Notes: generated from the letters alone by a model not told the origin. A stretch of DNA of 60,773 nt from an uncultured Candidatus Saccharibacteria bacterium (GCA_964598205.1 CAZRBB010000006.1:1-60773); one strand, 5' to 3'; counted from the first letter of the stretch, positions 1 to 60,773 are shown. Made by a program: numbers and translations.

Positions 1-1
1 A

Positions 2-124
2 AAAAAAAATAAATGTGCTTCTGTTTTCTTGGAAGGCGCATGGGTATTCACTGACTTACCAGAATATTCAAGAGCTATAATTACATACAGTGACAACACC
101 AGTAGTATTGTAGATGGAGAATAA
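2..124 (+). CDS. 3' end of an upstream gene, partial (KKNKCASVFLEGAWVFTDLPEYSRAIITYSDNTSSIVDGE*)
   Basis: Frame open from the window edge to TAA at 122-124; no recognisable motif. Confidence 0.35.
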   Translation, partial: KKNKCASVFLEGAWVFTDLPEYSRAIITYSDNTSSIVDGE

Positions 125-176
125 AAAAATCCCTATTCCAAATATATTAAATTACACACAGTTTAATCAATAAATA

Positions 177-1310
177 ATGGATGAAAAAGCCAAACAATTC
201 GACTACATTATAATCGGAGCCGGCATCTACGGACTCTACTCTGCTTTATTACTTGCAAAAAAAAATGTCTCAGTGGCGGTTATGGAACATGATGATGTAG
301 CCTTTAGTAGAGCGACTTTTGTAAATCAGGCTCGGATTCACAACGGCTACCACTACCCAAGAAGTCTTTCTACGGCGTTAAAATCTTCATCTTATTTTAA
401 TAAGTTTAATAAAGATTTTGATTTTGCAATAAACGGATCTTTTAAGAAAATATATGCTATTGCCAAAAACTTTTCCTTTACTAATGCGGAGCAGTTTGAA
501 AAATTTTGCCACAACGCCAACATTCCCTGCAACGAAGTAAAGCTTAATAAAATTCTAAACAGTGATACAATAGAAAAGGCTTACAAAACCAAAGAGGTGG
601 CTTTTGATGCCGTAAAAATTAGAGATTATTTTTTAAAAGAATTGGCAAAATATAGCAATGTAACTATATTTTACAAAACATGCCCTGTTTCGGTTAGAAA
701 AAATAGAGATAAATACGATTTAGTGCTGAATGAGGAAAAAGGAATTTTTCGTAGTGGTTTTGTTATTAATACTACCTACGCCAGCGTTAATCAACTAATA
801 GAGATGTTTGGGTTTGATAAATTTAAAATAAAGTATGAGATTTGCGAAATTATAACTTGTAAGGTGTCTAGTAATATGAAAAATATCGGACTAACAGTAA
901 TGGATGGACCATTTTTTTCTTTAATGCCCTTTGGGCTTTCTGGTTTGCATTCACTAACGGCGGTAGAATTCACACCACACCTTGATTCTCAAAATGAATT
1001 GCCGATTTTTCCTTGCCAAAAAGATAATCCCGATTGCTCACCAAATAAACTCCAAAACTGCAACGATTGCTTGGCTAAACCAAAAACTGCTTACAAGTAT
1101 ATGTCGCAACTGGCCAAGAAATATCTCCACAATGTTGTAAAAATGGAATACAAAGATTCTTATTTTGCCATAAAGCCAATCTTAAAAATGTCAGAAATGG
1201 ATGATTCTAGACCCACAGTAATAAAACAATTTTCTAATAATCCCACTTTTATCTCCATATTGTCGGGAAAAATAAATACTATTTACGATTTAGATCAATT
1301 ATTAAAATGA
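177..1310 (+). CDS. FAD-dependent oxidoreductase (DAO-like), glycan-locus type
   Basis: N-terminal IIIGAGIYG dinucleotide-binding motif; NQARIHNGYHYPRS; Cys-rich insert CQKDNPDC..NCNDC. Confidence 0.8.
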   Translation: MDEKAKQFDYIIIGAGIYGLYSALLLAKKNVSVAVMEHDDVAFSRATFVNQARIHNGYHYPRSLSTALKSSSYFNKFNKDFDFAINGSFKKIYAIAKNFSFTNAEQFEKFCHNANIPCNEVKLNKILNSDTIEKAYKTKEVAFDAVKIRDYFLKELAKYSNVTIFYKTCPVSVRKNRDKYDLVLNEEKGIFRSGFVINTTYASVNQLIEMFGFDKFKIKYEICEIITCKVSSNMKNIGLTVMDGPFFSLMPFGLSGLHSLTAVEFTPHLDSQNELPIFPCQKDNPDCSPNKLQNCNDCLAKPKTAYKYMSQLAKKYLHNVVKMEYKDSYFAIKPILKMSEMDDSRPTVIKQFSNNPTFISILSGKINTIYDLDQLLK

Positions 1311-2230
1311 AAGAAAAAAAATTTATTTCTGTCGTGGCTTATGCGCATAATTCGGAAAAAACAGTTGTTCAATTTTTAGAAAGTATTCATGATTTTCTAA
1401 AGAATAAATTTGATTCTTTAGAAATAATTGTTGTTAACGATGCAAGCACCGATAAAACACTTGAGCAAATTAACCAACATAAACAAAAATACAACGGAAA
1501 AGTTACCGTTATCTCAACTGCTTGGAAGCATAATTGTGAATTGGCAATGCTTGCTGGAATAGAAATGGCCATTGGAGATTTTATTTATGAAATAGATTCC
1601 ACAAATTTGGAGTTCCCTGTTGATTCGCTTTGGGAAGCTTACCAAAAAAGCGCCACTGGTTTTGATGTTGTTTTTGCTTCACCGAATAGCAAGCTCAACA
1701 CGAGTTCCAGAATATTTTATAAAATACTTGGTAAATTTTCTTATCAAAAACTTGATCTAAGAACGGAATCGTTCAAATTAATAACTCGAAGGGCATTAAA
1801 TGCAATATTAAAATCAAAAGATAAAAATCGTTATCGGAAAATAATATACCGATCTTCAGGATTCCCAACAGCTATTATTTTCTTTAAGCCAACAAAAAAA
1901 ATTCAATCCAATATGACTTTGCAGGAAAAAATAAGTCTTGCCACAGATATCCTGCTTTCCTTTTCAGATATTGGGCTTAAACTAACCCTATTCTTATCGC
2001 TTCTGTTTTTTATAATTTCAGTATCTATAGGAATTTACACCGTTTTGATTTATCTAACAGAAAGATCCATTGTTATTGCAGGATGGACAACAACCATGCT
2101 TTTTCTTTCTTTTAGTTTTTCAGGGATGTTTCTTATTTTGGCTATTCTTGGAAAATATTTAACTATAATCCTAGAAGAAACAAAAGAACGGCCTTCTTAT
2201 TTTCTTCAGTCAATAAAAAGGATAAGATAA
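1307..2230 (+). CDS. GT2 glycosyltransferase, GtrB/polyprenol-phosphate sugar synthase-like, two C-terminal TM helices
   Basis: EIIVVNDASTD, AGIEMAIGD, C-terminal hydrophobic pair ending ERPSYF; ATGA overlap with upstream gene. Confidence 0.8.
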   Translation: MKEKKFISVVAYAHNSEKTVVQFLESIHDFLKNKFDSLEIIVVNDASTDKTLEQINQHKQKYNGKVTVISTAWKHNCELAMLAGIEMAIGDFIYEIDSTNLEFPVDSLWEAYQKSATGFDVVFASPNSKLNTSSRIFYKILGKFSYQKLDLRTESFKLITRRALNAILKSKDKNRYRKIIYRSSGFPTAIIFFKPTKKIQSNMTLQEKISLATDILLSFSDIGLKLTLFLSLLFFIISVSIGIYTVLIYLTERSIVIAGWTTTMLFLSFSFSGMFLILAILGKYLTIILEETKERPSYFLQSIKRIR

Positions 2231-2261
2231 CAAGAATTAAATATTTTTATTAAAAATTTTT

Positions 2262-3329
2262 ATGCCCCAAAAAAATCCTGTTAAGCGGAAAAAAGCTTTA
2301 ATCACCGGCATTACTGGTCAGGACGGTTCTTATTTAGCCGAACTTCTTTTGGAAAAAAATTACGAAGTGCACGGCTTAATGAGGCGTTCCAGTTCTTTTA
2401 ATACCGGCAGAATAGACCATCTTTATAAAGACCCGCATGTAATGGGAAACAAATTGTTCCTGCATTACGGCGACTTATCCGACGGCAGTAATATTGCAAG
2501 AATCATAGAGCGAATAAAACCCGACGAAATTTATAACTTGGGAGCTCAAAGTCATGTACGGGTAAGCTTTGATGTTCCTGAATATACTGCTGATGTTACC
2601 GGATTAGGAACCTTGCGCATGTTAGACGCCATTAAAGAATCCCGAGTTAAAACAAAATTCTACCAGGCTTCTAGCAGTGAAATGTTTGGTAAGGTTCAGG
2701 AAAATCCTCAAAAGGAAACTACTCCATTCTATCCTCGATCCCCTTACGGTTGTGCTAAAGTTTTTTCTTTTTGGACTACAGTTAATTACAGAGAGAGCTA
2801 TAATATTTATGCGGTCAACGGAATTCTTTTTAATCATGAATCACCTAGGCGAGGAGCAACCTTTGTGACTAGGAAGATTACTCGGGGATTAGCCAGAATC
2901 TTAACCGGAAAAAACGACTGTCTTTATTTAGGAAATTTAGACGCCAAAAGAGACTGGGGTTACGCCAAAGATTATGTTTACGGTATGTGGTTAATGCTTC
3001 AGCAAAAAGAACCAAGAGATTATGTTTTGGCCACGGGAAAAACTCATAGTGTGCGGGAATTTTTAGAAGAATGTTTTCGGCTTTTAGACATTGAAATTTC
3101 TTGGAGCGGAAAAGGATTAAAAGAAAAAGGCTTTGATAAAAAAACCGGAAAGGTTTATGTAAAAATTGACCCTGCTTACTATCGGCCAGCGGAAGTAGAC
3201 CTGCTCTTGGGGGATTCAAGCAAGGCTCAAAAAGAACTAGGCTGGAAGCCTAAGGTAGCATTCAAGGAACTGGTAAAAATAATGCTCCAAGCCGATTTAA
3301 AAGAAGAAGGATTAAAAAAGAAAATATGA
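2262..3329 (+). CDS. gmd: GDP-mannose 4,6-dehydratase
   Basis: [56 protein letters not shown]. Confidence 0.98.
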
Positions 3330-4255
3330 ATAAATCTTCCAAGATCTATATTGCCGGTCACTTAGGTTTAGTTGGAAGAGCCATTACTCGGCAACTGTTA
3401 AAAGCCGGCTATAAAAATCTTATTTTTAGGGAATTGGCCGAACTGGATCTTACCAACGAAGTGGCTGTTAACGAATTCTTTAAAAAAGAAAAACCGGAAT
3501 TCGTTTTTTTGGCGGCCGCTAAGGTAGGGGGAATTTACGCCAATAAAACTTACCCTGCCGAATTTATTAGAGACAATTTGGCCATAGAAACCAATGTGAT
3601 TCATGCTTCCTTTTTGCACAAAGTTAAAAAGCTTTTATTTTTGGGCAGCTCTTGTATTTACCCCAAGCTTTGTCCTCAACCAATTAAGGAGGAATATCTT
3701 TTAACCGGACCACTAGAAGAAACCAATAAAGCTTATGCCGTGGCTAAAATAGCCGGTATTATTATGTGCCAATCTTACAACACTCAATACGGAACTAATT
3801 TTATTTCTGTAATGCCTACTAATCTGTATGGCCCGTTCGATAACTTTGACCTAAAAAATTCCCATGTTCTCCCCGCTTTAATTCGCAAGTTTCACGAAGC
3901 TAAGGTTAATAAAGAAGAGTCGGTGTCTGTTTGGGGAACAGGTAAGCCTAAAAGAGAATTCCTTTTTGTAGATGACTTGGCTAGGGCTTGTTTTTTCTTG
4001 ATGCAACACTACAAGTCCGGAGAAATTGTGAATATTGGCACCGGAAAAGATTTAACAATCAAAGAATTGGCTTTGGTTATGAAAAAAGTAGTTGGGTATA
4101 AGGGGAAAATAGTTTTTGATACCACCAAACCCGATGGAACGCCCCAAAAAATGTTAAATGTTTCTCGGATTCATAAATTGGGCTGGAAGCATCAGGTGGA
4201 ATTAGAAAAGGGAATTAAGGAAACTTATAAGTGGTTTTTGGAGAATAGGGCATAA
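3326..4255 (+). CDS. fcl: GDP-L-fucose synthase
   Basis: [52 protein letters not shown]; coupled to gmd. Confidence 0.97.
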
Positions 4256-4284
4256 ATTAAAAATCTTTCTTCTGATTTTAAAAA

Positions 4285-5502
4285 ATGGATAAATATAAAT
4301 ATTTAATATTGGGAGCCGGGCCGTCTGGCCTAAGTTTTGCCAATAGATTATTAGCCAATGGAGAAAAATCCTTTTTGGTATTAGAAAAAGAAGCCGAGGC
4401 TGGTGGTTTGTGCCGCAGTAAAGAAGTGGATGGCTCTCCCCTAGATATTGGTGGCGGTCATTTTTTAGATTTAAAAAAAGAAGAAGTTCTAAAATTTATT
4501 TTTGAATTTTTACCAAAGAAAGAGTGGAATATTTTTAAAAGAATCTCCACCATAAAATTAGATGATTGCGAAATAGATTACCCCTTTGAAGCCAATATTT
4601 GGCAATTCCCGGTTAAAAAACAAATAGAGTACTTGCTTTCAATTTCCAAAACCGGCTCCAGCCGAAACGAAAAAATGCCTGCCAAGTTTATAGATTGGAT
4701 TTTTTGGAAACTGGGAGACAAGATTGCCCAAGATTACATGGTTCCCTACAACCAAAAAATTTGGTCTATGGACTTGAATCGCTTGGGCACCTATTGGTTG
4801 TACAAACTCCCCGATGTTTCCTTAGAAGAAACGCTAGAAAGTTGTTTGGAAAGAAAACCCGCCGGAAAAATGCCGGCCCACGCTCAATTTTTGTATCCCA
4901 AAAAATACGGCTATGGAGAAGTTTGGAAAAGAATGGCCCAAAAACTTGGGAGTAAAATCTTATATAATACCTCCGTAAAAGAATTAGACATTAAGAAAAA
5001 GATTATTAACCAATCCTTTTCTGCTTCACAAATTATAAGCACCATTCCTTGGCTTGAGTATAAATTCACAGAAAAAATACCGGCAGATATTAAAAAGGCT
5101 TTTTCTTTTTTGGAATATAATTCCGTGCGAATTTCTTACTTCCCTAAAAATCAAAAAACCAAGGCGCATTGGACTTATTATCCAGATCTATCTATCCCCC
5201 ATCACCGATCTCTTTTTAGGCACAATTTTTTTCCAAAAGCAAAAGGCTACTGGACAGAAATGAATGAGAAGCGAGCTTCCTTAATAAAGGAAAAGGCCGA
5301 TTATTTTTATACCAACCAATACGCTTACCCCCTTAATACCATTCAAAAACCAAAAGCGATTAAAAAAGTACAAGATTATTTTTCCCAAAAACAGATTATA
5401 GGATTGGGAAGATGGGGCGAATGGGAACACATGAATTCCGATGTCGCCGTGGAAAAGGGAATTGCCTTGGCGGATCAACTATTAAAAAAAGATAAAAAAT
5501 AA
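4285..5502 (+). CDS. FAD-dependent oxidoreductase (HemY-like/UDP-galactopyranose mutase-like)
   Basis: ILGAGPSGLS, EAEAGGLCRS, DIGGGHF, FLYPKKYGY, GLGRWGEWEHMNSD. Confidence 0.75.
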   Translation: MDKYKYLILGAGPSGLSFANRLLANGEKSFLVLEKEAEAGGLCRSKEVDGSPLDIGGGHFLDLKKEEVLKFIFEFLPKKEWNIFKRISTIKLDDCEIDYPFEANIWQFPVKKQIEYLLSISKTGSSRNEKMPAKFIDWIFWKLGDKIAQDYMVPYNQKIWSMDLNRLGTYWLYKLPDVSLEETLESCLERKPAGKMPAHAQFLYPKKYGYGEVWKRMAQKLGSKILYNTSVKELDIKKKIINQSFSASQIISTIPWLEYKFTEKIPADIKKAFSFLEYNSVRISYFPKNQKTKAHWTYYPDLSIPHHRSLFRHNFFPKAKGYWTEMNEKRASLIKEKADYFYTNQYAYPLNTIQKPKAIKKVQDYFSQKQIIGLGRWGEWEHMNSDVAVEKGIALADQLLKKDKK

Positions 5503-5518
5503 ATAATTTAAACCTAAA

Positions 5519-6217
5519 ATGAAAGTCTCCCTCTGCTTGCTTACTTTTAACGAATTAGAAGGCTGTAAAAACGATGTCCCCCAAATAAAAAAAATAGCCA
5601 ATCAGTTCCAAGAAATCTACGCGGTAGATGACAACAGCAGTGACGGCACTGTTGAATTTTTAAAAGAACAAAACATTCCCGTTTATCTTCAGCCAGAAAA
5701 AGGTTTAAATGCCGCCTGCCATTTTGCTGTTTCTAAATGCACAACAGACGCTATAATCTTTTTCCATCCAAAAGGAGCGATTCCGGTAGAGGATACCCTA
5801 AAATTCCGACCATTGTTTGAAAGTGGTTATGATTTTGTGATTGGCAGCCGGATTGTAAAAGGGGCTCGGAATGAAGAAGACGGCAAAATTTTAAAGCCAA
5901 GAAAATGGTTTGTAATAATCCTTTCTTTAGTGGCTTCTCTATCTTTTAGAAAGAAGGGGCAAGCTTATTTAAAAGATGTTTTGCACGGGTTTAGAGGAGC
6001 AACCGTTGTGGCCTATAAAAAAATGGGATTAATTGATCTAGGGAAGGTAACGATTGATATAGAAATGGTAAACCGTTCTTATAAGAAAAATCTAAAGAGC
6101 ATTGAGTTCCCAACCACTGAATCTTCACGAATTGCTGGACAAACCCATTTTAAGGCGATCCCAACAGGAATGAGCATTTTAGAATATTTAAAGAGAGAAT
6201 GGAAAAGAAAAGATTAG
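5519..6217 (+). CDS. GT2 glycosyltransferase (DPM1-like)
   Basis: VDDNSSDGT, YDFVIGSRI, DVLHGFRG, IEFPTTESSRIAGQTHF. Confidence 0.85.
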   Translation: MKVSLCLLTFNELEGCKNDVPQIKKIANQFQEIYAVDDNSSDGTVEFLKEQNIPVYLQPEKGLNAACHFAVSKCTTDAIIFFHPKGAIPVEDTLKFRPLFESGYDFVIGSRIVKGARNEEDGKILKPRKWFVIILSLVASLSFRKKGQAYLKDVLHGFRGATVVAYKKMGLIDLGKVTIDIEMVNRSYKKNLKSIEFPTTESSRIAGQTHFKAIPTGMSILEYLKREWKRKD

Positions 6218-8307
6218 GAAAAATTAGCATGTTATTAGCAAAAGAAAATAGAGAATTAATTTTAAAGTTGGCTTTTTACGGCTCTTTTTTGATTATTGGT
6301 TTTTTAAAATTATTTACCGTTAGTCATCATGAAATTATTGCCTCTTATACCTTTTATGATGAATTTTGGCAGATTCAATCAGCTAGTAATGCTTATTGGT
6401 TTGTGAGGAATCCTACTCATATGTCATTTGTTCATCTTCCTGTTTATCCTCTTTTTATCTTTTTTAATCATTTGACTGGAATTCCTTTGCGGATTTCTAT
6501 GGAAATCGTTTATTTGATTTCGGGATTCGTTTTTTCTTTGTCCTTGCTAAAGATTGGACTGAACAGAGCAGGTGTTGTTCTGTCTTATTTAATGATTGCT
6601 TTTCACCCTGTAAGCCTTGATCTATTTGATCGCACTTTAGCGGAAACATTTTATGCCCCACTTCTTCTTTTTTCTTTGGCCTGCCTAATATTTCTTATTA
6701 CCAATAAATCAAAAAGAAAGGCTACTTTTTTTTCTTTCCTTACTGGACTTTTCTTGGCTCTCTTATGGTTCACCAGAAAGGAAAGTATCTTGATTGCTGG
6801 TATTTTGGGATTGGTTTTCTTAATTTCTCTTTTTCTGGCAAAAAAAGAGAAATTAAATAGAAAAGAAACTCTAGTATTGATCAAAAAAACAGTCTTTATT
6901 CCTTCTGTGATTATTTTTTTGTTTTTTATTTTGATTTGTAATGCTAACTATTACACTTTTGGACTTTTTGCTCCTACCGAATTGACTTCGTCAGGATACA
7001 AGCAAGCCTATAAGGCTTTGCAAAAAATAAAAACCAAAGAACATAGGCGTTTTGTCCCCGTTTCAACAGAAGCTAGAGAAATAGCTTATAGAATAAGCCC
7101 CTCTTTCCGCGAACTTCGCCCTACTCTGGAAAATAGAGATAATTTTGCTTTTTGGGGAGCAAAAAATGAGTACCACATTGAGAATGAGATGGGTGGTGCT
7201 TGGTTTTATTGGGTTTTAAGAAATGCCGTTTATTACACTGGATATAAAGACGCTAAATCAGCGGATAATTTCTACAGAAGGGTAGCTACTGAAATAAATA
7301 CTGCCATCGATCAAGATCAAATAGAGGGTCGACTTGTTATTTCTAGCTTTATCGATCCAAATTTTTATGAATATCTTATTTATTTTCCGACTTCTTTTAA
7401 TAATCTTTGGAAGAATTTTTTAAACACCACCGCTCCGCTCGAAAGAATAGAAAATGTGGACAAAAATTTATTCCCGGATATAGAGAATAAAGTCAATCAG
7501 GTGACAAATAGAAGACCTTGGATTATCGAAAGCAATGCCAAAGAGGTTATTTCTGGTTGGGCATTTATTGAAAATAATGTAAAAATAAAAGAAATTATCC
7601 TTAAAGATGAAGACGGTCAAATTATTCCCACAACCACTATTCCTAGAGAGCGTCTTGATGTCTCTAGCCATTTCCTAAAAGAAATCCCAGATATTCCTTT
7701 GAAAACAGGGTTTTCGCTATATTCTAAGGGTGGTTGTCAGAATTTTCAAGAAAGTAATCTACTTACAAACATAAATTTTGCATTTTTTCAAGAACAGTGC
7801 CTCAACTTAAAGAAAGGCTATCTCGAATTTATTGCTGATGATGGCAATAGAAACAAAATTTCTCTCAAAACTTTAGAATTAGAAACCACTCTCCTAATAA
7901 AGACTGCTAATGGTGCTAATCTTCATCTTTTCATAGAACAAATAAACACACCCAAATATCAAGATCGTGATTTACTAAGGAATAATATTCAAGATTTTGC
8001 GTGGAAGTTCTATGGAAAAATAATCCTTTATCTTTCAATTATTGGATTTTTTTCTGCAATTATCCTTGCTTTATATTACAAAAAAATCCCCCAAAACAAT
8101 TTAATAGTATTGGCTATTTTATTTTTTGTAATAGTTTCACGACTCTCTCTTTTTACGCTACTCGATATTTCTTCTTGGTCTGGAAACGATTCAAGATATC
8201 TTTTTCCGGTAATGCCTGTTTATAGCGCATTCCTGACTCTCTTAATCTCTAATAGTGTGCTGGCTTTAAGAAGCAAAAACAGAAAAACAATAGGTAAAAA
8301 GCCTTAG
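6199..8307 (+). CDS. Multi-pass membrane protein, possible GT-C-type glycosyltransferase
   Basis: About 10-12 hydrophobic segments, N-terminal YDE acidic motif, large soluble loop, C-terminal RYLFP; glycan-locus context. Confidence 0.55.
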   Translation: MEKKRLGKISMLLAKENRELILKLAFYGSFLIIGFLKLFTVSHHEIIASYTFYDEFWQIQSASNAYWFVRNPTHMSFVHLPVYPLFIFFNHLTGIPLRISMEIVYLISGFVFSLSLLKIGLNRAGVVLSYLMIAFHPVSLDLFDRTLAETFYAPLLLFSLACLIFLITNKSKRKATFFSFLTGLFLALLWFTRKESILIAGILGLVFLISLFLAKKEKLNRKETLVLIKKTVFIPSVIIFLFFILICNANYYTFGLFAPTELTSSGYKQAYKALQKIKTKEHRRFVPVSTEAREIAYRISPSFRELRPTLENRDNFAFWGAKNEYHIENEMGGAWFYWVLRNAVYYTGYKDAKSADNFYRRVATEINTAIDQDQIEGRLVISSFIDPNFYEYLIYFPTSFNNLWKNFLNTTAPLERIENVDKNLFPDIENKVNQVTNRRPWIIESNAKEVISGWAFIENNVKIKEIILKDEDGQIIPTTTIPRERLDVSSHFLKEIPDIPLKTGFSLYSKGGCQNFQESNLLTNINFAFFQEQCLNLKKGYLEFIADDGNRNKISLKTLELETTLLIKTANGANLHLFIEQINTPKYQDRDLLRNNIQDFAWKFYGKIILYLSIIGFFSAIILALYYKKIPQNNLIVLAILFFVIVSRLSLFTLLDISSWSGNDSRYLFPVMPVYSAFLTLLISNSVLALRSKNRKTIGKKP

Positions 8308-9260
8308 GCCCTCCCCTCTTTTTTCTTTACCCATTCCCAGGTTTTTTCTATTCCTTCTTTAATGAGAGTTGTTTTATGGTAATCAATTTCCGTGCGGATT
8401 CGTTCGGAGTTAAGCAAAACCTTTTTAACATCGGCGTCACGAGCCGGTTTTGAATTTATTTTAATCTTCTTTTTAGTGACTTCTTTAATAATCTCTAGCA
8501 CCTTATTCACACTAACGCTCTCTCCACTGCCAATGTTATACAATCTAAATTCCGTCTCTTTGTTAAAAATCAATTTAGTCATATTAATAGCGTCGTCGAT
8601 GTAGATATAGTCCCTAATATTTTTTCCGGCGCCATAAACAGTAATCGGCATTCCTGTCTTAATTAGATTTAAAAATATAGGAATAATGCCCTGAGTCCCC
8701 ATTAAATTCTGCCCCGGACCGTAAGGATTGGAATATCGTAATATTAAATAATCCAGTCCTCGGTGAATGCGGTAGTATTCCAAATATTTTTCAATAGCTA
8801 GCTTGGAAATAGCGTAAGGAGAAATTGGGTTAGTCGGGTTATCTTCGGAAAATCGATCTTTGATTTGATTGCCATAAATCGCCCCGCCGGAAGAAGCAAA
8901 AATTACTCTTTTTACCCCAGCTTTTACGCATTCTTCCAAAAGGTTGATTGTGCCTTCTAAATTGGTCTTAATGTCAACCAAGGGGTCATTCATTGAAGAT
9001 CCCGGAGTAGTAAGGGAAACAAAATGAAAAACATAGTCAATGTCTTGGATGGCTTTTTTTAGGTCGTCTTTGTTTAAGAAGTTTCCCGGCACCATTGTTA
9101 AATCCGAACCAAAGGAATGAATATTTTTGGATACTCCGTCACAAAAAAGATCAAAAGCAAAAAGCTGATATTTTTTTTCTTTTTGCAGAGACTTAATTAG
9201 GTTACTCCCAATAAAACCGTCGGCACCTAGAACCAATATTTTTTCTTTTATTTCCTTCAT
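8304..9260 (-). CDS. NAD-dependent epimerase/dehydratase (GalE-like)
   Basis: LVLGADGFIGS, ASSGGAIYG, PYAISK (YxxxK), RYSNPYGPGQ. Confidence 0.9.
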   Translation of the reverse strand: MKEIKEKILVLGADGFIGSNLIKSLQKEKKYQLFAFDLFCDGVSKNIHSFGSDLTMVPGNFLNKDDLKKAIQDIDYVFHFVSLTTPGSSMNDPLVDIKTNLEGTINLLEECVKAGVKRVIFASSGGAIYGNQIKDRFSEDNPTNPISPYAISKLAIEKYLEYYRIHRGLDYLILRYSNPYGPGQNLMGTQGIIPIFLNLIKTGMPITVYGAGKNIRDYIYIDDAINMTKLIFNKETEFRLYNIGSGESVSVNKVLEIIKEVTKKKIKINSKPARDADVKKVLLNSERIRTEIDYHKTTLIKEGIEKTWEWVKKKEGRA

Positions 9261-9272
9261 TGAATTAATATT

Positions 9273-12200
9273 TTAAGATGGTTTAACAAATTTCTTATTT
9301 ATCATGGGGACTATTTTCTCCCCAAATTTTTGGACCGTAAAATTATCCAAAAATCTCTTTCTTCCATTTTCTCCGTATTCCCTAATAAGATGGGTATTCT
9401 TAATAAAGAATATAATGCTTTTTGCGAGTTCTTTTGGATTGTCACCATCAATTAAAAAACCTTCCTTACCATTATTAATCATGCTCTTTATTCCTCCAAC
9501 ATTGGTTGAAATAACAGGGATAGATCCTGCCATTGCTTCTAATATGGTAAGAGGAAAAACCTCATCTCTAGAAGAACAGATAAAAATATCAGATTCCCTA
9601 ATCATTGTTCTTAATTTGCTTAGAGGAGCTTGGTCAAAGAATTTTACATTATTGTATTGCTTTGCTTTTTGTTTTATTTTTTGCTCATATCCCCGATCCA
9701 AAACTCTCCCCACGAAACTAATATTAAACTTTTTAAGAAGATGCTTGGGAATATACCTCAAGCTTTCAATTAAGATATCCTGACCCTTTCTTTTTTCAAT
9801 ACTCCCGGCATGTATTATGTTCAATGGGAAAATACTTTCTTTTTGGGTTTTCTTTTTTTTGCTAGTGGCTCCAAAATCTTCGATTCCGTTAGCAATTATG
9901 CGAACATTATTACTCAAAAAATCTTTGTATAGAATATTCGTTTCTTTGCATGCGAATATTACGTTGTCAGAGAGCTTGAATCCATTAATGACTTCTTTTT
10001 TGGATTTTATGTACTCTAATCCAGCGCTTGATTCATGAATAAGCCAAAAAACAGGAACGCTTAATTCTTTTAACAGGGGAATCATGTGCCCCATAATAAT
10101 CGTGTTTACAATAGCCAGGTCGAAATTGGCCATAAACTTCTTGGTTTCGGAAAATGGTTCCAACAAAATCGTTGAGTCAACCACGACCGGAATATTTGCC
10201 TTTCTGTAAAGCCTCATGGCTTCACCATTTCTGGGAGACATTACCGTAACAAAAAATCCTTTACTCTTAAGATACTTAGCCAAATAGAACAAGATAATAG
10301 GGGCACCACTCAAGCTTAGATCGTGAGAAATGAGTAAAATGTTCTTTGCCTTAATCATTTTTTCTTCTTGGCGTTGAGCCATGAGCTTAAAATGATATTC
10401 CCCTCCCTGATACAAGTAATCTTTCATATTCGATGGGAAGTATTTATCGTAACTCAGGTAATCTCCCCATTTTTTAAGCAGATAAAGATCGGCTGGATCT
10501 TTAAGTGTTTTTTTCTTTCTGTCTGTTTTTTTTAGGGAAAGATGGCCAACATGTCTTAAGGAAACAAACGGATTGTAAAGCAAATCCAACCCCTTTTCTC
10601 TTATTCTAAAAGATAAATCAACATCGGAATGCATAATGGGCGTATTTACACTGTCAAAACCGCCAATGGATAGAAAAAATTCTTTGGATACGCAAAAACA
10701 AGCTCCCGACAAAATGGAAACGGTCCTTTCTGATTGAATTAAATTAAAGTAATCGTAAGCGTCTTTGGGGTAAGTATGAAAAGCGGTTCCGGTAAAGCCC
10801 CGAACCCCGGTAACCATGCCCGCGTATTGAATGGTGTTGTTTTCGTAAAAAAGCTTAGGACTAACCGTCCCAACACCCCCTTTTCCAAAGGGACCGGTCA
10901 GGTTTTCTATCCAATCTTTTTGTTCAACTTCAATATCATCGTTTAAGAAAATTAAATACTCACCCAAGGCTATTTCGGCTCCCCTGTTGCATTTTAGAGA
11001 GAAATTAAACGGTTCATTGTAAGCCTTGAATTTAACAATCCCTCCCCATCGATTATTGGTCAGTTTTTTAATAATTTTTGAACAAGTCACAACGATTATT
11101 TCGTAATTCGGATAGTTCGTGTTTTTTACAATCAAATTAATACAATTTTTAATATTCCTTTCGTTGTCCGACGGAATAATAACGGAAACGAACTGTTCCT
11201 TGTTAGCCTTGAATAAAACCCTGTTGGCAAAGGGGTATTCCAGCACTTTTGCATTATAGTTTCTCCTTTTGACCGCATCTTCCAACGCTTTAATATTTGA
11301 TTCCCTGGCGTAATCTTTACCGCCCATGGCGGCCGATCCGGGAATCGCTCGCCAATGGTACAAGATTTTGGGAATATGCCTTATTTTATTGGTCCTCTCT
11401 GTTACTCTTAGGGCAAGATCATAGTCCTGAGAAAAGTCAAATTCAGAGCGGAATCCTCCCGCGCTTTCTACTATTTTTTTGCGATAAACGCTTAGATGGC
11501 AGGTGTACATGCAGGCAAAAAGAAGTTGGGAGTCCCAGTCCGGTTTAAAAAAAGGATTGGCTCTTTTCCAAACACCCTCTCCGGTTTTTTCTAATTTATC
11601 TTCATCGCTGTAAATATAATCCGTTTCGGGAAACCGATTTAATAATTTAACATTTTCGTATAAGGCGTGAGAGGTAAGAAGATCATCGTTGTCCAAAAGA
11701 GCAATGAATTCACCGGTCGATTCTTTTAAGGCCTTGTTGGTGGCCGAGGAAATGCCCTGGTTAATTTTTGCAAAAATAACTTTTATTCTAGGGTCCTTTT
11801 GGGCCCATCTTTGTAAACATTTTTTTGTCTCTTTTTTTGTTGAGCCATCGTCACATAGACATAGCTCCCACTCCTTATACGACTGAGCTATAACAGAGTT
11901 TACACATTCGTCAAGCAACCAAGGCTCAACATTATAGACAGGGGTAAGAATGGATATTTTAGGCTTATAATTGAACTGGATTATTTGTTTTTTTATTTCT
12001 TTTAATATTTTATTGGTATCCCAATTTTCGTTTTCCCGAATCCAAGCATCGTATTTGGAAAGTTGTTGTGTTGTTGTGTTGTTAAAATATTCCTTACCAT
12101 AGACCAAGTACCTGGGAAGGCACCACAAAAACCTCTTAATGCCTTTATTCTTTAAAACTCTTCTTGCCTCTCTAAGGGCTTCTTGGAAATGCTTAATTTT

Positions 12201-13298
12201 AAAATTTCTCATTTTGGAATAACGGTTTTTTATCTTCCCTAAAAATGCTTCTTTGTAGAATATTTTTTTTATATTTAGATAATAGCCCCTTAACTTCCAA
12301 AACTTGGAAGATTCCATGAGGGTAATTTGTTGGTCTTTTTGGGAGAGGATTTGTTTTTGTTCGGCGATTTGTTGGTTTTTTTTGGAGAGACTTTGTTTTT
12401 GTTCGGCGATTTGTTGGTTTTTTATGGAGAGACTTTGTTTTTGTTTGGTAATTTGTTGGTTTTTTTTGGAGAGACTTTGTTTTTGTTCGGCGATTTGTTG
12501 GTTTTTTATTTTCTGTCCTCTTTCCAAATGAGCCATTATTTCTCCTTGCTTGTCGGAGTGAACTTTGAGCATGTCAAGCTCCTGTTTCTGTTCCTTGGTA
12601 TAATTATTTAGTTCTCTTTCAAACTCTACATATTCTTTGGGGAAATATTTTTTAATAATCCATTCCCTGTCTTTTAAGAATTGCTGATCTTGATTCTTTG
12701 AAGAAAAACCATCAGTACCGTACTTTGCCACTACAAGACTGGCGTAATAACGCTTAACTTCCCAATCGTTAAACCATTGCATATTAAAAACATAGTCGGC
12801 TAATACCCTGTACTTTGTTTGAAATTTTCCAAATTTTTTAAAGATATCCCTCTTAAAGAACATGGATTGATGACAAATGTTTTGTTTCATTAGCTTCAAG
12901 ACAGAAAATTCACCATCGTATTTTTTTTCCATTTCTCCCCATTGAACATTGCCATAAATAACATCTAGATCCGCTTTTTTAATTATTTGGGAAATTTTTC
13001 CCAAAACTTGTTCTGAATAAAAAGAGTCATCACTTCCTAAAAAGTAAATCCATTCTCCTTCTGCAATTTTAATTCCTTTATTCATTGCCTCATAGACTCC
13101 GCTGTCTTTTTCGCTTATCCACTTAATATGTGGATATTTTTTTGCATACTTTTTAACAATATTGAGCGTACTATCGGTAGAAAGTCCATCAACTATAATA
13201 TGTTCTACATTTTTATAGTTTTGGTTTGCTACATTCAAAATGCAGGATTCGATATCTTTTTCCGAATTGAGCGTTGGTGTTATGATTGAAATTTTCAT
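9273..13298 (-). CDS. Multidomain glycosyltransferase: GT2 - coiled coil - GT2 - GT2 - GT4
   Basis: MKISIITPTLN..DGLSTD; KISILTPVYN..CDDGS..LLDNDD; VSVIIPS..FLNDD; C-terminal SHDLSLSGAP..GSIEKRKGQD..EVFPLTILEAM. Confidence 0.9.
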   Translation of the reverse strand: MKISIITPTLNSEKDIESCILNVANQNYKNVEHIIVDGLSTDSTLNIVKKYAKKYPHIKWISEKDSGVYEAMNKGIKIAEGEWIYFLGSDDSFYSEQVLGKISQIIKKADLDVIYGNVQWGEMEKKYDGEFSVLKLMKQNICHQSMFFKRDIFKKFGKFQTKYRVLADYVFNMQWFNDWEVKRYYASLVVAKYGTDGFSSKNQDQQFLKDREWIIKKYFPKEYVEFERELNNYTKEQKQELDMLKVHSDKQGEIMAHLERGQKIKNQQIAEQKQSLSKKNQQITKQKQSLSIKNQQIAEQKQSLSKKNQQIAEQKQILSQKDQQITLMESSKFWKLRGYYLNIKKIFYKEAFLGKIKNRYSKMRNFKIKHFQEALREARRVLKNKGIKRFLWCLPRYLVYGKEYFNNTTTQQLSKYDAWIRENENWDTNKILKEIKKQIIQFNYKPKISILTPVYNVEPWLLDECVNSVIAQSYKEWELCLCDDGSTKKETKKCLQRWAQKDPRIKVIFAKINQGISSATNKALKESTGEFIALLDNDDLLTSHALYENVKLLNRFPETDYIYSDEDKLEKTGEGVWKRANPFFKPDWDSQLLFACMYTCHLSVYRKKIVESAGGFRSEFDFSQDYDLALRVTERTNKIRHIPKILYHWRAIPGSAAMGGKDYARESNIKALEDAVKRRNYNAKVLEYPFANRVLFKANKEQFVSVIIPSDNERNIKNCINLIVKNTNYPNYEIIVVTCSKIIKKLTNNRWGGIVKFKAYNEPFNFSLKCNRGAEIALGEYLIFLNDDIEVEQKDWIENLTGPFGKGGVGTVSPKLFYENNTIQYAGMVTGVRGFTGTAFHTYPKDAYDYFNLIQSERTVSILSGACFCVSKEFFLSIGGFDSVNTPIMHSDVDLSFRIREKGLDLLYNPFVSLRHVGHLSLKKTDRKKKTLKDPADLYLLKKWGDYLSYDKYFPSNMKDYLYQGGEYHFKLMAQRQEEKMIKAKNILLISHDLSLSGAPIILFYLAKYLKSKGFFVTVMSPRNGEAMRLYRKANIPVVVDSTILLEPFSETKKFMANFDLAIVNTIIMGHMIPLLKELSVPVFWLIHESSAGLEYIKSKKEVINGFKLSDNVIFACKETNILYKDFLSNNVRIIANGIEDFGATSKKKKTQKESIFPLNIIHAGSIEKRKGQDILIESLRYIPKHLLKKFNISFVGRVLDRGYEQKIKQKAKQYNNVKFFDQAPLSKLRTMIRESDIFICSSRDEVFPLTILEAMAGSIPVISTNVGGIKSMINNGKEGFLIDGDNPKELAKSIIFFIKNTHLIREYGENGRKRFLDNFTVQKFGEKIVPMINKKFVKPS
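12325..12508 (-). repeat. Coding 42-bp tandem repeat, about 4.4 copies (KNQQIAEQKQSLSK)
   Basis: ttcggcgatttgttgg-type block recurs at 12360, 12402, 12444, 12486. Confidence 0.95.
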
Positions 13299-13351
13299 GA
13301 TTTTGGATCTTAACGATGAATCTAAAAATTTGACAAACAGTTATCAAGAGC

Positions 13352-14710
13352 CTACAACAACAAACCTAGAATCATAAGGTTGATAATTCCGAAATAATAA
13401 AAAGCCTCTCTCACTAAACTGGAAATCAGCTGGATAACGATAACTATTGGAATAGTATTATAGAAAGAAAGAAGCGTCCAACTATACCCTGGAACCCCTA
13501 TAAAGATAGGCATAAAGAGATAAAATTTCGGTATTTTACTGAAAATTAATTCTAGAAAAATATTCAACCTTCTACTAAATATTTTTACAGCCTCAGGAAA
13601 TGAATCAAAAAAACGCCTATCTGGAACTAAAATTAGCGTAGCAAATGATGATGTAACCCAAAAAAATATCCAACGACCATAATCCCACCCAAGAATAAAT
13701 AAAGGCAAGACCGCAAGAAATTGGAAAATCATGACATTAGAGATCTCGTCTTTTGTATTGCTTGATATCCCAATTTTAACTGAGGAATAATAAATTGAAA
13801 CAATAATCAGAAGCCACATAATCGGAGCATAGACATCCCCGCTAAAATTTAACAAGGTGTCAGTAAAAAGTTTTAGCGCCTGACTTAACGACCAAGAAAG
13901 CCCATTTATTGCAGCTGGAATTGTATGAATAGAATCATTTTGGATTGGAAATTTGACTGACCGCCACGAATCCCAAATCCTAGATGAAATAAAAGAATTC
14001 CCCTTGTAATACAAGCATAAAATAAACGCAGAGAGAGAAGGAGCTAATTTAAGAAAGAAAAAAGAAATAGATCTTATTAAGCCTTTTGTACTTTTAGCAT
14101 AGTCCTCTCTGTTTAATAATAAAAAAATAACAGGAAAACAAAGAAATCCTATTGACTCATGTGTAAATAAAGCAATTACCAATAATAAATTGACTAGCAA
14201 TAAATATCCTTTTATTTTTTTAGTCAATAAATAAACTATGGCTATAAAGAAAAGCATTAATAAAACATCTTTCCTGACCCAAAAATCATTCAATATGGGA
14301 CCGCCAAGAAAAAAAACAAAAAATAATAACTTCACAGGATAATCTTTCTTAATAAAAAAATAGAGAAAAAACATAACTAGTAGCAGAAAAGATAGAAAGC
14401 AAACTGTTAATATTAACCAGTACGGGCTAGAATTAAAATACTGACAAACATGGAATATAATTTCACCAAGCAATCCCCGCCTAACAAAACCTCCTTGATA
14501 ATTAATCAACCATTCCGTTATTTGCCAGCTTTCTTTTGCGTAGCCATTTCTTATCTGCCAATAGAAGGTTTTTAATAGAGCAATAATAAAAAAGGAATAG
14601 AACCACGAAGAATACCATTTCTTTAAATCTAAGTAATTACGAAACTTAATTCTTTTTATCCAAGGAAGTGCCATATAATTACGAAGGAAATTATAAACTA
14701 GAGCCACCAT
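13352..14710 (-). CDS. Polytopic membrane protein (glycan polymerase/GT-C-like, uncertain)
   Basis: Many TM segments; NYQGGFVRRGLLG, HES and DYGRW motifs; AT-rich. Confidence 0.55.
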   Translation of the reverse strand: MVALVYNFLRNYMALPWIKRIKFRNYLDLKKWYSSWFYSFFIIALLKTFYWQIRNGYAKESWQITEWLINYQGGFVRRGLLGEIIFHVCQYFNSSPYWLILTVCFLSFLLLVMFFLYFFIKKDYPVKLLFFVFFLGGPILNDFWVRKDVLLMLFFIAIVYLLTKKIKGYLLLVNLLLVIALFTHESIGFLCFPVIFLLLNREDYAKSTKGLIRSISFFFLKLAPSLSAFILCLYYKGNSFISSRIWDSWRSVKFPIQNDSIHTIPAAINGLSWSLSQALKLFTDTLLNFSGDVYAPIMWLLIIVSIYYSSVKIGISSNTKDEISNVMIFQFLAVLPLFILGWDYGRWIFFWVTSSFATLILVPDRRFFDSFPEAVKIFSRRLNIFLELIFSKIPKFYLFMPIFIGVPGYSWTLLSFYNTIPIVIVIQLISSLVREAFYYFGIINLMILGLLL

Positions 14711-14731
14711 ACTTATTACATTGTAACTAAC

Positions 14732-15472
14732 CTATTTAATTGATGGTGATTTGAGTTTTAACCTAAGAAAAAAATAATAAATTAGAACGCTGATTGAATT
14801 ATAAATAGCCTTCCGCGAAACACTTGGAGAAGGCACTCTGTAGCTAATAGGGATTTCTACATATTTAGTTTTGCGCAAAAGATACCTCAGTTCAGTCTGA
14901 TAAAAATGTGCTTCTGATAATAATCTATATCTAACAAATTTTTCGACAATACTGGCATGGAATCCCTGAAACCCCGATGTCATATCGTTCATTTTTGATC
15001 CAAGCATTAAATTTGAAAGAATAGTTCCTGCTTTTGATAAAAAAGTTCTTTTCCATGAAGAATCACAAATAGATCCTCCGTCAATAAAGCGACTACCGAA
15101 TGCACATTCATTGCCTTCACTTAAAACTCTGAGGAATTCAGGAATTGATTTCGGGTCATGAGACAATCCAGCATCCATTTCTATAATGAAATCATGTTTA
15201 TTGTTTAAGGCTTTTTTGTACCCATTAATATAGGCATCTACTATATTTTTATTATTTGGTGAAAAAATTGTAACAAATCTCTTATCCTTTTCAGAAAGCC
15301 CATTGCACAACTTAAGCGTGTTATCTTTTGAAACTTTATCCACAACAAAATATACCTTCCCACAATTTAAGTCGTTTAATATATCAATCAAGGAACAAAT
15401 GAACGGATCAAAATCTTTTGATTCGTTCGCCATTGGAATTACTACCGCAAAATCAAGCTCTATTTTTTTCAT
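14732..15472 (-). CDS. GT2 polyprenol-phosphate sugar synthase (DPM1-like)
   Basis: EMDAGLSHDP, AFGSRFIDGG, DMTSGFQGF, VEIPISY. Confidence 0.85.
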   Translation of the reverse strand: MKKIELDFAVVIPMANESKDFDPFICSLIDILNDLNCGKVYFVVDKVSKDNTLKLCNGLSEKDKRFVTIFSPNNKNIVDAYINGYKKALNNKHDFIIEMDAGLSHDPKSIPEFLRVLSEGNECAFGSRFIDGGSICDSSWKRTFLSKAGTILSNLMLGSKMNDMTSGFQGFHASIVEKFVRYRLLSEAHFYQTELRYLLRKTKYVEIPISYRVPSPSVSRKAIYNSISVLIYYFFLRLKLKSPSIK

Positions 15473-15485
15473 GTTTGAATTCTAA

Positions 15486-16292
15486 CTACCCTAGCAATTT
15501 ACTTTTGCTATTTATAAATAACGAATCTTGTTGTAATATTTTTCCGTCCCGGGGTCGCCTAAGTTGCTCAAATGATCCCACATAGCTGAACCCCATATCT
15601 TTCAAAACTAAATAAATATCATCAAATAAAGGTGCTCCTTCATAAAGCTGTATGAACGATGTTTCCAGAATTATTATTTCGGCTTGGCCAACAGTCTTAA
15701 TGCCACCCTTTATAACCTCGGACTCAAATCCCTGTACATCCATTTTCACTAAATAAGGCTTGTCTATAAAAATACTTTCCGCAAGATTGTCTAGTTTTCT
15801 TATTTCTATTACTTCCTCAAACTCACAGCGCGCAAAATCAAAAGCTTCCTTGTGCGTTAATTTCATTGGCAGGATAGATGATGATGGTGAATATTCATTA
15901 CGAAAAATCTTTTGTTCACCGTCCATATTCCCAAGCGCAAGGTGGAAAAAAGAAAAATTATTATCATTTTCGAATTTATTTTTTAGTTTTTCGAATGGAT
16001 CTTTAAGAGGTTCAAAGCAAATTTTTTTTGCCTCAGGTAAAATAAGATTTATTTTTTCAGCGAATTGGCCTTCGTTTGCTCCAATGTCTAAAATTGTTTT
16101 AATTCCAGCGCTTCTTAACCACTGATTTTGACTTATAAAATCTTGAACTTCAGCATTGTGAATATCGTTTTTTTTCTCTTTTATTTTTTTGTAGTAAGCA
16201 TTTTTAAGTTGTTCGTTTTTTGTAATTTTCTGTATACAAATTCCAAACTTAGAAAGAATATTGTTAATAAATTTGACTAATTTTTTTTCCAT
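15486..16292 (-). CDS. FkbM-family methyltransferase
   Basis: LDIGANEGQF, CFEP, LVKMDVQGFESEVIKGG. Confidence 0.92.
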   Translation of the reverse strand: MEKKLVKFINNILSKFGICIQKITKNEQLKNAYYKKIKEKKNDIHNAEVQDFISQNQWLRSAGIKTILDIGANEGQFAEKINLILPEAKKICFEPLKDPFEKLKNKFENDNNFSFFHLALGNMDGEQKIFRNEYSPSSSILPMKLTHKEAFDFARCEFEEVIEIRKLDNLAESIFIDKPYLVKMDVQGFESEVIKGGIKTVGQAEIIILETSFIQLYEGAPLFDDIYLVLKDMGFSYVGSFEQLRRPRDGKILQQDSLFINSKSKLLG

Positions 16293-17716
16293 ATATGTTC
16301 AATGTTTATTATCCCATAGGGGCGTTCTTTTTTGGGAAAAATTTTAAAACTATATTTTTTATCTTTTATTTCGTATGGGATTAGGCAACTCCAATCATAA
16401 ATAACTGCTGTAAAATAATATTTGTCAGCTAATAGGCAGTTATTTTTTATACAAAAATCAACACTTCCATTACCTATAATGCTTTCAATTTTAAAATTTG
16501 AATTTTTTGTATTAGGTCCGGTTAAATCCACGCCATCTTGAGTATGAATGGCAATCCCAAAAACTGGTTTTCTAACTATTTTACTGGCTTTGTAATAGAT
16601 TCGCGCTACAATATCATCCCCCGTCATAAACACATTCTTCGCTTTCCCATCTTTATCCAAAAATTCCACCTTGGTAATTTCAGCTACCTTATTTCTTTTT
16701 TCTTCCTCCAGTCTTTCACGCTCTTCGGCTAATCTTCTTTTTTCTTCCTCTCTTAATCTCCGCTCTTCGGCTAATCTTCTTTTTTCTTCCTCTGTTTTGT
16801 GCCTTTCTTCTTTTTTTATTCGTTTTTCTTCGGCCCTTCTTTGTTCTTGTTCTAATCGGCAAGCTTCTTCTTGAGCTTTGATTCTTAATCTTTTTTCCTG
16901 CCCCACTAGGCGCTTTTCTTCGTCGGTCATGTTGTCGTAAATGTAAGCGTTGGCCACCTGTTCTGGCGAGCCTATTTTTTTAATTTGGCCGTGACGCAAC
17001 AAGAGTGCCCGATCGCAATATTTTTGCACAGTGGCAGTGTTGTGTGTTACCAAAATAATAGTTTTGCCCAAGTCGCGATATTTCATGAATTCTTCTAGGC
17101 ATTTTTGCTGAAAGTTAGTGTCTCCCACGGCTAAGACTTCGTCCATTAGCATTATTTCCCGATTCACGTTTAAAATAATGGAAAAGGCCAACCGCATTTG
17201 CATGCCAGAAGAATAGTTTTTGATTTTTTGGTTAATAAAGTGACCCAATTCGGAAAATTCCACAATGACCTCCATTTTTTCGGCAATTTCTTTTTGGGTT
17301 AATCCCAAAACAGTGGCGTTTAAAATAATATTATCCTTGCCGGAAAGCTCCAGGTTAAAACCGATCCCTAATTCTAAAAACGGCGCGATGCGCCCGTTGA
17401 TTTTAACCTTTCCCCGATCCGGCTGGTAAATGCCGGCCAAGATTTTTAATAGCGTGGACTTGCCGGAACCATTCCGGCCGATAATGCCAAAGAATTCGCC
17501 TTTTTTAATGGTAAAAGAAATGTCTTTTAGAGCTTTGAATTCGGTTTTGGTTTTCTTTTTAAAAACGCCGGTAAAAGCACCACGCAAGCTAGCCACCTTT
17601 TCTCCAGGAACGGTAAAAGTTTTGGAAATATTCTTAACTTCTATGGCCGGCTCAACGATTTTTTGGGTTTTGGTGGTTTTTTGGGTTTTGGCGATAATAA
17701 ATTTTTCTTGTTTCAT
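16277..17716 (-). CDS. wzt: Polysaccharide ABC exporter ATPase (Wzt/RfbB-like) with charged helical insert and C-terminal Wzt_C domain
   Basis: Walker A GRNGSGKST, YSSGMQMRLAFS, MDEVLAVGD; C-terminal AEITKVEF..KPVFGIAIH. Confidence 0.92.
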   Translation of the reverse strand: MKQEKFIIAKTQKTTKTQKIVEPAIEVKNISKTFTVPGEKVASLRGAFTGVFKKKTKTEFKALKDISFTIKKGEFFGIIGRNGSGKSTLLKILAGIYQPDRGKVKINGRIAPFLELGIGFNLELSGKDNIILNATVLGLTQKEIAEKMEVIVEFSELGHFINQKIKNYSSGMQMRLAFSIILNVNREIMLMDEVLAVGDTNFQQKCLEEFMKYRDLGKTIILVTHNTATVQKYCDRALLLRHGQIKKIGSPEQVANAYIYDNMTDEEKRLVGQEKRLRIKAQEEACRLEQEQRRAEEKRIKKEERHKTEEEKRRLAEERRLREEEKRRLAEERERLEEEKRNKVAEITKVEFLDKDGKAKNVFMTGDDIVARIYYKASKIVRKPVFGIAIHTQDGVDLTGPNTKNSNFKIESIIGNGSVDFCIKNNCLLADKYYFTAVIYDWSCLIPYEIKDKKYSFKIFPKKERPYGIINIEHIWKKN

Positions 17717-17929
17717 AAAAAAACTAAAAAATACCGACTACGGATTTTTGGATTGTAGCATTTTTGAGTGATGACGAGCAAAGAAAGATGTCCCAACCGT
17801 TCCCATTTTGGGAACAACTGAAAATGCCTGCAGAAGACTGCAAAATGCGTGAATTGGGGACATTATTGAGGACATTGTAGAACAACAACACCTCTAGCAA
17901 CTATCAATTTTATTAAGGAAAAACAAAAC

Positions 17930-17949
17930 GACCCCGTTTACACGGGGTC
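17930..17949 (-). terminator. Hairpin GACCCCGT-TTAC-ACGGGGTC followed by a T-rich tract on the minus strand
   Basis: 8-bp perfect stem; aaaaacaaaac on its left flank. Confidence 0.5.
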
Positions 17950-18124
17950 TCGGAGCTTCCCCTACTAGGGGATACCATTGCCTTTTTATTTGGCCGATTT
18001 TGTTTTTTTGTCAAAATGGTAATTATTTGTTTTTACCTTTTTTTTAGATTTTTTTAATAATTATCGTGGTAGAATTGGGGCAATCAGAAGAACGGTTAAA
18101 AAATCAGGATCTTAATCAAAAATC

Positions 18125-19066
18125 ATGCCCAATAATACTCAGCCAAAAACTAAAATCGCTTTGTTTGGAGGAAAGGAAATAAGAAAAACTGTTTACAAGA
18201 ATGAGTGGTGGTTTTCGGTGGTAGATGTAATTAGGGCACTGACAAATAGTAATCGACCAAGTGTCTACTGGACCGCAATGAAGACTAGAGTGCAAAACGA
18301 AGACGAATTTCAACTATCTACAATTTGTAGACAGTTGAAATTAATATCCCCGGACAACAAGCTACGTCAAACTGATTGTGCTAACACCGAAGGCATTTTT
18401 AGAATCATTCAATCCATTCCCTCGCCCAAAGCGGAACCCTTCAAGCGATGGTTAGCCAAGGTTGGTTACGAAAGAATTCAAGAAATAGAAGATCCAGAGC
18501 TGGCCACTAAGAGAACTAGATTACTCTACAAGCTCAAGGGCTATCCCGATGATTGGATAGAAAAACGAATGCGCGGAATTGCCATTAGAGAAGAGTTAAC
18601 TGATGAGTGGCGCAAGCGGGGCGCCGAAGAAAAGAAAGATTATAAAATTTTAACGGCCGAAATTTCTAAGGCCTCGTTTAACTTAACACCCAACGAATAC
18701 AAAAAACTAAAAGGATTAAAGAAAGAAAATCTAAGGGATCATATGAACGACTTGGAACTTATTTTTACCATGCTCGGTGAAAGAGCGACCACAGAAATTC
18801 ATCGGACCGAAAAATCTCAAGGAATAAAAAAGTTAAAAATGGACGCCAAGGAAGGCGGAGAAATCGCCGGCGGTGCCAGAAAAAAATTAGAAAAAAGATT
18901 GGGGAAGCCGATTGTCACTAAAAATAATTACCTGCAAAAATCAACCAAAAAGAAAAGGCTGGAGTCAAAAAGGCGGAGTGTCCGGTCTTTGTTGGAAGGA
19001 GCGAAAATAAAGGATATAAGGGTTGTGCTGAAATGTCCGAAAAAATCGGACACTTCTTTTTTTTAG
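18125..19066 (+). CDS. Bro-N domain protein (phage antirepressor-like)
   Basis: EWWFSVVDVI, EGIFRIIQSIPSPKAEPFKRWLAKVGYERIQEIEDPE, LRDHMNDLELIFTMLGE. Confidence 0.9.
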   Translation: MPNNTQPKTKIALFGGKEIRKTVYKNEWWFSVVDVIRALTNSNRPSVYWTAMKTRVQNEDEFQLSTICRQLKLISPDNKLRQTDCANTEGIFRIIQSIPSPKAEPFKRWLAKVGYERIQEIEDPELATKRTRLLYKLKGYPDDWIEKRMRGIAIREELTDEWRKRGAEEKKDYKILTAEISKASFNLTPNEYKKLKGLKKENLRDHMNDLELIFTMLGERATTEIHRTEKSQGIKKLKMDAKEGGEIAGGARKKLEKRLGKPIVTKNNYLQKSTKKKRLESKRRSVRSLLEGAKIKDIRVVLKCPKKSDTSFF

Positions 19067-19400
19067 GACATTTTCTGAGGCATTATCTAGGACATCTCTA
19101 TGACATTTTGGGGACATTTCTGTGACATTTCTAGGACATTTTGGGGACATTATTGGGGACATTTTGGGGACATTTTGGGGACATTATAGACAACAACCTC
19201 TAACCCTCCCTGTTTTTCACTGATTGCCGGCTCTCTTAATTTATATTCCCTAAACTGATCTAAGGCTCTTTTTATTCCACTGCCATACCTTTCAATGAGT
19301 CCAGCATCGCGAAAAATTTCAGCTAAAGATTTGTTCCTGGGAAAAGATTTTGGCGGGGAGGGGTACGATTTGTACCCTCCCTTATGTTGAAAGGAGATGG
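18965..19400 (-). pseudogene. Remnant of an ATP-binding/HATPase_c_4 (RecG-C-like) regulator with a frameshifted NVPx repeat linker
   Basis: PRNKSLAEIFRDAGLIERYGSGIKR; 5' part missing; 3' part broken by 11-nt repeat units. Confidence 0.75.
19061..19185 (-). repeat. Tandem array of 11 units of AATGTCCCCAA(N); seven 11-nt and four 12-nt units
   Basis: Read directly from the sequence; 12-nt units encode NVLD/NASE/NVLK-type tetrapeptides. Confidence 0.9.
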
Positions 19401-19419
19401 GAGATTGAGCAGAGGGTGG

Positions 19420-19521
19420 GGGCAAATTGCCACCCCCCTTACAATTTTAACTAAAGGTGGAGCGCAAAAAATAAACTGCGCCAATACGGAGGGAATTTTT
19501 AGAATCATTCAATCCATTTAA
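19420..19521 (+). pseudogene. Fragment of a second Bro-N paralogue (..LTILTKGGAQKINCANTEGIFRIIQSI*)
   Basis: 24 bp at 19495-19518 identical to 18395-18418 of the intact Bro-N gene; CANTEGIFRIIQSI shared. Confidence 0.75.
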
Positions 19522-19547
19522 AAAACGACCGGAACCGAATCCCCTCC

Positions 19548-19585
19548 TTGCCTTATATATACATTATATATACAATGTATATATA
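19548..19585 (+). promoter_or_regulatory. Sigma70 promoter TTGCCT-N17-TACAAT overlapped by a 12-bp inverted-repeat operator
   Basis: -35 19548-53, -10 19571-76; TATATATACATT (19554-65) / AATGTATATATA (19574-85). Confidence 0.75.
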
Positions 19586-19603
19586 ATTGTTTAAGTAAAA
19601 AAC

Positions 19604-19900
19604 ATGGCTTCTGTCCCTATCAATTTTAAAACCGACCCCAAGGTCAAAAAACAAGCCCAAAAAATCGCTTCCGATTTGGGTTTTAATTTAAGCAGTGTTT
19701 TGAACGGTTATTTGCGTCATTTTGTTAAAACCAGAACAGTGCATTTCTCTTTAACCTTGGAAGAACAAATAGCCAAAGAAAAAAAGCCTACCAAGTACTT
19801 TCTAGATTCCATTCGAGAAGCCGAAGAGGATATTAAAAGGGGGGATGTTTCTCCTTCTTTTGATAACGCTAAAGATGCTATTGATTGGTTGAATAAGTAG
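19604..19900 (+). CDS. RelB/DinJ-family antitoxin
   Basis: INFKTDPKVKKQAQKIASDLGFNLSSVLNGYLRHFV (RHH); C-terminal SFDNAKDAIDWL. Confidence 0.88.
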   Translation: MASVPINFKTDPKVKKQAQKIASDLGFNLSSVLNGYLRHFVKTRTVHFSLTLEEQIAKEKKPTKYFLDSIREAEEDIKRGDVSPSFDNAKDAIDWLNK

Positions 19901-19933
19901 ATTGAATGAAGGTAAAGGGAATAAGCTAAACCC

Positions 19934-20485
19934 TTACTCCTTAAACCGATCTAAATCTTTTTTGGTTAAGAGCCGCGTTTCTGTAGCCTTTTTAATCAGT
20001 CCAAAACTGGGCCGGTAAGAAAGTCCAATATATTCCACCTTTTTTCTTTTCTTGGTCACATTTTCTACCGCCGGAATTAAATCGGTGTCCGAACTAACCA
20101 AAACGGCCGTATCAAAAACATGATCCACGGCGCCAGCCACCATATCTACCGCAATCCGCACATCTACCCCCTTTTCGTGGTAAACGCCGGCAGACTTCAT
20201 CATATAGCCCCGTACTACGCTGATTCTTTGCTTGGCTAGCGCGGAGAAAATCTTTTGCTGGCAAGAAACTACCTTTTGGCTTTTTTCTTGATCCTTGGGA
20301 TCAAGACGCACCACTCCTACATAATACCGAATGTCTACTATTTCCCTGCCATCAGCTAACCACTCGGCCAGTTTCCGATAATTAAAGTTAATGGTTCTTC
20401 TAATAGCCACCCTTTTGTTTTTTAAAATATGGTAAAAGTTACTGCCATCAAAAATAATTAGCACTTTTTCTTTTTTGTTTCTCAT
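19934..20485 (-). CDS. NYN-domain (LabA/PIN-like) putative RNase
   Basis: IIFDGSNFY, EKGVDVRIAVDM, LVSSDTDLIPAV. Confidence 0.92.
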   Translation of the reverse strand: MRNKKEKVLIIFDGSNFYHILKNKRVAIRRTINFNYRKLAEWLADGREIVDIRYYVGVVRLDPKDQEKSQKVVSCQQKIFSALAKQRISVVRGYMMKSAGVYHEKGVDVRIAVDMVAGAVDHVFDTAVLVSSDTDLIPAVENVTKKRKKVEYIGLSYRPSFGLIKKATETRLLTKKDLDRFKE

Positions 20486-20597
20486 AAATTTATTTAATAC
20501 TTAGACGAACGATTATACTGTGGATGTTTGAGCGTTTGGGGCGAACGGACGGAGGTTTTAATAAATAAAGGGGTTAAAGGCGTAAGTTTCTACGGAT

Positions 20598-20632
20598 AAA
20601 AAAACCCGCCCTTGCCGAAAGACAGGAGCGGG
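20598..20632 (-). terminator. Intrinsic terminator-like hairpin with U7 tract in the NYN leader
   Basis: Minus strand CCCGCTCCTGTC-TTTCG-GCAAGGGCGGG-TTTTTTT. Confidence 0.65.
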
Positions 20633-20648
20633 GAGGTTAGCTACCCTG

Positions 20649-20678
20649 AGCTTAACATGGAGAAGCAGGCAAAGTCAA
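20649..20678 (-). promoter_or_regulatory. Putative promoter TTGACT-N18-TAAGCT with extended -10 TG
   Basis: -35 at 20673-78, -10 at 20649-54, upstream of the NYN leader hairpin. Confidence 0.5.
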
Positions 20679-20685
20679 TCATGGA

Positions 20686-21741
20686 TCAAATAAAGTAATT
20701 GTTCACGGCAAAACTAAATTGGTCGGTAAATAATTCCCTAAAAGATAAGGCGCTGTTTTGTTCATAAAACAAAAGAATTGCTTTTTTATAGTCGCCTTCG
20801 TTCACGCTACGGTAAGACAATGGACAAAAATTATGCGCCAATAGAATAGCGTTTCCCATAATTCGGGCAGTTCTTTTGTTGCCATCGTAAAAGGGCTGAA
20901 TATAGGAAAGTGCCAGCACCGTAACCAAAGCTTTGGCCAGTGGAAAATCGATTTTTTGAATTGCAATGATTGTTTTTTCTAACGCTTCTTTAATTTGAAA
21001 CTGATTATCTAATGGCCGATAAATTGTTCCGGTAATTCCTACTAATCCCGAACGAATCCCCGTTGCAATACCTAGGTCGCCAACAATCAACTGGTGAATG
21101 TTTTCTAAATTCTTCAAGCTTAAATTGTTGAATTTCTCTTTATTTTGATTAATATAATCCAATGCTTTTTTATGATTTAAAAGCATAACCGCTTCTTCCT
21201 TTTTGTGACCAGATGCCTCTTTTTTTTCTTTAAAAAGAATTTCAGTGTCAATCAATGAATAGGTATTCCCCTCTATTTGCGAAGACTTCCAACTAAGTTC
21301 AGTTGTTAACCTTTCTAACTCTTTTTTTTGGACTGATTCGGGTATTTTTTTAAATCGTTCCCGATAATCATTATTTTCTTCTTCTAACTTTTTAATTTCT
21401 TTAGCGGAAAATAAATCTAGGAAACTATTAAACACTTCAAAGTTAAATCGAGGATAAGCTACTGTTCGCTCGTCTGGTCCTTTTTTAAAATATTCTTCCC
21501 CGTTAAAATATGTTAAAAGCTTGTTTTTAACCACATCCCAATAAATAACGCTCCGACCTTCACCTTCTTTTCTAACCAGTTTTTTCCTAAGCAATAGATC
21601 GAGGTCGCGAATCACCGTTACCCGGGAAACTTCTTCTAGGGATAATTCTTTTAATTGGCGATTGATTTCTTTAGTGCCGATACCGCTATTTTTTCTGACT
21701 AAGTTATAAACTGCTAATTGCCGTTTGTTTAAATTAATCAT
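20686..21741 (-). CDS. Fic-domain protein with N-terminal wHTH; variant motif QPFYDGNKRTAR
   Basis: SSQIEGN inhibitory motif; IQPFYDGNKRTAR; HTH region VSRVTVIRDLDLL..EGEGRSVIY. Confidence 0.9.
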   Translation of the reverse strand: MINLNKRQLAVYNLVRKNSGIGTKEINRQLKELSLEEVSRVTVIRDLDLLLRKKLVRKEGEGRSVIYWDVVKNKLLTYFNGEEYFKKGPDERTVAYPRFNFEVFNSFLDLFSAKEIKKLEEENNDYRERFKKIPESVQKKELERLTTELSWKSSQIEGNTYSLIDTEILFKEKKEASGHKKEEAVMLLNHKKALDYINQNKEKFNNLSLKNLENIHQLIVGDLGIATGIRSGLVGITGTIYRPLDNQFQIKEALEKTIIAIQKIDFPLAKALVTVLALSYIQPFYDGNKRTARIMGNAILLAHNFCPLSYRSVNEGDYKKAILLFYEQNSALSFRELFTDQFSFAVNNYFI

Positions 21742-21754
21742 AACTTTTTTAAGT

Positions 21755-21791
21755 TAATTGTATCATTTTTATACGCTAATTGTATCATTTT
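21755..21791. promoter_or_regulatory. 15-bp direct repeat TAATTGTATCATTTT x2, 22-bp period, upstream of fic (candidate operator)
   Basis: Copies at 21755-69 and 21777-91. Confidence 0.6.
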
Positions 21792-21856
21792 GCAACAATT
21801 AAGACAACAAGAGAAATTGTTTTGAAAAGTGAGGTTAGAATAATAGAAAAAATTTA

Positions 21857-23104
21857 TTACTGAGGACTTTTGGTAGATAAATTTTTAAAAGATTCCTTAC
21901 TTTGGTTAAAGGTGTTGTTTATTATTTGCTCTATTTCGCTATATCTTAGGGAATATTGATTTTCTACTTCCTTTTGGCATTGCTTACTGATTTTATCGCT
22001 TTTATAAATGTCTAGCATCATTGCCGTCTCTTCTCTTTTTAGGAGAGCTGAACATTCATTGTATTCCCAAATAACCCGACTAATGTCGTGTAATTGATCG
22101 GTAACACTTTTAATCTTAAAGTCCACTACATTGAGCATGTTTTCGTGTTTTTGAAAAACTGCTTCTAATTCTTGAGCGTTTTTGGCCGAAAAATAATCAC
22201 CACCGCCTTCTTTGGCAATATTTTTTAACTGCTCGGAGTCCGCCCCTGGAACATCGAATCCAATCACATTGGCAGTAACTTTTAATCCAGAAACTTTTAA
22301 TGTCTTCATGGTCTCTACCGGATTGCCGTCGCAAGTTTCAATGCCGTCGCTGATTAGGAGTATAAAATTTTCATTTTCTTCTCCTTGGTAAGGAGCCAGC
22401 ATTTTACTGGCCGCTTCTAGCGATTTTGCAATGGGAGTCCATCCGGTGGGATTAAAACTAGCAACTTTCTTTTTGACCACTTCTTGATTTACCCCACCCA
22501 TTGTATAGATATCTTCTATTCCGGCACAGGAAGCATTTTTTTGAGCCGCTGAATTGCCGCCCTTATGACCATAAACAATAATGCCTAAATTAAGAGAGTC
22601 GGAAGCAACTTTGCCAATAAAATTATTAAACGCTTCTTTGGCAATATCAATCTTTTTTTTACCATCGACTAATCCAGCCATACTACCCGATGAATCAAAA
22701 ATAACCACTAGATTGTTGCTTTTTTTCTTGGTGCTAGATGGATCTAATTGGGAAGTTCTGAGCTTTACGCCGGCACAGGAACTAAAATCAGCCCCATTGC
22801 AGCTGAGTAAATCTTGATATTCTTGGCTACACGGAGAAGTGTTTTTGGTTGCTGGTGCTTGGTCGTCGCCATTTTTCCCAAGGGAGCTTAAGCCAGGACC
22901 TTTTGTTTCTCTGCTATTAAGGAAAGCCCAAGCACCTCCTAAGGTTAGAATTAAAACAAAAACAATCGCCAAAAAAATAAAAACCAAGCGTTTCTTTTTT
23001 CCTTCTGGCGCTTCTATTGGTTCTGCTCTTAATATTTCCGTTGGTTTTGTTATTGGTGTTTCTGGGGGAACCACTGTTGTTTTTTCTTCGCGATTAATCT
23101 CCAT
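21857..23104 (-). CDS. Membrane-anchored vWA domain protein
   Basis: N-terminal TM helix; MIDAS DSSGS, TGWTPIA, LISDGIETCDGNP. Confidence 0.88.
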   Translation of the reverse strand: MEINREEKTTVVPPETPITKPTEILRAEPIEAPEGKKKRLVFIFLAIVFVLILTLGGAWAFLNSRETKGPGLSSLGKNGDDQAPATKNTSPCSQEYQDLLSCNGADFSSCAGVKLRTSQLDPSSTKKKSNNLVVIFDSSGSMAGLVDGKKKIDIAKEAFNNFIGKVASDSLNLGIIVYGHKGGNSAAQKNASCAGIEDIYTMGGVNQEVVKKKVASFNPTGWTPIAKSLEAASKMLAPYQGEENENFILLISDGIETCDGNPVETMKTLKVSGLKVTANVIGFDVPGADSEQLKNIAKEGGGDYFSAKNAQELEAVFQKHENMLNVVDFKIKSVTDQLHDISRVIWEYNECSALLKREETAMMLDIYKSDKISKQCQKEVENQYSLRYSEIEQIINNTFNQSKESFKNLSTKSPQ

Positions 23105-23135
23105 TTAAAAAAATGAAATTGATTAGGGAATAGGA

Positions 23136-23798
23136 TTATTGGTTGGGTTCGGTGGGAAAAGATCCTTTCCATTGTTCTCCCGATGGATCTTGATAATTCT
23201 CTTGTTGGCCATTGTTATCGCTTTTCCATTCAGTGCCATTTTCTTTGTAGTTTAAAGTTTGGCCATTGTTATCGCTTTTCCAAGCGTCTCCATTGGCTCC
23301 AGTAAAGCTAATAACCTGTCCCCCATTTTCTTTGTTCCATTTATTGCCAAGATTGTCTTTATAGTCCAACCCTTGTCCGTAATTCCCGCTTTTCCACTCG
23401 GTTCCATCTTGACCAATATAAGACAGAACTTGTCCACCGTTGGTATTTTTCCAAGTATAATCGGCGCGTTTTATTTCTCCGTCGGATCCATTTTTGTCTA
23501 ATATCCATTCATCTCCACTCTTCCCTTTAAATTCCAAGGTAAACAAACTGTCTTTCCAGCAACCTTTTTCGTTGCAGTATTCCCTGTCTTCAACTCCACT
23601 AGGGGCACAGACATCCCTTTTACTGTTCCATTCTTTTAGGAAGATATCCCAATCTGCGATGGCTTTTTCCCAATCGTTTGATTCAGCAATATTCCGCTCT
23701 TCTTCCCAGCCAGTGACAGCGGGTTCTTCTGCTAGGGCAAAAAAAGATCCTCCAAAAAGAAAGACCACCGAAAAAAACAAGATGCTTTTTATTTTCAT
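23136..23798 (-). CDS. Secreted hypothetical protein with ~19-aa W-K-S-D-N-N-G-Q repeats
   Basis: Likely start MKIKSILFF at 23798; signal peptide ending ALA; about six Trp-anchored repeats. Confidence 0.65.
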   Translation of the reverse strand: MKIKSILFFSVVFLFGGSFFALAEEPAVTGWEEERNIAESNDWEKAIADWDIFLKEWNSKRDVCAPSGVEDREYCNEKGCWKDSLFTLEFKGKSGDEWILDKNGSDGEIKRADYTWKNTNGGQVLSYIGQDGTEWKSGNYGQGLDYKDNLGNKWNKENGGQVISFTGANGDAWKSDNNGQTLNYKENGTEWKSDNNGQQENYQDPSGEQWKGSFPTEPNQ

Positions 23799-23852
23799 TT
23801 TTATTATTAAGTCACGATTACAAACTGATAATAACATTTATTGCGGGCGATA

Positions 23853-24659
23853 TCAAATATCTTCAGCAATACTCCCCTCCACCTTTTTAAAATACAAAAG
23901 ACTAACTGCAAAAAGCCCTGCCACCATTAAAATAAGGACCAAGTGATTTTGAAAGCTGGGATAACGACCTTCTATTAAAACCGTTTTAGAATAATGAATT
24001 AAGATTCCCATAGGGTTGGCTAGGATTATTTTGTGGTATTGAGCGGGGAAAATAGATAACGGATAAACAATTGGCGAAGCAAAGAATAAGGCCTGCAACA
24101 TTACTTCCCAAATTTGCCCCAAATCGCGAAATTTTAAATACAACGGTGCCGCAATAAAAGAAAAAGAAACAATCAAAATATAAATAAAAAAAACATATAA
24201 ACAAGCCAGGGCCAGCTGAGGGAGGGAGGGAAAAACCTGGTAGAAAATAAAGAAGGCAATTAAAACCAAGAGATTGGTTAGGAAAACCAAGGCTGTGTTT
24301 AGAGTAGCAGCAATTACAATTACCCAGCGAGGAAAATAAATTTTGGTAATAATTCCCGCTTTGGCCAAAAAGGAATTCAAGCCGGCGGTGGTACCTTCGG
24401 CAAAAAAATTCCAAAGAATAATTCCAGTGATTAATTGTAAGGAGTAATGCTGAATGTTGGCGCCTTTGCCAATTACATGAGAAAAAACAAAGTTCATAAT
24501 TAGGAACATTAAAAGCGGTTTTAGGATCGCCCAAATGTAACCCAAGAAAGAACCATGATAACGCATTTTAAAATCGGTCTTGGCCAGGACCCAAATTAAT
24601 TCTGTATAACTTTCTTTAGTTTTCTTTTTTGGTTTTTTTATTTTTTTTGTTTTACGCAT
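23853..24659 (-). CDS. wzm: Polysaccharide ABC exporter permease (Wzm/RfbA-like)
   Basis: DFKMRYHGSFLGYIWAILKPL, FRDLGQIWEV, SPIVYP, NPMG. Confidence 0.92.
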   Translation of the reverse strand: MRKTKKIKKPKKKTKESYTELIWVLAKTDFKMRYHGSFLGYIWAILKPLLMFLIMNFVFSHVIGKGANIQHYSLQLITGIILWNFFAEGTTAGLNSFLAKAGIITKIYFPRWVIVIAATLNTALVFLTNLLVLIAFFIFYQVFPSLPQLALACLYVFFIYILIVSFSFIAAPLYLKFRDLGQIWEVMLQALFFASPIVYPLSIFPAQYHKIILANPMGILIHYSKTVLIEGRYPSFQNHLVLILMVAGLFAVSLLYFKKVEGSIAEDI

Positions 24660-24707
24660 AGGTTGGGGAAAGTTAAGATAAATCGGTTTTAAATTTTAAT
24701 CTATTTT

Positions 24708-25667
24708 TTAGATCTTTATTTTGGCGCCGGTTGATTGATACCATTCGGCAAATCGTTTAATCCCCTCTGGGAATTCCACTTGTGGTTCCCAGCCTAAATG
24801 CCTCGCCAAGCCAATGTTCGCCGAAGTTCTTTCGGAATCGGTGACTGGAAGCTTGGCAAAAGAAACCACCGCTTTTTTCCCTAAATAAAGTTCCAATAAT
24901 GCCACCATTTCTTTTACGGCGGTTGGTTTTTCACCACCTAAGTTAACCACCGGCAAGGAAGCTTTGGCGTCTAATATTTTAATGGTGCCAGAAACGGCGT
25001 CGTCTATATAAGTAAAATCGCGACTCACTTTACCACGCGAATAAACGGCGATTGGCGAACCGGTTGTGATTTTATCCGCGAATTGGTAGTAGGCCATGTC
25101 TGGTCGACCCCAGGGACCGTAAACAGTGAAGTAGCGAATACCAGTAGCCTTTAAATTGTGGACTCGACGATACACGCCGGCCAAAAGCTCGGTAGCTTTT
25201 TTGGTGGCGGCGTAAATGGAAAGTGGCTGATCCGTTTCTTGTTTTTCTCGGAAAGAGCGTTCCCGACTCCCGCCATAAACAGAAGAAGAAGAGGCATAAA
25301 CTAACTTTTCTACGCCGTTTTTTTTGGCTAGTTCCAAAACATTCAGCGTTCCTTCAATGTTTACTTTTTGGTATAGGGAGGGATTTAAAAGCGAAGCACG
25401 AACACCGGCCATGGCTGCCAAATGAATCACTGTCGTTGGTTTTTCTTTTAGAAAAACTTTTTCCAAATCGGAAAAATCGCAAATATCGGTTTTGTAGAGT
25501 TGGTATTTTTTACCTTTAAGCAAAGAGTCCAGTCGAGCCGTTTTGAGGTTTGGTGAATAGTAGTTGTTAAAGTTATCCACAATCGCCACTTGGTCACCCC
25601 GGGCCAAAAGTTCTTTGGCCACATGGGCACCAATAAAACCGGCACCACCTGTTAGTAGAATCTTCAT
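24708..25667 (-). CDS. UDP-glucuronate 4-epimerase-like NAD-dependent epimerase
   Basis: TGGAGFIG, HLAAMAGVR, YAATKKA, RYFTVYGPWGRPDMAY. Confidence 0.9.
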   Translation of the reverse strand: MKILLTGGAGFIGAHVAKELLARGDQVAIVDNFNNYYSPNLKTARLDSLLKGKKYQLYKTDICDFSDLEKVFLKEKPTTVIHLAAMAGVRASLLNPSLYQKVNIEGTLNVLELAKKNGVEKLVYASSSSVYGGSRERSFREKQETDQPLSIYAATKKATELLAGVYRRVHNLKATGIRYFTVYGPWGRPDMAYYQFADKITTGSPIAVYSRGKVSRDFTYIDDAVSGTIKILDAKASLPVVNLGGEKPTAVKEMVALLELYLGKKAVVSFAKLPVTDSERTSANIGLARHLGWEPQVEFPEGIKRFAEWYQSTGAKIKI

Positions 25668-25677
25668 AAGAATCTTT

Positions 25678-27024
25678 TTAGTTGTTCACTTCTCTTCCTA
25701 GGCCTACATAATTAAAGCCGGCCTGCTTTACTGTTTCTGAATTAAAGAAATTGCGAAGGTCTAAAACTATTCTACCTTTTTTTCCGGCACTCAGCTTTTC
25801 CCAATTTAATTCGGCGTATTCTGGCCAATCGGTTAAGAGCACTAAGACATCGGCTTCTTTAGCTGCCGCGTAGATTTCTAGGGAATCTGTTAAATATTCC
25901 ACTTCTTCTGGCAGAATTTTTTTAGCTTCCTTGGTTCCTTGGGGATCGTGAGCTAAAACACGGGCGCCTTTTTCTGTTAGGGCGGGAATAATAGTTATAG
26001 CCGAAGCGTCGCGCATGTCGTCGGTATTGGCTTTAAAAGTTAGTCCTAAAAATAAAATTGTTTTTCCAGAAATATCATAACCTAGCGCGCGTTTAATCTT
26101 TTTTACCATCCGCGCTTTTTGAGCAATATTGACTTCGGAAACCGCTTCTAAGATTCGTAACGGAGTTTCGTTTTCTTGAGCCACCCGCAAAAGCGCCGTA
26201 ACATCTTTAGGAAAGCAAGAGCCACCGTAACCAGGACCGGTTTTTAAAAACGCCGAACCAATTCTTTTGTCCATTCCCATACCACGCGCCAAGTCTAAGA
26301 CATCGGCATCTAGTCTTTCACAAAGATTGGCCATTTCGTTAATAAAGCTGATCTTGGTGGCCAAAAAAGCATTAGAGGCATATTTAATTAGTTCCGCTGT
26401 TTTGATTCCAGTTACCAGAAGAAAAGCGCCGTCTTCTTCTAGCGGTCGGTAAATTTGCCGCAAAACCTTTTCGGCTTTTTGGGAATCTACTCCTAAAACC
26501 ACGCGATCGGGATGTAAAAAATCGTCTATCGCTTCTCCTTCCCGCAAAAATTCAGGATTAGAAGCCACGCTAAAATTAGCTTGGGGATTATTTTCTTTGA
26601 TTATTCTTTTTACTTCGTTGGCTGTACCCACTGGCACAGTTGATTTATCTACCACAACTTTATAACTGGTAAGCAGTGGCGCCAATTCTCTGGCTACTTG
26701 GTAAACAAAAGACAAGTCAGCATAACCATCACCACGACGACTAGACGGCGTTCCCACGGCAATAAAAACCGCTTGGGAATCCTTAACCGCTTCTGTTAAG
26801 TCACTAGAAAAAGAAAGTCGCCCTAATCCACTGTTTTTAAAAACCAACTCGCCAAGTCCTGGTTCAAAAATTGGGATTTCGCCTTTTTTTAAGCGGTCAA
26901 TTTTTTCTTGATCTTTATCCACACAAACCACTTGATGGCCTTTTTCTGCCAAACAGGCACCTGTTACCAAGCCGACATAGCCGGAACCAATAACACATAT
27001 TTTTTTAACTGTTTCTTTTAACAT
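25678..27024 (-). CDS. ugd: UDP-glucose 6-dehydrogenase
   Basis: VIGSGYVGL, KSTVPVGT, SNPEFLREG, GYGGSCFPKD, FKANTDDMRD. Confidence 0.96.
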   Translation of the reverse strand: MLKETVKKICVIGSGYVGLVTGACLAEKGHQVVCVDKDQEKIDRLKKGEIPIFEPGLGELVFKNSGLGRLSFSSDLTEAVKDSQAVFIAVGTPSSRRGDGYADLSFVYQVARELAPLLTSYKVVVDKSTVPVGTANEVKRIIKENNPQANFSVASNPEFLREGEAIDDFLHPDRVVLGVDSQKAEKVLRQIYRPLEEDGAFLLVTGIKTAELIKYASNAFLATKISFINEMANLCERLDADVLDLARGMGMDKRIGSAFLKTGPGYGGSCFPKDVTALLRVAQENETPLRILEAVSEVNIAQKARMVKKIKRALGYDISGKTILFLGLTFKANTDDMRDASAITIIPALTEKGARVLAHDPQGTKEAKKILPEEVEYLTDSLEIYAAAKEADVLVLLTDWPEYAELNWEKLSAGKKGRIVLDLRNFFNSETVKQAGFNYVGLGREVNN

Positions 27025-27067
27025 AGCGGTTTGAATGATTATTTTTTGAAAGTTCCGATCATGTTTT

Positions 27068-27248
27068 TATTTTCCCAGAACCAATGTTCTTTGAGGAGGC
27101 TCCTTGTTCCCGCTTAGAGAGACCAGAGGAGTATTCACTCAGTAGACAAGGCTCTTAGTCTACTGAGTGAATACTCCTCTGGTCTCTCTAGAGCCTTAAG
27201 GTCGAGGCCGAGCGTACTGGGAGAAGAACATTGGTTTGAGGGAAAATA
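27068..27248. repeat. Structured intergenic element, copy A (closing stem, conserved scaffold, 33-bp perfect hairpin)
   Basis: CCAATGTTCT 27081-90 / AGAACATTGG 27225-34; hairpin arms 27115-47 and 27158-90; scaffold shared with 33769-33995. Confidence 0.9.
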
Positions 27249-27263
27249 GAAAAATTATTCTGT

Positions 27264-28328
27264 CTATCCAAAAATCATCTTTTTAAAGTCAGCCCGGTAT
27301 TTTTTAAAAAAACCATTAAATTCTTGATTAGAAATTTTCCGGTTTTTTTGGATTTGCCACCGTTTTTTTAACATTCGGGGAAGGTGCTTTAAAACACTAC
27401 CCCAGGCGGAAACTGCTATCCAAGCCGTTTTAGGACCGCCACTTTTTTTAGATAACTCAAAAGATGGTCCTTTGCCTAAAAGAACACTAACTAAAAGCAT
27501 TATATAACGGAAAGGAAGAATCAAAAAACCTAAAAATAAAAATGGCAGGGGGAAATCTTTTAAAAGTACAAAAATTTGATTGCGGTAAACATGGAAACTT
27601 TTAAAAGGAGAGAATGATTTACCCGTGGCTGAATGGGCGTGATAGCCAACTGCTTGGGGCACATAAAATGCAGAAAAACCTAAAAGCCGACTCCGGTAAT
27701 TAAGATCCAAGTCTTCGTAGTAAGCAAAAAAGTCTTCGTCAAAATAACAATCGTCGCCTTCTTTGTTTTGGTAAGCGGTTTTTTGAAGCATCTCTCTTTT
27801 ATATAAAACCGCCGCTCCACAGGCACCAAATATTTCTACGGTTTTATTGTACTGACCTTGATCTTCTTCCTTGAATCCTTTTTCCATTCCGCTCCCGTCC
27901 CTGCCAATCAAGGTTCCCACGGTATTAATAATTTGCGAATCGCTTTGAAATAAAAGCTTAGCTCCCAACAATCCCCAGTGGATATTTTTTTGGCTGTAGT
28001 TTGCTGCGGCTTGAGTAAGAGCACTGAAATATCCCGGAGCTAAAACAATGTCGTTATTCAAGGAGCAAACATACTTTACGCTTTTTTCTTTTAAGGCAAC
28101 TCTGATTCCCACATTCATACCACCAGCAAAGCCTAAGTTTTTAGGCAGAGAAATTACTTGTGTTTGGGGAAAAAATCGTTTAATCATCTTTGCCGAACCG
28201 TCGGTAGAACCGTTATCTACCACAATTACTTTTAGGTTAGGAAAGTTTTGGGAATAAACAGAAACCAAGCAGGCTTTAAGCCGCTTTTTGCCATTGTAAT
28301 TAGGAATCACTAAAGCTAGTTCAAACAT
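27264..28328 (-). CDS. GT2 glycosyltransferase (WbbL-like)
   Basis: VDNGSTDGS, NLGFAGGMN, LNND, CGAAVLYK, FFAYYEDLDL. Confidence 0.92.
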   Translation of the reverse strand: MFELALVIPNYNGKKRLKACLVSVYSQNFPNLKVIVVDNGSTDGSAKMIKRFFPQTQVISLPKNLGFAGGMNVGIRVALKEKSVKYVCSLNNDIVLAPGYFSALTQAAANYSQKNIHWGLLGAKLLFQSDSQIINTVGTLIGRDGSGMEKGFKEEDQGQYNKTVEIFGACGAAVLYKREMLQKTAYQNKEGDDCYFDEDFFAYYEDLDLNYRSRLLGFSAFYVPQAVGYHAHSATGKSFSPFKSFHVYRNQIFVLLKDFPLPFLFLGFLILPFRYIMLLVSVLLGKGPSFELSKKSGGPKTAWIAVSAWGSVLKHLPRMLKKRWQIQKNRKISNQEFNGFFKKYRADFKKMIFG

Positions 28329-28394
28329 AGATCTTTAATAGTTAGAATATTTCCGCCAAACTGAAATTTTACATAGCTCCTGGGGAGATTCGTT

Positions 28395-28541
28395 TTTTCT
28401 GTAAGGGTTTTCTTTGGAGAGGCTTTTAGATCCGAGCGGGCCGGTTTTTCTCGAAGAGAAAAGAGCGAGGATCTAAACTTGAGCAAGCGGTCCCGCTGGG
28501 CGGAGTGCTGCGTGCTCTCAAAAGGAAACCCTGACAGAAAA
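28395..28541. repeat. Structured intergenic element C (27-bp closing stem, 24/27 match; nested hairpins)
   Basis: TTTTCTGTAAGGGTTTTCTTTGGAGAG vs CTCTCAAAAGGAAACCCTGACAGAAAA; inner TTTAGATCC/GGATCTAAA and TTTTCTC/GAGAAAA. Confidence 0.8.
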
Positions 28542-28559
28542 GGTAAGCACAACTCTAGC

Positions 28560-28635
28560 TAGACTGGCTATCAAAGACTTGCGTAGGCAGACTCAGAGCC
28601 TTGTCTGCCCAAGCAAGTCTTTGATAGCCAGTCTA
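28560..28635. repeat. Long hairpin D (23-bp perfect arm plus 7-bp tip stem, loop TCAGAGCCTT)
   Basis: Arms 28560-82 / 28613-35; tip is the reverse complement of AGAC-AAGGCTCTGA-GTCT. Confidence 0.9.
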
Positions 28636-28644
28636 ATAGATCAA

Positions 28645-29769
28645 TCACACCATTAGTTCCAAATACCGTTTGGCAATGTTTGCTATGTAAAAACGGCGAA
28701 CGGCTTCTTGATTATTGCTGCCGAACTCCTTTAACTTTTCCCTGTTTTTATAGAAAAAGTCAAAGGCTGAGAGAAAAGAATCCAAATTACTTGGAGAAAA
28801 AAAGCAGGCATTGCGATCTTTTTTTAAGAAATAGGTTTGACCGCCCCGATTAGTAGAAATAATGGGCAATCCAGCCGCCATAGCTTCTAAAAAAACTATG
28901 CCAAAACCTTCGTGCCAAGAAGCCATGGTAAAAAGATCGGCCTTTTTTAAGGCAGTGTATTTTTCTTCTTCGGTTACTCGGCCCAAAAAAGAAACGGAAG
29001 CGCCCATGTTCTTGGCTTTTTCTTTTAGTTCTTTTCTTAGCGGTCCTTCTCCTACCACTACCAGTTCTGCTTTTTCTTTGAGCTTGGAAATAGCTTCTAT
29101 TAAAAATAGAATATTTTTTCTTTCCACTAAGCGACCAACAGTAATTAGCCGTAGCGGTTCGGATGAGTCTTGGTTGGGGACCGAAACAGAAATTTTAAAA
29201 GGGGGCTTGAATCCCAAGGGAATAATCGTGACTTTCTTTTTGGTAGAATAAAATTTTTCTAATTGCGAACGAATTTCTTTGGTAGAAGCAATTACCCAAT
29301 CTGCTTTGTTAACCGCCAATTCTATTATCTTTCTAGTAATCCAAAGCCGGTGACCAGACATTTTCCTGGTAGGGTCGTAAATATCGGCACCATGTAATAC
29401 CAAAATATTTTTTTTACTAAAAATAAGCTGAAGTAAAAAACCGATTGGTCCGGCTGGTAATGCAAAGTGAGTTACTAAATAGTCGGGCTGGGTTTTTTGG
29501 CAAGATTTAATTCCCGCCACTAGTCCCTTTGCTAAAAACAAAAATAAATTGCCAATACTCGCCAGGGAGCGATCGTTTCTTTGGCCACAAAAAACGCGAT
29601 GCACCAAAACTCCTCTTTCTTTTTTCTTTAGGTGTTTTGGGTCAGTCCCAGAAGTAATCACCTCTACCGAATGCCCTTCTTTGGCCCATTCTTCTGCTAA
29701 GTCGCGAGCAAACACGGCTCCGCCACCACCCAATGGCGGATACTCGTGGTTTAAAACTAGAATTTTCAT
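28645..29769 (-). CDS. GT4 glycosyltransferase
   Basis: NHEYPPLGGGG, GRLVERKN, EGFGIVFLEAMAAGLP. Confidence 0.93.
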   Translation of the reverse strand: MKILVLNHEYPPLGGGGAVFARDLAEEWAKEGHSVEVITSGTDPKHLKKKERGVLVHRVFCGQRNDRSLASIGNLFLFLAKGLVAGIKSCQKTQPDYLVTHFALPAGPIGFLLQLIFSKKNILVLHGADIYDPTRKMSGHRLWITRKIIELAVNKADWVIASTKEIRSQLEKFYSTKKKVTIIPLGFKPPFKISVSVPNQDSSEPLRLITVGRLVERKNILFLIEAISKLKEKAELVVVGEGPLRKELKEKAKNMGASVSFLGRVTEEEKYTALKKADLFTMASWHEGFGIVFLEAMAAGLPIISTNRGGQTYFLKKDRNACFFSPSNLDSFLSAFDFFYKNREKLKEFGSNNQEAVRRFYIANIAKRYLELMV

Positions 29770-30878
29770 TTTAAAATTCTTAAGCCCAGGTAAATCTTTT
29801 TGGGATCCTTGGAATCAATTGCCAACGATTCAAAAGCATATTTGGTTTTGAATTCCTCTGCCTGCCAAGTTACTCCGGCATCAAAACTGTGATAAAAAGC
29901 TCCGGCCGCACCAAAATAAAGAATTTCTGAATTCTCACCACCAATCGCTAAGCTTCTAATGGTTGGTGTTTTTTTTAGGGACCCTTCCAATGTTGGAATC
30001 TCTTTCCAAGTTTCACCACCATCTTCGCTACGCAAAAGCCCACCTTCCCCGGCCAAGTAAATCACTTTTCCTTTTTTAGGATCAGCTTTTAATTCCATTA
30101 TTCCTTTAGCCGAAATTTTAGAAGGAATTTTTGATTTTAAATCTACAATCTTGACTCCATTTAACAGCTTATTCTTTGATTTTTCTTCTACCACCTCTCT
30201 CCTTCTATCTTTAACATTGCCAGAATAATCAATTTTATAAACTCCTTTTTCAAAAACTAAAAGATAAGTATCGCGAGTTTCTTGGGAATCTAAGGCGATT
30301 TTAATTATTGGACCATCTAACTCTCCAATATTTTCCCAGCTTCTTCCTTGGTCTGGGCTTTTTAAAAGCGTTCCGCGAGAACTGCCTGCGTAAAGGGTGT
30401 CTGGGTTGTAAGAATCAATTTCTAAGGAAGCAATTACAGAAGATCCTGCCGGTTCAGCATAAATATCTTCCCAATTAGCCCCACCATCGTTGGATTTTTT
30501 TATTTTTCCTTGATTATCAAAAACACCCGCAACGAACAACCGTTTGTTGTCTCGGGGATCTATCACTAAACCGTAAATTCTTTTTCCTGGAATCAGATTC
30601 CGCCATTTTGTTCCGGCGTCTTCGGAAAAAAACAGTCCGTTCGCTTCTGTTCCAGCATAAACCCTGGCAGAATCATTGGGATCAACTTTTAATACCAAAA
30701 TACTTTCTTTAGATAGATTCTTTTTTTCATCTATTGCCGAGCGAGAAGAAAACGATTCTCCGTTATTATCTGAGAAAAAAATTCCGGCTTTTTTAGAAGC
30801 AAGCAAGGTTACACTAGGAAAAGAGCAGCCCGTAAGGAAAAGAGTTAAAAAAGCTGAAGTTAAAAAAAATCGATTCAT
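29766..30878 (-). CDS. BNR/VPS10-repeat beta-propeller protein, putative lipoprotein
   Basis: Repeated SxDxGxxW (SDNNGESF, SEDAGTKW, SNDGGANW, SPDQGRSW, SEDGGETW, SFDAGVTW); LTGC lipobox-like site. Confidence 0.85.
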   Translation of the reverse strand: MNRFFLTSAFLTLFLTGCSFPSVTLLASKKAGIFFSDNNGESFSSRSAIDEKKNLSKESILVLKVDPNDSARVYAGTEANGLFFSEDAGTKWRNLIPGKRIYGLVIDPRDNKRLFVAGVFDNQGKIKKSNDGGANWEDIYAEPAGSSVIASLEIDSYNPDTLYAGSSRGTLLKSPDQGRSWENIGELDGPIIKIALDSQETRDTYLLVFEKGVYKIDYSGNVKDRRREVVEEKSKNKLLNGVKIVDLKSKIPSKISAKGIMELKADPKKGKVIYLAGEGGLLRSEDGGETWKEIPTLEGSLKKTPTIRSLAIGGENSEILYFGAAGAFYHSFDAGVTWQAEEFKTKYAFESLAIDSKDPKKIYLGLRILK

Positions 30879-30898
30879 ATAAAAAATTAAAAATAAGA

Positions 30899-31681
30899 TT
30901 AAAGAAAAATACTTTCTAGTGCCAAGCGTAAAGAAAGTCCCTCTCTATTTCTGGTTTTCTTTTTCAACGCTAAAAGTTCTTCTGTTAGTGCTTTTTCCTT
31001 TTTTAAGTCACCACTTTTTTTGGTTTTTTCTTCTAATTCGGTTGCTAAAAATTCAATCCAAAAATTAAGGCGTTGGGGAAAATTTTCACCATCTTTGGCA
31101 ATTTTTTCTATCAGTTTGATCTTTTTGTAAAAAGGATTGGCTAGTAAAAAAGAAAGCTCTTCTTTCCATTTTTGGGTATTTTCCAAAAAAGAAGTGGGGG
31201 CGTTTTCTTTTTGCGTACCAAGACCAAACCGCAAAATTGCACTCCTGGAACGAATAGTTGGCAAAAGATGTTCTTCTGACTCCACTAGTAAAATAAAAAC
31301 GCCGCTGCGCTTGGGTTCTTCCAAACTCTTTAGTAGGGCGTTCTGGGCAGTCAATGTTAAGCGACCAGCTTCTTCTATTAAACAAATAGAGTAAGCGGCA
31401 GCTCCAGAAGAAAGGCTCATTGAAGACAGCGCTTCTTTAACTTGCTTGGTGGAAATTTGTTTTTTCCTAACAACGCCTTTAGTTTTCTTTTCTAGAGGGG
31501 TCACTCGTGTTACGCCAATCCAAAAAACATCTTTCTTATCTCCCAAAAGAAAGCGAATAAAATTTTCTGCCATGGCGTGTTTCCCTGTTCCGTTTCTCCC
31601 AGAAAAGATATAGCTCCCACGGGCTTTTTTTTGGGTAGCTAATTTTTTTAAAAAATTTTCTTTACCTTTTAATGTTCGCAT
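30899..31681 (-). CDS. holB: DNA polymerase III delta-prime (short form)
   Basis: YIFSGRNGTGK, AQNALLKSLEEP, LLPTIRSRS. Confidence 0.85.
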   Translation of the reverse strand: MRTLKGKENFLKKLATQKKARGSYIFSGRNGTGKHAMAENFIRFLLGDKKDVFWIGVTRVTPLEKKTKGVVRKKQISTKQVKEALSSMSLSSGAAAYSICLIEEAGRLTLTAQNALLKSLEEPKRSGVFILLVESEEHLLPTIRSRSAILRFGLGTQKENAPTSFLENTQKWKEELSFLLANPFYKKIKLIEKIAKDGENFPQRLNFWIEFLATELEEKTKKSGDLKKEKALTEELLALKKKTRNREGLSLRLALESIFL

Positions 31682-32838
31682 TTGTTTTTTAAGCAGTATT
31701 CCTTGCTCAATTGCTCTATTTCTTTTTTTATTGCTACTTCAAAACGGGAACGGGAAAAATTGTCTGCCAGCGCCATGATTGCTTGGGGATTGTAAGATTG
31801 CCGTGCTTTTTCTAGGCGGTAAGCTCCTTCGGCTAAACATTCCACCGCCGGAGATGAAAAAAATTCTCCAGATTCTCCTTCTTTTACCGTTTCTGTAGCC
31901 CCGCCGGCCTTAAGCGCTAAAACCGGTTTTCCTAAAGCCATGGCCTCTACTGCCGCAATTCCAAAATCTTCTTCTCCTGGGAGAATTAGGCCTTTGCATA
32001 ACGCGTAATAGCGGGCAAGTTCCTTTCTTGTTAAAAAACCTAAAAACTTTACTGTTGGCCCAGCTAGGCGTTTTAGTTTTTTTTCTTCGGGACCTTCTCC
32101 AATAATTATCAGTTTCCAGCCCAACTTGTTAAAAGCTTCTATTGCAATATCTATTTTTTTATAAGATGACAAGCGAGAAACAATCAAATAATAATCGCCA
32201 GTTTTTTGTTTTAAAAAAGGGGCCGCTAAGGTTCTTAGTTCTTCCGTTTCCACTGGTGGATAAATTACCGAAGCGTCTCTGTGATAATATTTTTTTATCT
32301 TTTCCTTGGTGGCATTGGAATTAGCAATAAAATAATCTACTCGCTCCGAAGAAGCAAAATCCCAAATCCGTAAATGATTCAGAACTAAACGAGTTCCCAG
32401 CCCCATTATTCGACCCAAAGCCAATTCTCTTAAATATTCGTGGGTATAATCCCAAACAAAGCGCATGGGACTGTGGCAATAACAAATGTTCACTGTTTCT
32501 GGTTTGGTGATTACTCCCTTGGAAAAAGCGCCAGAAGAAGAAAGGACTACTCCAAAATCGCGTAGATCAAAAGTCTCTACCGCTGAAGATAAAAACGGCA
32601 AAAGCATCTTCTTTCTTTTTTTAAAGAATCGAGGCCACTTTTGGAGGAAAGAATTTTTGATTTCGTTTTTAAGAGAAAGCGATTTTATAACATTTTTTTG
32701 GGAAAGAAGGGTATGGATTGGTGCTTGGGGAAAAACGCTGGCCAAGGATTGAAGGGTCATTTCTGCCCCGCCTACCGCTGTTAGGTAATCGTGAACTAGA
32801 GCGATTTTAAAATCAGAATTGACTAAATGCTTTTCCAT
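31669..32838 (-). CDS. GT4 glycosyltransferase (WbaZ/RfbU-like)
   Basis: VHDYLTAVGGAE, YCHSPMRFVWD, EEDFGIAAVEAMALGKPV. Confidence 0.93.
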   Translation of the reverse strand: MEKHLVNSDFKIALVHDYLTAVGGAEMTLQSLASVFPQAPIHTLLSQKNVIKSLSLKNEIKNSFLQKWPRFFKKRKKMLLPFLSSAVETFDLRDFGVVLSSSGAFSKGVITKPETVNICYCHSPMRFVWDYTHEYLRELALGRIMGLGTRLVLNHLRIWDFASSERVDYFIANSNATKEKIKKYYHRDASVIYPPVETEELRTLAAPFLKQKTGDYYLIVSRLSSYKKIDIAIEAFNKLGWKLIIIGEGPEEKKLKRLAGPTVKFLGFLTRKELARYYALCKGLILPGEEDFGIAAVEAMALGKPVLALKAGGATETVKEGESGEFFSSPAVECLAEGAYRLEKARQSYNPQAIMALADNFSRSRFEVAIKKEIEQLSKEYCLKNKCEH

Positions 32839-32843
32839 AATAT

Positions 32844-33707
32844 TTATTTTGATTGAACAAAACCACCGGGAAATTTAATCTTTTTGTCTGAGAATGCCCT
32901 GGCAATGCGTTGTGCCAGTTCTCTTTTTACTTTTAATTTTTTTCCAAAAATAACTTTTCCACGCACCTTTACTACCGCTGATGTTTCGTTAATTTCTTCT
33001 ACTCCCAGCGAGTGGGCTGCTTCTAGAAAATCAGCCGAAAAATCGGGATCGTCTTTTAAATCTTTACCTACTTTATCTATAATTTTATTGATTTTGCCAA
33101 AGTTAGTATCTACTTTTACTGGAATATTTAGTGTTACTACGCTGGCGCGACTGGTAAAATTAGTAACTATTTTTATTTCTCCATTGGGAATAATGTGGCG
33201 CGCACCAGAAACATTTCTTAACACTGTTCTTCTTAAATTAAGGCCAACCACTCGCCCCTTAAAATCACCTACTTTAATCCAATCGCCTTCGTTGAATTGG
33301 CTTTCTAAAACAATAAAGATTCCAGAAATAACATCTTTTACCAAGCTTTGCGCCCCAAAACCAACAGCCAAACTAATAATTCCCGCACTCGCTAAAACCG
33401 GTACTGCATTAAAACCTAATTCTCCAAAAATAAAAAGCAAAGATCCGGTAGTAATAAAGACCAGAGAAGTCGCTTCTATTACTCCAGCTAGAGTTTTATT
33501 TCTTTTTTCTAAAGATTCTCTTTTTATGGTGTTGGTGGGCAAAGAGCGACGCCAAAAAACACTAGCTATTTTTACAAAAGCTGGTGCCAAAAGCTGAACA
33601 GCAATCTGGGCCAAAGGTGCCAAAAGAATTACAATTAATACCCGCCAGCCACTGTGCCAAGCGGAATCCCAAACACCAAGGGCAATGCTCCAAAAAGAAT
33701 TTTCCAT
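32844..33707 (-). CDS. mscS: Small-conductance mechanosensitive channel family protein
   Basis: LAVGFGAQSLVKDVISGIFI, GDWIKV, LRRTVLR, IIPNGEI. Confidence 0.9.
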   Translation of the reverse strand: MENSFWSIALGVWDSAWHSGWRVLIVILLAPLAQIAVQLLAPAFVKIASVFWRRSLPTNTIKRESLEKRNKTLAGVIEATSLVFITTGSLLFIFGELGFNAVPVLASAGIISLAVGFGAQSLVKDVISGIFIVLESQFNEGDWIKVGDFKGRVVGLNLRRTVLRNVSGARHIIPNGEIKIVTNFTSRASVVTLNIPVKVDTNFGKINKIIDKVGKDLKDDPDFSADFLEAAHSLGVEEINETSAVVKVRGKVIFGKKLKVKRELAQRIARAFSDKKIKFPGGFVQSK

Positions 33708-33768
33708 TTAAAAAAATTATTCTTTTTGATTATAGCACAATAAGTCAATTTCTAATGAGTAGTTTTAC

Positions 33769-33995
33769 CATCTTCTCTAGCCAATGTCCTTTGAGGAGGC
33801 TCTTTGATCCCGTCAACAGAAAGAGATTAGAGGAATAACTGTTTCAAACAGAAACAACTCAATTCTGTTTGAAACAGTTATTCCTCTAATCTCTAAAGCC
33901 TTAAGCTTTTTAGGCAAAGCGCGACAGGAGCAAAGTTGAGCGAGGCCCGGTCGAGGCCGAGCGTACTGGGAGAAGGACATTGGCTAGAGAAGATG
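33769..33995. repeat. Structured intergenic element, copy B (22-bp perfect closing stem, 32-bp perfect hairpin)
   Basis: 33769-90 / 33974-95; hairpin 33822-53 / 33863-94; shares TTTGAGGAGGCTC, AGCCTTAAG and GGTCGAGGCCGAGCGTACTGGGAGAAG with copy A. Confidence 0.9.
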
Positions 33996-34028
33996 ATCGC
34001 AATTACTAATCTAATATTCAAAATTGAA

Positions 34029-35831
34029 CTAGCCTCTGCTTCCTCCTCTTTTGGATCTGACCCGATCTTTTTCGGAGAGATATTTTTTGCGCAAACGAAC
34101 ATTTAAGGGGGTAATTTCTAAATATTCATCGGCGGCCATTATTTCTAAGCCTCTTTCTATTGTTAGGTTCATTGGTGGAATAAGTTCAATGGCGTCGTCG
34201 GAAGAAGAAGCGCGAGTGTTGGTTAATTGCTTGCCTTTGGTAGGATTGACGGCGATATCTTCTCCCTTAGAAGTGTTGCCAATAACCATTCCTTCGTAAA
34301 CTTGAATACCAGCACCAATATAAAGCACTCCCCGATTCTGTAAATTGTCTAGTGCAAATCCTAGGGCTTTACCATTGGCCATAGAGACCATGGAACCAGT
34401 TTCTTTTTTCTTGATTTCTCCTGCGTAAGGACGAAACTCCAAGAAACGACTAGACAGAATTCCTTCTCCTCGAGTGTCTACAATGAATTGACCGCGGTAA
34501 CCCAAGAGTCCTCTGGTTGGTGTTTCAAAAACCAAACGGACCAAGCCATTTACTTGCTTCATCTGAGTCATAAGGCCTTTTCTTTTCCCCATTTTTTCTA
34601 TGATCGCTCCTGAATATTCCTGAGGAATATCTACAAAAACTTCTTCAAAAGGTTCAAATTTTTTACCGTTTTCTTCTTTAATAATTACCCGCGGTTGTGA
34701 TACCTGGATTTCGTAACCTTCTCGACGCATGTTTTCTAAAAAGACAGCAATGTGCAATTCTCCTCGGCCGGAAACAGCGTAAGAGTCACTAGAAGACAAG
34801 TCTATTTTTAAACCAACATTAACCTCTAATTCTTTGGTTAACCGTTCTCTAATTTGAAGATTAGTTACAAATTTTCCTTCACGACCACCAAATGGCGAAT
34901 CATTTACTAAAAAATTTACAGTAACTGTTGGTTGATCGATTTTAATATCTGGTAGGGCCTCCGTTTCTGGAGAATCGCAAATGGTGTGGCCAATGTAAAC
35001 ATCGGGTAGTCCGGCCAACATCACAATATCGCCAGAAAAAACTTCGGCCACTTCTTGTCTTTCTATTCCGTGAAAAGTAAATAACTTAATAAGTTTTCCC
35101 TTGCTGGCGGAGCCGTCTGGTTTTTTAACAAAAACAGGACTTCCAGTTTTAATTGATCCTTGGTAAACCCTGGCAATTGCTAATCTTCCCAAAAAATTAT
35201 CGTAAGCTAAGTTAAAGGGCTGGATTTTTAGGGGAAGTTGATCGTCTTCTACTCCCTTAGAGGCAGGCGCAACTTCTTTTAGGATTGTGTCTAAAAGAGG
35301 CGAAAGGTCCGTTGACTCATTTTCCATTTCTAGTTTAGCAAATCCTTCTTTGGCGTTGGTGTAAACTGTAGTGAAATTTAATTGTTCGTCGTTGGCACCA
35401 AGATCCAAGAATAGTTCGTAGACCATCTCTACTACTTCTTTTGGTCGTGCCGCTGGCTTGTCTATTTTGTTTAAAACCACCACTGGCAAAAGTCCTAGCT
35501 CTAGTGATTTTTTTAACACAAAACGAGTTTGGGGCATTGGTCCTTCTTGAGCGTCTACTACTAACACTACGGAATCAATGGCGCGTAATACTCGTTCTAC
35601 TTCCGAACCAAAATCGGCGTGACCAGGCGTATCTACAATGTTGATTTTAGTGTCCCGATAATTTAAGGAAGCGTTTTTGGAATAAATAGTGATTCCTCTT
35701 TCCTGTTCCAAGGTGTTGCTATCCATGGAAGATTCATCTGTAACCATTCCCGTTTGCCGCATTAAGGCATCGGTTAGGGTAGTCTTTCCGTGGTCCACAT
35801 GGGCAATAATTGCGATGTTTCTAATTTCCAT
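34029..35831 (-). CDS. typA: Translational GTPase TypA/BipA
   Basis: RNIAIIAHVDHGKTTL, ERGITI, DTPGHADF, GRGELH, LEITPLNVRLRK. Confidence 0.98.
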   Translation of the reverse strand: MEIRNIAIIAHVDHGKTTLTDALMRQTGMVTDESSMDSNTLEQERGITIYSKNASLNYRDTKINIVDTPGHADFGSEVERVLRAIDSVVLVVDAQEGPMPQTRFVLKKSLELGLLPVVVLNKIDKPAARPKEVVEMVYELFLDLGANDEQLNFTTVYTNAKEGFAKLEMENESTDLSPLLDTILKEVAPASKGVEDDQLPLKIQPFNLAYDNFLGRLAIARVYQGSIKTGSPVFVKKPDGSASKGKLIKLFTFHGIERQEVAEVFSGDIVMLAGLPDVYIGHTICDSPETEALPDIKIDQPTVTVNFLVNDSPFGGREGKFVTNLQIRERLTKELEVNVGLKIDLSSSDSYAVSGRGELHIAVFLENMRREGYEIQVSQPRVIIKEENGKKFEPFEEVFVDIPQEYSGAIIEKMGKRKGLMTQMKQVNGLVRLVFETPTRGLLGYRGQFIVDTRGEGILSSRFLEFRPYAGEIKKKETGSMVSMANGKALGFALDNLQNRGVLYIGAGIQVYEGMVIGNTSKGEDIAVNPTKGKQLTNTRASSSDDAIELIPPMNLTIERGLEIMAADEYLEITPLNVRLRKKYLSEKDRVRSKRGGSRG

Positions 35832-35851
35832 TTTCTTTCTTTTAAAAATCT

Positions 35852-35970
35852 GGGCTTATGCGTTTGCGTGTAGTTCTAGGCAAAACCGAGCAAGCGAGCA
35901 AGGCGTAATTAGTTTACGGTGAGCGAGTGGCGCAGGTTTTAACGAAGAAATACACCAAACGCATAAGCCC
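35852..35970. repeat. GC-rich structured element F upstream of typA (15-bp perfect closing stem)
   Basis: GGGCTTATGCGTTTG 35852-66 / CAAACGCATAAGCCC 35956-70; inner AAAACC/GGTTTT and CGTAA/TTACG. Confidence 0.8.
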
Positions 35971-36098
35971 TTAAAACAAAAAACAGCCTCTTACGGGCGT
36001 AAACAAAATTCAGTCTTTTTAACTAAAAACCCTAGCCCAAGAGTCAACTACTAAGAGTTTAATTGTACTCCCTAAAAGAAGAAGAGTCAAAAATTCGC

Positions 36099-36305
36099 CT
36101 ACCCTGTATCCGACCAAATAAAAGAATCTCCTAAGAGAAAAGGGGGATTCGGACAACTCGCCTCGCTCGTTCCATAGGGCTTCCGCCCTCTGGCGCTCCC
36201 CGCCTCAACGGCGGGTCGCTGTCACCCCCAACGGGGAAAATCCTTTTCCCCGACCCCTTTTTAGTCCGACTCTACCCTGTATCCGACCAAATAAAAGAAT
36301 CTCCT
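36099..36305. repeat. 34-bp perfect direct repeat (36099-36132; 36272-36305) flanking a GC-rich insert downstream of tRNA-Ala
   Basis: CTACCCTGTATCCGACCAAATAAAAGAATCTCCT x2; insert carries 13 bp (36142-54) identical to the tRNA T-arm (36336-48). Confidence 0.9.
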
Positions 36306-36324
36306 TTTAGGAGATTCTTTTATT

Positions 36325-36400
36325 TGGTGGACTCTGGGGGATTCGGACCCCCGGCCTCCTCGGTGCAAGCGAGGCGCTCTACCAACTGAGCTAAGAGCCC
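36325..36400 (-). tRNA. tRNA-Ala(UGC), CCA encoded
   Basis: GGGCTCT acceptor with G3:U70, anticodon arm CCTCG-CTTGCAC-CGAGG, T-loop TCCGAAT. Confidence 0.96.
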
Positions 36401-36409
36401 AAAGTAAAT

Positions 36410-37216
36410 CTATTGTTTTTTAACTACCGCTACGAATCGTAATTTATCTATTGAATAAAAAGGTTTTAACACGGCCTGCTTAAAAAGTCCATCCGAAGAC
36501 TGCGCAAAACTAATTACTTCTCCCACAATTAGATTTTCTGGCCGATTTTTATTCTTTCCAGCCGTCACCACCAATTCACCTTTTTCTAAATTAGTTTGGC
36601 TAGGGATTAAGTCTAGCAAAATTTCCAAGCCATAACGACCCTTAGCAATTCCCGACACTCCGCTTTGGCGGAGAGCGGCGTCAAAGGTGGAAAGGCGACT
36701 TACGGAAAGCATGATTTTTGATTTCTCTGGAGTTGTTTCGTAAACCTCCCCAACCAAAAACTTTCCTCCAGTAATTACCGCCAGTCCCTTTTCTAGTCCG
36801 GCATTGCTTCCTTTATTGATCACCAAAAAATCATTTTCTAAGCCCGGCTCCTGATAAATCACTTCGGCGGAAATCAAAGAAAATCCCTCTTGGGGGGCAA
36901 TTGCTATTTCTTTTCTTAGCTCGCCATTTTCTTTTAAAAGTTCTTCTTTTTCTTCTCGCAGAGAAATCGTTTCTATTTCCAACGATTTCAGCCGTTCGTT
37001 TTCTTTCTGAATCTTTTTAAAAGAAAAAATTGTTCTAATGGTTCCTGTTTGCTCCACTGCCCCGTTTCTAAAGTACCCAGCTCCACTAGAAAAAATCATA
37101 GCCGCTAAATTTTTAACACCCGAAAGCATTCCAGAGCGATTAATAAAAAAAAGAATAACCAAAACAAAAAACCAGAGAATTGTTTTAGAAAATAATTTTT
37201 TTTCGGAATTGGGCAT
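36410..37216 (-). CDS. mreC: Rod shape-determining protein MreC
   Basis: N-terminal TM, coiled coil, INKGSNAGLEKG, GELVVTAG, VGEVI..GLFKQAVLKP. Confidence 0.92.
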   Translation of the reverse strand: MPNSEKKLFSKTILWFFVLVILFFINRSGMLSGVKNLAAMIFSSGAGYFRNGAVEQTGTIRTIFSFKKIQKENERLKSLEIETISLREEKEELLKENGELRKEIAIAPQEGFSLISAEVIYQEPGLENDFLVINKGSNAGLEKGLAVITGGKFLVGEVYETTPEKSKIMLSVSRLSTFDAALRQSGVSGIAKGRYGLEILLDLIPSQTNLEKGELVVTAGKNKNRPENLIVGEVISFAQSSDGLFKQAVLKPFYSIDKLRFVAVVKKQ

Positions 37217-37224
37217 TAAGCTTT

Positions 37225-37482
37225 TTAGATCTTCTGGTAAATATCTTTTTTAGAAGGAGTTTTCCCCCTAAAAGAAGCTTTTTCTTCGTCGTCCTCGTTG
37301 CAAAGCACTAAACTTGGAGTGGCTAGAATGCCGTAAAATTGAGCTTCTGCCAATCCTTCTGGATCATCAATTTTGTAAATTTCTACGGTAAGGCGTTTTT
37401 CTTTTTTAATTTCTTTAGCCAACTCCTTAGCAGAAGGACAATTGGGACATTCTTTTTTTACAAAAACTTTCAGCTTCATCAT
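37225..37482 (-). CDS. Thioredoxin/NrdH-like redoxin
   Basis: CPNC active site, cis-Pro motif ATPSL; last gene of the nrd operon. Confidence 0.88.
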   Translation of the reverse strand: MMKLKVFVKKECPNCPSAKELAKEIKKEKRLTVEIYKIDDPEGLAEAQFYGILATPSLVLCNEDDEEKASFRGKTPSKKDIYQKI

Positions 37483-37506
37483 GTTGTTAGTTTAATTTTT
37501 AATTAC

Positions 37507-37575
37507 GAATTTTGAATTTCGATTAAAATTAGAATTCCAAATTTTAAATTATTTCGAAATTCAAAACTCAAAATT
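37507..37575. repeat. AT-rich ~70-bp heptamer-period element; inverted homologue at 46158-46227
   Basis: Reverse complement aligns to 46158-46227 with fewer than ten differences by eye. Confidence 0.75.
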
Positions 37576-37584
37576 CATTATTCG

Positions 37585-38301
37585 TTAGAACATCCTCGTT
37601 GTTCTTTTGGTAGCCCCTTCTAAAATAAGTGCCATTTCTTCTAAGACTTCCTTGGAATATGGTGTTCTGTTTTCTAGATTTTTATCTAAACAGCGGAGCG
37701 GTCGGAATTGTTGCAAATCAAGAAAATCAGCGCCAGCAACTATTTTTCTAATTTCTTTTAAGTCTTCTTTTTCCACTAAACCTGGCACTAGCGTTAATTT
37801 AAATCCGGCCCCCAAAGAAATCTTGGCCGATTTTACCAAAGCAATACTCTGGGCCAATTTTTCCCAAGAAGCATCGGGTTTTCCGGCGGCTTTGGGATAT
37901 TTTTCTTTACGGCTTTTAATATCCATTACCAAATAATCCAGAACTTTTTCCCTAAGCGCCTGCTCCAAAACCTCAGGATTAGTGCCGTTAGTATGAATGC
38001 CAGTTTTAAAACCTTGATCTTTTAATTCTTTTAGACAAAGAGGAAGTTGGGGGTAAAGCGTTGGCTCTCCTCCAGAAAAAAGAACTAAGTCCACCCAGTC
38101 TTTTTTTTGATCTAAAAAAGAAAACAGTTCCGAAACGGGAAAATCGGGAATAGTGTTGGGGGTTAGAACCAATTCTGGATTGTGACAGAACGGGCAATGA
38201 AAGTTACATCCTTTTAAAAAGACAACCGTAGTGATCATTCCTGGGAACTCCAACAAGCTTGATGGTTCTACCCCGCCGATTTTTAACCCCCAATCAAGCA
38301 T
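37585..38301 (-). CDS. nrdG: Anaerobic ribonucleotide reductase activating radical SAM enzyme
   Basis: GCNFHCPFCHN, SGGEPTL, HTNGT, LVMDIKS; in the nrdD operon. Confidence 0.93.
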   Translation of the reverse strand: MLDWGLKIGGVEPSSLLEFPGMITTVVFLKGCNFHCPFCHNPELVLTPNTIPDFPVSELFSFLDQKKDWVDLVLFSGGEPTLYPQLPLCLKELKDQGFKTGIHTNGTNPEVLEQALREKVLDYLVMDIKSRKEKYPKAAGKPDASWEKLAQSIALVKSAKISLGAGFKLTLVPGLVEKEDLKEIRKIVAGADFLDLQQFRPLRCLDKNLENRTPYSKEVLEEMALILEGATKRTTRMF

Positions 38302-38304
38302 TCT

Positions 38305-38481
38305 TTAGCTTAGAAACTTCTTATTCATTTCTTTGTCTCGATCTCTTAATTCAGCAATTTTGCCTTTGTTCCACATGGAGTCCTTAGAGAAATAGCCGGT
38401 AACGCGGGTAATATGGTCCACATTTTTACTGCCACAGAACGAGCACTGGCAAGTCATTTTTTTGGTTTTTAGCTGGCTCAT
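38305..38481 (-). CDS. Stand-alone NrdD C-terminal Zn-ribbon/glycyl-radical module, 58 aa (MSQLKTKKMTCQCSFCGSKNVDHITRVTGYFSKDSMWNKGKIAELRDRDKEMNKKFLS)
   Basis: Translated by hand (below the ORF-track cutoff); CSFCGS..ITRVTGYFS..WNKGK.AELRDR matches the NrdD C-terminus; radical Gly codon 38395-97. Confidence 0.92.
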   Translation of the reverse strand: MSQLKTKKMTCQCSFCGSKNVDHITRVTGYFSKDSMWNKGKIAELRDRDKEMNKKFLS

Positions 38482-38534
38482 CTTTTTTGTTTTACTTTTT
38501 AATTATTGAAATTTTTTATTGGCTAAATAAACGC

Positions 38535-40556
38535 CTAAAGGAAAGCGCCGCGTTTGGTTTTGCCACATTCATTGCAATGCGTAAACTCTGGAGAAAATGC
38601 CACCTGCGCCACTTCTGTTAAGCGAAAACATTTTTCTACAAAATTGGCTAAGCTTTCGGCTGGTGGTCGCGATTCTCCTAACCAAATATGAGTAATGGCG
38701 CCGGCTTCTATTAAGGGATGAAACATACCTTCTAGCCGTACCCGCTCTATTGGATCAACCGGCGCAGAAACATTTAATTGGGTGGAATTGGTGTAGTAGA
38801 CTTCGTCTTTTTTAATTACACCCTTTACCACTTTCTGCGATTCTCGGGGATACCATTTTAGATCTAATTTGGCAAAACGATAAGCAGTAGTCTCTGCCGG
38901 TGTTTGCTCCAAAACAAAGCGCATACCATAACGGGCTGCCATTTTTTCACAATGAAGCTTCATAAAAGCAATCACCTTTAAGCCAAGTTTCATTGCTTCT
39001 CTTGATTCATGCAGTTCCTGGCCAATGTGTGCTTGGACCATTTCATTTAGTCCAACCAAACCAACTAGTTGAGTTACTCGATGCATTCTTAGGTAGGCGT
39101 ATTCGTCGTCTGCTTTCTTAATGGCCAAAAGTCCTAGCGGTCCTTTGTCTTTTTTGGCCAAGAGAGATTCAATAAAACTTCTTTTTTCGCGATGAGCCTT
39201 GGCGATTAGCTCTAACCGACTAGCTAAATTGGAAAAAAGAATTTCGTCTGACCCGCCAGATTGATAAGCTACTCTAGGAAGATTTAAGGAAATGTTTTGG
39301 ATCGCCGAATAGCGCATTTTCCAAGGAGTTTTGGCGTCTTCAATGTCGCTTCTTTCTAGTTTAAAAGAAAGTCGGCAACATTCAGAAATTTTGGCTTCGT
39401 TTCTTCTGTCAAAAACAAAATAGGTGTTGCCCTTTTCTCCGGCCACTTCTGAAATCAAGTGTAAAAATCCTTCCCAGCCTTTGGTCTTAAAAAATTCTTC
39501 CGTAATGTGCACTAATGGCTTGGGAAAGAAGAACGGTCGGCCAGAAGCGTCTCCTTCTAAGTAAACTTCGAACATTGCCTTGGCAAACTCCTGTGATTCT
39601 TTTTCGTAATCGCGATATTTTTTACCGGTAAATTTTCCACCAGGACCAATCGCTGGAACATCTTTAAAATGATTAGGGATTTCCCAATAAACATTGAGAT
39701 CGGAAAAGATTGCTTGGCCACCGCGCGCTACTGATTGCTGAGAAAATTCGTAAATCAGAACTTGTGCCAATTGGCGTAAATCCTGCTTAGTTTTGCCTTT
39801 AAGATAGGGGGCCAAAAAAACATTCAGCGCGTCCCAACCGATTGCCCCTGAAAAATGGCATTGAAGCGCTGCCGAGAATTTAACCAAGTGACCAATCAGA
39901 ACTTCTGCATGCTTGGCCGGAGCAGCCTGGGAAAGAGAAGTGGTTAGGTCCAGTCCATATTTTTTAACATACTCCAGGGACTGACCACTGCAGTAGGGAC
40001 GATCCACCATTCCTAAATCGTGAAGATGAATTTCTCCTTTTAAGTGGGCATCGCCTACATCTTCGGAAAAAACCCGTAAAAGCGCATATTCCTTTTTAAT
40101 TCCTTCGGCCAAAGTCAGATTAGTTGCTTCTGGACCGTGAGGAACATTAGCATTGTCTTTGTTGGTTTCGTTTTCAATAATTTGCTTAACATCAAAAACC
40201 GGAAAACCCAAGCGAATGTATCTTTTGCGGGCTTCTTCCAAACCCATTTCCGTTAGTTCGGCATTTACTAATTCTCGAATCAGTTTAGAAGCAAAGCTCT
40301 TTAAGTTTCCTTTAAGAATTTTATCTTCCACTTCTTCGGCGATTTCGGTAGCCACATGCCGAGAAATTCCTGTTTCCTTAATTAAACTTTTAACAATCGC
40401 CTCCATGTTCCAGCCTTCAAGTTCATCGCTACTGGTTTGAACAAATAGAGCGCCGTCGGTAACATCGCTAATAAAATCAGCGGTAGAAGTTGACTGCTTT
40501 TCTTTTTTGTCTGCTCTGGTTTTGCTTTTTTCCTTTTCGCTAGATTCTTCCTTCAT
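38535..40556 (-). CDS. nrdD: Class III (anaerobic) ribonucleotide reductase large subunit lacking the glycyl-radical loop
   Basis: N-terminal ATP-cone-like region, IHLHDLG, PYCSG, ISECCRL, EQTPAE, YYTNS, GAITHIWLGE; ends CNECGKTKRGAFL*. Confidence 0.95.
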   Translation of the reverse strand: MKEESSEKEKSKTRADKKEKQSTSTADFISDVTDGALFVQTSSDELEGWNMEAIVKSLIKETGISRHVATEIAEEVEDKILKGNLKSFASKLIRELVNAELTEMGLEEARKRYIRLGFPVFDVKQIIENETNKDNANVPHGPEATNLTLAEGIKKEYALLRVFSEDVGDAHLKGEIHLHDLGMVDRPYCSGQSLEYVKKYGLDLTTSLSQAAPAKHAEVLIGHLVKFSAALQCHFSGAIGWDALNVFLAPYLKGKTKQDLRQLAQVLIYEFSQQSVARGGQAIFSDLNVYWEIPNHFKDVPAIGPGGKFTGKKYRDYEKESQEFAKAMFEVYLEGDASGRPFFFPKPLVHITEEFFKTKGWEGFLHLISEVAGEKGNTYFVFDRRNEAKISECCRLSFKLERSDIEDAKTPWKMRYSAIQNISLNLPRVAYQSGGSDEILFSNLASRLELIAKAHREKRSFIESLLAKKDKGPLGLLAIKKADDEYAYLRMHRVTQLVGLVGLNEMVQAHIGQELHESREAMKLGLKVIAFMKLHCEKMAARYGMRFVLEQTPAETTAYRFAKLDLKWYPRESQKVVKGVIKKDEVYYTNSTQLNVSAPVDPIERVRLEGMFHPLIEAGAITHIWLGESRPPAESLANFVEKCFRLTEVAQVAFSPEFTHCNECGKTKRGAFL

Positions 40557-41008
40557 CTTTTTTGCTTTAATTTTTTTATTTCTTTGTCAAAACTTTCTAA
40601 GGAACCAAAGGAACGGTAAACCGAAATAAATCGTAGGTAAGCCACATGATCTGTCTTTTTGATTTGCTCTAAAACTAATGTCCCAATTTCCTTGCTAGAA
40701 ATTACCGGCTTGTTGGCAGAAAAAATCCGACTTTCTATTGTGTCCATTATTTCTTCTATTTTGCGGTTGTCTACTGGCCGCTTTTCTAGTGCCTTTTTTA
40801 AACCGGTTTCTATTTTTTCTCTTTGGTAAGCTTCTTTTTCACCGCTTCTTTTTAGAATCAAGATATCGGTCAGCTCCGGGCGTTCATAGGTAGTGAACCG
40901 AGAGTGACACTTTTCACATTCCCGCCGCCGCCGAATAATTCGAGCTTCTTCGGCGTCTCGGGAATCAACGACACTTGTTTCTTCGTTTTCACAAAAAGGG
41001 CAACGCAT
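40553..41008 (-). CDS. nrdR: Transcriptional repressor NrdR (likely start MRCPFC at 41008)
   Basis: MRCPFC..VVDSR..RRRRECEKCHSRFTTYE, HVAYLRFISVYRSF; ATGA overlap with nrdD. Confidence 0.97.
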   Translation of the reverse strand: MRCPFCENEETSVVDSRDAEEARIIRRRRECEKCHSRFTTYERPELTDILILKRSGEKEAYQREKIETGLKKALEKRPVDNRKIEEIMDTIESRIFSANKPVISSKEIGTLVLEQIKKTDHVAYLRFISVYRSFGSLESFDKEIKKLKQKR

Positions 41009-41040
41009 TTTGTTTTTTAAAGGCTCCTTAGGGGCTTTTT

Positions 41041-41056
41041 CCACAATATGTGGTAG
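41041..41056. promoter_or_regulatory. NrdR-box-like operator CCACAATATGTGGTAG
   Basis: 11/16 match to acaCwAtATaTwGtgt; lies between the promoter and the nrdR start. Confidence 0.65.
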
Positions 41057-41067
41057 AGGTAAGTGGC

Positions 41068-41095
41068 ATTATAGCACAACCAAATTCCGATGCAA
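41068..41095 (-). promoter_or_regulatory. Promoter of the nrd operon, TTGCAT-N16-TATAAT with extended -10 (TGTGCTATAAT)
   Basis: -10 at 41068-73, -35 at 41090-95. Confidence 0.65.
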
Positions 41096-41136
41096 ATCTA
41101 AGAAAAATCCCTTTAATTAGCCAAAAAAACAGTCAC

Positions 41137-41172
41137 AAAAAAAGAGCAGGGATTAATCCCCGCTCTTTTTTT
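41137..41172. terminator. Bidirectional intrinsic terminator after ftsZ
   Basis: A7-GAGCAGGGAT-TA-ATCCCCGCTC-T7. Confidence 0.85.
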
Positions 41173-41189
41173 ATTAAAGAAATATTTTT

Positions 41190-42443
41190 TTAGCGCCGAT
41201 CTTCTGGGGACATTTTTTTCCTAATAAAAGTAGGAATTTCTAATTCGTCTTCGTCTTCTCGACCTTTATTTTCTAATTCGTCGGCATACCGTATTCGCTT
41301 GGTTGGTCTTTTTATTTTTTGAGGTTCAGCTGTTTTTTCTTCGGAAAATTCGTTGAAAGAAGGTACTGATCTAGAAACCGAAGGCTCAAAGCTTGTATTA
41401 TTCACTCCTTGCATTCCCGAAGATCTTTGCTCAGAAGAAGAGGAAGGCATTTCTAGGTTGCCTAAATTTTCTTCTGGATCAAAACCAGTAGCTACCACTG
41501 TAATTGTAATTTCGTCTTTCTTTTGATCTAATTGTTCTTTGTCTAAAAGCGCAGTACCAAAAATAACTTTAGCGTTGGGATCAATATTTTCTGTAATTAC
41601 GCTGGCCGCTTCGTTGATTTCCATCATTCCAATATCTGGACCGCCTAGAACATTAAACAGAACTCCCTTAGCTCCATCAATAGACATTTCTAAAAGCGGA
41701 GAGTTAATTGCCTGACGCGCCGCTTCTGCCGCTCTGTTTTCTCCAGAAGCCCTTCCAATACCCATTAGGGCCGATCCGGCATCTTTCATGATCATTTTAA
41801 CATCGGCAAAGTCAAGATTGACTGTTCCAGGAATTGTAATTAAATCAGAAATTCCTTGAACACCTTGTTTTAGGATGTCGTCAACTGCCTTAAAAGCACA
41901 AAGCAAGCTAGTTTTTTTATCTATTACTTGTAATAGCCGATCGTTAGGAATAGTTACTAAAGCGTCTACCCGATCTTTTAGGTTTTCTATTCCTTCTTCC
42001 GCAATTGCCGTTCGTTGTGCTCCTTCAAAGGTAAAAGGTTTGGTAATAACGCCTACGGTTAACGCTCCCGATTCCTTGGCTACTTCTGCCACTACCGGAG
42101 AAGCTCCTGTGCCAGTACCGCCACCCATTCCACAGCAAACAAAAATCATGTCCGCATTTTTAAGTACTTCATTGATTTCGTCGCGATTTTCTTCGGCCGC
42201 TTGCCTACCGATTTCTGGATTCATACCAGCACCACGACCTTTGGTTAGATTTTTACCAATATGAATTTTTTCTGTGGCGTGATTAAGATGAAGATCTTGG
42301 GCGTCGGTATTGATCGCCACGAACTCAATTCCTCTCATTTTTGATTCCATCATTCGATCAATGGCATGTCCACCACCACCACCCACTCCCACCACCAGAA
42401 TCCTAGCGGAGACCTCAATATTAGTTTTTACTTCTGCGACCAT
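41190..42443 (-). CDS. ftsZ: Cell division protein FtsZ
   Basis: [33 protein letters not shown]-terminal LEIPTFIRK. Confidence 0.99.
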
Positions 42444-42489
42444 ATTCTTAAAAAACTTAAGATTTATTTTGATTCTTAACTAATCAGGA

Positions 42490-42519
42490 ATGCTAGCACA
42501 ACTAAAATTCTTCTGTCAA
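42490..42519 (-). promoter_or_regulatory. Putative ftsZ promoter TTGACA-N18-TAGCAT with extended -10 TG
   Basis: -35 at 42514-19, -10 at 42490-95. Confidence 0.55.
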
Positions 42520-42525
42520 TTAGAT

Positions 42526-43803
42526 TCAAGGGAGAAATTCGTTTTTAACCCAATTTTTTATTTTCCCAACAACATCCTTTACGGGAAAAGGAAGTTTCCT
42601 GTGCCATCCCCCTCCTTTTCTACCCCAAGGCCAAGTCCATCCTCCGTCGCCTTCAAAATTATCCATTCCCCAAAAGATTAAACCGGCGGCAGTAACAAAT
42701 CCAGGTTCATCTATTTTATCTATGATTCCGCCTAGCTCTTTGGGGAAACCGGTTTGAGCGGGTAACTTTAAAACATCTTTGGCCAAATCCACGGAGCCAA
42801 TCAGCTTGGCCGATCCTCCCACTAAAACAACTCCAGCAGGAAGCATGCCATCGCGATCAATCCTTTTTAACTCTTTGTTGACTAGTTCAAAAATTTCCTC
42901 CATCCGCGCTTCTATAATTTCGGCAACATGTCTTCTGGAGATTATAATTCCTTCGTTTTTATCGAATTTAGAAAGATCAATTTGATCTTTTTTCCCAATC
43001 TCAGCCGACAAGCAGGAACCATATTTAATTTTGACTTCTTCGGCTACTTCAATAGAGGTGCGTAGTCCAATGGCAATATCATTAGTAATATTCGCACCAC
43101 CAATGGGAATAATTCCTATATGCAAAAGTTCGCCTTGATCATAAACGGCAACACTGGTGGTTCCTGCACCAATACTCACCAATGCTACTCCTAATTCTTT
43201 TTGGCGTCTGTTTAAGGCAGACATTTCTGCTGCTAAGGGAGCAAGCACTAATTCGTTTTCGCTGATTCCTGTTTGAAAAAGACATTTCCGAATATTTTTT
43301 AAGTGAGTAGAAGAAGCTTCGATAATTAAACAATCGGCTTCCAGCCGTACTCCACTCATTCCTATTGGATCCTTAATTTCGTCTTGGCTGTCTAAGGTAT
43401 ATTTTCGGGGAATAACATGAATGATTTCTTTGTTATTGGGAATAGAAATAGTTTCGGCTTGCTCTATGGCACGATTCACATCTCTTTCGGTTACTTCGCC
43501 ATTAGCCATGCCAATAGCAATCGCTCCCTTAGTCACTTGAGAAGTAATATCACCATTGCCAATACTTACAAAAGCATTTTCCACCGGTACTCCCGCCATT
43601 CGTTCCGCAGTCTCTACTGCTTTATTAATAGCGGCAGCCGTTTCCTCTATGTCCACTACCAGTCCCTTCCTCATTCCAAAAGCAGCTTCTTCTCCCACTC
43701 CAATAACTAAAGGTTTGTCACCTTCTCTTTCTGGTCTTTGCGCAACAATAACCCGCACCTTAGAGGTTCCAATATCGATAGCGACAACCGTATTACTATT
43801 CAT
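42526..43803 (-). CDS. ftsA: Cell division protein FtsA (start at 43803; the ORF-track start lies inside tRNA-Ile)
   Basis: AIDIGTSKV, GMRKGLVVD, IHVIPRKY, IGAGTT, AEEVKIKYG, LVGGSAKL. Confidence 0.98.
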   Translation of the reverse strand: MNSNTVVAIDIGTSKVRVIVAQRPEREGDKPLVIGVGEEAAFGMRKGLVVDIEETAAAINKAVETAERMAGVPVENAFVSIGNGDITSQVTKGAIAIGMANGEVTERDVNRAIEQAETISIPNNKEIIHVIPRKYTLDSQDEIKDPIGMSGVRLEADCLIIEASSTHLKNIRKCLFQTGISENELVLAPLAAEMSALNRRQKELGVALVSIGAGTTSVAVYDQGELLHIGIIPIGGANITNDIAIGLRTSIEVAEEVKIKYGSCLSAEIGKKDQIDLSKFDKNEGIIISRRHVAEIIEARMEEIFELVNKELKRIDRDGMLPAGVVLVGGSAKLIGSVDLAKDVLKLPAQTGFPKELGGIIDKIDEPGFVTAAGLIFWGMDNFEGDGGWTWPWGRKGGGWHRKLPFPVKDVVGKIKNWVKNEFLP

Positions 43804-43848
43804 TTTTTGTTTTAGAAGACTTATTGCTTTTTCCTTAGCCTTGCTTAG

Positions 43849-43922
43849 TGGGCGACTCAGGACTCGAACCTGAGACCTCGTCATTATCAGTGACGCGCTC
43901 TAACCAACTGAGCTAGTCGCCC
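43849..43922 (-). tRNA. tRNA-Ile(GAU), CCA not encoded
   Basis: GGGCGAC acceptor, anticodon arm CGTCA-CTGATAA-TGACG, TTCGAGT T-loop; followed by CTA. Confidence 0.96.
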
Positions 43923-43931
43923 CCTATTTAA

Positions 43932-44012
43932 TGACGAATTACCGATCACAAATTACGAATTATCAACTAGCCATTCTCACTTATTCGTAATTCGTGATTT
44001 AACATTCGTAAT
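43932..44012. repeat. AT-rich AATTACG/ATTCGTA-type quasi-palindromic repeat
   Basis: acgaatt..aattacgaatt ... attcgtaattcgt..attcgtaatt; overlaps the 3' end of ybeY. Confidence 0.6.
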
Positions 44013-44486
44013 TAAATGAAAATATTCCCTAATCACTCTTTTTTCCTTGGCCTTCATTATTGCTTCTTCCTTTCTGGTTTGGTGATCTTGGCCAGAAAGG
44101 TGAAGCACTCCGTGAGCAATTGTCCTTACCAGCGCTTCTGGAAATCCCTCTTGTTCTTCTTTTAAAGAAAGAACAAAATCTGGCGCTATATAAACTTCTC
44201 CCACGCTCTCTTCTTTATTGAGGGTAGGCTTTTCCCCATGATCAGTACCGTATCGGTAATCAAAAGAAAGTACATCTGTTACCCCTTCCTTGTGCCGAAA
44301 CCTCCGATTCAATCCTTCTAAAAAACTATCCTCTGCAAAAATCAAATTGATCACTAAAGGAAGTCTGGTTAAATCGCTTAAGCCCAACCGTAAAGCCTTA
44401 TCTAATCTTTCTTTCTTTATAAAATCTAATCGTTCCTTCCCTGAATAGTCGTTCTTAAAAACCGCAATCTTAAAAGAGCTGTTCAC
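43977..44486 (-). CDS. ybeY: rRNA maturation endoribonuclease YbeY
   Basis: LNRRFR..TDVLSF, GEVYI, AHGVLHLSGQDH. Confidence 0.93.
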   Translation of the reverse strand: MNSSFKIAVFKNDYSGKERLDFIKKERLDKALRLGLSDLTRLPLVINLIFAEDSFLEGLNRRFRHKEGVTDVLSFDYRYGTDHGEKPTLNKEESVGEVYIAPDFVLSLKEEQEGFPEALVRTIAHGVLHLSGQDHQTRKEEAIMKAKEKRVIREYFHLITNVKSRITNK

Positions 44487-44929
44487 TGAAGGATTTTTAA
44501 AACAGCTTCCTTTACTACTTCTCCAGAAGCTCTTCCCTTAACTTCTTTAATGGCAATTCCCATTACTTTCCCCATATCTTTTGGCGACTCCGCCTTAGCT
44601 TCTTTTACTGCTTTTTCCACAATTTCTTTTAGTTCTTCTTCCGATAAATCTTCTGGCAGAAGCTTCTTAATGATCACTATTTCTTTCTCCTCTTTTTCCT
44701 TTAAATCTAAACGACCACCAGCGCCGAATTGTTCGGCAGCATCCTTCCTTGATTTTACCTGACTTTGCAAAATTACCAAAATTTCTTCTTCTTTTAATTC
44801 TCGCTTGACTTCAATTCTCTTGTTCCCAATAGCAGATTTAAGTAATCGAAAAACACTAGTCGTTAAACCGTCTTTAGCTTTTAAGCTTTCTACTAATTTT
44901 TGATTGATTGTTGAAATTAAATCGGACAT
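44483..44929 (-). CDS. GatB/YqeY domain protein
   Basis: QVKSRKDA..F..GGRLDL..KEEKEI, KDMGKVMG, GRASG. Confidence 0.92.
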   Translation of the reverse strand: MSDLISTINQKLVESLKAKDGLTTSVFRLLKSAIGNKRIEVKRELKEEEILVILQSQVKSRKDAAEQFGAGGRLDLKEKEEKEIVIIKKLLPEDLSEEELKEIVEKAVKEAKAESPKDMGKVMGIAIKEVKGRASGEVVKEAVLKILQ

Positions 44930-45190
44930 TTACCTTGCTTTACCGATTTTTCCAGCCATGAAGCGATTTTTTTCTTCTTCTAAGCGGCCTAACTTCTTTA
45001 ACCGTTCCCTTTCTTTCTGAACAGAAATGCGGTAAAGAGCCCTTAGACGCCTCTCTCTTCTGGTTTCTGGTTTGGAATAATATCTCCTTTTGCGATCTCG
45101 TCGACCAATACCGCTTTGCTGCCAGCGTTTGGAAAAACGACGCAAAAGACTTTCTACTGGTTCACTACCCTTGTTCCTTACCTCGACCAT
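44930..45190 (-). CDS. rpsU: 30S ribosomal protein S21
   Basis: EPVESLLRRFSK..RRYYSKP..RR. Confidence 0.85.
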   Translation of the reverse strand: MVEVRNKGSEPVESLLRRFSKRWQQSGIGRRDRKRRYYSKPETRRERRLRALYRISVQKERERLKKLGRLEEEKNRFMAGKIGKAR

Positions 45191-45307
45191 TTCTCCACCT
45201 CCTTTTCTTTTTTAAACAAAAAAATCATAAACAAATATACACAAAATTAAAGCGCTAAAAAGCGACTACCCAATTAATAACACAACAAAATAAAAATCAC
45301 AAGTTTA

Positions 45308-46123
45308 CTAAGGAGTGCTTTTTTTGTTTAAATCGCCAACAAATTCTTTAATCATTTCTTCCTGAACGCTCATACTATTGGTAATAATAATAAGGTTGTC
45401 TGCTACTGTGTAGTTTAAGGAAACAGCACCGTCTTGACTAAAATTAATAAAGCGACTGTTTTTAAAATGACTGCTAGTGGTGAACTCTTTTTTACCAGAA
45501 ACTTTTACTATGTCGTATTTTTCTCCGATTAAAACGAACTTCTTTAAATCCATCACCATTTCTTTTTCCCATTCTCCAATCAAAGAAGCGTTTTGGGTAG
45601 CCATTTTATTGTTTTTAATCAAAATTGCTTCACTGGGAGCAATATCGTTTGTTCCCCAGTAGATATAAAAAGCTAAGACTTCTATATCTTTAGAAACAGA
45701 ATCTGGAAAATAAACCTTGGCTTTTTGTAAGGCATCCCAAAGCCTAATTGGTTCGTTAGCTGGGGAAAAAAACGAAACTTTTTGTAATTCTTTTTTGACT
45801 CGAGAAAAATGATTCGGCACTTCTGTGGCAAGATCTGTTTTGTCGTTTAAGGTAATTGAAAGAGAAGAAACAGAAGAAGGGGAAGAAGGATCTTCTGTCT
45901 TATTTTGAGAAAAAATGTCTTCTATTTCTCCGCCAGAGCCAGTTTTGGTGCTCCCATTAACTCCGGTTCCATTCTTTGAGGAATTAGGGGAATTGTTACT
46001 CTTTTGGTTCTTATTGGAAATAGAACCTATAACCAAAAGAAGAGCAATTCCCGCTATCCCAAAGGCTAGTCTTTTGATTACCTTTTCCATTCCCTTGCTT
46101 TTGTTTTTGATTTCTTTTTCCAT
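45308..46123 (-). CDS. Membrane-anchored hypothetical protein
   Basis: N-terminal TM helix followed by an S/N/G-rich linker. Confidence 0.7.
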   Translation of the reverse strand: MEKEIKNKSKGMEKVIKRLAFGIAGIALLLVIGSISNKNQKSNNSPNSSKNGTGVNGSTKTGSGGEIEDIFSQNKTEDPSSPSSVSSLSITLNDKTDLATEVPNHFSRVKKELQKVSFFSPANEPIRLWDALQKAKVYFPDSVSKDIEVLAFYIYWGTNDIAPSEAILIKNNKMATQNASLIGEWEKEMVMDLKKFVLIGEKYDIVKVSGKKEFTTSSHFKNSRFINFSQDGAVSLNYTVADNLIIITNSMSVQEEMIKEFVGDLNKKSTP

Positions 46124-46157
46124 GGGATTAATTATAGCAGATTCTAAATTAATTTCT

Positions 46158-46227
46158 AATTTTGAATTTTGAATTTTGAAATAATTTAGAAATTAGAATT
46201 TTAAAATTTAATCGAAATTCAAAATTC
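46158..46227. repeat. AT-rich heptamer-period element (homologue of 37507-37575)
   Basis: TTTGAAT x3 ... ATTCAAA x2. Confidence 0.75.
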
Positions 46228-46299
46228 AAAGCATAGCTGGTAGTTTCTTTTGCCAGACAAGGCTCTGAGTCTGCCCAAAGAAACTACCAGCTATGCTTT
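46228..46299. repeat. Long hairpin E (23-bp perfect arm; apex CAGAC-AAGGCTCTGA-GTCTG)
   Basis: Arms 46228-50 / 46277-99. Confidence 0.9.
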
Positions 46300-46359
46300 T
46301 GCCTTCCTAGCAGTAAAAATGTAAAATGGGAGTAAATAAAAAAATAATCTTCAAGTCTT

Positions 46360-46653
46360 ATGGAGAAAAAAGAAAAACTAATACAAATCATTCAGGAAAG
46401 CAGTCTTCCCAGTGAAGACAAAGCTCTTTGGGAAAAAACCATTGTTGAATCTTCTCCTGATTTTATTGAAAATTCCATAGAAATTTTGGAACACTTTCCA
46501 GAAGAATTAAGTTGGTTTAACGATATTTTTAAAAGAAAGCAAGCCGCTTTTGTCCTTATGGGTAAAAACAAAGCAGAAGCTAAAACGCTTTTGGCCAAGA
46601 TTTACCAAGAAGAAAGAAATAAATTAGAAAAACTACTCGTTAATCCAGAATAA
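46360..46653 (+). CDS. Hypothetical protein
   Basis: 97-aa ORF with ATG start, directly upstream of 46668. Confidence 0.65.
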   Translation: MEKKEKLIQIIQESSLPSEDKALWEKTIVESSPDFIENSIEILEHFPEELSWFNDIFKRKQAAFVLMGKNKAEAKTLLAKIYQEERNKLEKLLVNPE

Positions 46654-46667
46654 ATTATTAGAAAAAT

Positions 46668-47750
46668 ATGCCACAAAATAAATACGAAAAAATTAGCCAG
46701 GAACAGAAACCAGGATTAAATGCCGAGGCCACAAAAAAAATTGTACAGGAAGAAGTACCAGCTGAATTAGAATTACCATCTACAAAAGAAGTGCCAGTCG
46801 CCGACAAACCAGAGGAGATTACGGAAGAAACGCTAACCGAATCAGAATTGCCAAGCATAAAAGAGGTGCCAGTCAAAGAAGAAATGCCGGTTAATAAACC
46901 AGAAATAATTACGGAAGAAACACCCTTAAAAGAAGCGATTGAAAAAGAAGAGATGGTTGAAAATGGAGAAAAAAAACCTGATAAAGGCGAAGCGGTTGCC
47001 GAAAAAAAGGAAACCTCAGCTCAAGAGCAAGTTCTTGGTGAAATCAAAGACGAAATCGGGGAGCTAGCTAAAGCAATAGACAAAAATCCTCATGTTAATA
47101 CAAGGCCCTGGGTTAAAAAAATAGCAATTGCCTTTCTTTTAATGACCGGTGGCACCACGCTCACCACGGCGATGGATGGTTATTTAGCAAAAGCCCAAGA
47201 AGGAACCGGGGATAATGAAAAGGCAACCGTTCAAACAGATACTAGGAATTACGCCGACGAAGCTTTTTCAGATATTAAAAAAATTTTTACCGGAAGCGAG
47301 GCCGAAGCCGGTAGTAGAAATAATGGAAACGCGCTGCAAAAATCTTGGGAAAAATCACTAGCTAAAAGTATGGAAAGAATGATGGATGCACAAACCAAAG
47401 GCGCAGCTAGAAGCATGGAAAGAAACGCCGAGAGAGGGTTTAGCAGAACGGGAATGACAGTTAAGGAGGAAGACGAGGCCAGAAAGGATGCTGAAAGAAG
47501 AAGGAAGGAACAGCTAAAATATTATCAGGGAGAAAGAGGTGGTCATCAGAGAGATAGCGGAGCTTATTACAAACAGGAAGTAAAAGAAGCACAAGCCATT
47601 CAAAAGCAAAGAGTGGCCGCTCTAAAGGATTATCAGCAAGATTTAAAGAAGGCTAAAAATTCCAGAGAAATGGAAATGGCTGAGCTTAGATACCAAAAAA
47701 TGTTACAAGCAATAGATTCAATGGAGCAAATAACGAATCAAGGGCGTTGA
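46668..47750 (+). CDS. Hypothetical protein: acidic repeat N-terminus, internal TM/signal-like segment, coiled-coil C-terminus
   Basis: ELPS(T/I)KEVPV and KPE(E/I)ITEET duplicated; IAIAFLLMTGG..AKA/QE. Confidence 0.7.
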   Translation: MPQNKYEKISQEQKPGLNAEATKKIVQEEVPAELELPSTKEVPVADKPEEITEETLTESELPSIKEVPVKEEMPVNKPEIITEETPLKEAIEKEEMVENGEKKPDKGEAVAEKKETSAQEQVLGEIKDEIGELAKAIDKNPHVNTRPWVKKIAIAFLLMTGGTTLTTAMDGYLAKAQEGTGDNEKATVQTDTRNYADEAFSDIKKIFTGSEAEAGSRNNGNALQKSWEKSLAKSMERMMDAQTKGAARSMERNAERGFSRTGMTVKEEDEARKDAERRRKEQLKYYQGERGGHQRDSGAYYKQEVKEAQAIQKQRVAALKDYQQDLKKAKNSREMEMAELRYQKMLQAIDSMEQITNQGR

Positions 47751-47787
47751 TTCTAAGATTTAAGGGCTTACGCGTTTAAACAAAAAA

Positions 47788-49455
47788 TTAGTCAAGATAG
47801 TTTTTAACAGTGCACAAGAATTTGTCTTTTAATTTTACCTCCTGATAAGTTAGTGTCGAATTGTCTTCTCGGTTAATAATGGTGGTTTTCTCTTCTCCAA
47901 AAAGATCAATTAATGTTTTTAGGATCAAGGGGTTTGATGTGTTGGTTTTTATGATTCTTATCCCCTCTTGCTTAACTTCTTGAACGATTCTTTTAAAAAG
48001 AACTGTTAATATTTTTTTATTCCAAATTGGTCCATTCCCCCAAGGAGTCTTCAGTTTATTAATATCAAAAATATTCTCATCTTCTATTGCCACAAAATTA
48101 CCGCTTATCGAAATAATATTAGAAAATCGGACAATAAGTTTCTTTTGCTTAACTACTTCTGGAGTAATCTCTTGAACTATCTTTAATTGTTGCTCCGCTG
48201 TTAGAACATCCTCCTTTATTTTATCTGGATAAAGTAAGTGGTAAAAAAGGGGTTTGGGTGGAAGTTCTTTTTTTTGAATTATTCCCTTTATTTCTGTGGC
48301 GGCTCTTTTTCCGCAGTTTCCGTCATTGTAAGAAAATAGATTTTCGCGAATCTTTTTTCTCTCTTTGCGGTAAAAAGAATCTTGATCCAAAAGGGCTTTA
48401 TTAAGAGCCAGTGATAATTCTCCTGGACTATTAATTGTTATTACCTGGCCTTCTTTTTTTATTAACTGCTCAATGCTACCAGAATAAGTAAGCGGTCCTG
48501 ACCAGCCGCGCCGATAAGATTTAACTTTTTTAAAATCAGTATCTAGGAAATCTTTAGACCAAAAATCAGCAACCACAATTGGCTTGTCGGCCAAAATAGT
48601 ATCAAAAATAACGCTGGAATTGTCACTTAGAACAACATCGGCAATCCCTAAGAGAACTAAAAGATCGGTAGAATCATCAAATTTTAGAATTTCTTTTTGG
48701 GAGAATTTGTGCAATCTCTCCTTTTCTTCGTAGACATTGTAGTAGTGGAATTTTATTAAAACATTAAATTTACTGGTCATTTCTCTTAGATTTTCAGCGA
48801 TCAAATCAATAGAAGAGAGATCGCTATGAGTAGGAAGATAGAGCAATGTTTTTTTTAAAGGATCTAGCTGGTTTTTAATTTTTTCTATTAATTCTTGGTC
48901 TAGATTTTTAGAAAACCAGTCGTCGAATTTAGGATTACCAACAACAGCAGAAGAAGTGTATTGAGAGAAAATTGATTGGTCGCGGACTCCATAGGCCAAA
49001 ATTAAATCGAAATTTGCTTTCCAAAATCCAAAAGTGGTGAGCTCTTTGCCACAACCGTAAGGTAGGTGAATCTGTTTTCTATTTTCCCAAACACACGGAA
49101 TCTTTAGGCAACCTCTCCTCCAAACAGAAACTAGAGCTTGATATTTAGAAAAGAATCGCTCTAAAAAACTTAAGTCAAAATAGTCGTTATAATTAAGGAC
49201 TCTAAAATAAACTTTTTCTCTGACCAAGAGAGAAATTAAATTGTCTAATAGATAGGTTGGTTGTTTGACTGGGAAAAAACATCCTAAATCCACAATGAAT
49301 TCCGCTTCTTTAGTTAAATGGCGGTAAATATTTTTGTAAACATAAAATTGGAATGGGTAAACAATCACAAATCCCAAAATAGCTTGGGGGTTGGGATTGT
49401 CTTTGATTTCTTTTTGCTCAAAAGAAACCAAGCTGTTATCTTCTTTGGTAATCAT
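47788..49455 (-). CDS. CDP-glycerol glycerophosphotransferase-family protein (TagF-like)
   Basis: VGNPKFD, LLYLPTH, IKFH, DVVLSDNSSVIFD..KPIV, DGNCGKRAA. Confidence 0.85.
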   Translation of the reverse strand: MITKEDNSLVSFEQKEIKDNPNPQAILGFVIVYPFQFYVYKNIYRHLTKEAEFIVDLGCFFPVKQPTYLLDNLISLLVREKVYFRVLNYNDYFDLSFLERFFSKYQALVSVWRRGCLKIPCVWENRKQIHLPYGCGKELTTFGFWKANFDLILAYGVRDQSIFSQYTSSAVVGNPKFDDWFSKNLDQELIEKIKNQLDPLKKTLLYLPTHSDLSSIDLIAENLREMTSKFNVLIKFHYYNVYEEKERLHKFSQKEILKFDDSTDLLVLLGIADVVLSDNSSVIFDTILADKPIVVADFWSKDFLDTDFKKVKSYRRGWSGPLTYSGSIEQLIKKEGQVITINSPGELSLALNKALLDQDSFYRKERKKIRENLFSYNDGNCGKRAATEIKGIIQKKELPPKPLFYHLLYPDKIKEDVLTAEQQLKIVQEITPEVVKQKKLIVRFSNIISISGNFVAIEDENIFDINKLKTPWGNGPIWNKKILTVLFKRIVQEVKQEGIRIIKTNTSNPLILKTLIDLFGEEKTTIINREDNSTLTYQEVKLKDKFLCTVKNYLD

Positions 49456-49468
49456 ATTTTTGGGAATC

Positions 49469-50148
49469 TTAAGATTTTATTTTTTGCCTAACTTCGGCTA
49501 AATCTTGGGGAAAATCAATTTCTTTGCAAAAAGCTTTCTCAATGTCTACCGGCTTCATTTTAAAACTTTTTTTTAAAAACAAAAGTTCTAAGGCTTGTTC
49601 AAAATAATCTCCATCATTGATTCCTAAAAGTTCTTCTTTGAAAATACCCAGATCGTTCTTTTGAATAAAATAAGCTCCCAAGGACTCCCCTTCTGCTTTC
49701 TTTATTTTTTTAGAAATTCTTGCTAAATAGCCTTCATCACCAAGCAAATATTTCATTTCTTCTCTGCCACATTCCTTTTTATCTACCAAACAGGCATTGC
49801 TTTTTTTTCTAATAATTTTCCCAATAGCCCTTTTTCAAAAAAGACATCTCCGTTTAGCCAAAGAATATCTTCTTCTAATTGATTGACTCCCAAAAGAAGA
49901 CTCTTCCCCGTCTGGGTTCTGGCGTAATTTTCGTTATAAAGAAACTTTAAAAAAGAATATTGATGTGTGAATAATTCTTTTTTATAGCCAGCAATAACAA
50001 TAATCTCCTCTTTTTTAATCCCTGCCTCCACTAATCTTTCTATTTGAAAATCTAAAATAGTTTTTGATTTTTTTAGTGGCACTAAAGCTTTGGGTAGTCC
50101 GGCACCTAAACGACAACCCATGCCTGCAGCTAAAATTATAGCTTTCAT
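49469..50148 (-). pseudogene. LicC-like phosphocholine/NTP cytidylyltransferase split by a frameshift at an A8 run
   Basis: ORF 49783-50148 (MKAIILAAGMG, NGDV) and ORF 49469-49789 (EEMKY, GES, YFE, EIDFPQDL); one extra A at 49801-08 gives a continuous 226-aa protein. Confidence 0.8.
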
Positions 50149-50171
50149 TATTTTAATGTTTGTTTTTGAAA

Positions 50172-51101
50172 TTAAACAGAAGCCGAAGAAAGTAAAGATT
50201 TTATTTCTTTTTTAATTGCATTCACACAATCAGCGCAACTACCATTCTTGATTTGGTTTTTTACCAAAGCATACTTTCTAAATTCAATAAAAGCTGGCAT
50301 TTTTTTTTCGTAGACATCTTGAAAATCTTTTAACTCCCCTAGCTTAATTGGTTCAGCAAAAATACAAGGATGAATTCCAGTAGCGGAAAGACAAAAATTC
50401 TTCCCCTCTAGTCTTGAACAATTCAGGAGATCGGCTTGTTCTTTACCAGGAGGACTGATTACAACCTTCCCTTTATATTTTTCTATTTCTCCCAATAAAG
50501 ATTCGTAGACTGGTGTTAAACTTTTTCCTTGGCGCCTATTCTTGTAATCAACTTCATTTTGAAAATTAAGATTGACTGCTCCTAACGATTCAACGAAGCT
50601 AAAAAATCGGCTAAAGTCACCTTTTTTAGCTAGATTTTCTCCAGACAAAACACAAGTTACGCGCAAATTATGACCGCCTTTGGCAATTAACCTGATTGCT
50701 TCTACTGCTTTATCAAAAGAAGTTCCCTTTCGCATTTTTTCGTGTTCTTCTTTTTTATCGCTGTCTAGGCTCACAGAAAAACTAATTTCTCCTTTAGTGT
50801 TTTCTTCTATAAACTCCAGCCATTCTTTGTTAAAAAGGATTCCGTTAGTTTCAAAAAGAATATTCCATTTTAATTCCTTAATAACCCTGAACAATTCTTT
50901 TAATTGCGAGTACAAAAGAACTTCACCGCCTGTTAACCCCATGCTCCGGTAGCCCAGCTGGTGCGCTTCTTTCATTATTTTTTCTAATTTTGGAAGAGGA
51001 ATTTCTGCCTTTGATTTTTTGCGCAAACAGTAGGCACATTTTAAGTTGCACTTATTAGTTACGATTACGGCAAGGTGGGGATTTCCAAATTTAGGAGGCA
51101 T
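50172..51101 (-). CDS. Radical SAM protein with Twitch/SPASM-like tail
   Basis: CNLKCAYC, TGGE, ETNG, SLDS; C..GIHPC..CADC. Confidence 0.92.
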   Translation of the reverse strand: MPPKFGNPHLAVIVTNKCNLKCAYCLRKKSKAEIPLPKLEKIMKEAHQLGYRSMGLTGGEVLLYSQLKELFRVIKELKWNILFETNGILFNKEWLEFIEENTKGEISFSVSLDSDKKEEHEKMRKGTSFDKAVEAIRLIAKGGHNLRVTCVLSGENLAKKGDFSRFFSFVESLGAVNLNFQNEVDYKNRRQGKSLTPVYESLLGEIEKYKGKVVISPPGKEQADLLNCSRLEGKNFCLSATGIHPCIFAEPIKLGELKDFQDVYEKKMPAFIEFRKYALVKNQIKNGSCADCVNAIKKEIKSLLSSASV

Positions 51102-51117
51102 AAAAATATGTTTATTT

Positions 51118-54084
51118 TTATCTTTCGTTAAACGCTTCGGAAGGAATAGTATCTAAGAAATTAAAATAATCCCTCATTGGTCTTTCTGGAGAAAAAGCCC
51201 AACGACCTTTAATTTGCAAAAGCTTAATATCATTTAAATTAAACTTTTTAAAACTCTTTCCATTGTTCATGCTTTTAAGCAAAAAATCAACTTGCTCTTT
51301 TATACTAGAAAAACACGATAGATCTCCAGGAACAAAAGCCTGAAAATCATCTGTTGTTCCGACTAAGCCAAGTTTTAAATCGTGACCCATATTTTTTAGT
51401 TCTTCCACATTTTGAGCTTTTATCTCTTTTTCTTCTTCTATTAAATAAACAAAAAAAGATAAGCTCCCCAGCTCGGAAAGCCAAATAGGCTTATGTAGGG
51501 AAAAAGAGGAGCAATCATCGGTGATTCTTGGGGTTTCTTTTAAGGCTCTGTTAACGCAATTAAGAACACCATTTAGATAATTCTTTTTATCATTAGAAAA
51601 ATTGCTAAAAGCAAATCCCCTTTTTCTATTAAACCAGCACCCTCTTCTTAATTCTCTTTTATTGATCAAAACAGCGACTCTTCCCTTTTTAACTAAATAT
51701 TTTTTTAAAAACGGTAAGTAACCAAAGCTCCCCCGTTCATCAAAAAGTAAAAAAGGAGTTCTCTTAAAATCAGAAAAAAGAAGTGCGGTAGCCGTATCTT
51801 TGGCGAGTTTGGCAATTTCTATCTCGCTCCTTTTTAAATGTTGAAGATCTTCTTTTTCTATCTCTTCCTTTTCTTCTAGGTAATCTTCTTTTATTTCTTC
51901 TAATCCGGAATAACTCCGGTGATAAACTGGGGAACCATATTTCTTGTACTGATCTTCTTTTTCAAAAGACACTTCTTCTTTCTTTATTTGATCCAGAGAA
52001 GCTATGCAATTATAAGGAATGCCGGCGACATTGCCAAAGTTAAGCTTGGACCCACTGCCAATAACTACTAGGGCTTTTACCAAAATGATTCCATTTTTTT
52101 CAGTAAACTCTTTGGCCCTAGCAATGGTTCTTCCCTTGTTGGTTATATCATCTATAAAAATCGCTTTTTGACCCCGAAAATTACGACTGCCCTCTATTTG
52201 CAAACAAAGATCCCCCATTTTACCTTCTTTTCTAATATAGCAAACTTCTAATTTTTCTCTTGGGAAAAAAACATCGTTTAAGGCTAGAATCGCCCCCATT
52301 ATTGGGAAGCTAGAGGTTTCAAAGCCTATTAAAAGCCTAGGCTGGGACTTGATTTTTCTAATATAATCTAAAAATATTTTGGCAATCAAAGAAATCGGCC
52401 GATCGTACCCAAATATTTCCCGAACATCCATCATGAATGAATTTTCGTTTCCCGGCACTTTCTGGCCATTCTCTACTAAATAATATCTTTCATAAGTTTT
52501 AATCTTATCCGAAAATTCATCTTTTTTAACAAAATAATTAAGTTTGACTGCATACTGTCTTAAATAGTAGAGGACTTCTTTTTCTAGGGCTTCGGTGTTC
52601 CAAGGTGGAGGTAGTAATTCCTTGTCTTTATTGCTTAAGCTAAAATAGCCATTCTCTTTGTGTTCAATGTTTTTTAAGAAAAAATTGGCATTATTCTCCG
52701 CACTTCGATAATCAAAAAAACTTCTTTTCTTTTCCTTGTCTAAAAGGAAAGGAAATAAAAATAAATCTTTTCTGTAAGAAAAAATATTTACTCCTACTCC
52801 CATTTGGAAAAATGGGTTTCCTTTTTCCTCAAAGGAATAGAAAATGGGCTTATTATTTTTAATTTCTGCTGGACAACAATGAACTCCTGAACCAAGAACA
52901 ATATCTACCCCCGACTTGGTAAGAAAATCGGCAAAATCCTGATGTTTTTTTTCAATATTGGCCTCTCCTGCTCCCCAGCGACAAAAAACAATCAATGTTT
53001 TTGCCTCTTTTTTAAACTGCTCAATCTTTTCTTTGAGGTGTGGTTTTTTTTCTTCTTCTTGATATTCGGAATAATTCAAATCCCAAAAACCGATCCTACT
53101 CTGTGCTATTTCTTTGACAATTATCCCCTTACAAGCCAAGGAACTAACAGAAGGATCGTTTAGCTCTTTTATTTTTATTTTCCTATTAAAATAATCAAAG
53201 AATCGACCATTTTCTAGAACCCAGAAAAAACGATGATCGTAAAGAACAATTAGATCCACTCCAATAAAAGTTCTAAAAAAGGCGGGAGAAAAGTCTTGAG
53301 AGAAAAAATCCTGATTATTTTGATTGAAGTAACAAATAACAGAGACTGCTCTTGGGGAGGAATATTTTTCTCCTTTCTTAAAAATAGAATTCAAATAACT
53401 GACCGAGCTTTCCGTGGTTAATCCTTCCCCCAAAAAAGCCGAGTTGCTTTTTCTTATTTTAACCTTAAAAAAGTTTCCTTTTTCTAAATATTTTAAGAGA
53501 AAATATAGAGATTTATTACTATCCCCTTCTATTTTTTGAATTTTATCAAAATCAAAACTCCTAATAGCCGAAGCGCTTATTTGATCGTGAAAATAAGCAA
53601 TTTTTCTTTGCGAATAATGAGAAAAATCAATGCTGGCAACTACTAAAACCTTTTTCTTTTGCGACTCGGCAAAAATAATCTCTGCTAATTGGTCTAGTTT
53701 TTCCCTAGAGCAATCTCTTTTAAAAACCAATGGGACAATTTTTGTATTTGGAAAGTAAATTTTAATTCTACCCGTAAGTGCAAAAATGGAATGTTCTCTG
53801 TAAAAAGTTGCTTCTTCTCTTTGGCAAATTTCCCTTGCTACCAATTTTTTTGCCAGCTCTTGATCTACTTCTAGTATTCCATAATCTGTTTTAAAGGAAT
53901 CAAAAGCCGTTTGGATTTCACCATTACCCAGGCCAAAATGGTTTGGCCCCGCAATTACTACAAGGTCGTATTCTTTTTCTGCCAAGGAAACTTCCTTAAA
54001 AAAGCCATCAATCAATGACTTAGCTATTGGAATATGGTGACAAACAATCCCTCCACCAACTTGTGGCTCTAGCTTATTGTTCAT
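51118..54084 (-). CDS. Fusion: MEMO (AmmeMemoRadiSam B) - CapA-like - PRTase - AMMECR1 (AmmeMemoRadiSam A); likely start 54084
   Basis: GIVCHH, IAGPNH, REHS, ASIDFSHY; WGAGE..GVDIVLGSGVH; FIDDITNKGRT; ELRRGCW..ETPRI..FVPG. Confidence 0.8.
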   Translation of the reverse strand: MNNKLEPQVGGGIVCHHIPIAKSLIDGFFKEVSLAEKEYDLVVIAGPNHFGLGNGEIQTAFDSFKTDYGILEVDQELAKKLVAREICQREEATFYREHSIFALTGRIKIYFPNTKIVPLVFKRDCSREKLDQLAEIIFAESQKKKVLVVASIDFSHYSQRKIAYFHDQISASAIRSFDFDKIQKIEGDSNKSLYFLLKYLEKGNFFKVKIRKSNSAFLGEGLTTESSVSYLNSIFKKGEKYSSPRAVSVICYFNQNNQDFFSQDFSPAFFRTFIGVDLIVLYDHRFFWVLENGRFFDYFNRKIKIKELNDPSVSSLACKGIIVKEIAQSRIGFWDLNYSEYQEEEKKPHLKEKIEQFKKEAKTLIVFCRWGAGEANIEKKHQDFADFLTKSGVDIVLGSGVHCCPAEIKNNKPIFYSFEEKGNPFFQMGVGVNIFSYRKDLFLFPFLLDKEKKRSFFDYRSAENNANFFLKNIEHKENGYFSLSNKDKELLPPPWNTEALEKEVLYYLRQYAVKLNYFVKKDEFSDKIKTYERYYLVENGQKVPGNENSFMMDVREIFGYDRPISLIAKIFLDYIRKIKSQPRLLIGFETSSFPIMGAILALNDVFFPREKLEVCYIRKEGKMGDLCLQIEGSRNFRGQKAIFIDDITNKGRTIARAKEFTEKNGIILVKALVVIGSGSKLNFGNVAGIPYNCIASLDQIKKEEVSFEKEDQYKKYGSPVYHRSYSGLEEIKEDYLEEKEEIEKEDLQHLKRSEIEIAKLAKDTATALLFSDFKRTPFLLFDERGSFGYLPFLKKYLVKKGRVAVLINKRELRRGCWFNRKRGFAFSNFSNDKKNYLNGVLNCVNRALKETPRITDDCSSFSLHKPIWLSELGSLSFFVYLIEEEKEIKAQNVEELKNMGHDLKLGLVGTTDDFQAFVPGDLSCFSSIKEQVDFLLKSMNNGKSFKKFNLNDIKLLQIKGRWAFSPERPMRDYFNFLDTIPSEAFNER

Positions 54085-55039
54085 CTGTAAAATCAAATGA
54101 TTTTTTAGAAAAAAAGTTAGAAAAGGCCAAAGAGCAAGACCAACAATCTCCATTTACATATTCGTCTCCCGTTAAAGCTGCCCTCCTTAAGCTTCCAAGG
54201 CCGGAGACAAAAGAAAAATCAGTGGCAAAGGCCTCTTTGAATCCACAGACCACACATTCTTCCTGGTAAAGGCAGGGATGGAATCCACGAGAAGAAAAAG
54301 TTAGGGCTTTATTGGTTTCTTCTATTTTGGAACAAAAAATCTTATCTCTTATTCCGTAGGTGGTGGGAATATTTATTAAATTTTTATATTTATTACTCAG
54401 AACACTTGCTCTAGAAGAAAAATCAATCATTTCGTTAACCGTTAGGGAATGTTCGCCCCCCTTGTTTCTCCCCAGAGTAACTATTGGGGAAAAAATACAA
54501 TTCGCTGCTCCTTTTTTGATTAAAAAAAGTGCAAAATTTTCCAACTCAACAGTTGGGGGATTATTTAATCGATTAATAACCGTATTTACCGAAAAAGAAT
54601 TACCCCTTTCCTTTAAAATGGAGAGCATTTTAATTGCCTTTTTAAAACTACCAGTACCCCTAAAAAAATCATGAACCTTTTCCTTGTAGCTATCCAAGCT
54701 GACCAAGAAAGAGATCCGAGAAGCAGGGATTAGCCCGAAGAGAGGATGTTTAATGAGTTTTTCAAAGTTCATACCGTTCGTTTCTATAAAAATGGAGAAA
54801 TTTTTTAGAGCAAGAAATTCTAAAATTTCAAAGAATTGTGAGTGGAGAGATGGTTCCCCGCCGGTTAAGGAGCAAGATTTTTTTAATCCAGAAACATCCA
54901 CCTTCCTTGCAATCCTTTTAATCATTTCAAAAGGAACTTCGTCGCTCTTGGAGCTATCGGCCTTGCGTAAACAATAAGTGCAATGCAAGTTGCATTTCCG
55001 AGTTAAGATGATATTAAGAGAAGAAACGGAAAAATCCAT
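54074..55039 (-). CDS. Radical SAM protein with Twitch/SPASM-like tail (paralogue of 50172)
   Basis: CNLHCTYC, TGGEP, ETNG, SLDS..D.FRGTGSF; C..GFHPC..CWSC. Confidence 0.92.
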   Translation of the reverse strand: MDFSVSSLNIILTRKCNLHCTYCLRKADSSKSDEVPFEMIKRIARKVDVSGLKKSCSLTGGEPSLHSQFFEILEFLALKNFSIFIETNGMNFEKLIKHPLFGLIPASRISFLVSLDSYKEKVHDFFRGTGSFKKAIKMLSILKERGNSFSVNTVINRLNNPPTVELENFALFLIKKGAANCIFSPIVTLGRNKGGEHSLTVNEMIDFSSRASVLSNKYKNLINIPTTYGIRDKIFCSKIEETNKALTFSSRGFHPCLYQEECVVCGFKEAFATDFSFVSGLGSLRRAALTGDEYVNGDCWSCSLAFSNFFSKKSFDFTDEQ

Positions 55040-55092
55040 TTTGATTTTAAAATTTACTTTTGCTTTTCTATTAAAAATTATATAATCCGAAA

Positions 55093-55983
55093 ATGCAAGA
55101 AACTAATGACCAAAAAAGAATACTGGAACTAGATTTAACAAGTGTTGGCCATTTTAACGACCTTTTTTTTGGAGTTAAGGAAAAACATTTTGTCTCCTCG
55201 GCTAAACTCTTTGATTTTATTACCCAAAAAAAAGGTTCCTTGAATATTACCACAATTCTTCTTCGAGGATCTGGAGAACCAATGTTCCATCCCGATTTTA
55301 AAAAAATCGTTCGTTTTATTCAAAAAGAAAATATCGGCTTAAATATCTTTACCTTTCCTTATTTACTTAGTGATTATCAAAAAATATTAGGGGAATCATT
55401 TTCTTTGGTTGATTTCTCCTTTTATGTTTACCCCAACAGTGACTATGCCAAAGACTGGACTTTTCACTCTTCTTTTTTAAATGGAGAAAATCAATCACTC
55501 TTTAACCAAATCAGAAAACCATCTTTGTTTTATCTTTTAAACGAAAAGACAAGAGACTGCTTAGATGACTTTATTTGGGAAACAAGCAAAAGAGGTCTTA
55601 CTTTTAATATTTTACGACCAATGGAGAAAGAAAGCATTGTTTCTTCTGGCTTATTATCTAAAGCCAAGAGTCGATTTAAAAAGAATAATATTCATTTGAA
55701 TATTCAATGGGAAGATGGAAAAAATCCTAACTGCCTCTGTTCTTACTTTAGAGATCAAAGAATTTTTATGAATTGTGATAGTCAATTTTCTGTTTGCCAC
55801 TTTCTGCCTTTTTCAGACAAATACACTTTTTCGCCACTAGAAATTAAAGAAAATAATTCAGCGGCCAGTAATTTTTACTCTTTAATAAAAGAAAAAAGGG
55901 AAGAAGAGCGGAAAAAATATTTTATGAATAAAAAATATTTTTGTAGCCCTTGCGATATCTGTTTAAAGGTTTGTAGCAAGTAA
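55093..55983 (-). CDS. Degenerate radical-SAM-fold protein (no CxxxCxxC; auxiliary Cys retained)
   Basis: LELDLTSVGHF where CxxxCxxC is expected; GSGEPMFHPDF; CLC..VC..CSPCDIC tail. Confidence 0.7.
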
Positions 55984-55987
55984 AAAA

Positions 55988-58900
55988 CTAAACAAAAATC
56001 ATCTTTTTCCAAGATTTGATTTTCTTTGTTTTTTCCAAAAGCATTAGTGCCAATAAACCATAGTGACTGTATAGCCCTGTGGCTACTTGGTCTTTTGCGT
56101 TGCCAGCAAATCCTCCATTTTTAAAACAGCCTTTTAAGAATTCTTGGTGTCCTGGGTGCCTCTTTAGGTTTTCTCCTAAAATTTCTAGAGCTTGAATTGC
56201 AAAGTAAGTTGATTGAATTCCTGCTTCCTCCTTTGGAAAATGAGAAAAGCCACCGGTATCATTATTTTCACACAGATAAATAAACTTTTTTAATTCAGCT
56301 AGCTTGCTTGTAAACAAAGAGCAATCGGCTTGAGGATGCATCTTTTCTATGATTTTACAAGAAACAATCTGACGATAAACATCATAAAGAACCGTCCGGC
56401 TGTTTTTATAAGCCGAATCAAAAACCGAAAGAATTCCGCTAACTAACCTTTCTGGTATTTTTATATCTAAAAGATAGTGCAATAGAATAAGATAATAAAT
56501 TTCTACCGTCTCTCCTTCCTTTATTTTTTGCTCCAATCTTCCTTCTAAACTAGGAATAATGGCTTCTTTGGGTAAACCATACCCCAAAAGAGACAATGTT
56601 TTTATAAACCAATAATTCACTTTTTCTACAGAATGAAATCTAAAAGAATCCGTACAAAAGGCTTTTTCTTTTAAATATTTTTCTATTAAGAAAGCTAAAT
56701 AGTCCTTTTCTTTCTGACAATCCTTGTTTGTTTGTGAAGATCGAGAAAGAAGATTCCAGTAGCTAGCCAAGAAAACTAAATTAGTAAAGCTATGCCCCGA
56801 AAAACCACCGGTATCGCATTTTAAGGCAAGCACTTCTTTGATTATTTCTTCTTTATTAATATCTCTCCCTAAGAATTTATTAAACTTTATGTATTTTAGA
56901 GTGCCTGGAAAATCGTTTTTAACATTTGGTTTTGGCCATTGATGATTAATGCTTAAGCTGTGAAAATCATTGAATCTCAGTAGCGAAAGAATTTCTAATG
57001 TGGCGAGTGTTTCTTCGAAACTAAGGGTGTTTTCTTCTTTTTCTATTTTTTTGGAAAAGAATAAGAGTGACTCTGTTTTTTCTTCTTCGCTTAACGAATT
57101 AAGCTCTAAAAGAATTCCCATAATCTTTTTTTTGTTTTCTAGATCTAAACTTTCATTATAAAGAAACCTCTTTAAATAAGTTACCGTTTCTTTTTCAATG
57201 TCTTTAAAGCCGATATTAATTAAAGAAGAGACCCACAAAATTGTTGCCTCAAGAGACGATCCGCCACCAAATAATCCGTAACTGCCGCCGGAATTCAAAA
57301 AACTTTTAGCATAGTTAATAATCCCCAACTGATTTTTAGGCTTTATTCCTAGCAGATGGCAAGAAACCGTTACGCTGTGGTTGGTGGCACACCAAGGAAC
57401 ATGCCCTGGCCATTCACCAAAGCCGACTTCCCCCATTTGCAAGGAAAGAAGCCATTTCTCTGTGTCGGGAAAATCGAATTTATAATCCAACTCTTTTAAT
57501 ATTTCTAAACATTGACGAGTAGTTTCGTGGCAAGGAATCTTTCTTTTTGTTTCAAAATTTTTGTTAACGGAAAAATCTTCAATTTCTATTTTTTCTAAGA
57601 AATTTTCAATTGTCTCGGGAAGGGTGAGATTACTATCTCCTTCCTCTGCTAAATCATAACTAATTAGCGCATCCTCCTTGGCTTCTTCTTGGGGATTTGA
57701 CCTATTATAAGGGCAACCCTCTCTTTTAGCATTAACATAGCTGTCTAAAATATCCCATTTAGTAGGCGATTTTCTTTTTAATTCTTCTGGCCAAAGAAGA
57801 TAAAAAACAAAAGACTCGGCCAAGTCCTCCGCACCACTAAAAGCATAAAAACTAACGGCTATTTTTTTCTTTTCTTCAATAGTTTTTTCTTTTCCGAGAA
57901 TTTTATCCCCATCAACAAAATATTCCCAATCCTCTAAAAGCTCTTTTCCTTTTGGAATAGATCCTAAGAAAAGATGCATCATTTCGTGAGCAATGGTGGC
58001 TTTTAAATTATCCAGATCCCAAATGCGGTATCCTTCTTCCCGAAAAACGAAAGGATAGAGAGTAATTCTTTTTTCTTTAATGCTGGCCATTCCTCTAGAT
58101 AAAGGAGTCAGTCTGATTCTTTCTTCCCTATCGTAATCGTTTTCTCCAGGATAGATTGCCTTAGCACAATGATTGGGGCAATCTTTTTCTTCTATTATTA
58201 TTTCTTCTATTAGGTCTTTAAAGAGAGGGTTTAAGTTAAGAATAAGACTCAAAATATTAGCTATCTTTTCTAAATAAACATCGGTAAGTAAAACTGATTT
58301 TGATTTTACTTGAATCTTCTTTTCTTGTTTTACTAGATTAATAATTTTAAAATCTTTTAGATTTTCTGTTCTACCTTCCTCTTCTTTTTTGGAAAAATCA
58401 CCTAAAAGCAGGCAACCGGAACAGTTAAAAATTCCGCTTTTTTTAATTTTTTCTTGAATTGGCTTTAGCTTGGTGTCTACGGTTCTAGCAAAGCTAAAAA
58501 AATCAAAATCCTTATCTTCTTTATTAATAACCAAGTCTGCTTCTTCTTTGCCAAAATAAGGGCAAAAATTTAATTTGTAATTATAGTCTAAAAATAAATC
58601 AGCTCCTTCCAAGTAACTGCATAAATGCTTTCTTCCCTCTCCTCCTAAGGAAAAAAAGGTTTCTTTTTTAAACCCTTCTTTAAAAAGAAGTTTTTCCCAT
58701 CTTACGATTTGCTCCTTGGAAGGAAGATAGTTTTTAAGTCCTTCCGGAAGAGATCCTAAAAAAGAGAGATCTTTAAAAAACCAAAGATCGGGCCCAACTA
58801 ATTCCAAAAAATCATTCATTCTTACTACTGTTTCCAAAAAATTATGCTTTCCTAAATAAATCCTTACTCCTATTTTTTTCTTCCTTTTCTTAGCTTCCAT

Positions 58901-59281
58901 TAAAAAGTCAATTTTCCTTTTTAAACTGCCCTTTGATTCAAAAATATTATCCGTTCTTTTTTGAATGCCATATAGATTAACGCTAAGAAAATTTAGAGAA
59001 GCATTGTTCCAAAAAGCAAACTCCTGATCGTTTTTTAAAAAAGAAATCTCCATTTCTACTGTAAATTCGTTTTCTTCTAAAAAAGAAAGCAGTTCCTTTA
59101 TTTTGGAATAGCCCAAGGGATTATTTAGGAGCCTGATTCTTTTTAAACCATTGGCGCGAGCGCTTTTTAGGAAGCGCAAAAGCCATTCAAAATCAATTTC
59201 TATTGATTTTGGTTGATTAAAAAAATAATAATCCCTTTGATTGTTTAGGTCTAAAAGTAAAATATAGGACATTAATCCCAA
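55988..59281 (-). CDS. 1097-aa fusion: degenerate rSAM/Twitch - zincin metallopeptidase - prenyltransferase/squalene-cyclase-type repeats
   Basis: HLC..FC..CSGC; HEMMH (57974-88) plus EDLAESF; repeated xGGF/Y units (NSGGSYG, DTGGFSG, DTGGFSHFP..STYFAIQAL, NGGFAG). Confidence 0.75.
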   Translation of the reverse strand: MGLMSYILLLDLNNQRDYYFFNQPKSIEIDFEWLLRFLKSARANGLKRIRLLNNPLGYSKIKELLSFLEENEFTVEMEISFLKNDQEFAFWNNASLNFLSVNLYGIQKRTDNIFESKGSLKRKIDFLMEAKKRKKKIGVRIYLGKHNFLETVVRMNDFLELVGPDLWFFKDLSFLGSLPEGLKNYLPSKEQIVRWEKLLFKEGFKKETFFSLGGEGRKHLCSYLEGADLFLDYNYKLNFCPYFGKEEADLVINKEDKDFDFFSFARTVDTKLKPIQEKIKKSGIFNCSGCLLLGDFSKKEEEGRTENLKDFKIINLVKQEKKIQVKSKSVLLTDVYLEKIANILSLILNLNPLFKDLIEEIIIEEKDCPNHCAKAIYPGENDYDREERIRLTPLSRGMASIKEKRITLYPFVFREEGYRIWDLDNLKATIAHEMMHLFLGSIPKGKELLEDWEYFVDGDKILGKEKTIEEKKKIAVSFYAFSGAEDLAESFVFYLLWPEELKRKSPTKWDILDSYVNAKREGCPYNRSNPQEEAKEDALISYDLAEEGDSNLTLPETIENFLEKIEIEDFSVNKNFETKRKIPCHETTRQCLEILKELDYKFDFPDTEKWLLSLQMGEVGFGEWPGHVPWCATNHSVTVSCHLLGIKPKNQLGIINYAKSFLNSGGSYGLFGGGSSLEATILWVSSLINIGFKDIEKETVTYLKRFLYNESLDLENKKKIMGILLELNSLSEEEKTESLLFFSKKIEKEENTLSFEETLATLEILSLLRFNDFHSLSINHQWPKPNVKNDFPGTLKYIKFNKFLGRDINKEEIIKEVLALKCDTGGFSGHSFTNLVFLASYWNLLSRSSQTNKDCQKEKDYLAFLIEKYLKEKAFCTDSFRFHSVEKVNYWFIKTLSLLGYGLPKEAIIPSLEGRLEQKIKEGETVEIYYLILLHYLLDIKIPERLVSGILSVFDSAYKNSRTVLYDVYRQIVSCKIIEKMHPQADCSLFTSKLAELKKFIYLCENNDTGGFSHFPKEEAGIQSTYFAIQALEILGENLKRHPGHQEFLKGCFKNGGFAGNAKDQVATGLYSHYGLLALMLLEKTKKIKSWKKMIFV

Positions 59282-59754
59282 GTCAAAAGTTTATAAGAAG
59301 ACTGTCTTTCACCGAATCGATACATTCTGCCAATAATCTTGGCAATTATCTTGTCTTTTTTAATTGGACCAAAAACCCTAGAATCTTGACTCCCTCCCCG
59401 ATTATCTCCTAAAACTAAAAATTCATTTGTTCCTAATTCCCAATAAAAATTACCGAGCGGCTTATCCTTAATGTAGGATTCTTCTAGAATAGTTTTTTGA
59501 CCATCTTGTTCTATAGTAATAAAACCATCTTTATATTCTACTTTTTCCTTGGGTAGTCCAATGACTCGCTTTAACATCTTACCTCCTGTTTTTGTTGGAT
59601 TCCAAAAAAGGATTATTTCTTTTCTCTTTATTTCTTCTTCTTTCTTAATATCTCTAAAAGCAAAAAAATCACCATTATTGTAAAAAGGTTTCATACTTTC
59701 TCCGTTTACCATGTCTACAAAATACTCTTTCATTAATTCTTTAAATAGCGACAC
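59272..59754 (-). CDS. Signal peptidase I (S26)
   Basis: GESMKP (catalytic Ser), LKRVIGLP (Lys), LGDNRGGSQDSRVFG. Confidence 0.92.
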   Translation of the reverse strand: MSLFKELMKEYFVDMVNGESMKPFYNNGDFFAFRDIKKEEEIKRKEIILFWNPTKTGGKMLKRVIGLPKEKVEYKDGFITIEQDGQKTILEESYIKDKPLGNFYWELGTNEFLVLGDNRGGSQDSRVFGPIKKDKIIAKIIGRMYRFGERQSSYKLLTWD

Positions 59755-60619
59755 ACCCTCCCTGACACTCTTTGCTTATAAAAAAATCACATTCTAAGCA
59801 TCCATTTTTCTTGGCCACTTCTAATTTTTTATTTTGTACCTCTTCTTTAAAAATTAAAAGACCTTGATTCATTTTTTTCCCGATATTATTAATATTCTTG
59901 GTTATATGAAGCGCTGAACAGGGCTGGATAGTTTCCCCATCTGGATGAAAAAGAATGTTTACTCCTGGATTACAAGTTCCATAGAGGCCACAATTTCTTT
60001 TTAAGAAAGACCTTTCAAAAACAGAAAAAACACAAAGGGCAACGGGATTATCAAGAACAACACTATCCTTATAAAAAAGGATTTCGTTGGCAAAGTCAAA
60101 AAGTTTTTTACCGATTTGTCTTTCTATGGCATAGCCTTTTACGGGAGCAAAAACCACCGAAGCATTGTGTCTTTTGGCTAAGCGACCCACTTGAGAGAAC
60201 ATTGATCTTTTGTCTTCTGTTTCCACATTGTACCGAAAACAAAGATTGGTCTTATTTTGAGAATAAAATTCAATAGTTTTTAGGACTCTTTCTTTTTTAT
60301 CGTTATAAAAAATATTCTTAACATTAATCACTACTTTGCTAGGAAAAACACGCAAAGGCTCAATCCCGTTGGTTAAGACTGTGGTATTTATTCCTTTTTC
60401 CCGACAATAAATAATCGCCTGATCAATTCCTTTCCAAACAGAAGGCTCTCCCCCTAAGATGTTGACATCTGTTCCACCGAGTTGCTGGTGTTCGTCTACA
60501 ATCTTTCTAAATAAAGCCCCTTCCATTTCTTTAGGGAAGTCTTTTTTGTAAGGGTTTGTGTAACAGTATGGACAATAAGAATTGCAATTATAAGAGGGAG
60601 CAATAAGAATTCTGGGCAT
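59741..60619 (-). CDS. Radical SAM/SPASM protein (likely start MPRILI at 60619)
   Basis: CNSYCPYC, GGEP, LTNG; SPASM: GTC..PDG..QPC..CLEC..ECQGGC. Confidence 0.93.
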   Translation of the reverse strand: MPRILIAPSYNCNSYCPYCYTNPYKKDFPKEMEGALFRKIVDEHQQLGGTDVNILGGEPSVWKGIDQAIIYCREKGINTTVLTNGIEPLRVFPSKVVINVKNIFYNDKKERVLKTIEFYSQNKTNLCFRYNVETEDKRSMFSQVGRLAKRHNASVVFAPVKGYAIERQIGKKLFDFANEILFYKDSVVLDNPVALCVFSVFERSFLKRNCGLYGTCNPGVNILFHPDGETIQPCSALHITKNINNIGKKMNQGLLIFKEEVQNKKLEVAKKNGCLECDFFISKECQGGCVAI

Positions 60620-60633
60620 ATCTTCTTGTAAGC

Positions 60634-60773
60634 TTAAATACCGGAAGATCCGCAAGCTTGACTGCCTCCACAGGCTTCACAAGCTTGATCGGAAGAGCCA
60701 GCTGAACCGGAAGAGTCAGCTGCGCCTGAAGATCCGCAAGCTTGACTGCCTCCGCAAGCTTCACAAGCTTGAT
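60634..60773 (-). CDS. 3' end of a Cys/Ser/Gly-rich repeat ORF, candidate RiPP precursor, 5'-truncated: QACEACGGSQACGSSGAADSSGSAGSSDQACEACGGSQACGSSGI*
   Basis: Open from the window edge to TAA at 60634-36; all four differences between repeat copies are synonymous third positions in this frame; 14 nt upstream of the rSAM start. Confidence 0.85.
   Translation of the reverse strand, partial: QACEACGGSQACGSSGAADSSGSAGSSDQACEACGGSQACGSSGI
60644..60773. repeat. 46-bp direct repeat with 84-bp period (60644-89; 60728-73)
   Basis: GAAGATCCGCAAGCTTGACTGCCTCC(A/G)CA(G/A)GCTTCACAAGCTTGAT; two mismatches. Confidence 0.95.

Follow-up and report, generated by a model that had tools for sequence, protein, structure and literature searches.

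Small palindromic repeats have been described chiefly in proteobacteria, along with a small number of further cultured groups, and to our knowledge most of them have no proven mobilizing enzyme. Among the described systems, the ERIC/IRU and RU-1/2/3 repeats are non-coding imperfect palindromes of approximately 130-230 bp, found only between genes and in tens of copies of either orientation, without a transposase of their own, with size variants due to extra blocks at fixed internal sites and with stems kept by compensatory change (PMC3184786; PMC2759123). Additionally, the NTS/SRM hairpin repeats are recognized by Ssn GIY-YIG ssDNA nucleases (Chenal et al., 2025; PMC11893778). The family presented here shares these traits of ERIC/IRU and belongs by its behavior to the ERIC-like class, as it is multi-copy, exclusively intergenic and foldback-forming, with inserts at a fixed site. 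Copies A and B in the window (the whole 60,773-nt stretch of DNA that was analyzed) are two members of this lineage-specific, non-coding hairpin repeat family, which is a new and somewhat odd case of familiar selfish DNA and not a demonstrated RNA gene.

Census and anatomy of the scaffold

The host is an uncultured member of the Patescibacteria (Moranbacteria-like) with a 1.0-Mb genome, represented by a 99.5%-complete assembly. The first-pass annotation had reported only two copies of the element; a third member lies in the same window (Table 1), and genome-wide there are approximately 49 loci, namely about 42 of family A and seven of a divergent subfamily, A′ (six full copies and one intermediate copy). 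For family A, the host genome gave 33 motif matches, approximately 42 loci by nhmmer and 38 matches to the covariance model (CM), confirming further copies, whose absence had been named as an outcome that would refute the element. All A loci are intergenic, both strands are represented, and the nhmmer and CM matches are exclusively short non-coding units. The canonical unit is approximately 156 nt long and carries no hairpin, while units range from 156 to 230 nt. Replication-strand polarity is weak, 26 of the 42 loci being opposite in sign to the local GC skew. In total, approximately 5% of the host intergenic DNA consists of hairpin repeats, belonging to at least four interlocking families.

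Table 1. Hairpin repeat elements in the window. R1 and R2 are the models of family A and subfamily A′, respectively.
Element	Position	Strand	Remarks
Copy A, family A	27070-27246	+	Defective; 44-nt segment deleted; R1 52.6 bits (110-177 in intact copies)
Closing stem of copy A	27070-27091 / 27224-27246	+	Inner 13 bp perfect, small internal loop, outer 7 bp
H2-type perfect hairpin nested in copy A	27115-27190	+	33-bp arms, loop AAGGCTCTTA
A′ copy, third family member	28393-28543	+	R2 146 bits; own unrelated closing stem
Free-standing H2 hairpin adjoining the A′ copy	28560-28635	-	33-bp arms; loop on minus strand AAGGCTCTGA
Copy B, family A	33769-33995	+	Canonical scaffold P1 (23 bp), P2, P3, P4 and nested hairpin; R1 114 bits
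Closing stem of copy B	33769-33791 / 33973-33995	+	Perfect, 23 bp
Type-2 perfect hairpin nested in copy B	33822-33894	+	32-bp arms, loop ACAACTCAA
Canonical 44-nt core segment of copy B	33906-33949	+	Kept in other near-complete copies; deleted in copy A
Free-standing H2 hairpin	46228-46299	+	31-bp arms, loop AAGGCTCTGA

The scaffold comprises an asymmetric, non-palindromic and GC-rich core of approximately 110 nt, predicted to fold as a three-way junction, and a closing stem of 21-33 bp whose sequence is free between copies while its pairing is kept. Specifically, mean identity between family A copies is 0.83 for the cores and 0.42 for the outer arms. Near-invariant junction letters are common to A and A′ (GAG-GCT, AGC and GCGTA-CTC), and the A′ copy of the window has the same architecture as family A, running from GAG-GCT through P3, AGC and P4 to GCGT(A/G)-CTC. 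Pairing is retained in 93.7% of the cells in family A versus 82.8% in shuffles, with changes on both sides in 26 pairs, and in 98.8% versus 81.7% in A′ (19 pairs); in both cases 0 of 500 shuffles were as high. The T/C versus A/G co-variation that had been noticed between the closing stems of copies A and B is real, and is one case of a family-wide covariation. Wobble-type pairs are biased on one strand (31 G·T versus 11 A·C). Both copies are much more stable when folded than shuffled sequence, with RNA z-scores of -13.1 for copy A and -13.4 for copy B, and the opposite strand of copy B, folded as DNA, gave -12.8.

The blocks described as shared by the two copies are present in both. Concerning the additional pairings proposed in the first-pass annotation, neither was borne out: in AGGCT/AGCCT the second partner varies uncompensated and GGCT is near-invariant (two of 17 aligned copies differ), and in the TCCCG/TGGGA pseudoknot TCCCG does not follow the changes of the 3′ block, which reads CTGGGA in approximately 11 copies, including copy B, and CTCCGA in the remainder. 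The extra segment of copy B, estimated at about 48 nt, is indeed present in B and absent from A, but it measures 44 nt and is canonical; in copy A, a deletion derivative, P3 has lost its 3′ strand and P4 its first half.

Nested hairpins and decay of copies

The hairpins form elements of their own, 74 nt long with stems of approximately 32 bp and a conserved apex, and those of copies A and B each belong to a multi-copy hairpin family. The H2 hairpin (loop AAGGCTCTTA) has 29 copies in the genome, 24 of them with stems of 30-34 bp, and the type-2 hairpin (loop RCAACTCAA) has seven; many of both kinds stand outside scaffolds. The two hairpins, nearly equal in length, had been considered unrelated in sequence; they are not entirely so, since at the base they resemble each other (AGAGACCAGAGGAGTAT versus AGAGATTAGAGGAATAA). 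Among 31 near-complete scaffolds, 18 lack a hairpin, eight carry an H2, four a type 2 and one a different hairpin pair, the copy with the different insert also missing most of the canonical 44-nt segment. Every insert is established at one core site, in the P3 loop, which is hypervariable and footprint-like in appearance in the hairpin-less copies, and at locus 13 the nested hairpin is flipped as a whole. The hairpin is an independent nested element and not a module of the scaffold, and its "interchangeable" look is due to 74-nt hairpins that repeatedly entered or left this single hypervariable site.

Apart from nesting, the copies bear marks of decay and recombination. Some are truncated inside hairpins, chimeric arms are present, and several site pairs show all four character combinations, that is, mosaic cores. 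It was also observed that metagenome assemblies break at the exact centers of these palindromes.

Origin and propagation

All searches beyond the host genome came back negative. The Rfam comparison that had been suggested as a check gave no match: in the Rfam 15 gathering scan of the whole window only two tRNAs were detected, and the scan of 26800-34300 at E ≤ 10 yielded nothing except, on the perfect hairpins, miRNA-like noise lying far below threshold. Model R1 had no match in 40 related genomes and R2 none in the remaining 13 genomes of the order. GTDB contigs and JGI metagenomes, scanned with the patterns, yielded either nothing or chance matches that the model rejected. A viral or phage origin was rejected as well, as IMG/VR matches to the A′ pattern were conserved phage coding sequence, and the A pattern matched no more often than by chance, R1 rejecting its matches; BLAST of the arms and stems as phage spacer-like sequences against 50,697 phage records found no match, and the host genome itself has no second match to them. 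The proposed link to an HUH/Y1 transposase is refuted for the host genome, where Y1_Tnp (PF01797) had no match in the 99.5%-complete assembly and the same search was positive in six of 14 control genomes. Genes for TnpB and IS110 are likewise absent, and no autonomous IS with matching ends was found in a search covering Y1, TnpB and IS110. The sole host RT (C5:88220-88903) lies beside an Avd-like gene and a C-type-lectin-like variable-region target, and because of these neighbors and of its motifs we take it to be of the DGR type. A retron ncRNA was considered, since a closing stem and a long hairpin are present, but is unlikely, as this DGR-like RT is the only one and adjoins no copy. Inspection by eye of 30 scaffold and 22 hairpin flanks revealed no recurrent direct repeat that could be a target-site duplication. 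Empty sites and insertion polymorphism were not observed either; the same strain is present in four other samples, with intergenic spacers 100% identical, and no orthologous spacer is comparable because identity to the nearest TypA relative reaches only 77%.

The reading that we favor, and consider probable, is that copies A and B are nested, non-coding, non-autonomous selfish hairpin repeats of the ERIC/REPIN/MITE-like kind, propagating in a folded single-stranded form. The idea of a variable palindrome carried by a non-autonomous mobile element had already been put forward, and it comes close in that the copies are dispersed, intergenic, lineage-specific and decayed; it fails in that the palindrome is a separate nested element. 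We infer mobility from dispersal, the searches having revealed neither a transposase of the Y1, TnpB or IS110 families nor target-site duplications, empty sites or insertion polymorphism. Copying would take place in the folded single strand, most likely ssDNA, by a trans-acting enzyme that reads the apex or the core and needs a stem of set length but free sequence. After insertion, copies would decay (as copy A, with its lost 44 nt), break at palindromes and exchange segments by gene conversion. Two processes, acting singly or together, could preserve the perfect arms, namely selection during copying and templated correction of the quasipalindrome type.

Several features were weighed in favor of other explanations. 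The near-invariance of unpaired junction letters in both A and A′ (GAGGCT, AGC, GCGTACTC), the covariation of P1, P2 and P3, between subfamilies too, the G·U-type over A·C-type bias on one strand and the constant stem lengths also fit a multi-copy functional structured RNA (ribozyme, small RNA or protein-binding RNA) with a P1-P4 fold and the hairpin as an optional expansion segment, a structured ncRNA having been the other reading of the first-pass annotation. This is nevertheless unlikely, as the Rfam scan is without a match even at E ≤ 10, the elements occur in one genome only among all the collections searched, and many copies are truncated, internally deleted (copy A included) or chimeric. 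Moreover, P2 is disrupted by a CC-to-GG change in approximately 11 copies, the elements lie in either orientation and are antisense to co-directional neighbor genes more often than sense (17 versus 7), and at copies A and B, the two examined, promoter and terminator signals did not exceed chance. Even less probable are host cis signals, whether terminators, mRNA-stabilizing hairpins or ssDNA-nuclease sites tuning DNA uptake or recombination. Strictly intergenic placement, very stable hairpins on either strand and the NTS/Ssn precedent of multi-copy hairpins as protein targets on ssDNA (PMC11893778) would suit such a role, but the elements are absent from every related genome and thus dispensable, and the published SRM consensus (HGTCWY...RNCYNB; PMC11893778), as a regular expression, has 0 matches in the genome. 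A terminator function in particular was rejected, since no T-tracts follow the stems, no terminator-like calls were obtained at the elements, and the enrichment is in divergent spacers (14 observed versus 5.6 expected) and not in convergent ones. Finally, derivation from REP/REPIN or IS200/IS605 with mobilization by an HUH (Y1) transposase is very improbable: the elements are intergenic hairpin repeats and their wobble strand bias fits a single-stranded intermediate, but with neither PF01797 nor TnpB in the genome, units of 156-230 nt with a non-palindromic core stand against REPs of 20-40 bp with a GTAG head.

A more specific difficulty concerns the inheritance of the closing stems. In three A′ copies the cores agree at 97-99%, but the arms, still 98% paired, have 30-40% identity and are unrelated; loci 25 and 26 share a core (99%) and an identical 14-bp inner arm but have different perfect outer arms; and across family A, outer-arm identity is uncorrelated with core identity (r = -0.07). 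These observations are not predicted by simple whole-hairpin copying and, under the selfish-repeat reading, would need added gene conversion of the cores, or arms rebuilt at insertion. They could alternatively mean that the stems are not inherited with the core, the transposed unit being only the core and a short inner arm, inserted into existing palindromes or accompanied by an inverted duplication of the flanking target; "empty" palindromes of 19-29 bp after genes in related genomes point the same way. We regard this as rather improbable. The outer arm AGCTTTTCTGAAAC is common to eight family A copies at different loci and occurs once elsewhere in the genome, isolated and chance-like; the distal stems of H2 subfamilies are not unrelated, having a graded homology rich in transitions; enrichment in divergent spacers is not where terminators are expected; and the mosaic cores show that gene conversion could make cores alike even where the arms are old and have diverged. 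Insertion into long palindromes already in place was rejected on the same AGCTTTTCTGAAAC count and because there is almost no reservoir of empty long hairpins, nearly all perfect hairpins of at least 24 bp in the genome (masked N runs excluded from the scan) bearing one of the two conserved loops. An equally doubtful variant is that of structure-specified replicators, in which the conserved apex (the 110-nt core or the H2 loop) would move with a new integration chemistry, each insertion making a fresh closing helix out of the local DNA, in the form of an inverted target duplication, or else an enzyme setting the limits of the helix by measuring off two or three turns from the apex. If true, it would explain the nearly identical cores on unrelated perfect arms, the fixed stem lengths (approximately 23 and 32 bp), the hairpin-in-hairpin nesting and the absence of Y1, TnpB and IS110 from a CPR genome.

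Comparison with known systems

A CPR genome of approximately 1 Mb harbors at least four hairpin families without a Y1, TnpB or IS110 gene, these being the transposase families covered by the search, and the copying mechanism, if found, might bring to light a new class of enzymes that read hairpins. On the practical side, the covariation of such repeats is easily mistaken for evidence of an RNA gene. The family differs from ERIC/IRU in that it has no sequence or CM similarity to them, conserves its asymmetric core most and its arms least, receives independent perfect-hairpin elements as inserts and is restricted to one CPR lineage. The NTS/SRM repeats are similar in being multi-copy intergenic hairpins that act as ssDNA, of which a small enzyme reads one strand only (PMC11893778), and a hairpin pair of similar look is established at the core site of one family A copy (locus 27). 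However, the core, H2 and type-2 elements do not fit the published SRM consensus, the stems are of approximately 32 bp instead of about 8-12 bp, and no enzyme is linked to the present hairpins. Integron attC sites were rejected as a match, since the pattern is the reverse (centers conserved, bases variable), both strands are used and there are no cassette arrays.

REPIN/REP-BIME elements with their RAYT (Bertels and Rainey, 2011; PMC3116915) are likewise hairpin-forming, non-autonomous intragenomic replicators, with a population of copies evolving in one genome, mosaic and nested arrangements and maintained pairing. In contrast, the present genome has no RAYT/Y1 gene, and each element is a 110-nt asymmetric core on a variable stem instead of an inverted doublet of a short REP with a GTAG-type head, so that here the arms vary and the center is conserved. 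IS200/IS605-derived elements would be recognized by TnpA(Y1) and/or TnpB, both of which are absent. MITEs such as Correia/NEMIS are also small, dispersed non-coding units between genes with foldable terminal inverted repeats, but in the present family these repeats are not conserved between copies, and neither target-site duplication nor parent IS was found. Relative to MITEs, conservation is inverted, the center being conserved and the arms free; in addition, the stems are of fixed length and the wobble pairs are biased to one strand.

Copies A and B within a genome-wide repeat system

The window corresponds to contig C6 in a genome of 1,006,342 bp (37% GC, 99.5% complete), whose protein names place the host among the Patescibacteria, as a Moranbacteria-like bacterium. 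The first-pass annotation had described two look-alike stretches in the window, copies A and B; both match the description, which was nevertheless incomplete, as they are part of a real, genome-wide nested hairpin-repeat system. The 5' motif occurs 33 times in the genome and its reversed control not once, nhmmer retrieves ~42 loci of this repeat family (family A), and a covariance model of the family (R1), a kind of check proposed earlier, finds 38. Genome searches cover the sequence remaining outside the N runs (C2:120512-120611, C2:~178664, C4:~135341 and C5:109883-109982). All family loci are intergenic. Their density is very uneven, with nine copies in 40 kb of contig C4 (C4:10-50 kb), 14 on the whole of C4, whereas contig C3, at 205 kb, has a single copy, a divergent one. 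Antisense elements are the commoner in co-directional spacers (17 vs 7), elements are in excess in spacers of divergent genes (14 observed vs 5.6 expected, chi-square p = 0.0005), and the bias of element orientation relative to GC skew is weak.

The hairpin had been regarded as a module of the conserved scaffold. Every insert is found at one site, immediately 3' of CCCGC(C/T)-N, but the hairpin is no part of the basic unit: 18 of the 31 near-complete copies are hairpin-less (~156 nt each), eight carry the hairpin H2 (AAGGCTCTTA loop), four the type-2 hairpin (ACAACTCAA loop) and one a different hairpin pair. In the family-A copy at C4:32382-32602, a short-hairpin pair (TGTCATCCTGAGCGAAGCGAAGGATC ... 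GATTCCTCACTGCGTTCGGAATGACA) occupies the usual insertion site and the core bears a ~35-nt deletion.

In copy A, TTTTCCC-AG-AACCAATGTTCTT forms the closing stem with AAGAACATTGGTT-TGA-GGGAAAA and is followed by the 5' block TGA-GGAG-GCTCCTTGTTCCCGC, which copy B repeats save for two substitutions. Downstream of the hairpin, GAGCCTTAAG directly abuts GTCGAGGCCGAGCGTACTGGGAGAAG in copy A, while in copy B AGCCTTAAG is followed by 44 more bases (33906-33949) and then by the 3' block also seen in A. As these 44 nt are kept in all other near-complete copies bar one, which has a different insert and has lost most of the segment, copy B is the canonical scaffold plus an inserted hairpin and copy A is a deletion derivative, from which the 3' strand of helix P3 is gone. 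R1 scores copy A at 52.6 bits, versus 110-177 for intact copies. Folded as RNA, both lie far below the energy of shuffled controls (z = -13.1 for A and -13.4 for B), and DNA folding of the opposite strand of B yields z = -12.8. Against Rfam, the perfect hairpins gave miRNA-like noise below threshold and there was no other match. The surrounding genes are housekeeping ones: copy A lies between UDP-glucose dehydrogenase and a GT2 gene, an element of the divergent subfamily A' and an H2 hairpin follow between GT2 and GT4, and copy B is located between MscS and TypA. No terminator-like call or T-tract was found at the copies A, B and A' of the window. A tRNA gene at 36328-36400 (minus strand) is directly followed, at 36286-36328, by a perfect 20-bp AT-rich hairpin with a TTT loop, one of very few long perfect hairpins of the genome lacking an H2 or type-2 loop, which may be a terminator.

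Repeat elements in the window and helices of the family-A scaffold
Feature	Position	Description
Copy A	27070-27246	family-A copy
Perfect hairpin within copy A	27115-27190	33-bp arms, loop AAGGCTCTTA
A' copy	28389-28547	R1 match
Free-standing H2 hairpin	28560-28635	directly after the A' copy
Copy B	33769-33995	perfect closing stem, 23 bp
Perfect hairpin within copy B	33822-33894	32-bp arms, loop ACAACTCAA
P1		closing stem, 23 bp
Internal loop	between P1 and P2	GA/AG-type
P2		GGAG/CUCC
P3		GCUCC + UUGUUCC with GGAACAA + GGAGC, enclosing a 41-nt loop
P4		GGCC-CGGUCGA-GGCC

Covariation in the scaffold and in subfamily A'

The structure of family A was derived with RNAalifold and pair counts from 17 hairpin-less copies. 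Paired cells amount to 93.7%, whereas column shuffles give 82.8% and slid partners 41-51%, and 26 pairs have changed on both sides; none of 500 shuffles reached any of these measures. Measured directly, P1 is 21-28 bp long in most copies (median ~23) and 94% of its pairs are Watson-Crick (585/624). Two pairings proposed earlier are not supported by the family. For AGGCT/AGCCT, the AGCCT partner is free to vary across the family while GGCT is near-invariant; as for a TCCCG/TGGGA pseudoknot, CTGGGA is a minority variant of CTCCGA (~11 copies, in which P2 is broken) and TCCCG does not covary with it.

Subfamily A', represented in the genome by six full copies and one intermediate copy on C3, has the same architecture as A and nearly invariant junction letters (GAG|GCT, AGC after P3, GCGTA|CTC). 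Its P2, P3 and inner hairpin differ from A in sequence and keep their complementarity, with 98.8% of cells paired, 19 pairs with both-side changes and 0 of 500 shuffles as high, and the model built on A' (R2) cross-detects family A at ~35 bits. In the window, the A' copy and the adjoining H2 take up nearly all of the 316 bp that separate two glycosyltransferase genes.

An AT-rich heptamer, ATTCGTA(AT), occurs 88 times in the genome (78 intergenic), often in short tandem runs, for example beside family-A loci of C2 and C4 and at C2:150700-150772 and C5:112610-112686. Often it stands in opposite orientations on either side of a family-A copy, which adds one more palindromic layer around the element. 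The junction TTCGTAATTACTTAC|AGGCCCGG is common to three 3'-only scaffold fragments.

H2 and type-2 hairpins as independent elements

H2 and type-2 hairpins are independent elements, many copies being located outside any scaffold. The H2 apex (GAC-AAGGCTCT[T/G]A-GTC) is found with long stems 29 times and the type-2 loop seven times, and nearly all perfect hairpins of at least 24 bp in the genome carry one of the two loops. Stems are nearly perfect (884 Watson-Crick, 14 G.T, 7 A.C and 17 other pairs for H2; 212 Watson-Crick and 2 G.T for type 2), and that of H2 is near-constant in length, at 30-34 bp in 24 of 29. The apex-proximal 15-20 bp are kept within subfamilies; the distal ~15 bp are copy-specific, yet with a graded, transition-rich homology. 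In one family-A copy (locus 13, compared with locus 14), the nested H2 is flipped whole, mismatch included, which we read as a DNA-level event. Hairpin-less scaffolds have one hypervariable spot in the core, the insertion site (CGCC-NAYTAA), and its sequences (e.g., AACAGAG, AAAGAGA, TATAAAG) resemble hairpin edges and may be footprints. Several truncated scaffolds end within a hairpin. The strain is also present in the samples JGI 3300044987, JGI 3300044984, SRR35365835 and SRR12261224. In independent assemblies of it, contigs break at or near the centres of nested hairpins or within the A' core (L070 stops at window position 33851, L073 at 27161 and 28459), and outside these breaks the intergenic sequence is 100% identical in four samples.

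Evolution of the arms and comparison with known repeats

The evolution of the arms is the unusual aspect of the system. Three observations speak against arms simply descending along with their cores: unrelated, still paired arms enclose three A' cores that share 97-99% identity; in family A, loci 25 and 26 share 99% identical cores and identical 14-bp inner arms, and their perfect outer arms differ; over all family-A pairs, the identity of cores shows no correlation with that of outer arms (r = -0.07). One outer arm is nevertheless common to eight copies at different loci, and many copies follow a loose template (Y-rich...R-rich), evidence that arms travel with the element; outside elements, the shared motif occurs once in the genome, isolated and chance-like. 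Exchange between copies is indicated by several character pairs present in all four combinations, including the unlikely CC/GG double change, and by copies with mismatched inner arms flanked by matched outer ones. Taken jointly, these lines favour a picture in which the whole hairpin would be the copying unit, arms would drift fast under the constraint of pairing and length, and ectopic gene conversion would homogenise the cores. Arms rebuilt at insertion are a possible alternative.

In E. coli, templated correction of quasipalindromes has been documented (PMC7202029), and such a process could maintain perfect arms without selection. By itself, it does not explain that G.T pairs exceed A.C pairs on the element plus strand (31 vs 11; raw binomial p ~0.003, the copies not being independent). 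The excess suggests that selection acts on one specific single strand in its folded form, be it ssDNA or RNA, and it also fits a functional RNA, which we hold to be a minority possibility.

Concerning candidate enzymes, the HUH/Y1 transposase for which a search had been suggested was absent: among the families searched (Y1 HUH, TnpB and IS110), no gene was detected in the genome, whose candidate proteins include two Xer-like tyrosine recombinases and a Cas4-like nuclease. Its single reverse transcriptase, with a IGNLTSQFFANIYLN motif, is next to an Avd-like gene of the four-helix-bundle type and to a surface protein with a C-terminus resembling a variable region of lectin fold; from these motifs, we take the locus (C5:88000-93300) to be a probable diversity-generating retroelement (DGR).

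No relatives of the family were found in 40 related genomes, in 14 genomes of the order, or in GTDB contigs, JGI metagenomes, IMG/VR and phage records. Among 5.8 billion proteins, no TypA comes closer than 77% identity, so no close relative of the lineage is sampled. The family is also absent from the loci of three relatives, where different hairpin families occur, as do 'empty' palindromes of 19-29 bp located after genes. On related Moranbacteria-like contigs, whose TypA is 75-77% identical, there are foldback families of another kind, 120-140 nt long and GC-rich at the centre (L074:7548-7681 and L076:15856-15986; L075:16431-16557); one of these is common to two assemblies and its arms are conserved (TATCCWTCATGATGCTGTG).

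The published degenerate SRM consensus has no match anywhere in the genome. In its overall behaviour, the system resembles ERIC, REPIN or MITE-type selfish repeats. However, it fails the defining tests of every named family, and its conservation pattern is inverted, the centre being conserved and the arms free.

Follow-up and report, generated by a model that had tools for sequence, protein, structure and literature searches.

A rare yet conserved gene block for radical-SAM, Memo/AMMECR1, peptidase and phosphotransferase proteins beside a repeat-tail gene in an uncultured Candidatus Saccharibacteria bacterium

Several described systems resemble parts of the locus reported here. The ranthi- and sactipeptide systems (PapB-freyrasin, CteB-SCIFF, SkfB, QhpD), together with SuiB-type maturases, pair a radical SAM (rSAM) enzyme carrying auxiliary-cluster cysteines with directly adjacent, repeated Cys motifs near Asp/Glu, and a protease is encoded in the cluster. 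PapB forms Cys-Xn-Asp/Glu thioethers with n = 0-6 (PMC9413430). AmmeMemoRadiSam (NCBIfam TIGR04335/04336/04337) is a Memo-AMMECR1-radical SAM gene neighbourhood described by Balaji and Aravind in 2007 (PMC2034487). MslH, a calcineurin-fold enzyme and the only characterised member of the CapA family, acts as an epimerase on the C-terminal residue of a RiPP precursor, and for CapA itself epimerisation of an acidic polypeptide has been proposed (PMC8179263, PMC10406935).

We analysed a window of 60,773 nucleotides from an uncultured Candidatus Saccharibacteria bacterium (GCA_964598205.1, CAZRBB010000006.1:1-60773). Its end, from position 47788 to 60773, holds radical-SAM, Memo/AMMECR1, peptidase and phosphotransferase genes packed into a block with a repeat-tail gene, an arrangement that is rare yet conserved (Table 1). 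A preliminary description had listed ten co-oriented, tightly packed loci. All ten are present with gaps or overlaps of at most 53 nt between neighbours, but only 9/10 lie on the minus strand; the gene for the 296-aa pseudo-rSAM protein occupies the plus strand, running towards the 1097-aa gene across a 4-nt gap and away from rSAM2 across one of 53 nt, so that the block comprises at least three transcription units. Most domain calls withstood profile and motif checks, including the three rSAM enzymes (all with a CxxxCxxC motif), the signal peptidase and the TagF-like protein, while the LicC-like gene proved to be frameshifted. We tentatively read the block as a cytoplasmic maturation system for a C-terminal low-complexity repeat tail encoded at its upstream edge, with a probability of roughly 0.4.

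Table 1. Positions of the genes and domains discussed in the text.
Feature	Position	Strand	Basis or remark
Repeat-tail ORF, 3' end (…QACEACGGSQACGSSGAADSSGSAGSSDQACEACGGSQACGSSGI, stop)	60634..60771	minus	Cut by window and contig end
rSAM1, 292-aa radical SAM enzyme	59741..60619	minus	Pfam Radical_SAM; CNSYCPYC
S26 (signal peptidase I family) peptidase	59272..59754	minus	Profile match, 85 bits
1097-aa three-part protein	55988..59281	minus	Weak N-terminal rSAM, HEMMH, C-terminal Prenyltrans
Part 1, pseudo-radical-SAM, aa 1-300	58382-59281	minus	Weak rSAM match, no Cys triad
Part 2, HExxH region, HEMMH at aa 432	57974-57988	minus	EDLAE 52 aa downstream
Part 3, prenyltransferase/terpene-cyclase-type alpha-alpha toroid, aa 558-1097	55988-57610	minus	Prenyltrans match
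296-aa pseudo-radical-SAM protein	55093..55983	plus	No CxxxCxxC; C-terminal CSPCDIC
rSAM2, radical SAM enzyme	54074..55039	minus	Pfam Radical_SAM; CNLHCTYC; Cys-bearing C-terminal extension
1011-aa fusion Memo-CapA-PRTase-AMMECR1	51118..54153	minus	Pfam Memo, PGA_cap, PRTase
Memo domain, aa 56-220	53494-53988	minus	AmmeMemoSam_B (TIGR04336) 87 bits, cut-off 26
CapA/PGA_cap-like domain, aa 324-440	52834-53184	minus	Pfam PGA_cap
Type I PRTase domain, aa 589-703	52045-52389	minus	Pfam PRTase
AMMECR1-fold domain, aa ~777-1000	51154-51825	minus	Homologue P0006 and structure model
rSAM3, radical SAM enzyme	50172..51101	minus	Pfam Radical_SAM; CNLKCAYC
LicC/IspD-type nucleotidyltransferase, frameshifted	49469..50148	minus	Split at A8 run 49801-49808
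TagF-like CDP-alcohol phosphotransferase	47788..49455	minus	Glyphos_transf match
271-aa membrane-anchored protein (w271)	45308..46123	minus	Outside the block as first described

Only the last 46 codons of the repeat-tail ORF lie in the window, and the ORF is open to the window's end. The source contig, JGI Ga0485169_0000002 (locus L004), agrees with the window at each of 11,033 compared nucleotides (0 mismatches), adds 291 nt and then ends within the repeat as well; every assembly breaks inside the repeat, short of the N-terminus of the tail protein. At least four repeat units are visible in L004, each made of a 20-aa Ala/Gly/Ser linker and a 17-aa core, DQACEACGGSQACGSSG, in which the cysteines are spaced C-x2-C-x5-C. 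The linkers conform to the small -3/-1 rule at every position, and the stop codon lies 14 nt ahead of the rSAM1 start. The visible ORF is a cut-off fragment, and its counterpart in locus L010 forms the end of a 366-aa protein, so the precursor of the earlier description may not be a short peptide.

That all assemblies stop in the repeat could also mean that there is no gene here, merely a non-coding GC-rich tandem repeat or a contig-end assembly artefact. Two frames are open through the repeat, public gene calls took the other one, and the Cys-frame peptide had no match in the protein database. Six independent assemblies nevertheless carry the same repeat-region sequence, and the GC3 of the Cys/Ser/Gly/Ala frame is 0.24, compared with 0.32 in reference genes, whereas the two remaining frames reach 0.69 and 0.87. 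Moreover, 5/5 differences among alignable repeat copies are synonymous, in the Cys frame only. Codon usage and the synonymous-only differences thus show that this frame is coding and that the public calls took a wrong one. With the stop codon so close to the rSAM1 start, and with analogous Cys tails also adjoining rSAM1 relatives on unrelated contigs, the absence of a gene is scarcely credible.

The rSAM1 enzyme has a C-terminal SPASM-like pattern of seven cysteines (C196, C216, C234, C274, C277, C285 and C289), with neither an RRE nor a match to Pfam SPASM. SuiB and SkfB are its nearest solved relatives by sequence profile, and its fold weakly matches those of SuiB, SkfB and PqqE; its best NCBIfam score is 40 bits, whereas the family cut-offs range from 180 to 625. 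Compared with ranthi- and sactipeptide maturases, rSAM1 is much smaller and lacks the RRE; its possible substrate, built of 37-aa units in at least four copies, could form the end of a full-length protein, as with the 366-aa L010 protein; and the system has no exporter, its protease being an anchorless S26 peptidase. The absence of RRE/PqqD matches was borne out for the whole window. The accompanying claim that the window has no ABC exporter does not strictly hold, as a Wzt-type ABC ATPase is encoded at 16277-17716, though of a glycan-export type.

Relatives of rSAM1 are scarce: we found only four at full length. Apart from the protein of the window itself, a word-indexed protein search returned only P0002 and P0003, a GTDB scan a sole relative (24%), and a JGI metagenome scan one full-length relative (29%). 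Those that are both intact and readable (2/2) adjoin Cys-containing repeat tails, so the pairing of a Cys-bearing repeat ORF with the SPASM-type rSAM directly after it, already pointed out in the preliminary description, recurs. The neighbour in locus L007 is 92 aa long, begins with a signal-peptide-like stretch and carries the tail DCFDHDCANTDGNDCASGDCGEG, and in L010 the 366-aa protein directly upstream ends in ~19 DCPx repeats. In all three tails, Asp or Glu follows Cys within 0-3 residues. The rSAM1 orthologue of locus L022 has no Cys triad, and the visible end of the tail there is (GD)n without Cys.

The S26 peptidase retains its catalytic Ser20 (GESMKP) and Lys62 (KRVIG) and has no N-terminal membrane anchor (maximum 19-residue hydropathy 0.31), features that would fit a dedicated processing protease. 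It resembles the NiSOD maturation protease SodX in being an anchorless S26 enzyme encoded beside its presumed substrate. Its score against that family (TIGR02754; 3.5e-12, 46.6 bits) is below the cut-off of 63.25, and it scores highest against ordinary signal peptidase I (TIGR02227, 90.9 bits). Together, these observations suggest a first tier of the proposed maturation that is probably correct, in which rSAM1, a small SPASM-type enzyme without RRE, modifies the Cys-bearing cores. The likeliest chemistry would be thioether cross-linking of Cys to nearby residues, Asp/Glu included, in the style of ranthi- and sactipeptides. The S26 peptidase, and possibly the HExxH domain, would then cut in the Ala/Gly/Ser linkers, so that several identical cores would be set free or the tail shortened. 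Here, as for lipidation and phospho-decoration, which had also been put forward, we infer both the substrate role of the tail and the chemistry.

The 1097-aa protein had been called a fusion of dead rSAM, zincin and prenyltransferase repeats. The first and last parts hold, and the zincin is a HEMMH motif in a region without any profile match. A word-indexed search returned no homologue besides the protein itself, and in L022 its parts occur as separate genes. The 296-aa pseudo-rSAM protein shares 33% identity with the C-terminal half of L022 g605, a fusion that unites both pseudo-rSAM domains on one strand. Eukaryotic CaaX processing likewise combines a prenyltransferase beta toroid with an HExxH protease, Ste24; by this loose analogy, the toroid and HExxH region are fused here beside a Cys-bearing C-terminal tail. 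Unlike in CaaX processing, we identified no Zn-ligand pattern, alpha subunit or isoprenoid-diphosphate source in the block, and the last tail Cys stands 6 residues from the C-terminus instead of 4.

The remaining genes correspond to the Memo-AMMECR1-radical-SAM system, which is known but uncharacterised, in an enlarged and fused form that has gained a PRTase and a CapA-like domain. The enzyme set, of which the earlier description knew no other example, is consequently not wholly without precedent, since its core already has the name AmmeMemoRadiSam (PMC2034487). As in that system, Memo and AMMECR1-fold domains are encoded together beside rSAM enzymes, and the Memo part exceeds the TIGR04336 cut-off. 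Unlike in that system, Memo is fused to the CapA-like domain and AMMECR1 to the PRTase, with all four in one protein in the window; the rSAM enzymes are MoaA/SPASM-like with C-terminal Cys extensions, not visibly TIGR04337; and pseudo-rSAMs, toroid, peptidases, TagF-like protein, nucleotidyltransferase and repeat-tail proteins come in addition. The AMMECR1 domain is very divergent. No Pfam or NCBIfam model detected it in the window sequence, but the call was confirmed by homologue P0006 (Pfam AMMECR1 28.7 bits, cut-off 25) and by the modelled domain, whose best PDB matches (1zq7, 1vaj, 1wsc) are all AMMECR1-family structures. The family motif RGC reads RGF, with loss of the conserved Cys. Of the PGA_cap profile only the C-terminal half is matched, and in L022 and L026 the CapA parts give weak matches to the model for MslH; the Memo fusion is absent from MslH. 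rSAM2 and rSAM3 are paralogues and, judged by their motifs, are predicted to be active; rSAM2 is 37% identical to its L022 orthologue, rSAM3 44% to L022 g323 and 34% to a 333-aa rSAM of L026, and both also have generic matches to small-molecule rSAMs (MoaA, HpnH, viperin).

In a second, tentative tier of the tail-maturation reading, the remaining proteins (the Memo-CapA-PRTase-AMMECR1 fusion, the two active rSAMs, toroid, cytidylyltransferase, TagF-like transferase and pseudo-rSAMs) would work on the same tail. Candidate steps are epimerisation by the CapA/MslH-type domain, a PRPP-dependent reaction, and addition of a phosphodiester-linked group to Ser/Thr, and the two pseudo-rSAM domains may act as substrate-binding scaffolds. 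If the tail is the substrate, the long-enigmatic Memo/AMMECR1 enzymes gain a candidate substrate to test. Counter to this, TagF-like and IspD-like enzymes normally make envelope polymers and PRTases normally act on bases; for Memo, Burroughs et al. in 2019 reportedly predicted modification of nucleotide bases or isoprenoids. AMMECR1, whose fold belongs to the RAGNYA class, with many members that bind nucleotides or nucleic acids, was predicted by Aravind's group to take part in RNA-base modification (PMC2034487). The Memo-AMMECR1-rSAM-PRTase part might accordingly modify a nucleotide or RNA base, as proposed for the canonical triad, with the repeats unrelated; the window PRTase belongs to the orotate-PRTase type and retains the PRPP-loop-like stretch DDITNKGRT. 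This alternative is very improbable, as the block contains no RNA-binding or tRNA-modification domains, the proposed AMMECR1 catalytic Cys is missing, and the peptidase, pseudo-rSAM and repeat-tail neighbours would be unexplained.

Co-occurrence of the genes in other genomes, on which the preliminary description had staked its proposal, was found. The Memo/AMMECR1 module recurs in other metagenomic lineages with varying fusions and gene orders, usually accompanied by pseudo-rSAM proteins and a conserved membrane-anchored protein, and in some loci by a TagF-like protein with cytidylyltransferase, a zincin peptidase or an alpha-alpha toroid. L022 encodes an rSAM1-like protein, a fused pseudo-rSAM pair, toroid, both rSAMs, PRTase-AMMECR1 and Memo-CapA. 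L026-L028 encode a nucleotidyltransferase, TagF-like protein, PRTase-AMMECR1-like protein, Memo-CapA, rSAM, a pseudo-rSAM+rSAM fusion, a w271 homologue and an M10 peptidase, with neither rSAM1 nor toroid in the module. A contig from JGI sample 3300075153 carries PRTase-AMMECR1, Memo-CapA, rSAM and M10. That sample is also the origin of the rSAM1 homologue P0002, whose contig has IspD and SDR genes and, after them, a 596-aa gene without Pfam assignment. An acidic or hydroxyl-rich low-complexity repeat protein lies beside the PRTase/AMMECR1 genes in 4/5 readable loci, namely the window, L022, L026 (GDSDNPDSDDSSTTGGTT tail) and L030, where ~40 DT repeats end 6 nt upstream of the PRTase gene in an organism of 63% GC; the base rate of low-complexity ORFs in these loci is ~1/50 genes. 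L024, a 2.7-kb contig, has a PRTase-AMMECR1-like gene and no repeat gene. The supporting loci are few, and the adjacency in the window and L022 is not independent evidence because the two share background synteny.

The nucleotidyltransferase is broken into 121-aa and 106-aa ORFs by the A8-run frameshift, identically in the JGI and Logan assemblies, and L026 encodes an intact orthologue of 243 aa to which the two halves both align (51% and 43%). With this frameshift and the lost AMMECR1 Cys, the pathway may be partly inactive in the window. The TagF-like protein is 47% identical over 541 aa to a 566-aa protein of L026, whose gene directly adjoins the same module; it is the best-conserved protein between the two loci. 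The w271 protein, without a Pfam match, is 41% identical to L022 g282 and 35% to a 249-aa protein of L026, both of which flank the module.

The retention of this TagF-like and IspD/LicC-like pair in the window and L026, with IspD and SDR on the P0002 contig, raises the question whether the whole block serves envelope synthesis, making a teichoic-acid-like or phosphoribosyl-containing polymer or lipid, with the repeats as nearby surface proteins or anchoring acceptors. The teichoic-acid CDP-alcohol pathway (TarI/IspD-like with TagF/TarF/TarL) uses the same two families, whose genes are adjacent and co-oriented here; the w271 family flanks three loci, the L024 gene after the PRTase-AMMECR1-like gene weakly matches Stealth (sugar-phosphate transferase), and the toroid is of the prenyltransferase/terpene-cyclase type. 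Scores are nevertheless far under equivalog cut-offs (29 bits against 550 for TarF), and the block, whose enzymes all look soluble, contains no linkage-unit, flippase, membrane-acceptor, membrane-embedded transferase or polyprenyl-phosphate genes. The module occurs in L022 and L030 without TagF-like or nucleotidyltransferase genes, and the specific rSAM1-Cys repeat pairing is left unexplained. We therefore regard an envelope role for the entire block as improbable.

The rSAM1-tail pair and the module are separable, since L010 has the pair only and L026 the module without rSAM1 or toroid. It follows that two separate systems might adjoin here, a RiPP-like cassette (tail protein, rSAM1, S26 peptidase) and an independent Memo-AMMECR1-rSAM pathway in which PRTase, CapA-like phosphoesterase, cytidylyltransferase and TagF-like protein lead to a small molecule or a phosphodiester-linked envelope polymer. 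The plus-strand gene divides the block into separate transcription units, L026-L028 have the module with nucleotidyltransferase and TagF-like genes and without rSAM1 or toroid, the TagF-like protein is the one best conserved between the window and L026, and glycan genes are plentiful in the window (for a 1341-aa multi-glycosyltransferase, the Wzt ABC ATPase and a UDP-glucose dehydrogenase). We consider this rather unlikely, since L026 and L030 have no rSAM1 and are still flanked by repeat-tail genes, M10, HExxH and S26 peptidases recur in the module, and the only known activity of the CapA family is on peptides (PMC8179263). In addition, L022 retains a decayed rSAM1 beside both module and repeat tail.

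The ten ORFs between positions 47788 and 60773 are closely packed: neighbours are separated, or overlap, by no more than 53 nt. The preliminary description had taken them to be co-oriented, but while nine of them lie on the minus strand, the 296-aa ORF lies on the plus strand, and the block must therefore consist of at least three transcription units. Over 11,033 nt, the window shows no mismatch to one end of the 282.5-kb JGI contig Ga0485169_0000002; two more JGI assemblies and three from Logan contain the same block. The source samples are JGI 3300045131, 3300044987 and 3300044951 and SRR12261224. Every protein of the block appears to be soluble. An Rfam scan gave no match, no excess of promoter-like sites was found, and none of the 19 terminator-like sites (12.6 expected) was located at a gene boundary. 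A reading of the block as a defence system was dropped, because PADLOC revealed only generic viperin-type radical SAM (rSAM) similarity.

Coordinates of the features discussed in the window and in the loci compared with it
Feature	Position	Strand	Remarks
Repeat tail ORF	60634-60771	-	46 codons within the window; stop TAA 60634-60636, 14 nt before the rSAM1 ATG
rSAM1	59741-60619	-	292 aa; CNSYCPYC at aa 12-19
S26 peptidase	59272-59754	-	
1097-aa protein	55988-59281	-	HEMMH at aa 432; EDLAE 52 residues on
296-aa ORF	55093-55983	+	convergent with the 1097-aa gene (4-nt gap); divergent from rSAM2 (53-nt AT-rich spacer)
rSAM2	54074-55039	-	
Memo-CapA-PRTase-AMMECR1 fusion	51118-54153	-	1011 aa; AMMECR1 motif at aa 842-847
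rSAM3	50172-51101	-	
LicC/IspD-like gene	49469-50148	-	121-aa and 106-aa ORFs; frameshift at A8 run 49801-49808
360-aa protein	46668-47750	+	flanked by the TagF-like and the conserved 271-aa gene
271-aa membrane protein	45308-46123		homologues in L022 (41%) and L026-L028 (35%)
Glycan locus	9273-13298, 15486-17716, 25678-27024		
Wrong-frame calls over the tail	L004 1-477; L005 7-384; L006 3-440		LQAQQVLQ…, running into rSAM1
Spirochaetales rSAM cluster	L009 1625-8593		
DCPx-repeat protein	L010 3742-4842		366 aa
rSAM1 relative	L010 ~4880-5743		
rSAM1 orthologue	L022 36-886		
Stealth-like region	L024 1999-2745		after the PRTase-AMMECR1-like gene
Asp-Thr repeat protein	L030 1228-2196		322 aa
Memo-CapA fusion of the wider family	L031 2159-3646		

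The ORF upstream of rSAM1 encodes a repetitive tail. L004, a public contig carrying the window's own DNA, adds 291 nt to this ORF and then ends within the repeat; at least four units are seen, each consisting of a 20-aa Ala/Gly/Ser linker followed by a 17-aa core, DQACEACGGSQACGSSG. Two frames are open across this region, of which public gene calls chose the Leu/Gln-rich one, as on L004 and on L005 and L006, two other contigs with the same DNA. The coding frame of the tail is nevertheless the Cys frame: its GC3 (0.24) is close to that of reference genes (0.32), as opposed to 0.69 and 0.87 for the other frames, and all nucleotide changes between alignable repeat copies (5/5) are synonymous in it. 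The repeat has a GC content of 60% in a region of 33% GC, and of the four alternative explanations that we weighed, a non-coding repeat artefact is the last in likelihood, being made unlikely by this codon evidence.

Searches with the Cys-frame peptide gave no match among proteins and none to any NCBIfam model, the ACGX and SCIFF-type peptide families included, and the repeat core, used as an exact pattern, did not occur in the JGI metagenome contigs scanned. The absence of the peptide from protein databases is due to the use of the wrong frame in gene calls. Extending the contig past position 60773, as the preliminary description had proposed, failed to recover the N-terminus of the tail, as all six public contigs with rSAM1 stop inside the repeat. 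Wrong-frame calls of a GC-rich repeat, together with assemblies that break inside it, thus make the tail gene invisible in public protein sets, and similar substrates may be systematically missed in genome mining.

rSAM1 passes the Pfam Radical_SAM cut-off (42 bits against 29.5) and reaches no curated NCBIfam family cut-off; for maturase families such as PapB, StsB, AlbA, SCIFF and ACGX it scored 20-73 bits where 170-850 are required. Seven C-terminal Cys residues, including C274-x2-C277-x7-C285-x3-C289, are invariant in three aligned homologues. This putative SPASM region was not matched by Pfam SPASM, and the structure model (pLDDT 60.6) is of low confidence there, too poor for classification. 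The nearest solved relatives are SuiB and SkfB, which were also returned, with PqqE, by a fold search with this mediocre model. In agreement with the preliminary description, neither Pfam nor NCBIfam detected an RRE/PqqD-like domain in any block protein, and rSAM1 has no room for an RRE since it starts 11 residues before its Cys triad. Homologues are rare: a word-indexed search of 5.8 billion proteins yielded two and the JGI metagenome contigs one full-length relative, while no close homologue was found among GTDB species representatives.

The only GTDB match, a 24% relative, sits in a Spirochaetales cluster of several rSAMs whose Tyr/Thr-rich peptide is unrelated; it was judged to belong to a different system. 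At L009, from an uncultured Spirochaetales MAG, rSAM/SPASM and pseudo-rSAM genes surround a 68-aa ORF ending YSKTTYYYYTTYYY; this seems to be a distinct RiPP cluster, Tyr/Thr-directed and perhaps not yet described. Eleven further metagenome rSAM matches were rejected because they covered the N-terminal core only and had no Cys-repeat neighbour.

Both readable intact rSAM1 relatives, at loci L007 and L010, adjoin a Cys repeat tail, which confirms adjacent Cys-core tails for three members of the family, the window's own included. The L007 neighbour is a 92-aa protein whose N-terminus resembles a signal peptide (…VAQA/DS…) and whose tail reads DCFDHDCANTDGNDCASGDCGEGGADGGDGSE; at L010, the protein encoded directly before the rSAM gene ends in ~19 DCPx repeats. 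rSAM1 represents a very small, putatively SPASM-type family without RRE that is consistently paired with Cys repeat tails, and this conserved pairing is the strongest evidence for the tail as substrate. In all three tails an Asp or Glu occurs 0-3 residues after the Cys, and the thioethers made by PapB are of the form Cys-Xn-Asp/Glu with n = 0-6 (PMC9413430); by analogy, rSAM1 may install thioethers on the tail. The rSAM1-tail pair would then work like a ranthi- or sactipeptide cassette, from which it differs in that rSAM1 has no RRE and stays below every family cut-off; it may also differ in the form of its precursor. Since the L010 partner is a full-length protein, the pairing would extend RiPP-style chemistry to protein tails. 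This L010 protein also carries an RxxxxH (HEPN-like) motif, a CxxC…CxxC zinc-ribbon-like segment and weak PADLOC matches to PDC-S64/DUF3644; with its rSAM gene it lies near a transposase on a higher-GC contig, and the two may form a mobile cassette.

The S26 peptidase scores 90.9 bits against TIGR02227 (cut-off 47), and an alignment of its motifs GESMKP, KRVIGLP and GDNRGGSQDSR with Gram-positive SPase I structures shows that the Ser/Lys dyad and the GDNR box are kept. No N-terminal membrane anchor was detected (maximal 19-residue hydropathy 0.31) and the ORF is not extendable upstream. Because the dyad is retained while anchor and upstream extension are missing, the protein looks like a dedicated cytoplasmic processing enzyme, and we liken it to the NiSOD processing enzyme SodX, to which the match is weak. 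The tail linkers, which contain small residues only, would fit the -3/-1 rule everywhere. A second candidate protease is the 1097-aa protein, which is composed of an N-terminal rSAM-like part without Cys triad, a HEMMH…EDLAE region, for which a SprT-like match (E = 0.17) was the sole profile hint, and a prenyltransferase-type alpha-alpha toroid. The toroid scores 42-47 bits against PF00432 (cut-off 26.5) and weakly matches GGTase-II and FTase beta subunits in the PDB; inspection of its alignment (A3) showed no clear motif for Zn ligands (Asp/Cys/His) or DxDD. A word-indexed search with the whole protein found no homologue, and PDB sequence matches were marginal.

Our main reading, to which we assign a probability of about 0.7, is that rSAM1 would modify the Cys cores of the tail and that the S26 peptidase, perhaps with the HExxH domain, would cut the linkers. 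These chemical steps, like all others proposed here, are ones that we infer.

The core of the remaining genes appears to be a divergent, fused member of AmmeMemoRadiSam, a Memo-AMMECR1-radical SAM system that is named in NCBIfam and uncharacterised. The preliminary description knew of no cluster with this enzyme set; the core does have a precedent of this kind, whereas the fusion architectures and the association with pseudo-rSAMs, peptidases, TagF-like enzymes and repeat-tail proteins appear new, as does the rSAM1 family. In the 1011-aa protein Pfam recognized Memo, PGA_cap and PRTase domains, and the Memo part scored 87 bits against TIGR04336 (AmmeMemoSam_B; cut-off 26), with 94 and 64 for the orthologues at L026 and L022. 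The C-terminal domain has no Pfam match, but its homologue P0006 (42% identical) passes the Pfam AMMECR1 cut-off, with 19 bits against TIGR04335 (cut-off 99). For the modelled window domain, the best Foldseek matches were 1zq7, 1vaj and 1wsc (E 3e-8 to 4e-7), which confirmed the AMMECR1 fold at the level of the predicted structure. The conserved AMMECR1-family motif RGC, proposed to be catalytic (PMC2034487), is RGC in the homologues P0006, P0014 and P0123, RGY in P0007 and RGF in the window, L022 being among the loci that keep RGC. rSAM2 and rSAM3 are paralogues (30% identity), predicted to be of the active type from their CxxxCxxC motifs; their best NCBIfam matches were led by Rv1681, MoaA, SPASM maturases and ArsS, and for neither was TIGR04337 among the best 25 of 70-80 families. 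The plus-strand 296-aa protein is a second pseudo-rSAM.

Co-occurrence in other genomes, on which the preliminary description had staked its proposal, was indeed observed. L022 (Logan SRR30681656) starts within a repeat ORF (…GDGDGDGDGA*), followed by an rSAM1 orthologue (37%) with its Cys triad deleted and a 605-aa protein in which both pseudo-rSAM domains are fused. Next come the toroid, here a 549-aa protein of its own (31% over 538 aa), the counterparts of rSAM3 (44%) and rSAM2 (37%), PRTase-AMMECR1 (41%), Memo-CapA (26%) and the homologue of the 271-aa membrane protein. L026-L028, from three metagenomes, encode in this order a membrane protein ending in a GDSDNPDSDDSSTTGGTT-type tail, a cytidylyltransferase, a TagF-like protein (47%), PRTase-AMMECR1-like (38%), Memo-CapA (31%), an rSAM (34%), a 615-aa pseudo-rSAM plus active-type rSAM, the 271-aa homologue and an M10 peptidase. 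One contig of JGI sample 3300075153 carries PRTase-AMMECR1, Memo-CapA, an rSAM, a 249-aa protein and, as in L026, an independent M10 peptidase. A second, separate contig carries the rSAM1 homologue P0002, an 80-aa ORF, two additional rSAMs, one of them inverted, a TPR protein, and IspD and SDR genes, after which comes a 596-aa gene without Pfam assignment. At L030 (63% GC), a protein containing a row of ~40 Asp-Thr dipeptides ends 6 nt ahead of PRTase and AMMECR1-like genes, which are separate here. That this content survives different fusions, shuffled order and inversion speaks for a functional coupling within the module; the repeated presence of a repeat-tail gene next door speaks more weakly for the tails as its substrate.

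Strongly low-complexity ORFs make up ~1 in 50 genes in these loci, and L024 has a PRTase-AMMECR1-like gene without a repeat gene on its 2.7-kb contig. The likeliest of the four alternatives is that the block holds two independent neighbouring systems. That the Memo-CapA-PRTase-AMMECR1 protein, rSAM2 and rSAM3, the pseudo-rSAMs as scaffolds, the toroid and the cytidylyltransferase/TagF pair would all act on the same tail as rSAM1 is a tentative extension of the main reading, to which we give somewhat less than even odds. In the L022 rSAM1 orthologue the missing segment is the one carrying CxxxCxxC, the GGEPS motif is degenerate, and what remains, 'FIISTSY', can be aligned with 'LIAPSYN'; even so, the gene is kept beside the (GD)n tail and the module. 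The next gene at L030 has TPR repeats.

The CapA parts at L022 and L026 weakly match a model of MslH, the only characterised CapA-family enzyme, which acts as an epimerase on the C-terminal residue of a RiPP precursor; CapA has been proposed to epimerise poly-glutamate (PMC8179263, PMC10406935). With a repeat-tail neighbour and a CapA/MslH-type domain fused to Memo, the tails offer a concrete, testable candidate substrate for Memo/AMMECR1. Many wider-family Memo-CapA fusions, such as that at L031, have an N-terminal hydrophobic anchor and unrelated contexts, for which reason this family is heterogeneous and probably partly extracytoplasmic. Three of its members (P0008, P0021 and P0053) were set aside as their contexts lack the module, and the association thus holds for a subfamily only.

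The LicC/IspD-like gene is split by a frameshift that is identical in all JGI and Logan assemblies, and its L026 orthologue is one intact 243-aa protein; the split gene could be a pseudogene, a phase-variable switch or a case of programmed slippage. Part of the pathway may be impaired in the window, given this frameshift and the RGF substitution. The TagF-like gene is intact and scores 57 bits against PF04464 (Glyphos_transf; cut-off 22); with the TagF/TarF/TarL equivalog models it stays far below cut-off. An envelope-polymer pathway, to which such enzymes could belong, ranks second among the alternatives. Weak matches to Stealth CR2/CR4, of a sugar-1-phosphate transferase family, at L024 give a second hint tying the module to phosphodiester transfer.

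Third in likelihood is the modification of a nucleotide or an RNA base, the function that PMC2034487 predicted for the canonical triad. On the side of protein tails, a broader idea is that the Memo-AMMECR1-radical-SAM system is at root a protein-tail modification machine, which in these bacteria would turn acidic or hydroxyl-rich repeat tails into stapled, epimerised, phosphoribosyl- or polyol-phosphate-decorated polyanions; we consider this idea unlikely. If true, the decorated tails would be a kind of protein-based counterpart of teichoic acid, and the repeat-tail genes would be the first to identify a substrate class of this system. We know of no substrate for the Memo or AMMECR1 families, and eukaryotic MEMO1 and AMMECR1 are disease-linked and, to our knowledge, biochemically unexplained. 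Burroughs et al. 2019 (JBC) reportedly made a similar prediction, of nucleotide-base or isoprenoid modification for Memo, and contexts in which Memo occurs with PRTase and isoprenoid enzymes may already be described there.

Outside the block, the 360-aa protein begins with acidic repeats rich in Glu, Pro and Thr, contains a single hydrophobic segment and is charged at its C-terminus; Pfam gave no match for it, and L022 and L026 lack a counterpart. The window further contains a large glycan locus, encoding a 1341-aa protein with three GT2 domains and GT4/GT1 domains as well as a UDP-glucose dehydrogenase. Contrary to the preliminary description, an ABC exporter is present there, albeit of the glycan type: its ATPase belongs to the Wzt type and has a Wzt_C domain, and an adjacent 268-aa ORF may encode its permease.

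What the first reader, a model, noticed from the sequence alone, without database searches (positions are those of the whole stretch)
51118..54084. MEMO-CapA-PRTase-AMMECR1 four-domain fusion between two rSAM genes
Seen: MEMO motifs (HH, GPNH, EHS, DFSHY), a degenerate CapA-like part, a type I PRTase motif (FIDDITNKGRT) and an AMMECR1-like C-terminus (LRRGCW..ETPRI..FVPG). Known: AMMECR1, MEMO and an rSAM form the uncharacterised AmmeMemoRadiSam triad. Inference: both partners are fused with a PRTase here, suggesting nucleotide or phosphoribosyl chemistry. This is a lead on the triad's function and ties it to a peptide cluster.
Basis: partly seen in the sequence, partly recalled or inferred. 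Interest (0 to 1): 0.66.

Follow-up and report, generated by a model that had tools for sequence, protein, structure and literature searches.

The report
Four-domain Memo–CapA–PRTase–AMMECR1 fusion protein
A real, so far unique 988-residue protein of a lake-water bacterium (probably candidate phyla radiation) joins a Memo domain, a crippled CapA domain, a PRPP-type phosphoribosyltransferase and a divergent AMMECR1 domain; its PRTase-AMMECR1 half belongs to a rare family that always sits beside genes for aspartate-rich repeat proteins, which points to an undescribed protein-modification pathway.

Summary
Window 51118-54084 (-) is one intact 988-aa ORF, reproduced base for base in independent assemblies from three studies. 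It has four domains. Memo is strong. CapA/PGA_cap is only the C-terminal half, with catalytic motifs lost. The OPRT-like type I PRTase keeps its PRPP loop and RKxxK loop. The AMMECR1 domain gives no hit from the window sequence alone but is confirmed by family consensus (46.6 bits) and by fold (Foldseek top 5 all AMMECR1). Two conserved radical SAM genes flank it. No other four-domain protein turned up among 1.84 billion representatives.

It is not the canonical AmmeMemoRadiSam triad. The AMMECR1 part misses TIGR04335's cut-off and has Phe for the signature Cys. The rSAMs are MoaA/SPASM-like. The motif 'LRRGCW' is not the AMMECR1 signature.

The PRTase-AMMECR1 half is a rare family of its own: 7 of 185,579 species genomes plus soil metagenomes. 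It is always preceded by a (Thr/Ser-Asp)n repeat-protein gene and usually followed by an Asp beta-hydroxylase, a Stealth-like phosphotransferase or both.

My best reading is a PRPP-dependent step in modifying an Asp/Ser/Gly-rich repeat polypeptide. In this reading rSAM plus Memo replace the oxygenases in the anaerobic lineage. The chemistry is inferred, not shown.

The parts
51118..54084 (-). Whole ORF: 988-aa Memo / CapA-like / PRTase / AMMECR1-like protein (stop codon 51118-51120)
   Evidence: Identical in independent assemblies. It is the only such architecture found.
53335..54084 (-). Memo domain (residues 1-250). Motifs HH, GPNH, EHS and DFSH are invariant across 13 homologues.
   Evidence: PF01875 76.7 bits and TIGR04336 87 bits. 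Alignment A2. The family profile hits human MEMO1 3bcz at E 1.7e-8.
52675..53322 (-). Degenerate CapA/PGA_cap (calcineurin-like) domain (residues 255-470). The N-terminal GD, NLE and ANNH motifs are absent, HWG is changed to RWG, and GHHPHV is changed to GSGVHCC.
   Evidence: PF09587 44.6 bits over profile positions 121-247 only. A2 compared with intact Patescibacteria homologues. MslH catalytic residues taken from PMC10406935.
51970..52599 (-). OPRT-like type I phosphoribosyltransferase domain with a family-specific N-terminal extension (residues 496-705). It keeps the flexible loop IRKEGK...IEGS and the PRPP loop FIDDITNKGRT. The OPRT 'DR' orotate-binding Arg is absent.
51844..51969 (-). Glu/Lys-rich linker (residues 706-747)
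   Evidence: Not conserved in A1. Low pLDDT.
51160..51843 (-). Divergent AMMECR1-fold domain (residues 748-975). Family invariants are HKPIW, ELGSLSFF and GRW..PERP. The canonical RGC reads RGF here.
54074..55039 (-). Upstream radical SAM protein (321 aa), conserved partner (37% identity to L004 rSAM318)
50172..51101 (-). Downstream radical SAM protein (309 aa), conserved partner (44% identity to L004 rSAM323, 34% to L001 rSAM333)
49469..50148 (-). IspD/MobA-like nucleotidyltransferase gene, split by a frameshift into 121-aa and 106-aa ORFs
   Evidence: The frameshift is present in independent assemblies.
47788..49455 (-). TagF-like CDP-glycerol glycerophosphotransferase-family protein (555 aa), 47% identical to the L001 neighbour
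55093..55983 (+). 296-aa ORF on the opposite strand, homologous to the C-terminal half of the L004 605-aa rSAM protein. It has no CxxxCxxC motif.
55988..59281 (-). 1097-aa fusion of an rSAM-like N-terminus without the Cys motif, an HEMMH metalloprotease-like motif and a prenyltransferase/squalene-cyclase-like alpha-alpha toroid
59272..59754 (-). S26 signal-peptidase-I-like protein (160 aa)
59741..60655 (-). First radical SAM gene of the operon. The likely true start is the ATG at 60619 (MPRILIAPSYNCNSYCPYCY).
60634..60773 (-). 3' end of a repetitive ORF running off the window: ...QACEACGGSQACGSSGAADSSGSAGSSDQACEACGGSQACGSSGI*. It is the candidate substrate polypeptide.
   Evidence: Contig depth jumps 5-18 fold from 60716 on, and assemblies break there.
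45308..46123 (-). 271-aa membrane-anchored protein conserved in the related CPR clusters (L001 249 aa, L004 282 aa)

Best explanation
Shown: the ORF encodes one real polypeptide. It is a Rosetta-stone fusion of two genes that are separate neighbours in related candidate-phyla-radiation clusters. One is [OPRT-like PRTase + divergent AMMECR1]; the other is [Memo + degenerate CapA]. Two conserved radical SAM enzymes flank them.

Shown: the PRTase-AMMECR1 half is a rare family of its own. It is genomically coupled to Asp-rich low-complexity repeat proteins, and either to enzymes that form phosphodiester-linked glycans (Stealth-like in soil bacteria, TagF-like plus cytidylyltransferase here) or to a family of unknown function (F2).

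Inferred: the protein works in the post-translational elaboration of a repetitive Asp/Ser/Thr/Gly(/Cys)-rich polypeptide encoded at the head of the operon. The PRTase domain, whose PRPP-binding and catalytic loops are intact but whose orotate site is lost, uses PRPP to transfer ribose-5-phosphate. The acceptor would be a side chain of the repeat, or a group already attached to it. The AMMECR1-like domain provides the substrate cleft.

Inferred: the Memo metal centre and the flanking rSAM enzymes supply oxygen-independent C-H functionalisation. In aerobic relatives an Asp beta-hydroxylase and 2OG/Fe oxygenases would do that job. The CapA remnant is a non-catalytic scaffold or peptide-binding module. 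The TagF-like enzyme then extends the modification with phosphodiester-linked units.
For: Architecture and reality of the fusion.

The two halves are separate adjacent genes, in the opposite order, in three related CPR contexts. The same rSAM partners are present in all three; the TagF-like and NTP_transferase genes in L001-L003 only; the 250-aa membrane-protein gene in L001, L002 and L004-L005 (a 249-aa ORF on the P0045 contig was not compared). Sources.

The PRTase looks catalytically competent. The RKxxK flexible loop, IEG, and the DD..N.G PRPP loop are conserved across 9 family members and align with bona fide PRTases. The OPRT 'DR' is replaced.

PRTase and AMMECR1-like always travel together, as adjacent genes (L010, L011) or fused.

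A (T/S)D-repeat ORF lies directly upstream on the same strand in all 7 genome loci. It is also found in every metagenome locus with about 450 nt or more of upstream sequence. No such repeat occurs in control loci L006 and L007 or in the rest of the 60-kb window.

The downstream gene carries PF05118 Asp/Asn beta-hydroxylase (E 1e-39 to 1e-43), a domain whose profile hits only Stealth-family sugar-1-phosphate transferases in the PDB (GNPTAB, CpsY), or both. A 2OG-Fe(II) oxygenase is also nearby.

CPR clusters carry analogous low-complexity Asp/Gly/Ser tails. The window's repetitive ORF is at multi-copy depth. L004 has ...GDGDGDGDGA* and L001 has a DSDNPDSDDSS/TTGG tail.

There is a precedent for a PRTase-fold enzyme transferring Ribf-5-P from PRPP to a hydroxyl and working with a TagF-like enzyme and a phosphatase: CriT/CroT/CrpP of Bcs3 (PMC10299916). 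There is also a precedent for a CapA-family protein binding a ribosomal peptide: MslH (PMC10406935).
Against: No biochemical data exist for any member. Every functional step is guilt by association.

The window's repeat ORF is Cys/Gly/Ser-rich with few Asp, so it is not a (T/S)D repeat. It lies 6.5 kb from the fusion gene, and its 5' part is unknown.

Soil relatives lack Memo and rSAM. The 'rSAM + Memo replaces oxygenases' idea therefore rests on mutual exclusion in a small sample.

PRPP-dependent modification of a protein side chain has no known precedent; I found none in the held literature. By sequence the PRTase domain is closer to OPRT than to CriT, and no Bcs3 hit appeared.

The window protein has lost the AMMECR1 signature Cys, and its nucleotidyltransferase neighbour is frameshifted. 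The pathway in this genome may therefore be altered or partly decayed.
Confidence: 0.42

Rival explanations
1. Small-molecule or nucleotide pathway. The rSAM enzymes and Memo build or modify a heterocyclic or aromatic acid. The OPRT-like domain converts it with PRPP into a ribonucleotide. The AMMECR1-like domain binds that nucleotide. The peptide genes nearby are unrelated or only regulatory.
For: The PRTase is closest to orotate PRTases, which make N-glycosidic bonds to free bases. The AMMECR1 RAGNYA fold was proposed to bind nucleotides or nucleic acids and to act with an rSAM enzyme on a base modification (PMC2034487). From memory, and not retrievable here, Burroughs et al. 2019 (J Biol Chem) linked Memo contexts to nucleotide-base and isoprenoid modification.
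Against: The orotate-binding Arg is lost. The only universal neighbour of the PRTase-AMMECR1 module is a repeat-protein gene, not a base-synthesis gene. Asp beta-hydroxylase, Stealth-like, peptidase and signal-peptidase neighbours point to a polypeptide or glycan.
Confidence: 0.2
2. Teichoic-acid-like glycopolymer synthesis that is not protein-linked. The PRTase acts like CriT of the Hib capsule polymerase, adding ribofuranose-5-phosphate from PRPP to a glycan or lipid acceptor. The TagF-like enzyme and the cytidylyltransferase add polyol-phosphate. The CapA remnant derives from the phosphatase step. Memo, AMMECR1 and the rSAMs decorate the polymer.
For: An IspD-like nucleotidyltransferase and a TagF-like gene lie directly downstream in the window and in L001-L003. 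A Stealth-like phosphotransferase sits next to the module in soil bacteria. The published parallel is CriT (PRTase-like fold, PRPP donor) + CrpP + CroT (PMC10299916).
Against: No sequence similarity to Bcs3/CriT was detected. CapA here lacks its metal and catalytic motifs, so no phosphatase activity is expected. L004 shows no TagF or NTP_transferase on its 10.8-kb contig. The nucleotidyltransferase is frameshifted in the window. This reading does not explain the invariant repeat-protein gene or the Asp beta-hydroxylase.
Confidence: 0.18
3. An ordinary AmmeMemoRadiSam housekeeping system that happens to be fused, with a PRTase domain added by chance and no functional coupling.
For: The Memo part passes TIGR04336. 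Homologues are annotated 'AmmeMemoRadiSam system protein B'. Memo-AMMECR1 gene fusions were already noted in 2007 (PMC2034487).
Against: The AMMECR1-like part fails TIGR04335, and the signature Cys is absent. The rSAMs are not of the TIGR04337 type. PRTase-AMMECR1 coupling is conserved across four phyla, so it is not chance. The common 600-aa Patescibacteria Memo-CapA proteins carry that annotation without any AMMECR1 or rSAM neighbour.
Confidence: 0.05
4. A decaying or artefactual gene: a chimeric assembly or a pseudogene read-through.
For: The CapA part is degenerate. The neighbouring nucleotidyltransferase is frameshifted. The cluster shows rearrangements, namely an inverted rSAM fragment and other fusions.
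Against: The sequence is identical in independent assemblies from three studies at 10-15x depth. An uninterrupted 2,967-nt ORF at 34% GC is unlikely without selection. The window sequence keeps the invariant positions of the PRTase and AMMECR1-like families.
Confidence: 0.03

Closest known systems
AmmeMemoRadiSam system (NCBIfam TIGR04335 AMMECR1-type protein A, TIGR04336 Memo-type protein B, TIGR04337 radical SAM)
   Same: It combines a Memo domain, an AMMECR1-fold domain and adjacent radical SAM enzymes. The Memo part passes TIGR04336 (87 bits against a cut-off of 26).
   Different: The AMMECR1-like part is a divergent subfamily: its consensus scores 35 bits against a cut-off of 99, and the window sequence gives no hit. 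The signature Cys is Phe. The rSAM partners are MoaA/Rv1681/SPASM-maturase-like, not TIGR04337. Extra CapA and PRTase domains are present. The cluster also holds peptidases, a toroid protein and a repeat ORF.
Memo-AMMECR1 gene fusions and neighbourhoods described by Balaji & Aravind 2007 (PMC2034487)
   Same: AMMECR1 is fused or adjacent to the ring-opening-dioxygenase-like (Memo) gene and linked to an rSAM enzyme.
   Different: That paper proposed an RNA base modification with a catalytic Cys in RGChG and a DxRa motif. Here RGC reads RGF, DxRa is not conserved, and the tightest partner is a PRTase.
Orotate phosphoribosyltransferase (PyrE, type I PRTase)
   Same: It is the best sequence match (TIGR00336 E 1.2e-7; PDB 2yzk E 6e-5). 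The two share the RKxxK flexible loop, IEG and the acidic PRPP loop.
   Different: The score is far below the equivalog cut-off (31.6 against 106.8). The orotate-binding Arg of the 'DR' motif is absent. The PRPP loop has Asn-x-Gly instead of Thr-Thr-Gly. There is a 70-residue family-specific N-terminal extension, and the domain is fused to AMMECR1.
CriT-CrpP-CroT of the Haemophilus influenzae type b capsule polymerase Bcs3 (PMC10299916)
   Same: A PRTase-fold enzyme uses PRPP and works beside a TagF-like phosphotransferase, a cytidylyltransferase-made donor and a phosphoesterase-type domain.
   Different: No detectable sequence similarity to Bcs3. The phosphoesterase-type domain here is CapA/calcineurin-like and inactive, not HAD. 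The context includes Memo, AMMECR1, rSAM enzymes and a repeat polypeptide.
MslH, lasso-peptide C-terminal epimerase (PGA_cap/calcineurin-like; PDB 8GQ9; PMC10406935)
   Same: It is the only solved structure matched by the CapA part of the family profile (E 3.5e-18). It is a CapA-family protein that binds a ribosomal precursor peptide.
   Different: The window lacks the equivalents of MslH's Asp11, Glu44, Asn87/His88/Asp91 and His259, so neither epimerase nor phosphoesterase chemistry is expected.
About 600-aa membrane-anchored Memo-PGA_cap proteins of Patescibacteria (P0002-P0041)
   Same: They show the same Memo + CapA order and are 28-44% identical over the N-terminal half.
   Different: They have an N-terminal transmembrane segment and intact CapA motifs. 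They have no PRTase or AMMECR1 and no AMMECR1 or rSAM neighbours.
Protein phosphoglycosylation by Stealth-family enzymes (GNPTAB-type), and Asp beta-hydroxylation of ribosomal peptides (from general knowledge)
   Same: In the soil clade, a Stealth-like domain and an Asp/Asn beta-hydroxylase flank the PRTase-AMMECR1 gene next to an Asp/Ser/Thr repeat protein.
   Different: No PRTase or AMMECR1 is known in those systems. The window itself has a TagF-like enzyme and rSAMs instead.

Membership tests
Memo (Pfam PF01875) | Score above the gathering threshold | tested here: met
   76.7 bits against 27, residues 33-197.
Memo (Pfam PF01875) | Conserved His/Asp metal-site motifs (HH, GPNH, EHS, DFSH) | tested here: met
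   Invariant across 13 aligned homologues including the window (A2). Mapping onto the human MEMO1 site was not displayed residue by residue.
AmmeMemoRadiSam system | Protein B passes TIGR04336 | tested here: met
   87 bits against a cut-off of 26, profile positions 61-216 of 270.
AmmeMemoRadiSam system | Protein A passes TIGR04335 | tested here: not met
   The window gives no hit. The family consensus scores 35.2 bits and P0042 scores 19.3 bits, against a cut-off of 99.
AmmeMemoRadiSam system | The partner radical SAM enzyme is of the TIGR04337 type | tested here: not met
   For both flanking rSAMs the 25 best NCBIfam hits are Rv1681, MoaA, WgkB, ScmF and other SPASM maturases, all far below their cut-offs. 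TIGR04337 is not among them (the list is truncated at 25).
AMMECR1 (Pfam PF01871) | The window's own sequence passes the gathering threshold | tested here: not met
   No hit at E <= 10.
AMMECR1 (Pfam PF01871) | Family-level sequence match | tested here: met
   The consensus of 10 members scores 46.6 bits, E 3.6e-12, over model positions 2-162 of 168. P0042 scores 28.7 and P0043 scores 25.7 against a gathering score of 25.
AMMECR1 (Pfam PF01871) | AMMECR1 fold (two interlocked RAGNYA domains, as in 1VAJ, 1WSC and 1ZQ7) | tested here: met
   AF2 model with pLDDT 80.9 and pTM 0.80. The Foldseek top 5 are all AMMECR1 at prob 1.00 and E about 1e-7, with TM 0.42-0.63; the next hit has E 0.05.
AMMECR1 (Pfam PF01871) | RGChG signature with the proposed catalytic Cys (PMC2034487) | tested here: not met
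   The family motif is NRxRGC. Seven of 10 members have Cys. The window has RGF, P0044 has RGA and P0045 has RGY.
AMMECR1 (Pfam PF01871) | DxRa signature | tested here: not met
   The corresponding stretch reads ARKV, SPRL or TPRI, with no conserved Asp. The correspondence is inferred from motif order, not from a displayed HMM alignment.
PGA_cap / CapA (Pfam PF09587) | Score above the gathering threshold | tested here: met
   44.6 bits against 27, but only profile positions 121-247 of 255.
PGA_cap / CapA (Pfam PF09587) | Calcineurin-like metal and catalytic residues (GD, NLE, NNH..D, H.H, GHxPH; MslH numbering in PMC10406935) | tested here: not met
   The GD, NLE and ANNH blocks are missing. 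HWG is changed to RWG and GHHPHV to GSGVHCC (A2).
Type I phosphoribosyltransferase (Pfam PF00156) | Score above the gathering threshold | tested here: inconclusive
   25.8 bits against 26.3, so narrowly below. Corroboration: TIGR00336 at E 1.2e-7, PDB OPRTs at E 6e-5 and 1e-5, and a family profile that recovers PRTases at E down to 1e-10.
Type I phosphoribosyltransferase (Pfam PF00156) | PRPP-binding loop (hydrophobic run, two acidic residues, then a small-residue loop) | tested here: met
   AIFIDDITNKGRT. D-D, N and G are invariant in the family.
Type I phosphoribosyltransferase (Pfam PF00156) | PRTase fold | tested here: met
   Foldseek ranks 6-50 are all HGPRT, APRT or OPRT at prob 1.00. 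The model is of low confidence, with pLDDT 46 overall and 55-70 in this domain.
Orotate PRTase (TIGR00336 equivalog) | Equivalog cut-off and orotate-binding Arg | tested here: not met
   31.6 bits against 106.8. The OPRT 'VDR' aligns to 'IGSGS'.
CriT-type PRPP-dependent ribofuranosyltransferase (Bcs3) | Sequence relationship to Bcs3 CriT | tested here: not met
   No Bcs3 chain appears among the PDB sequence hits at E <= 10.
RiPP-type peptide maturation cluster | A precursor peptide gene and peptide-modifying rSAM/SPASM and protease genes in one operon | tested here: inconclusive
   A repetitive Cys/Gly/Ser ORF heads the operon but is cut off by the window end. An S26 peptidase, an HExxH motif and SPASM-like rSAMs are present. 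No leader or core could be defined.

The most novel reading that the evidence does not exclude
The PRTase-AMMECR1 module catalyses a new kind of post-translational modification. PRPP-dependent phosphoribosylation of Asp, beta-hydroxy-Asp, Ser or Thr in dipeptide-repeat proteins would prime a phosphodiester-linked glycan. The AMMECR1 fold would be the polypeptide-binding catalytic partner. Aerobes reach the same product with an Asp beta-hydroxylase, and anaerobic CPR bacteria with radical SAM enzymes plus Memo. This would give the first biochemical handle on the AMMECR1 and Memo superfamilies.
Probability: 0.22. Interest if true: 0.88.

Novelty: new variant of a known kind. Interest (0 to 1): 0.66.

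Why it matters
AMMECR1 and Memo are ancient, widespread domains found from archaea to humans, and no reaction is known for either. AMMECR1 is on the published priority list of uncharacterised archaeal proteins (PMC6393860).

This locus fuses both domains to a PRPP-type transferase. Following that fusion uncovered a rare family with very consistent neighbours: a repeat protein, then PRTase-AMMECR1, then usually an Asp beta-hydroxylase, a Stealth-like domain or both. It occurs in MAGs of phyla that have cultivated representatives.

That turns an open question into a concrete experiment with a defined candidate substrate. If the inferred chemistry is right, it would be a new protein modification. 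It would also be an example of aerobic and anaerobic enzyme sets converging on one pathway.

There is also an annotation point. Many Patescibacteria Memo-CapA proteins are named 'AmmeMemoRadiSam system protein B' although no such system is nearby.

Tried and rejected
- Direct Pfam and NCBIfam scans of the window's C-terminal 241-260 aa gave nothing.
- Profile-versus-PDB sequence searches with A1 and A3 found no AMMECR1 chain. Only the consensus-versus-Pfam search and the fold comparison worked.
- The first AF2 run, on the 489-aa C-half with 5 sequences, was poor (pLDDT 46). I used it only as weak support for the PRTase fold.
- The first genome-contig scan, with PRTase-region patterns, found nothing.
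- phmmer of the Memo region alone against the PDB found nothing at E <= 0.01; the family profile was needed.
- A search for Cys-rich small ORFs in related CPR loci found none. The related loci have Asp/Gly/Ser-rich tails instead.
- Tandem Repeats Finder saw no array at the window end, because less than two full DNA units are present.
- Literature searches for a characterised AmmeMemoRadiSam or AMMECR1 function, or for PRPP-dependent peptide modification, returned nothing relevant. Burroughs et al. 2019 is not held.
- I considered the 54153 start. It has an SD-like GGGAG and a hydrophobic N-terminus, but it overlaps the rSAM by 80 nt and disagrees with the homologues, so I set it aside.
- I rejected the idea that the fusion arose by simple stop-codon loss, because the gene order in relatives is the reverse.

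Full report
OBSERVATION

On the minus strand, window 51118-54084 is a single ORF of 988 codons plus stop.

A longer start at 54153 has an SD-like GGGAG. It would overlap the upstream radical SAM gene by 80 nt and add a segment that no homologue has.

Contigs assembled independently from lake and freshwater metagenome runs of three different studies are identical to the window over 49400-54200, with 0 mismatches and 0 gaps at 10-15x depth. The fusion is therefore real DNA, not a chimeric assembly.

DOMAINS

(1) Memo, residues 1-250. PF01875 scores 76.7 bits and TIGR04336 scores 87 bits. The HH, GPNH, EHS and DFSH motifs are invariant in 13 homologues.

(2) CapA/PGA_cap, residues about 255-470. 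The score is 44.6 bits, but only the C-terminal half of the model matches. I compared it with the roughly 600-aa Patescibacteria Memo-CapA proteins, which keep GD, NLEG, ANNH, HWG.EY and GHHPHV. The window has lost the first three blocks and reads RWG and GSGVHCC. The only solved structure the family profile hits is MslH, a Ca-dependent lasso-peptide epimerase. Its catalytic residues fall in exactly those blocks. The CapA part is therefore very probably non-catalytic.

(3) PRTase, residues 496-705. Pfam Pribosyltran scores 25.8 bits, just below the 26.3 threshold. The assignment is corroborated by:
- pyrE at E 1.2e-7;
- OPRT structures at E 6e-5;
- a family profile that recovers hundreds of PRTases out of 1.84 billion representatives;
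- Foldseek ranks 6-50, all PRTases, though on a low-confidence model.

An alignment with bona fide PRTases shows the D.R block, the RKxxK flexible loop, IEG and the DD PRPP loop all conserved. The OPRT 'DR', whose Arg binds orotate, is gone. I infer an active PRPP-using enzyme with a different acceptor.

(4) AMMECR1-like, residues 748-975. The window sequence alone gives no hit. A profile of the family finds no AMMECR1 chain in the PDB by sequence. However:
- two relatives pass the Pfam threshold;
- the consensus of ten members scores 46.6 bits, E 3.6e-12, over almost the whole model;
- an AF2 model of the window domain (pLDDT 80.9, pTM 0.80) matches only the three AMMECR1 crystal structures at probability 1.00, with a 10^5-fold E-value gap to the next hit.

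One correction is needed. The published AMMECR1 signature RGChG (PMC2034487) corresponds to the family motif NRxRGC. There the window has RGF, while 7 of 10 relatives keep Cys. 'LRRGCW' lies eight residues upstream and is a coincidence.

HOW UNUSUAL IS IT?

Searching 5.8 billion clusters with the full protein returns about 40 Memo-CapA proteins of 560-720 aa from Patescibacteria, and no other protein that covers the C-terminal half. The C-half has four two-domain relatives of 488-504 aa.

An exhaustive profile search of 1.84 billion representatives finds only 8 proteins below E 1e-30. They are two-domain proteins, stand-alone AMMECR1-like proteins and stand-alone PRTases of the same family. 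No second four-domain protein appears.

Only 7 of 185,579 species genomes encode the family: four Acidobacteriota, one Verrucomicrobiia and two Actinomycetes MAGs.

CONTEXT IN RELATED CPR BACTERIA

In three related low-GC contexts the two halves are separate adjacent genes, in the opposite order: [PRTase-AMMECR1] then [Memo-CapA' of 430-475 aa]. Orthologues of the window's two flanking rSAM genes accompany them (34-44% identity). Depending on the contig, they also have:
- a membrane-anchored 250-aa protein (30-33% identity) in L001 and L004;
- the TagF-like gene (47%) and the IspD-like nucleotidyltransferase in L001;
- the alpha-alpha toroid protein in L004.

The window protein is therefore a Rosetta-stone fusion that needed a rearrangement, not a lost stop codon. 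The same cluster shows other fusions and an inversion: the 1097-aa protein, and the plus-strand rSAM fragment.

The abundant 600-aa Patescibacteria Memo-CapA proteins are a different thing. They are membrane-anchored, have an intact CapA, and have no AMMECR1 or rSAM neighbour.

IS IT THE AMMEMEMORADISAM TRIAD?

Only in outline. Memo passes TIGR04336. The AMMECR1-like family reaches 35 bits against TIGR04335's cut-off of 99, and only as a consensus. The flanking rSAMs resemble Rv1681, MoaA and SPASM peptide maturases, and TIGR04337 is not among their best 25 hits. I therefore do not file it as a member of that system.

THE WIDER FAMILY GIVES THE BEST FUNCTIONAL CLUE

A metagenome scan gave 27 loci, of which 26 are at 51-66% GC, mostly from soil and peat. 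None has Memo, rSAM or TagF homologues of the window nearby.

Upstream gene. Every locus with enough upstream sequence, and all seven genome loci, has a gene directly upstream on the same strand for a protein with long (Thr-Asp)n or (Ser-Asp)n repeats. None occurs in the control loci or in the other 60 kb of the window. These repeat proteins come in three forms:
- a tail-anchored-looking form ending GSCDCCCC...MVAMVSNVALTAIAAI;
- a form in which the repeats and a Gly-rich stretch precede a Hint autoprocessing domain;
- a form ending directly in the (Thr/Ser-Asp) repeats (L010/L028 with a Thr/Gly-rich tail; L025/L027 after a DUF1036 domain).

Downstream gene. It encodes one of the following:
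- an Asp/Asn beta-hydroxylase (PF05118, E 1e-39 to 1e-43);
- a 260-aa domain whose profile hits only Stealth-family sugar-1-phosphate transferases in the PDB (GNPTAB, fly GNPTAB, CpsY);
- both of these fused;
- a 322-aa family of unknown function.

A 2OG-Fe(II) oxygenase is often nearby.

The CPR clusters carry analogous low-complexity genes. L004 begins inside ...GDGDGDGDGA* upstream of the orthologue of the window's first rSAM. L001 has a protein ending in DSDNPDSDDSS/TTGG repeats. The window ends inside ...QACEACGGSQACGSSGAADSSGSAGSSDQACEACGGSQACGSSGI*, whose stop lies 14 nt before the probable ATG of the first rSAM gene. At that point contig depth jumps 5-18 fold and all assemblies break, so the repeat unit is present in many copies.

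MECHANISM

Shown:
- an intact four-domain protein;
- a PRTase with preserved PRPP and catalytic loops;
- an AMMECR1 fold;
- a dead CapA;
- conserved rSAM partners;
- invariant coupling of PRTase-AMMECR1 to Asp-rich repeat proteins, and frequent coupling to phosphodiester-forming transferases.

Inferred: the module performs a PRPP-dependent step, most simply transfer of ribose-5-phosphate, on the repeat polypeptide or on a group attached to it. The AMMECR1-like cleft would hold the substrate.

Inferred: in aerobes an Asp beta-hydroxylase and 2OG oxygenases prepare the side chain. In the anaerobic CPR lineage the rSAM enzymes and the Memo metal centre do so.

Inferred: Stealth-like enzymes (soil) or TagF-like enzymes plus a cytidylyltransferase (CPR) then add phosphodiester-linked units.

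Two precedents make the individual steps plausible. CriT of the Hib capsule polymerase has a PRTase-like fold, transfers Ribf-5-P from PRPP to a hydroxyl, and works with a TagF-like enzyme (PMC10299916). MslH shows that a CapA-family protein can bind a ribosomal peptide (PMC10406935).

I put this at about 0.4. The main rivals are a base-to-nucleotide pathway (0.2) and a glycopolymer that is not protein-linked (0.18).

Weak points:
- there is no biochemistry for any member;
- the window's own repeat ORF is Cys/Gly/Ser-rich rather than (T/S)D;
- there is no precedent for PRPP-dependent protein modification;
- the window copy has lost the AMMECR1 Cys and has a frameshifted nucleotidyltransferase neighbour.

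NOVELTY AND VERDICT

Memo-AMMECR1-rSAM neighbourhoods and Memo-AMMECR1 fusions have been known since 2007, and Memo-CapA fusions are common in Patescibacteria.

What is new:
- the PRTase-AMMECR1 family;
- its fusion to Memo-CapA in this one organism;
- its consistent link to Asp-rich repeat proteins, an Asp beta-hydroxylase and a Stealth-like enzyme.

I found no description of any of these in the held literature.

I rate it a new variant of a known kind, interest 0.66. There is about a 0.2 chance that it marks a categorically new protein modification.

Noticed in passing
window 60634-60773 (-), running off the window end: A repetitive Cys/Gly/Ser-rich ORF (...QACEACGGSQACGSSGAADSSGSAGSSDQACEACGGSQACGSSGI*) ends 14 nt before the likely ATG (60619) of the first rSAM gene. 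Contig depth jumps from about 12-17x to 60-310x at 60716, and every assembly breaks there, so the unit is highly repeated.
   Followed up: partly
window 49469-50148 (-): The IspD/MobA-like nucleotidyltransferase gene is split by a frameshift near codon 112, when compared with the 243-aa L001 orthologue. The frameshift is present in independent assemblies, so it is either a pseudogene or a programmed shift.
   Followed up: partly
window 55988-59281 (-) and 55093-55983 (+): The 1097-aa protein fuses an rSAM-like N-terminus without the CxxxCxxC motif, an HEMMH metalloprotease-like motif and a prenyltransferase/squalene-cyclase-like toroid. The plus-strand 296-aa ORF is the inverted C-terminal half of what is a single 605-aa rSAM protein in L004. 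The cluster has been rearranged and its genes fused repeatedly.
   Followed up: partly
P0002-P0041; loci L006, L007: About 600-aa membrane-anchored Memo-CapA proteins with intact CapA motifs are common in Patescibacteria. Public records name them 'AmmeMemoRadiSam system protein B', yet the two contexts I examined have no AMMECR1 or radical SAM neighbour. This looks like over-propagated annotation.
   Followed up: partly
L018, L020, L022, L036, L040 (ORFs upstream of the PRTase-AMMECR1 gene): These soil-bacterial repeat proteins share an architecture: Asp-rich dipeptide repeats (GD, TD, SD; PE in L022), then Gly-Lys/Gly-Ser repeats, then a conserved C-terminus GSCDCCCC(A/S)A..MVAMVS(N/Q)VALTAIAAI..K. 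That C-terminus looks like a Cys cluster followed by a hydrophobic tail anchor.
   Followed up: no
L021, L023, L024, L029, L033, L044, L046 (ORFs upstream of the PRTase-AMMECR1 gene): A second type of repeat protein has a helical N-domain, a Pro-rich region, (TD)n, a Gly/Asp-rich stretch ending GGGG, and then Cys plus a Hint/PT-HINT autoprocessing domain. That arrangement would release or transfer the repeat-bearing fragment at its C-terminal Gly.
   Followed up: no
window 45308-46123 (-); L001 15871-16620; L004 9353-10201: A 250-280-aa protein with an N-terminal membrane anchor and a conserved FVLIGEKYD...SSG motif accompanies the cluster in all three CPR lineages. It has no family assignment.
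   Followed up: no
L029 3025-3993 and six other loci (family F2): A conserved 315-322-aa protein with no Pfam or NCBIfam hit replaces the Stealth-like/AspH gene directly downstream of PRTase-AMMECR1 in seven loci. It contains an LDCDTFFFDD stretch, which may indicate a GT-A-like glycosyltransferase.
   Followed up: partly
window 54085-54153 (-): An alternative upstream ATG with an SD-like GGGAG would add a hydrophobic 23-residue N-terminus (MEIVGLALWPFLTFFLKNHLILQ) to the fusion protein, but it overlaps the rSAM gene by 80 nt. I judged it unlikely from the homologues' starts.
   Followed up: partly
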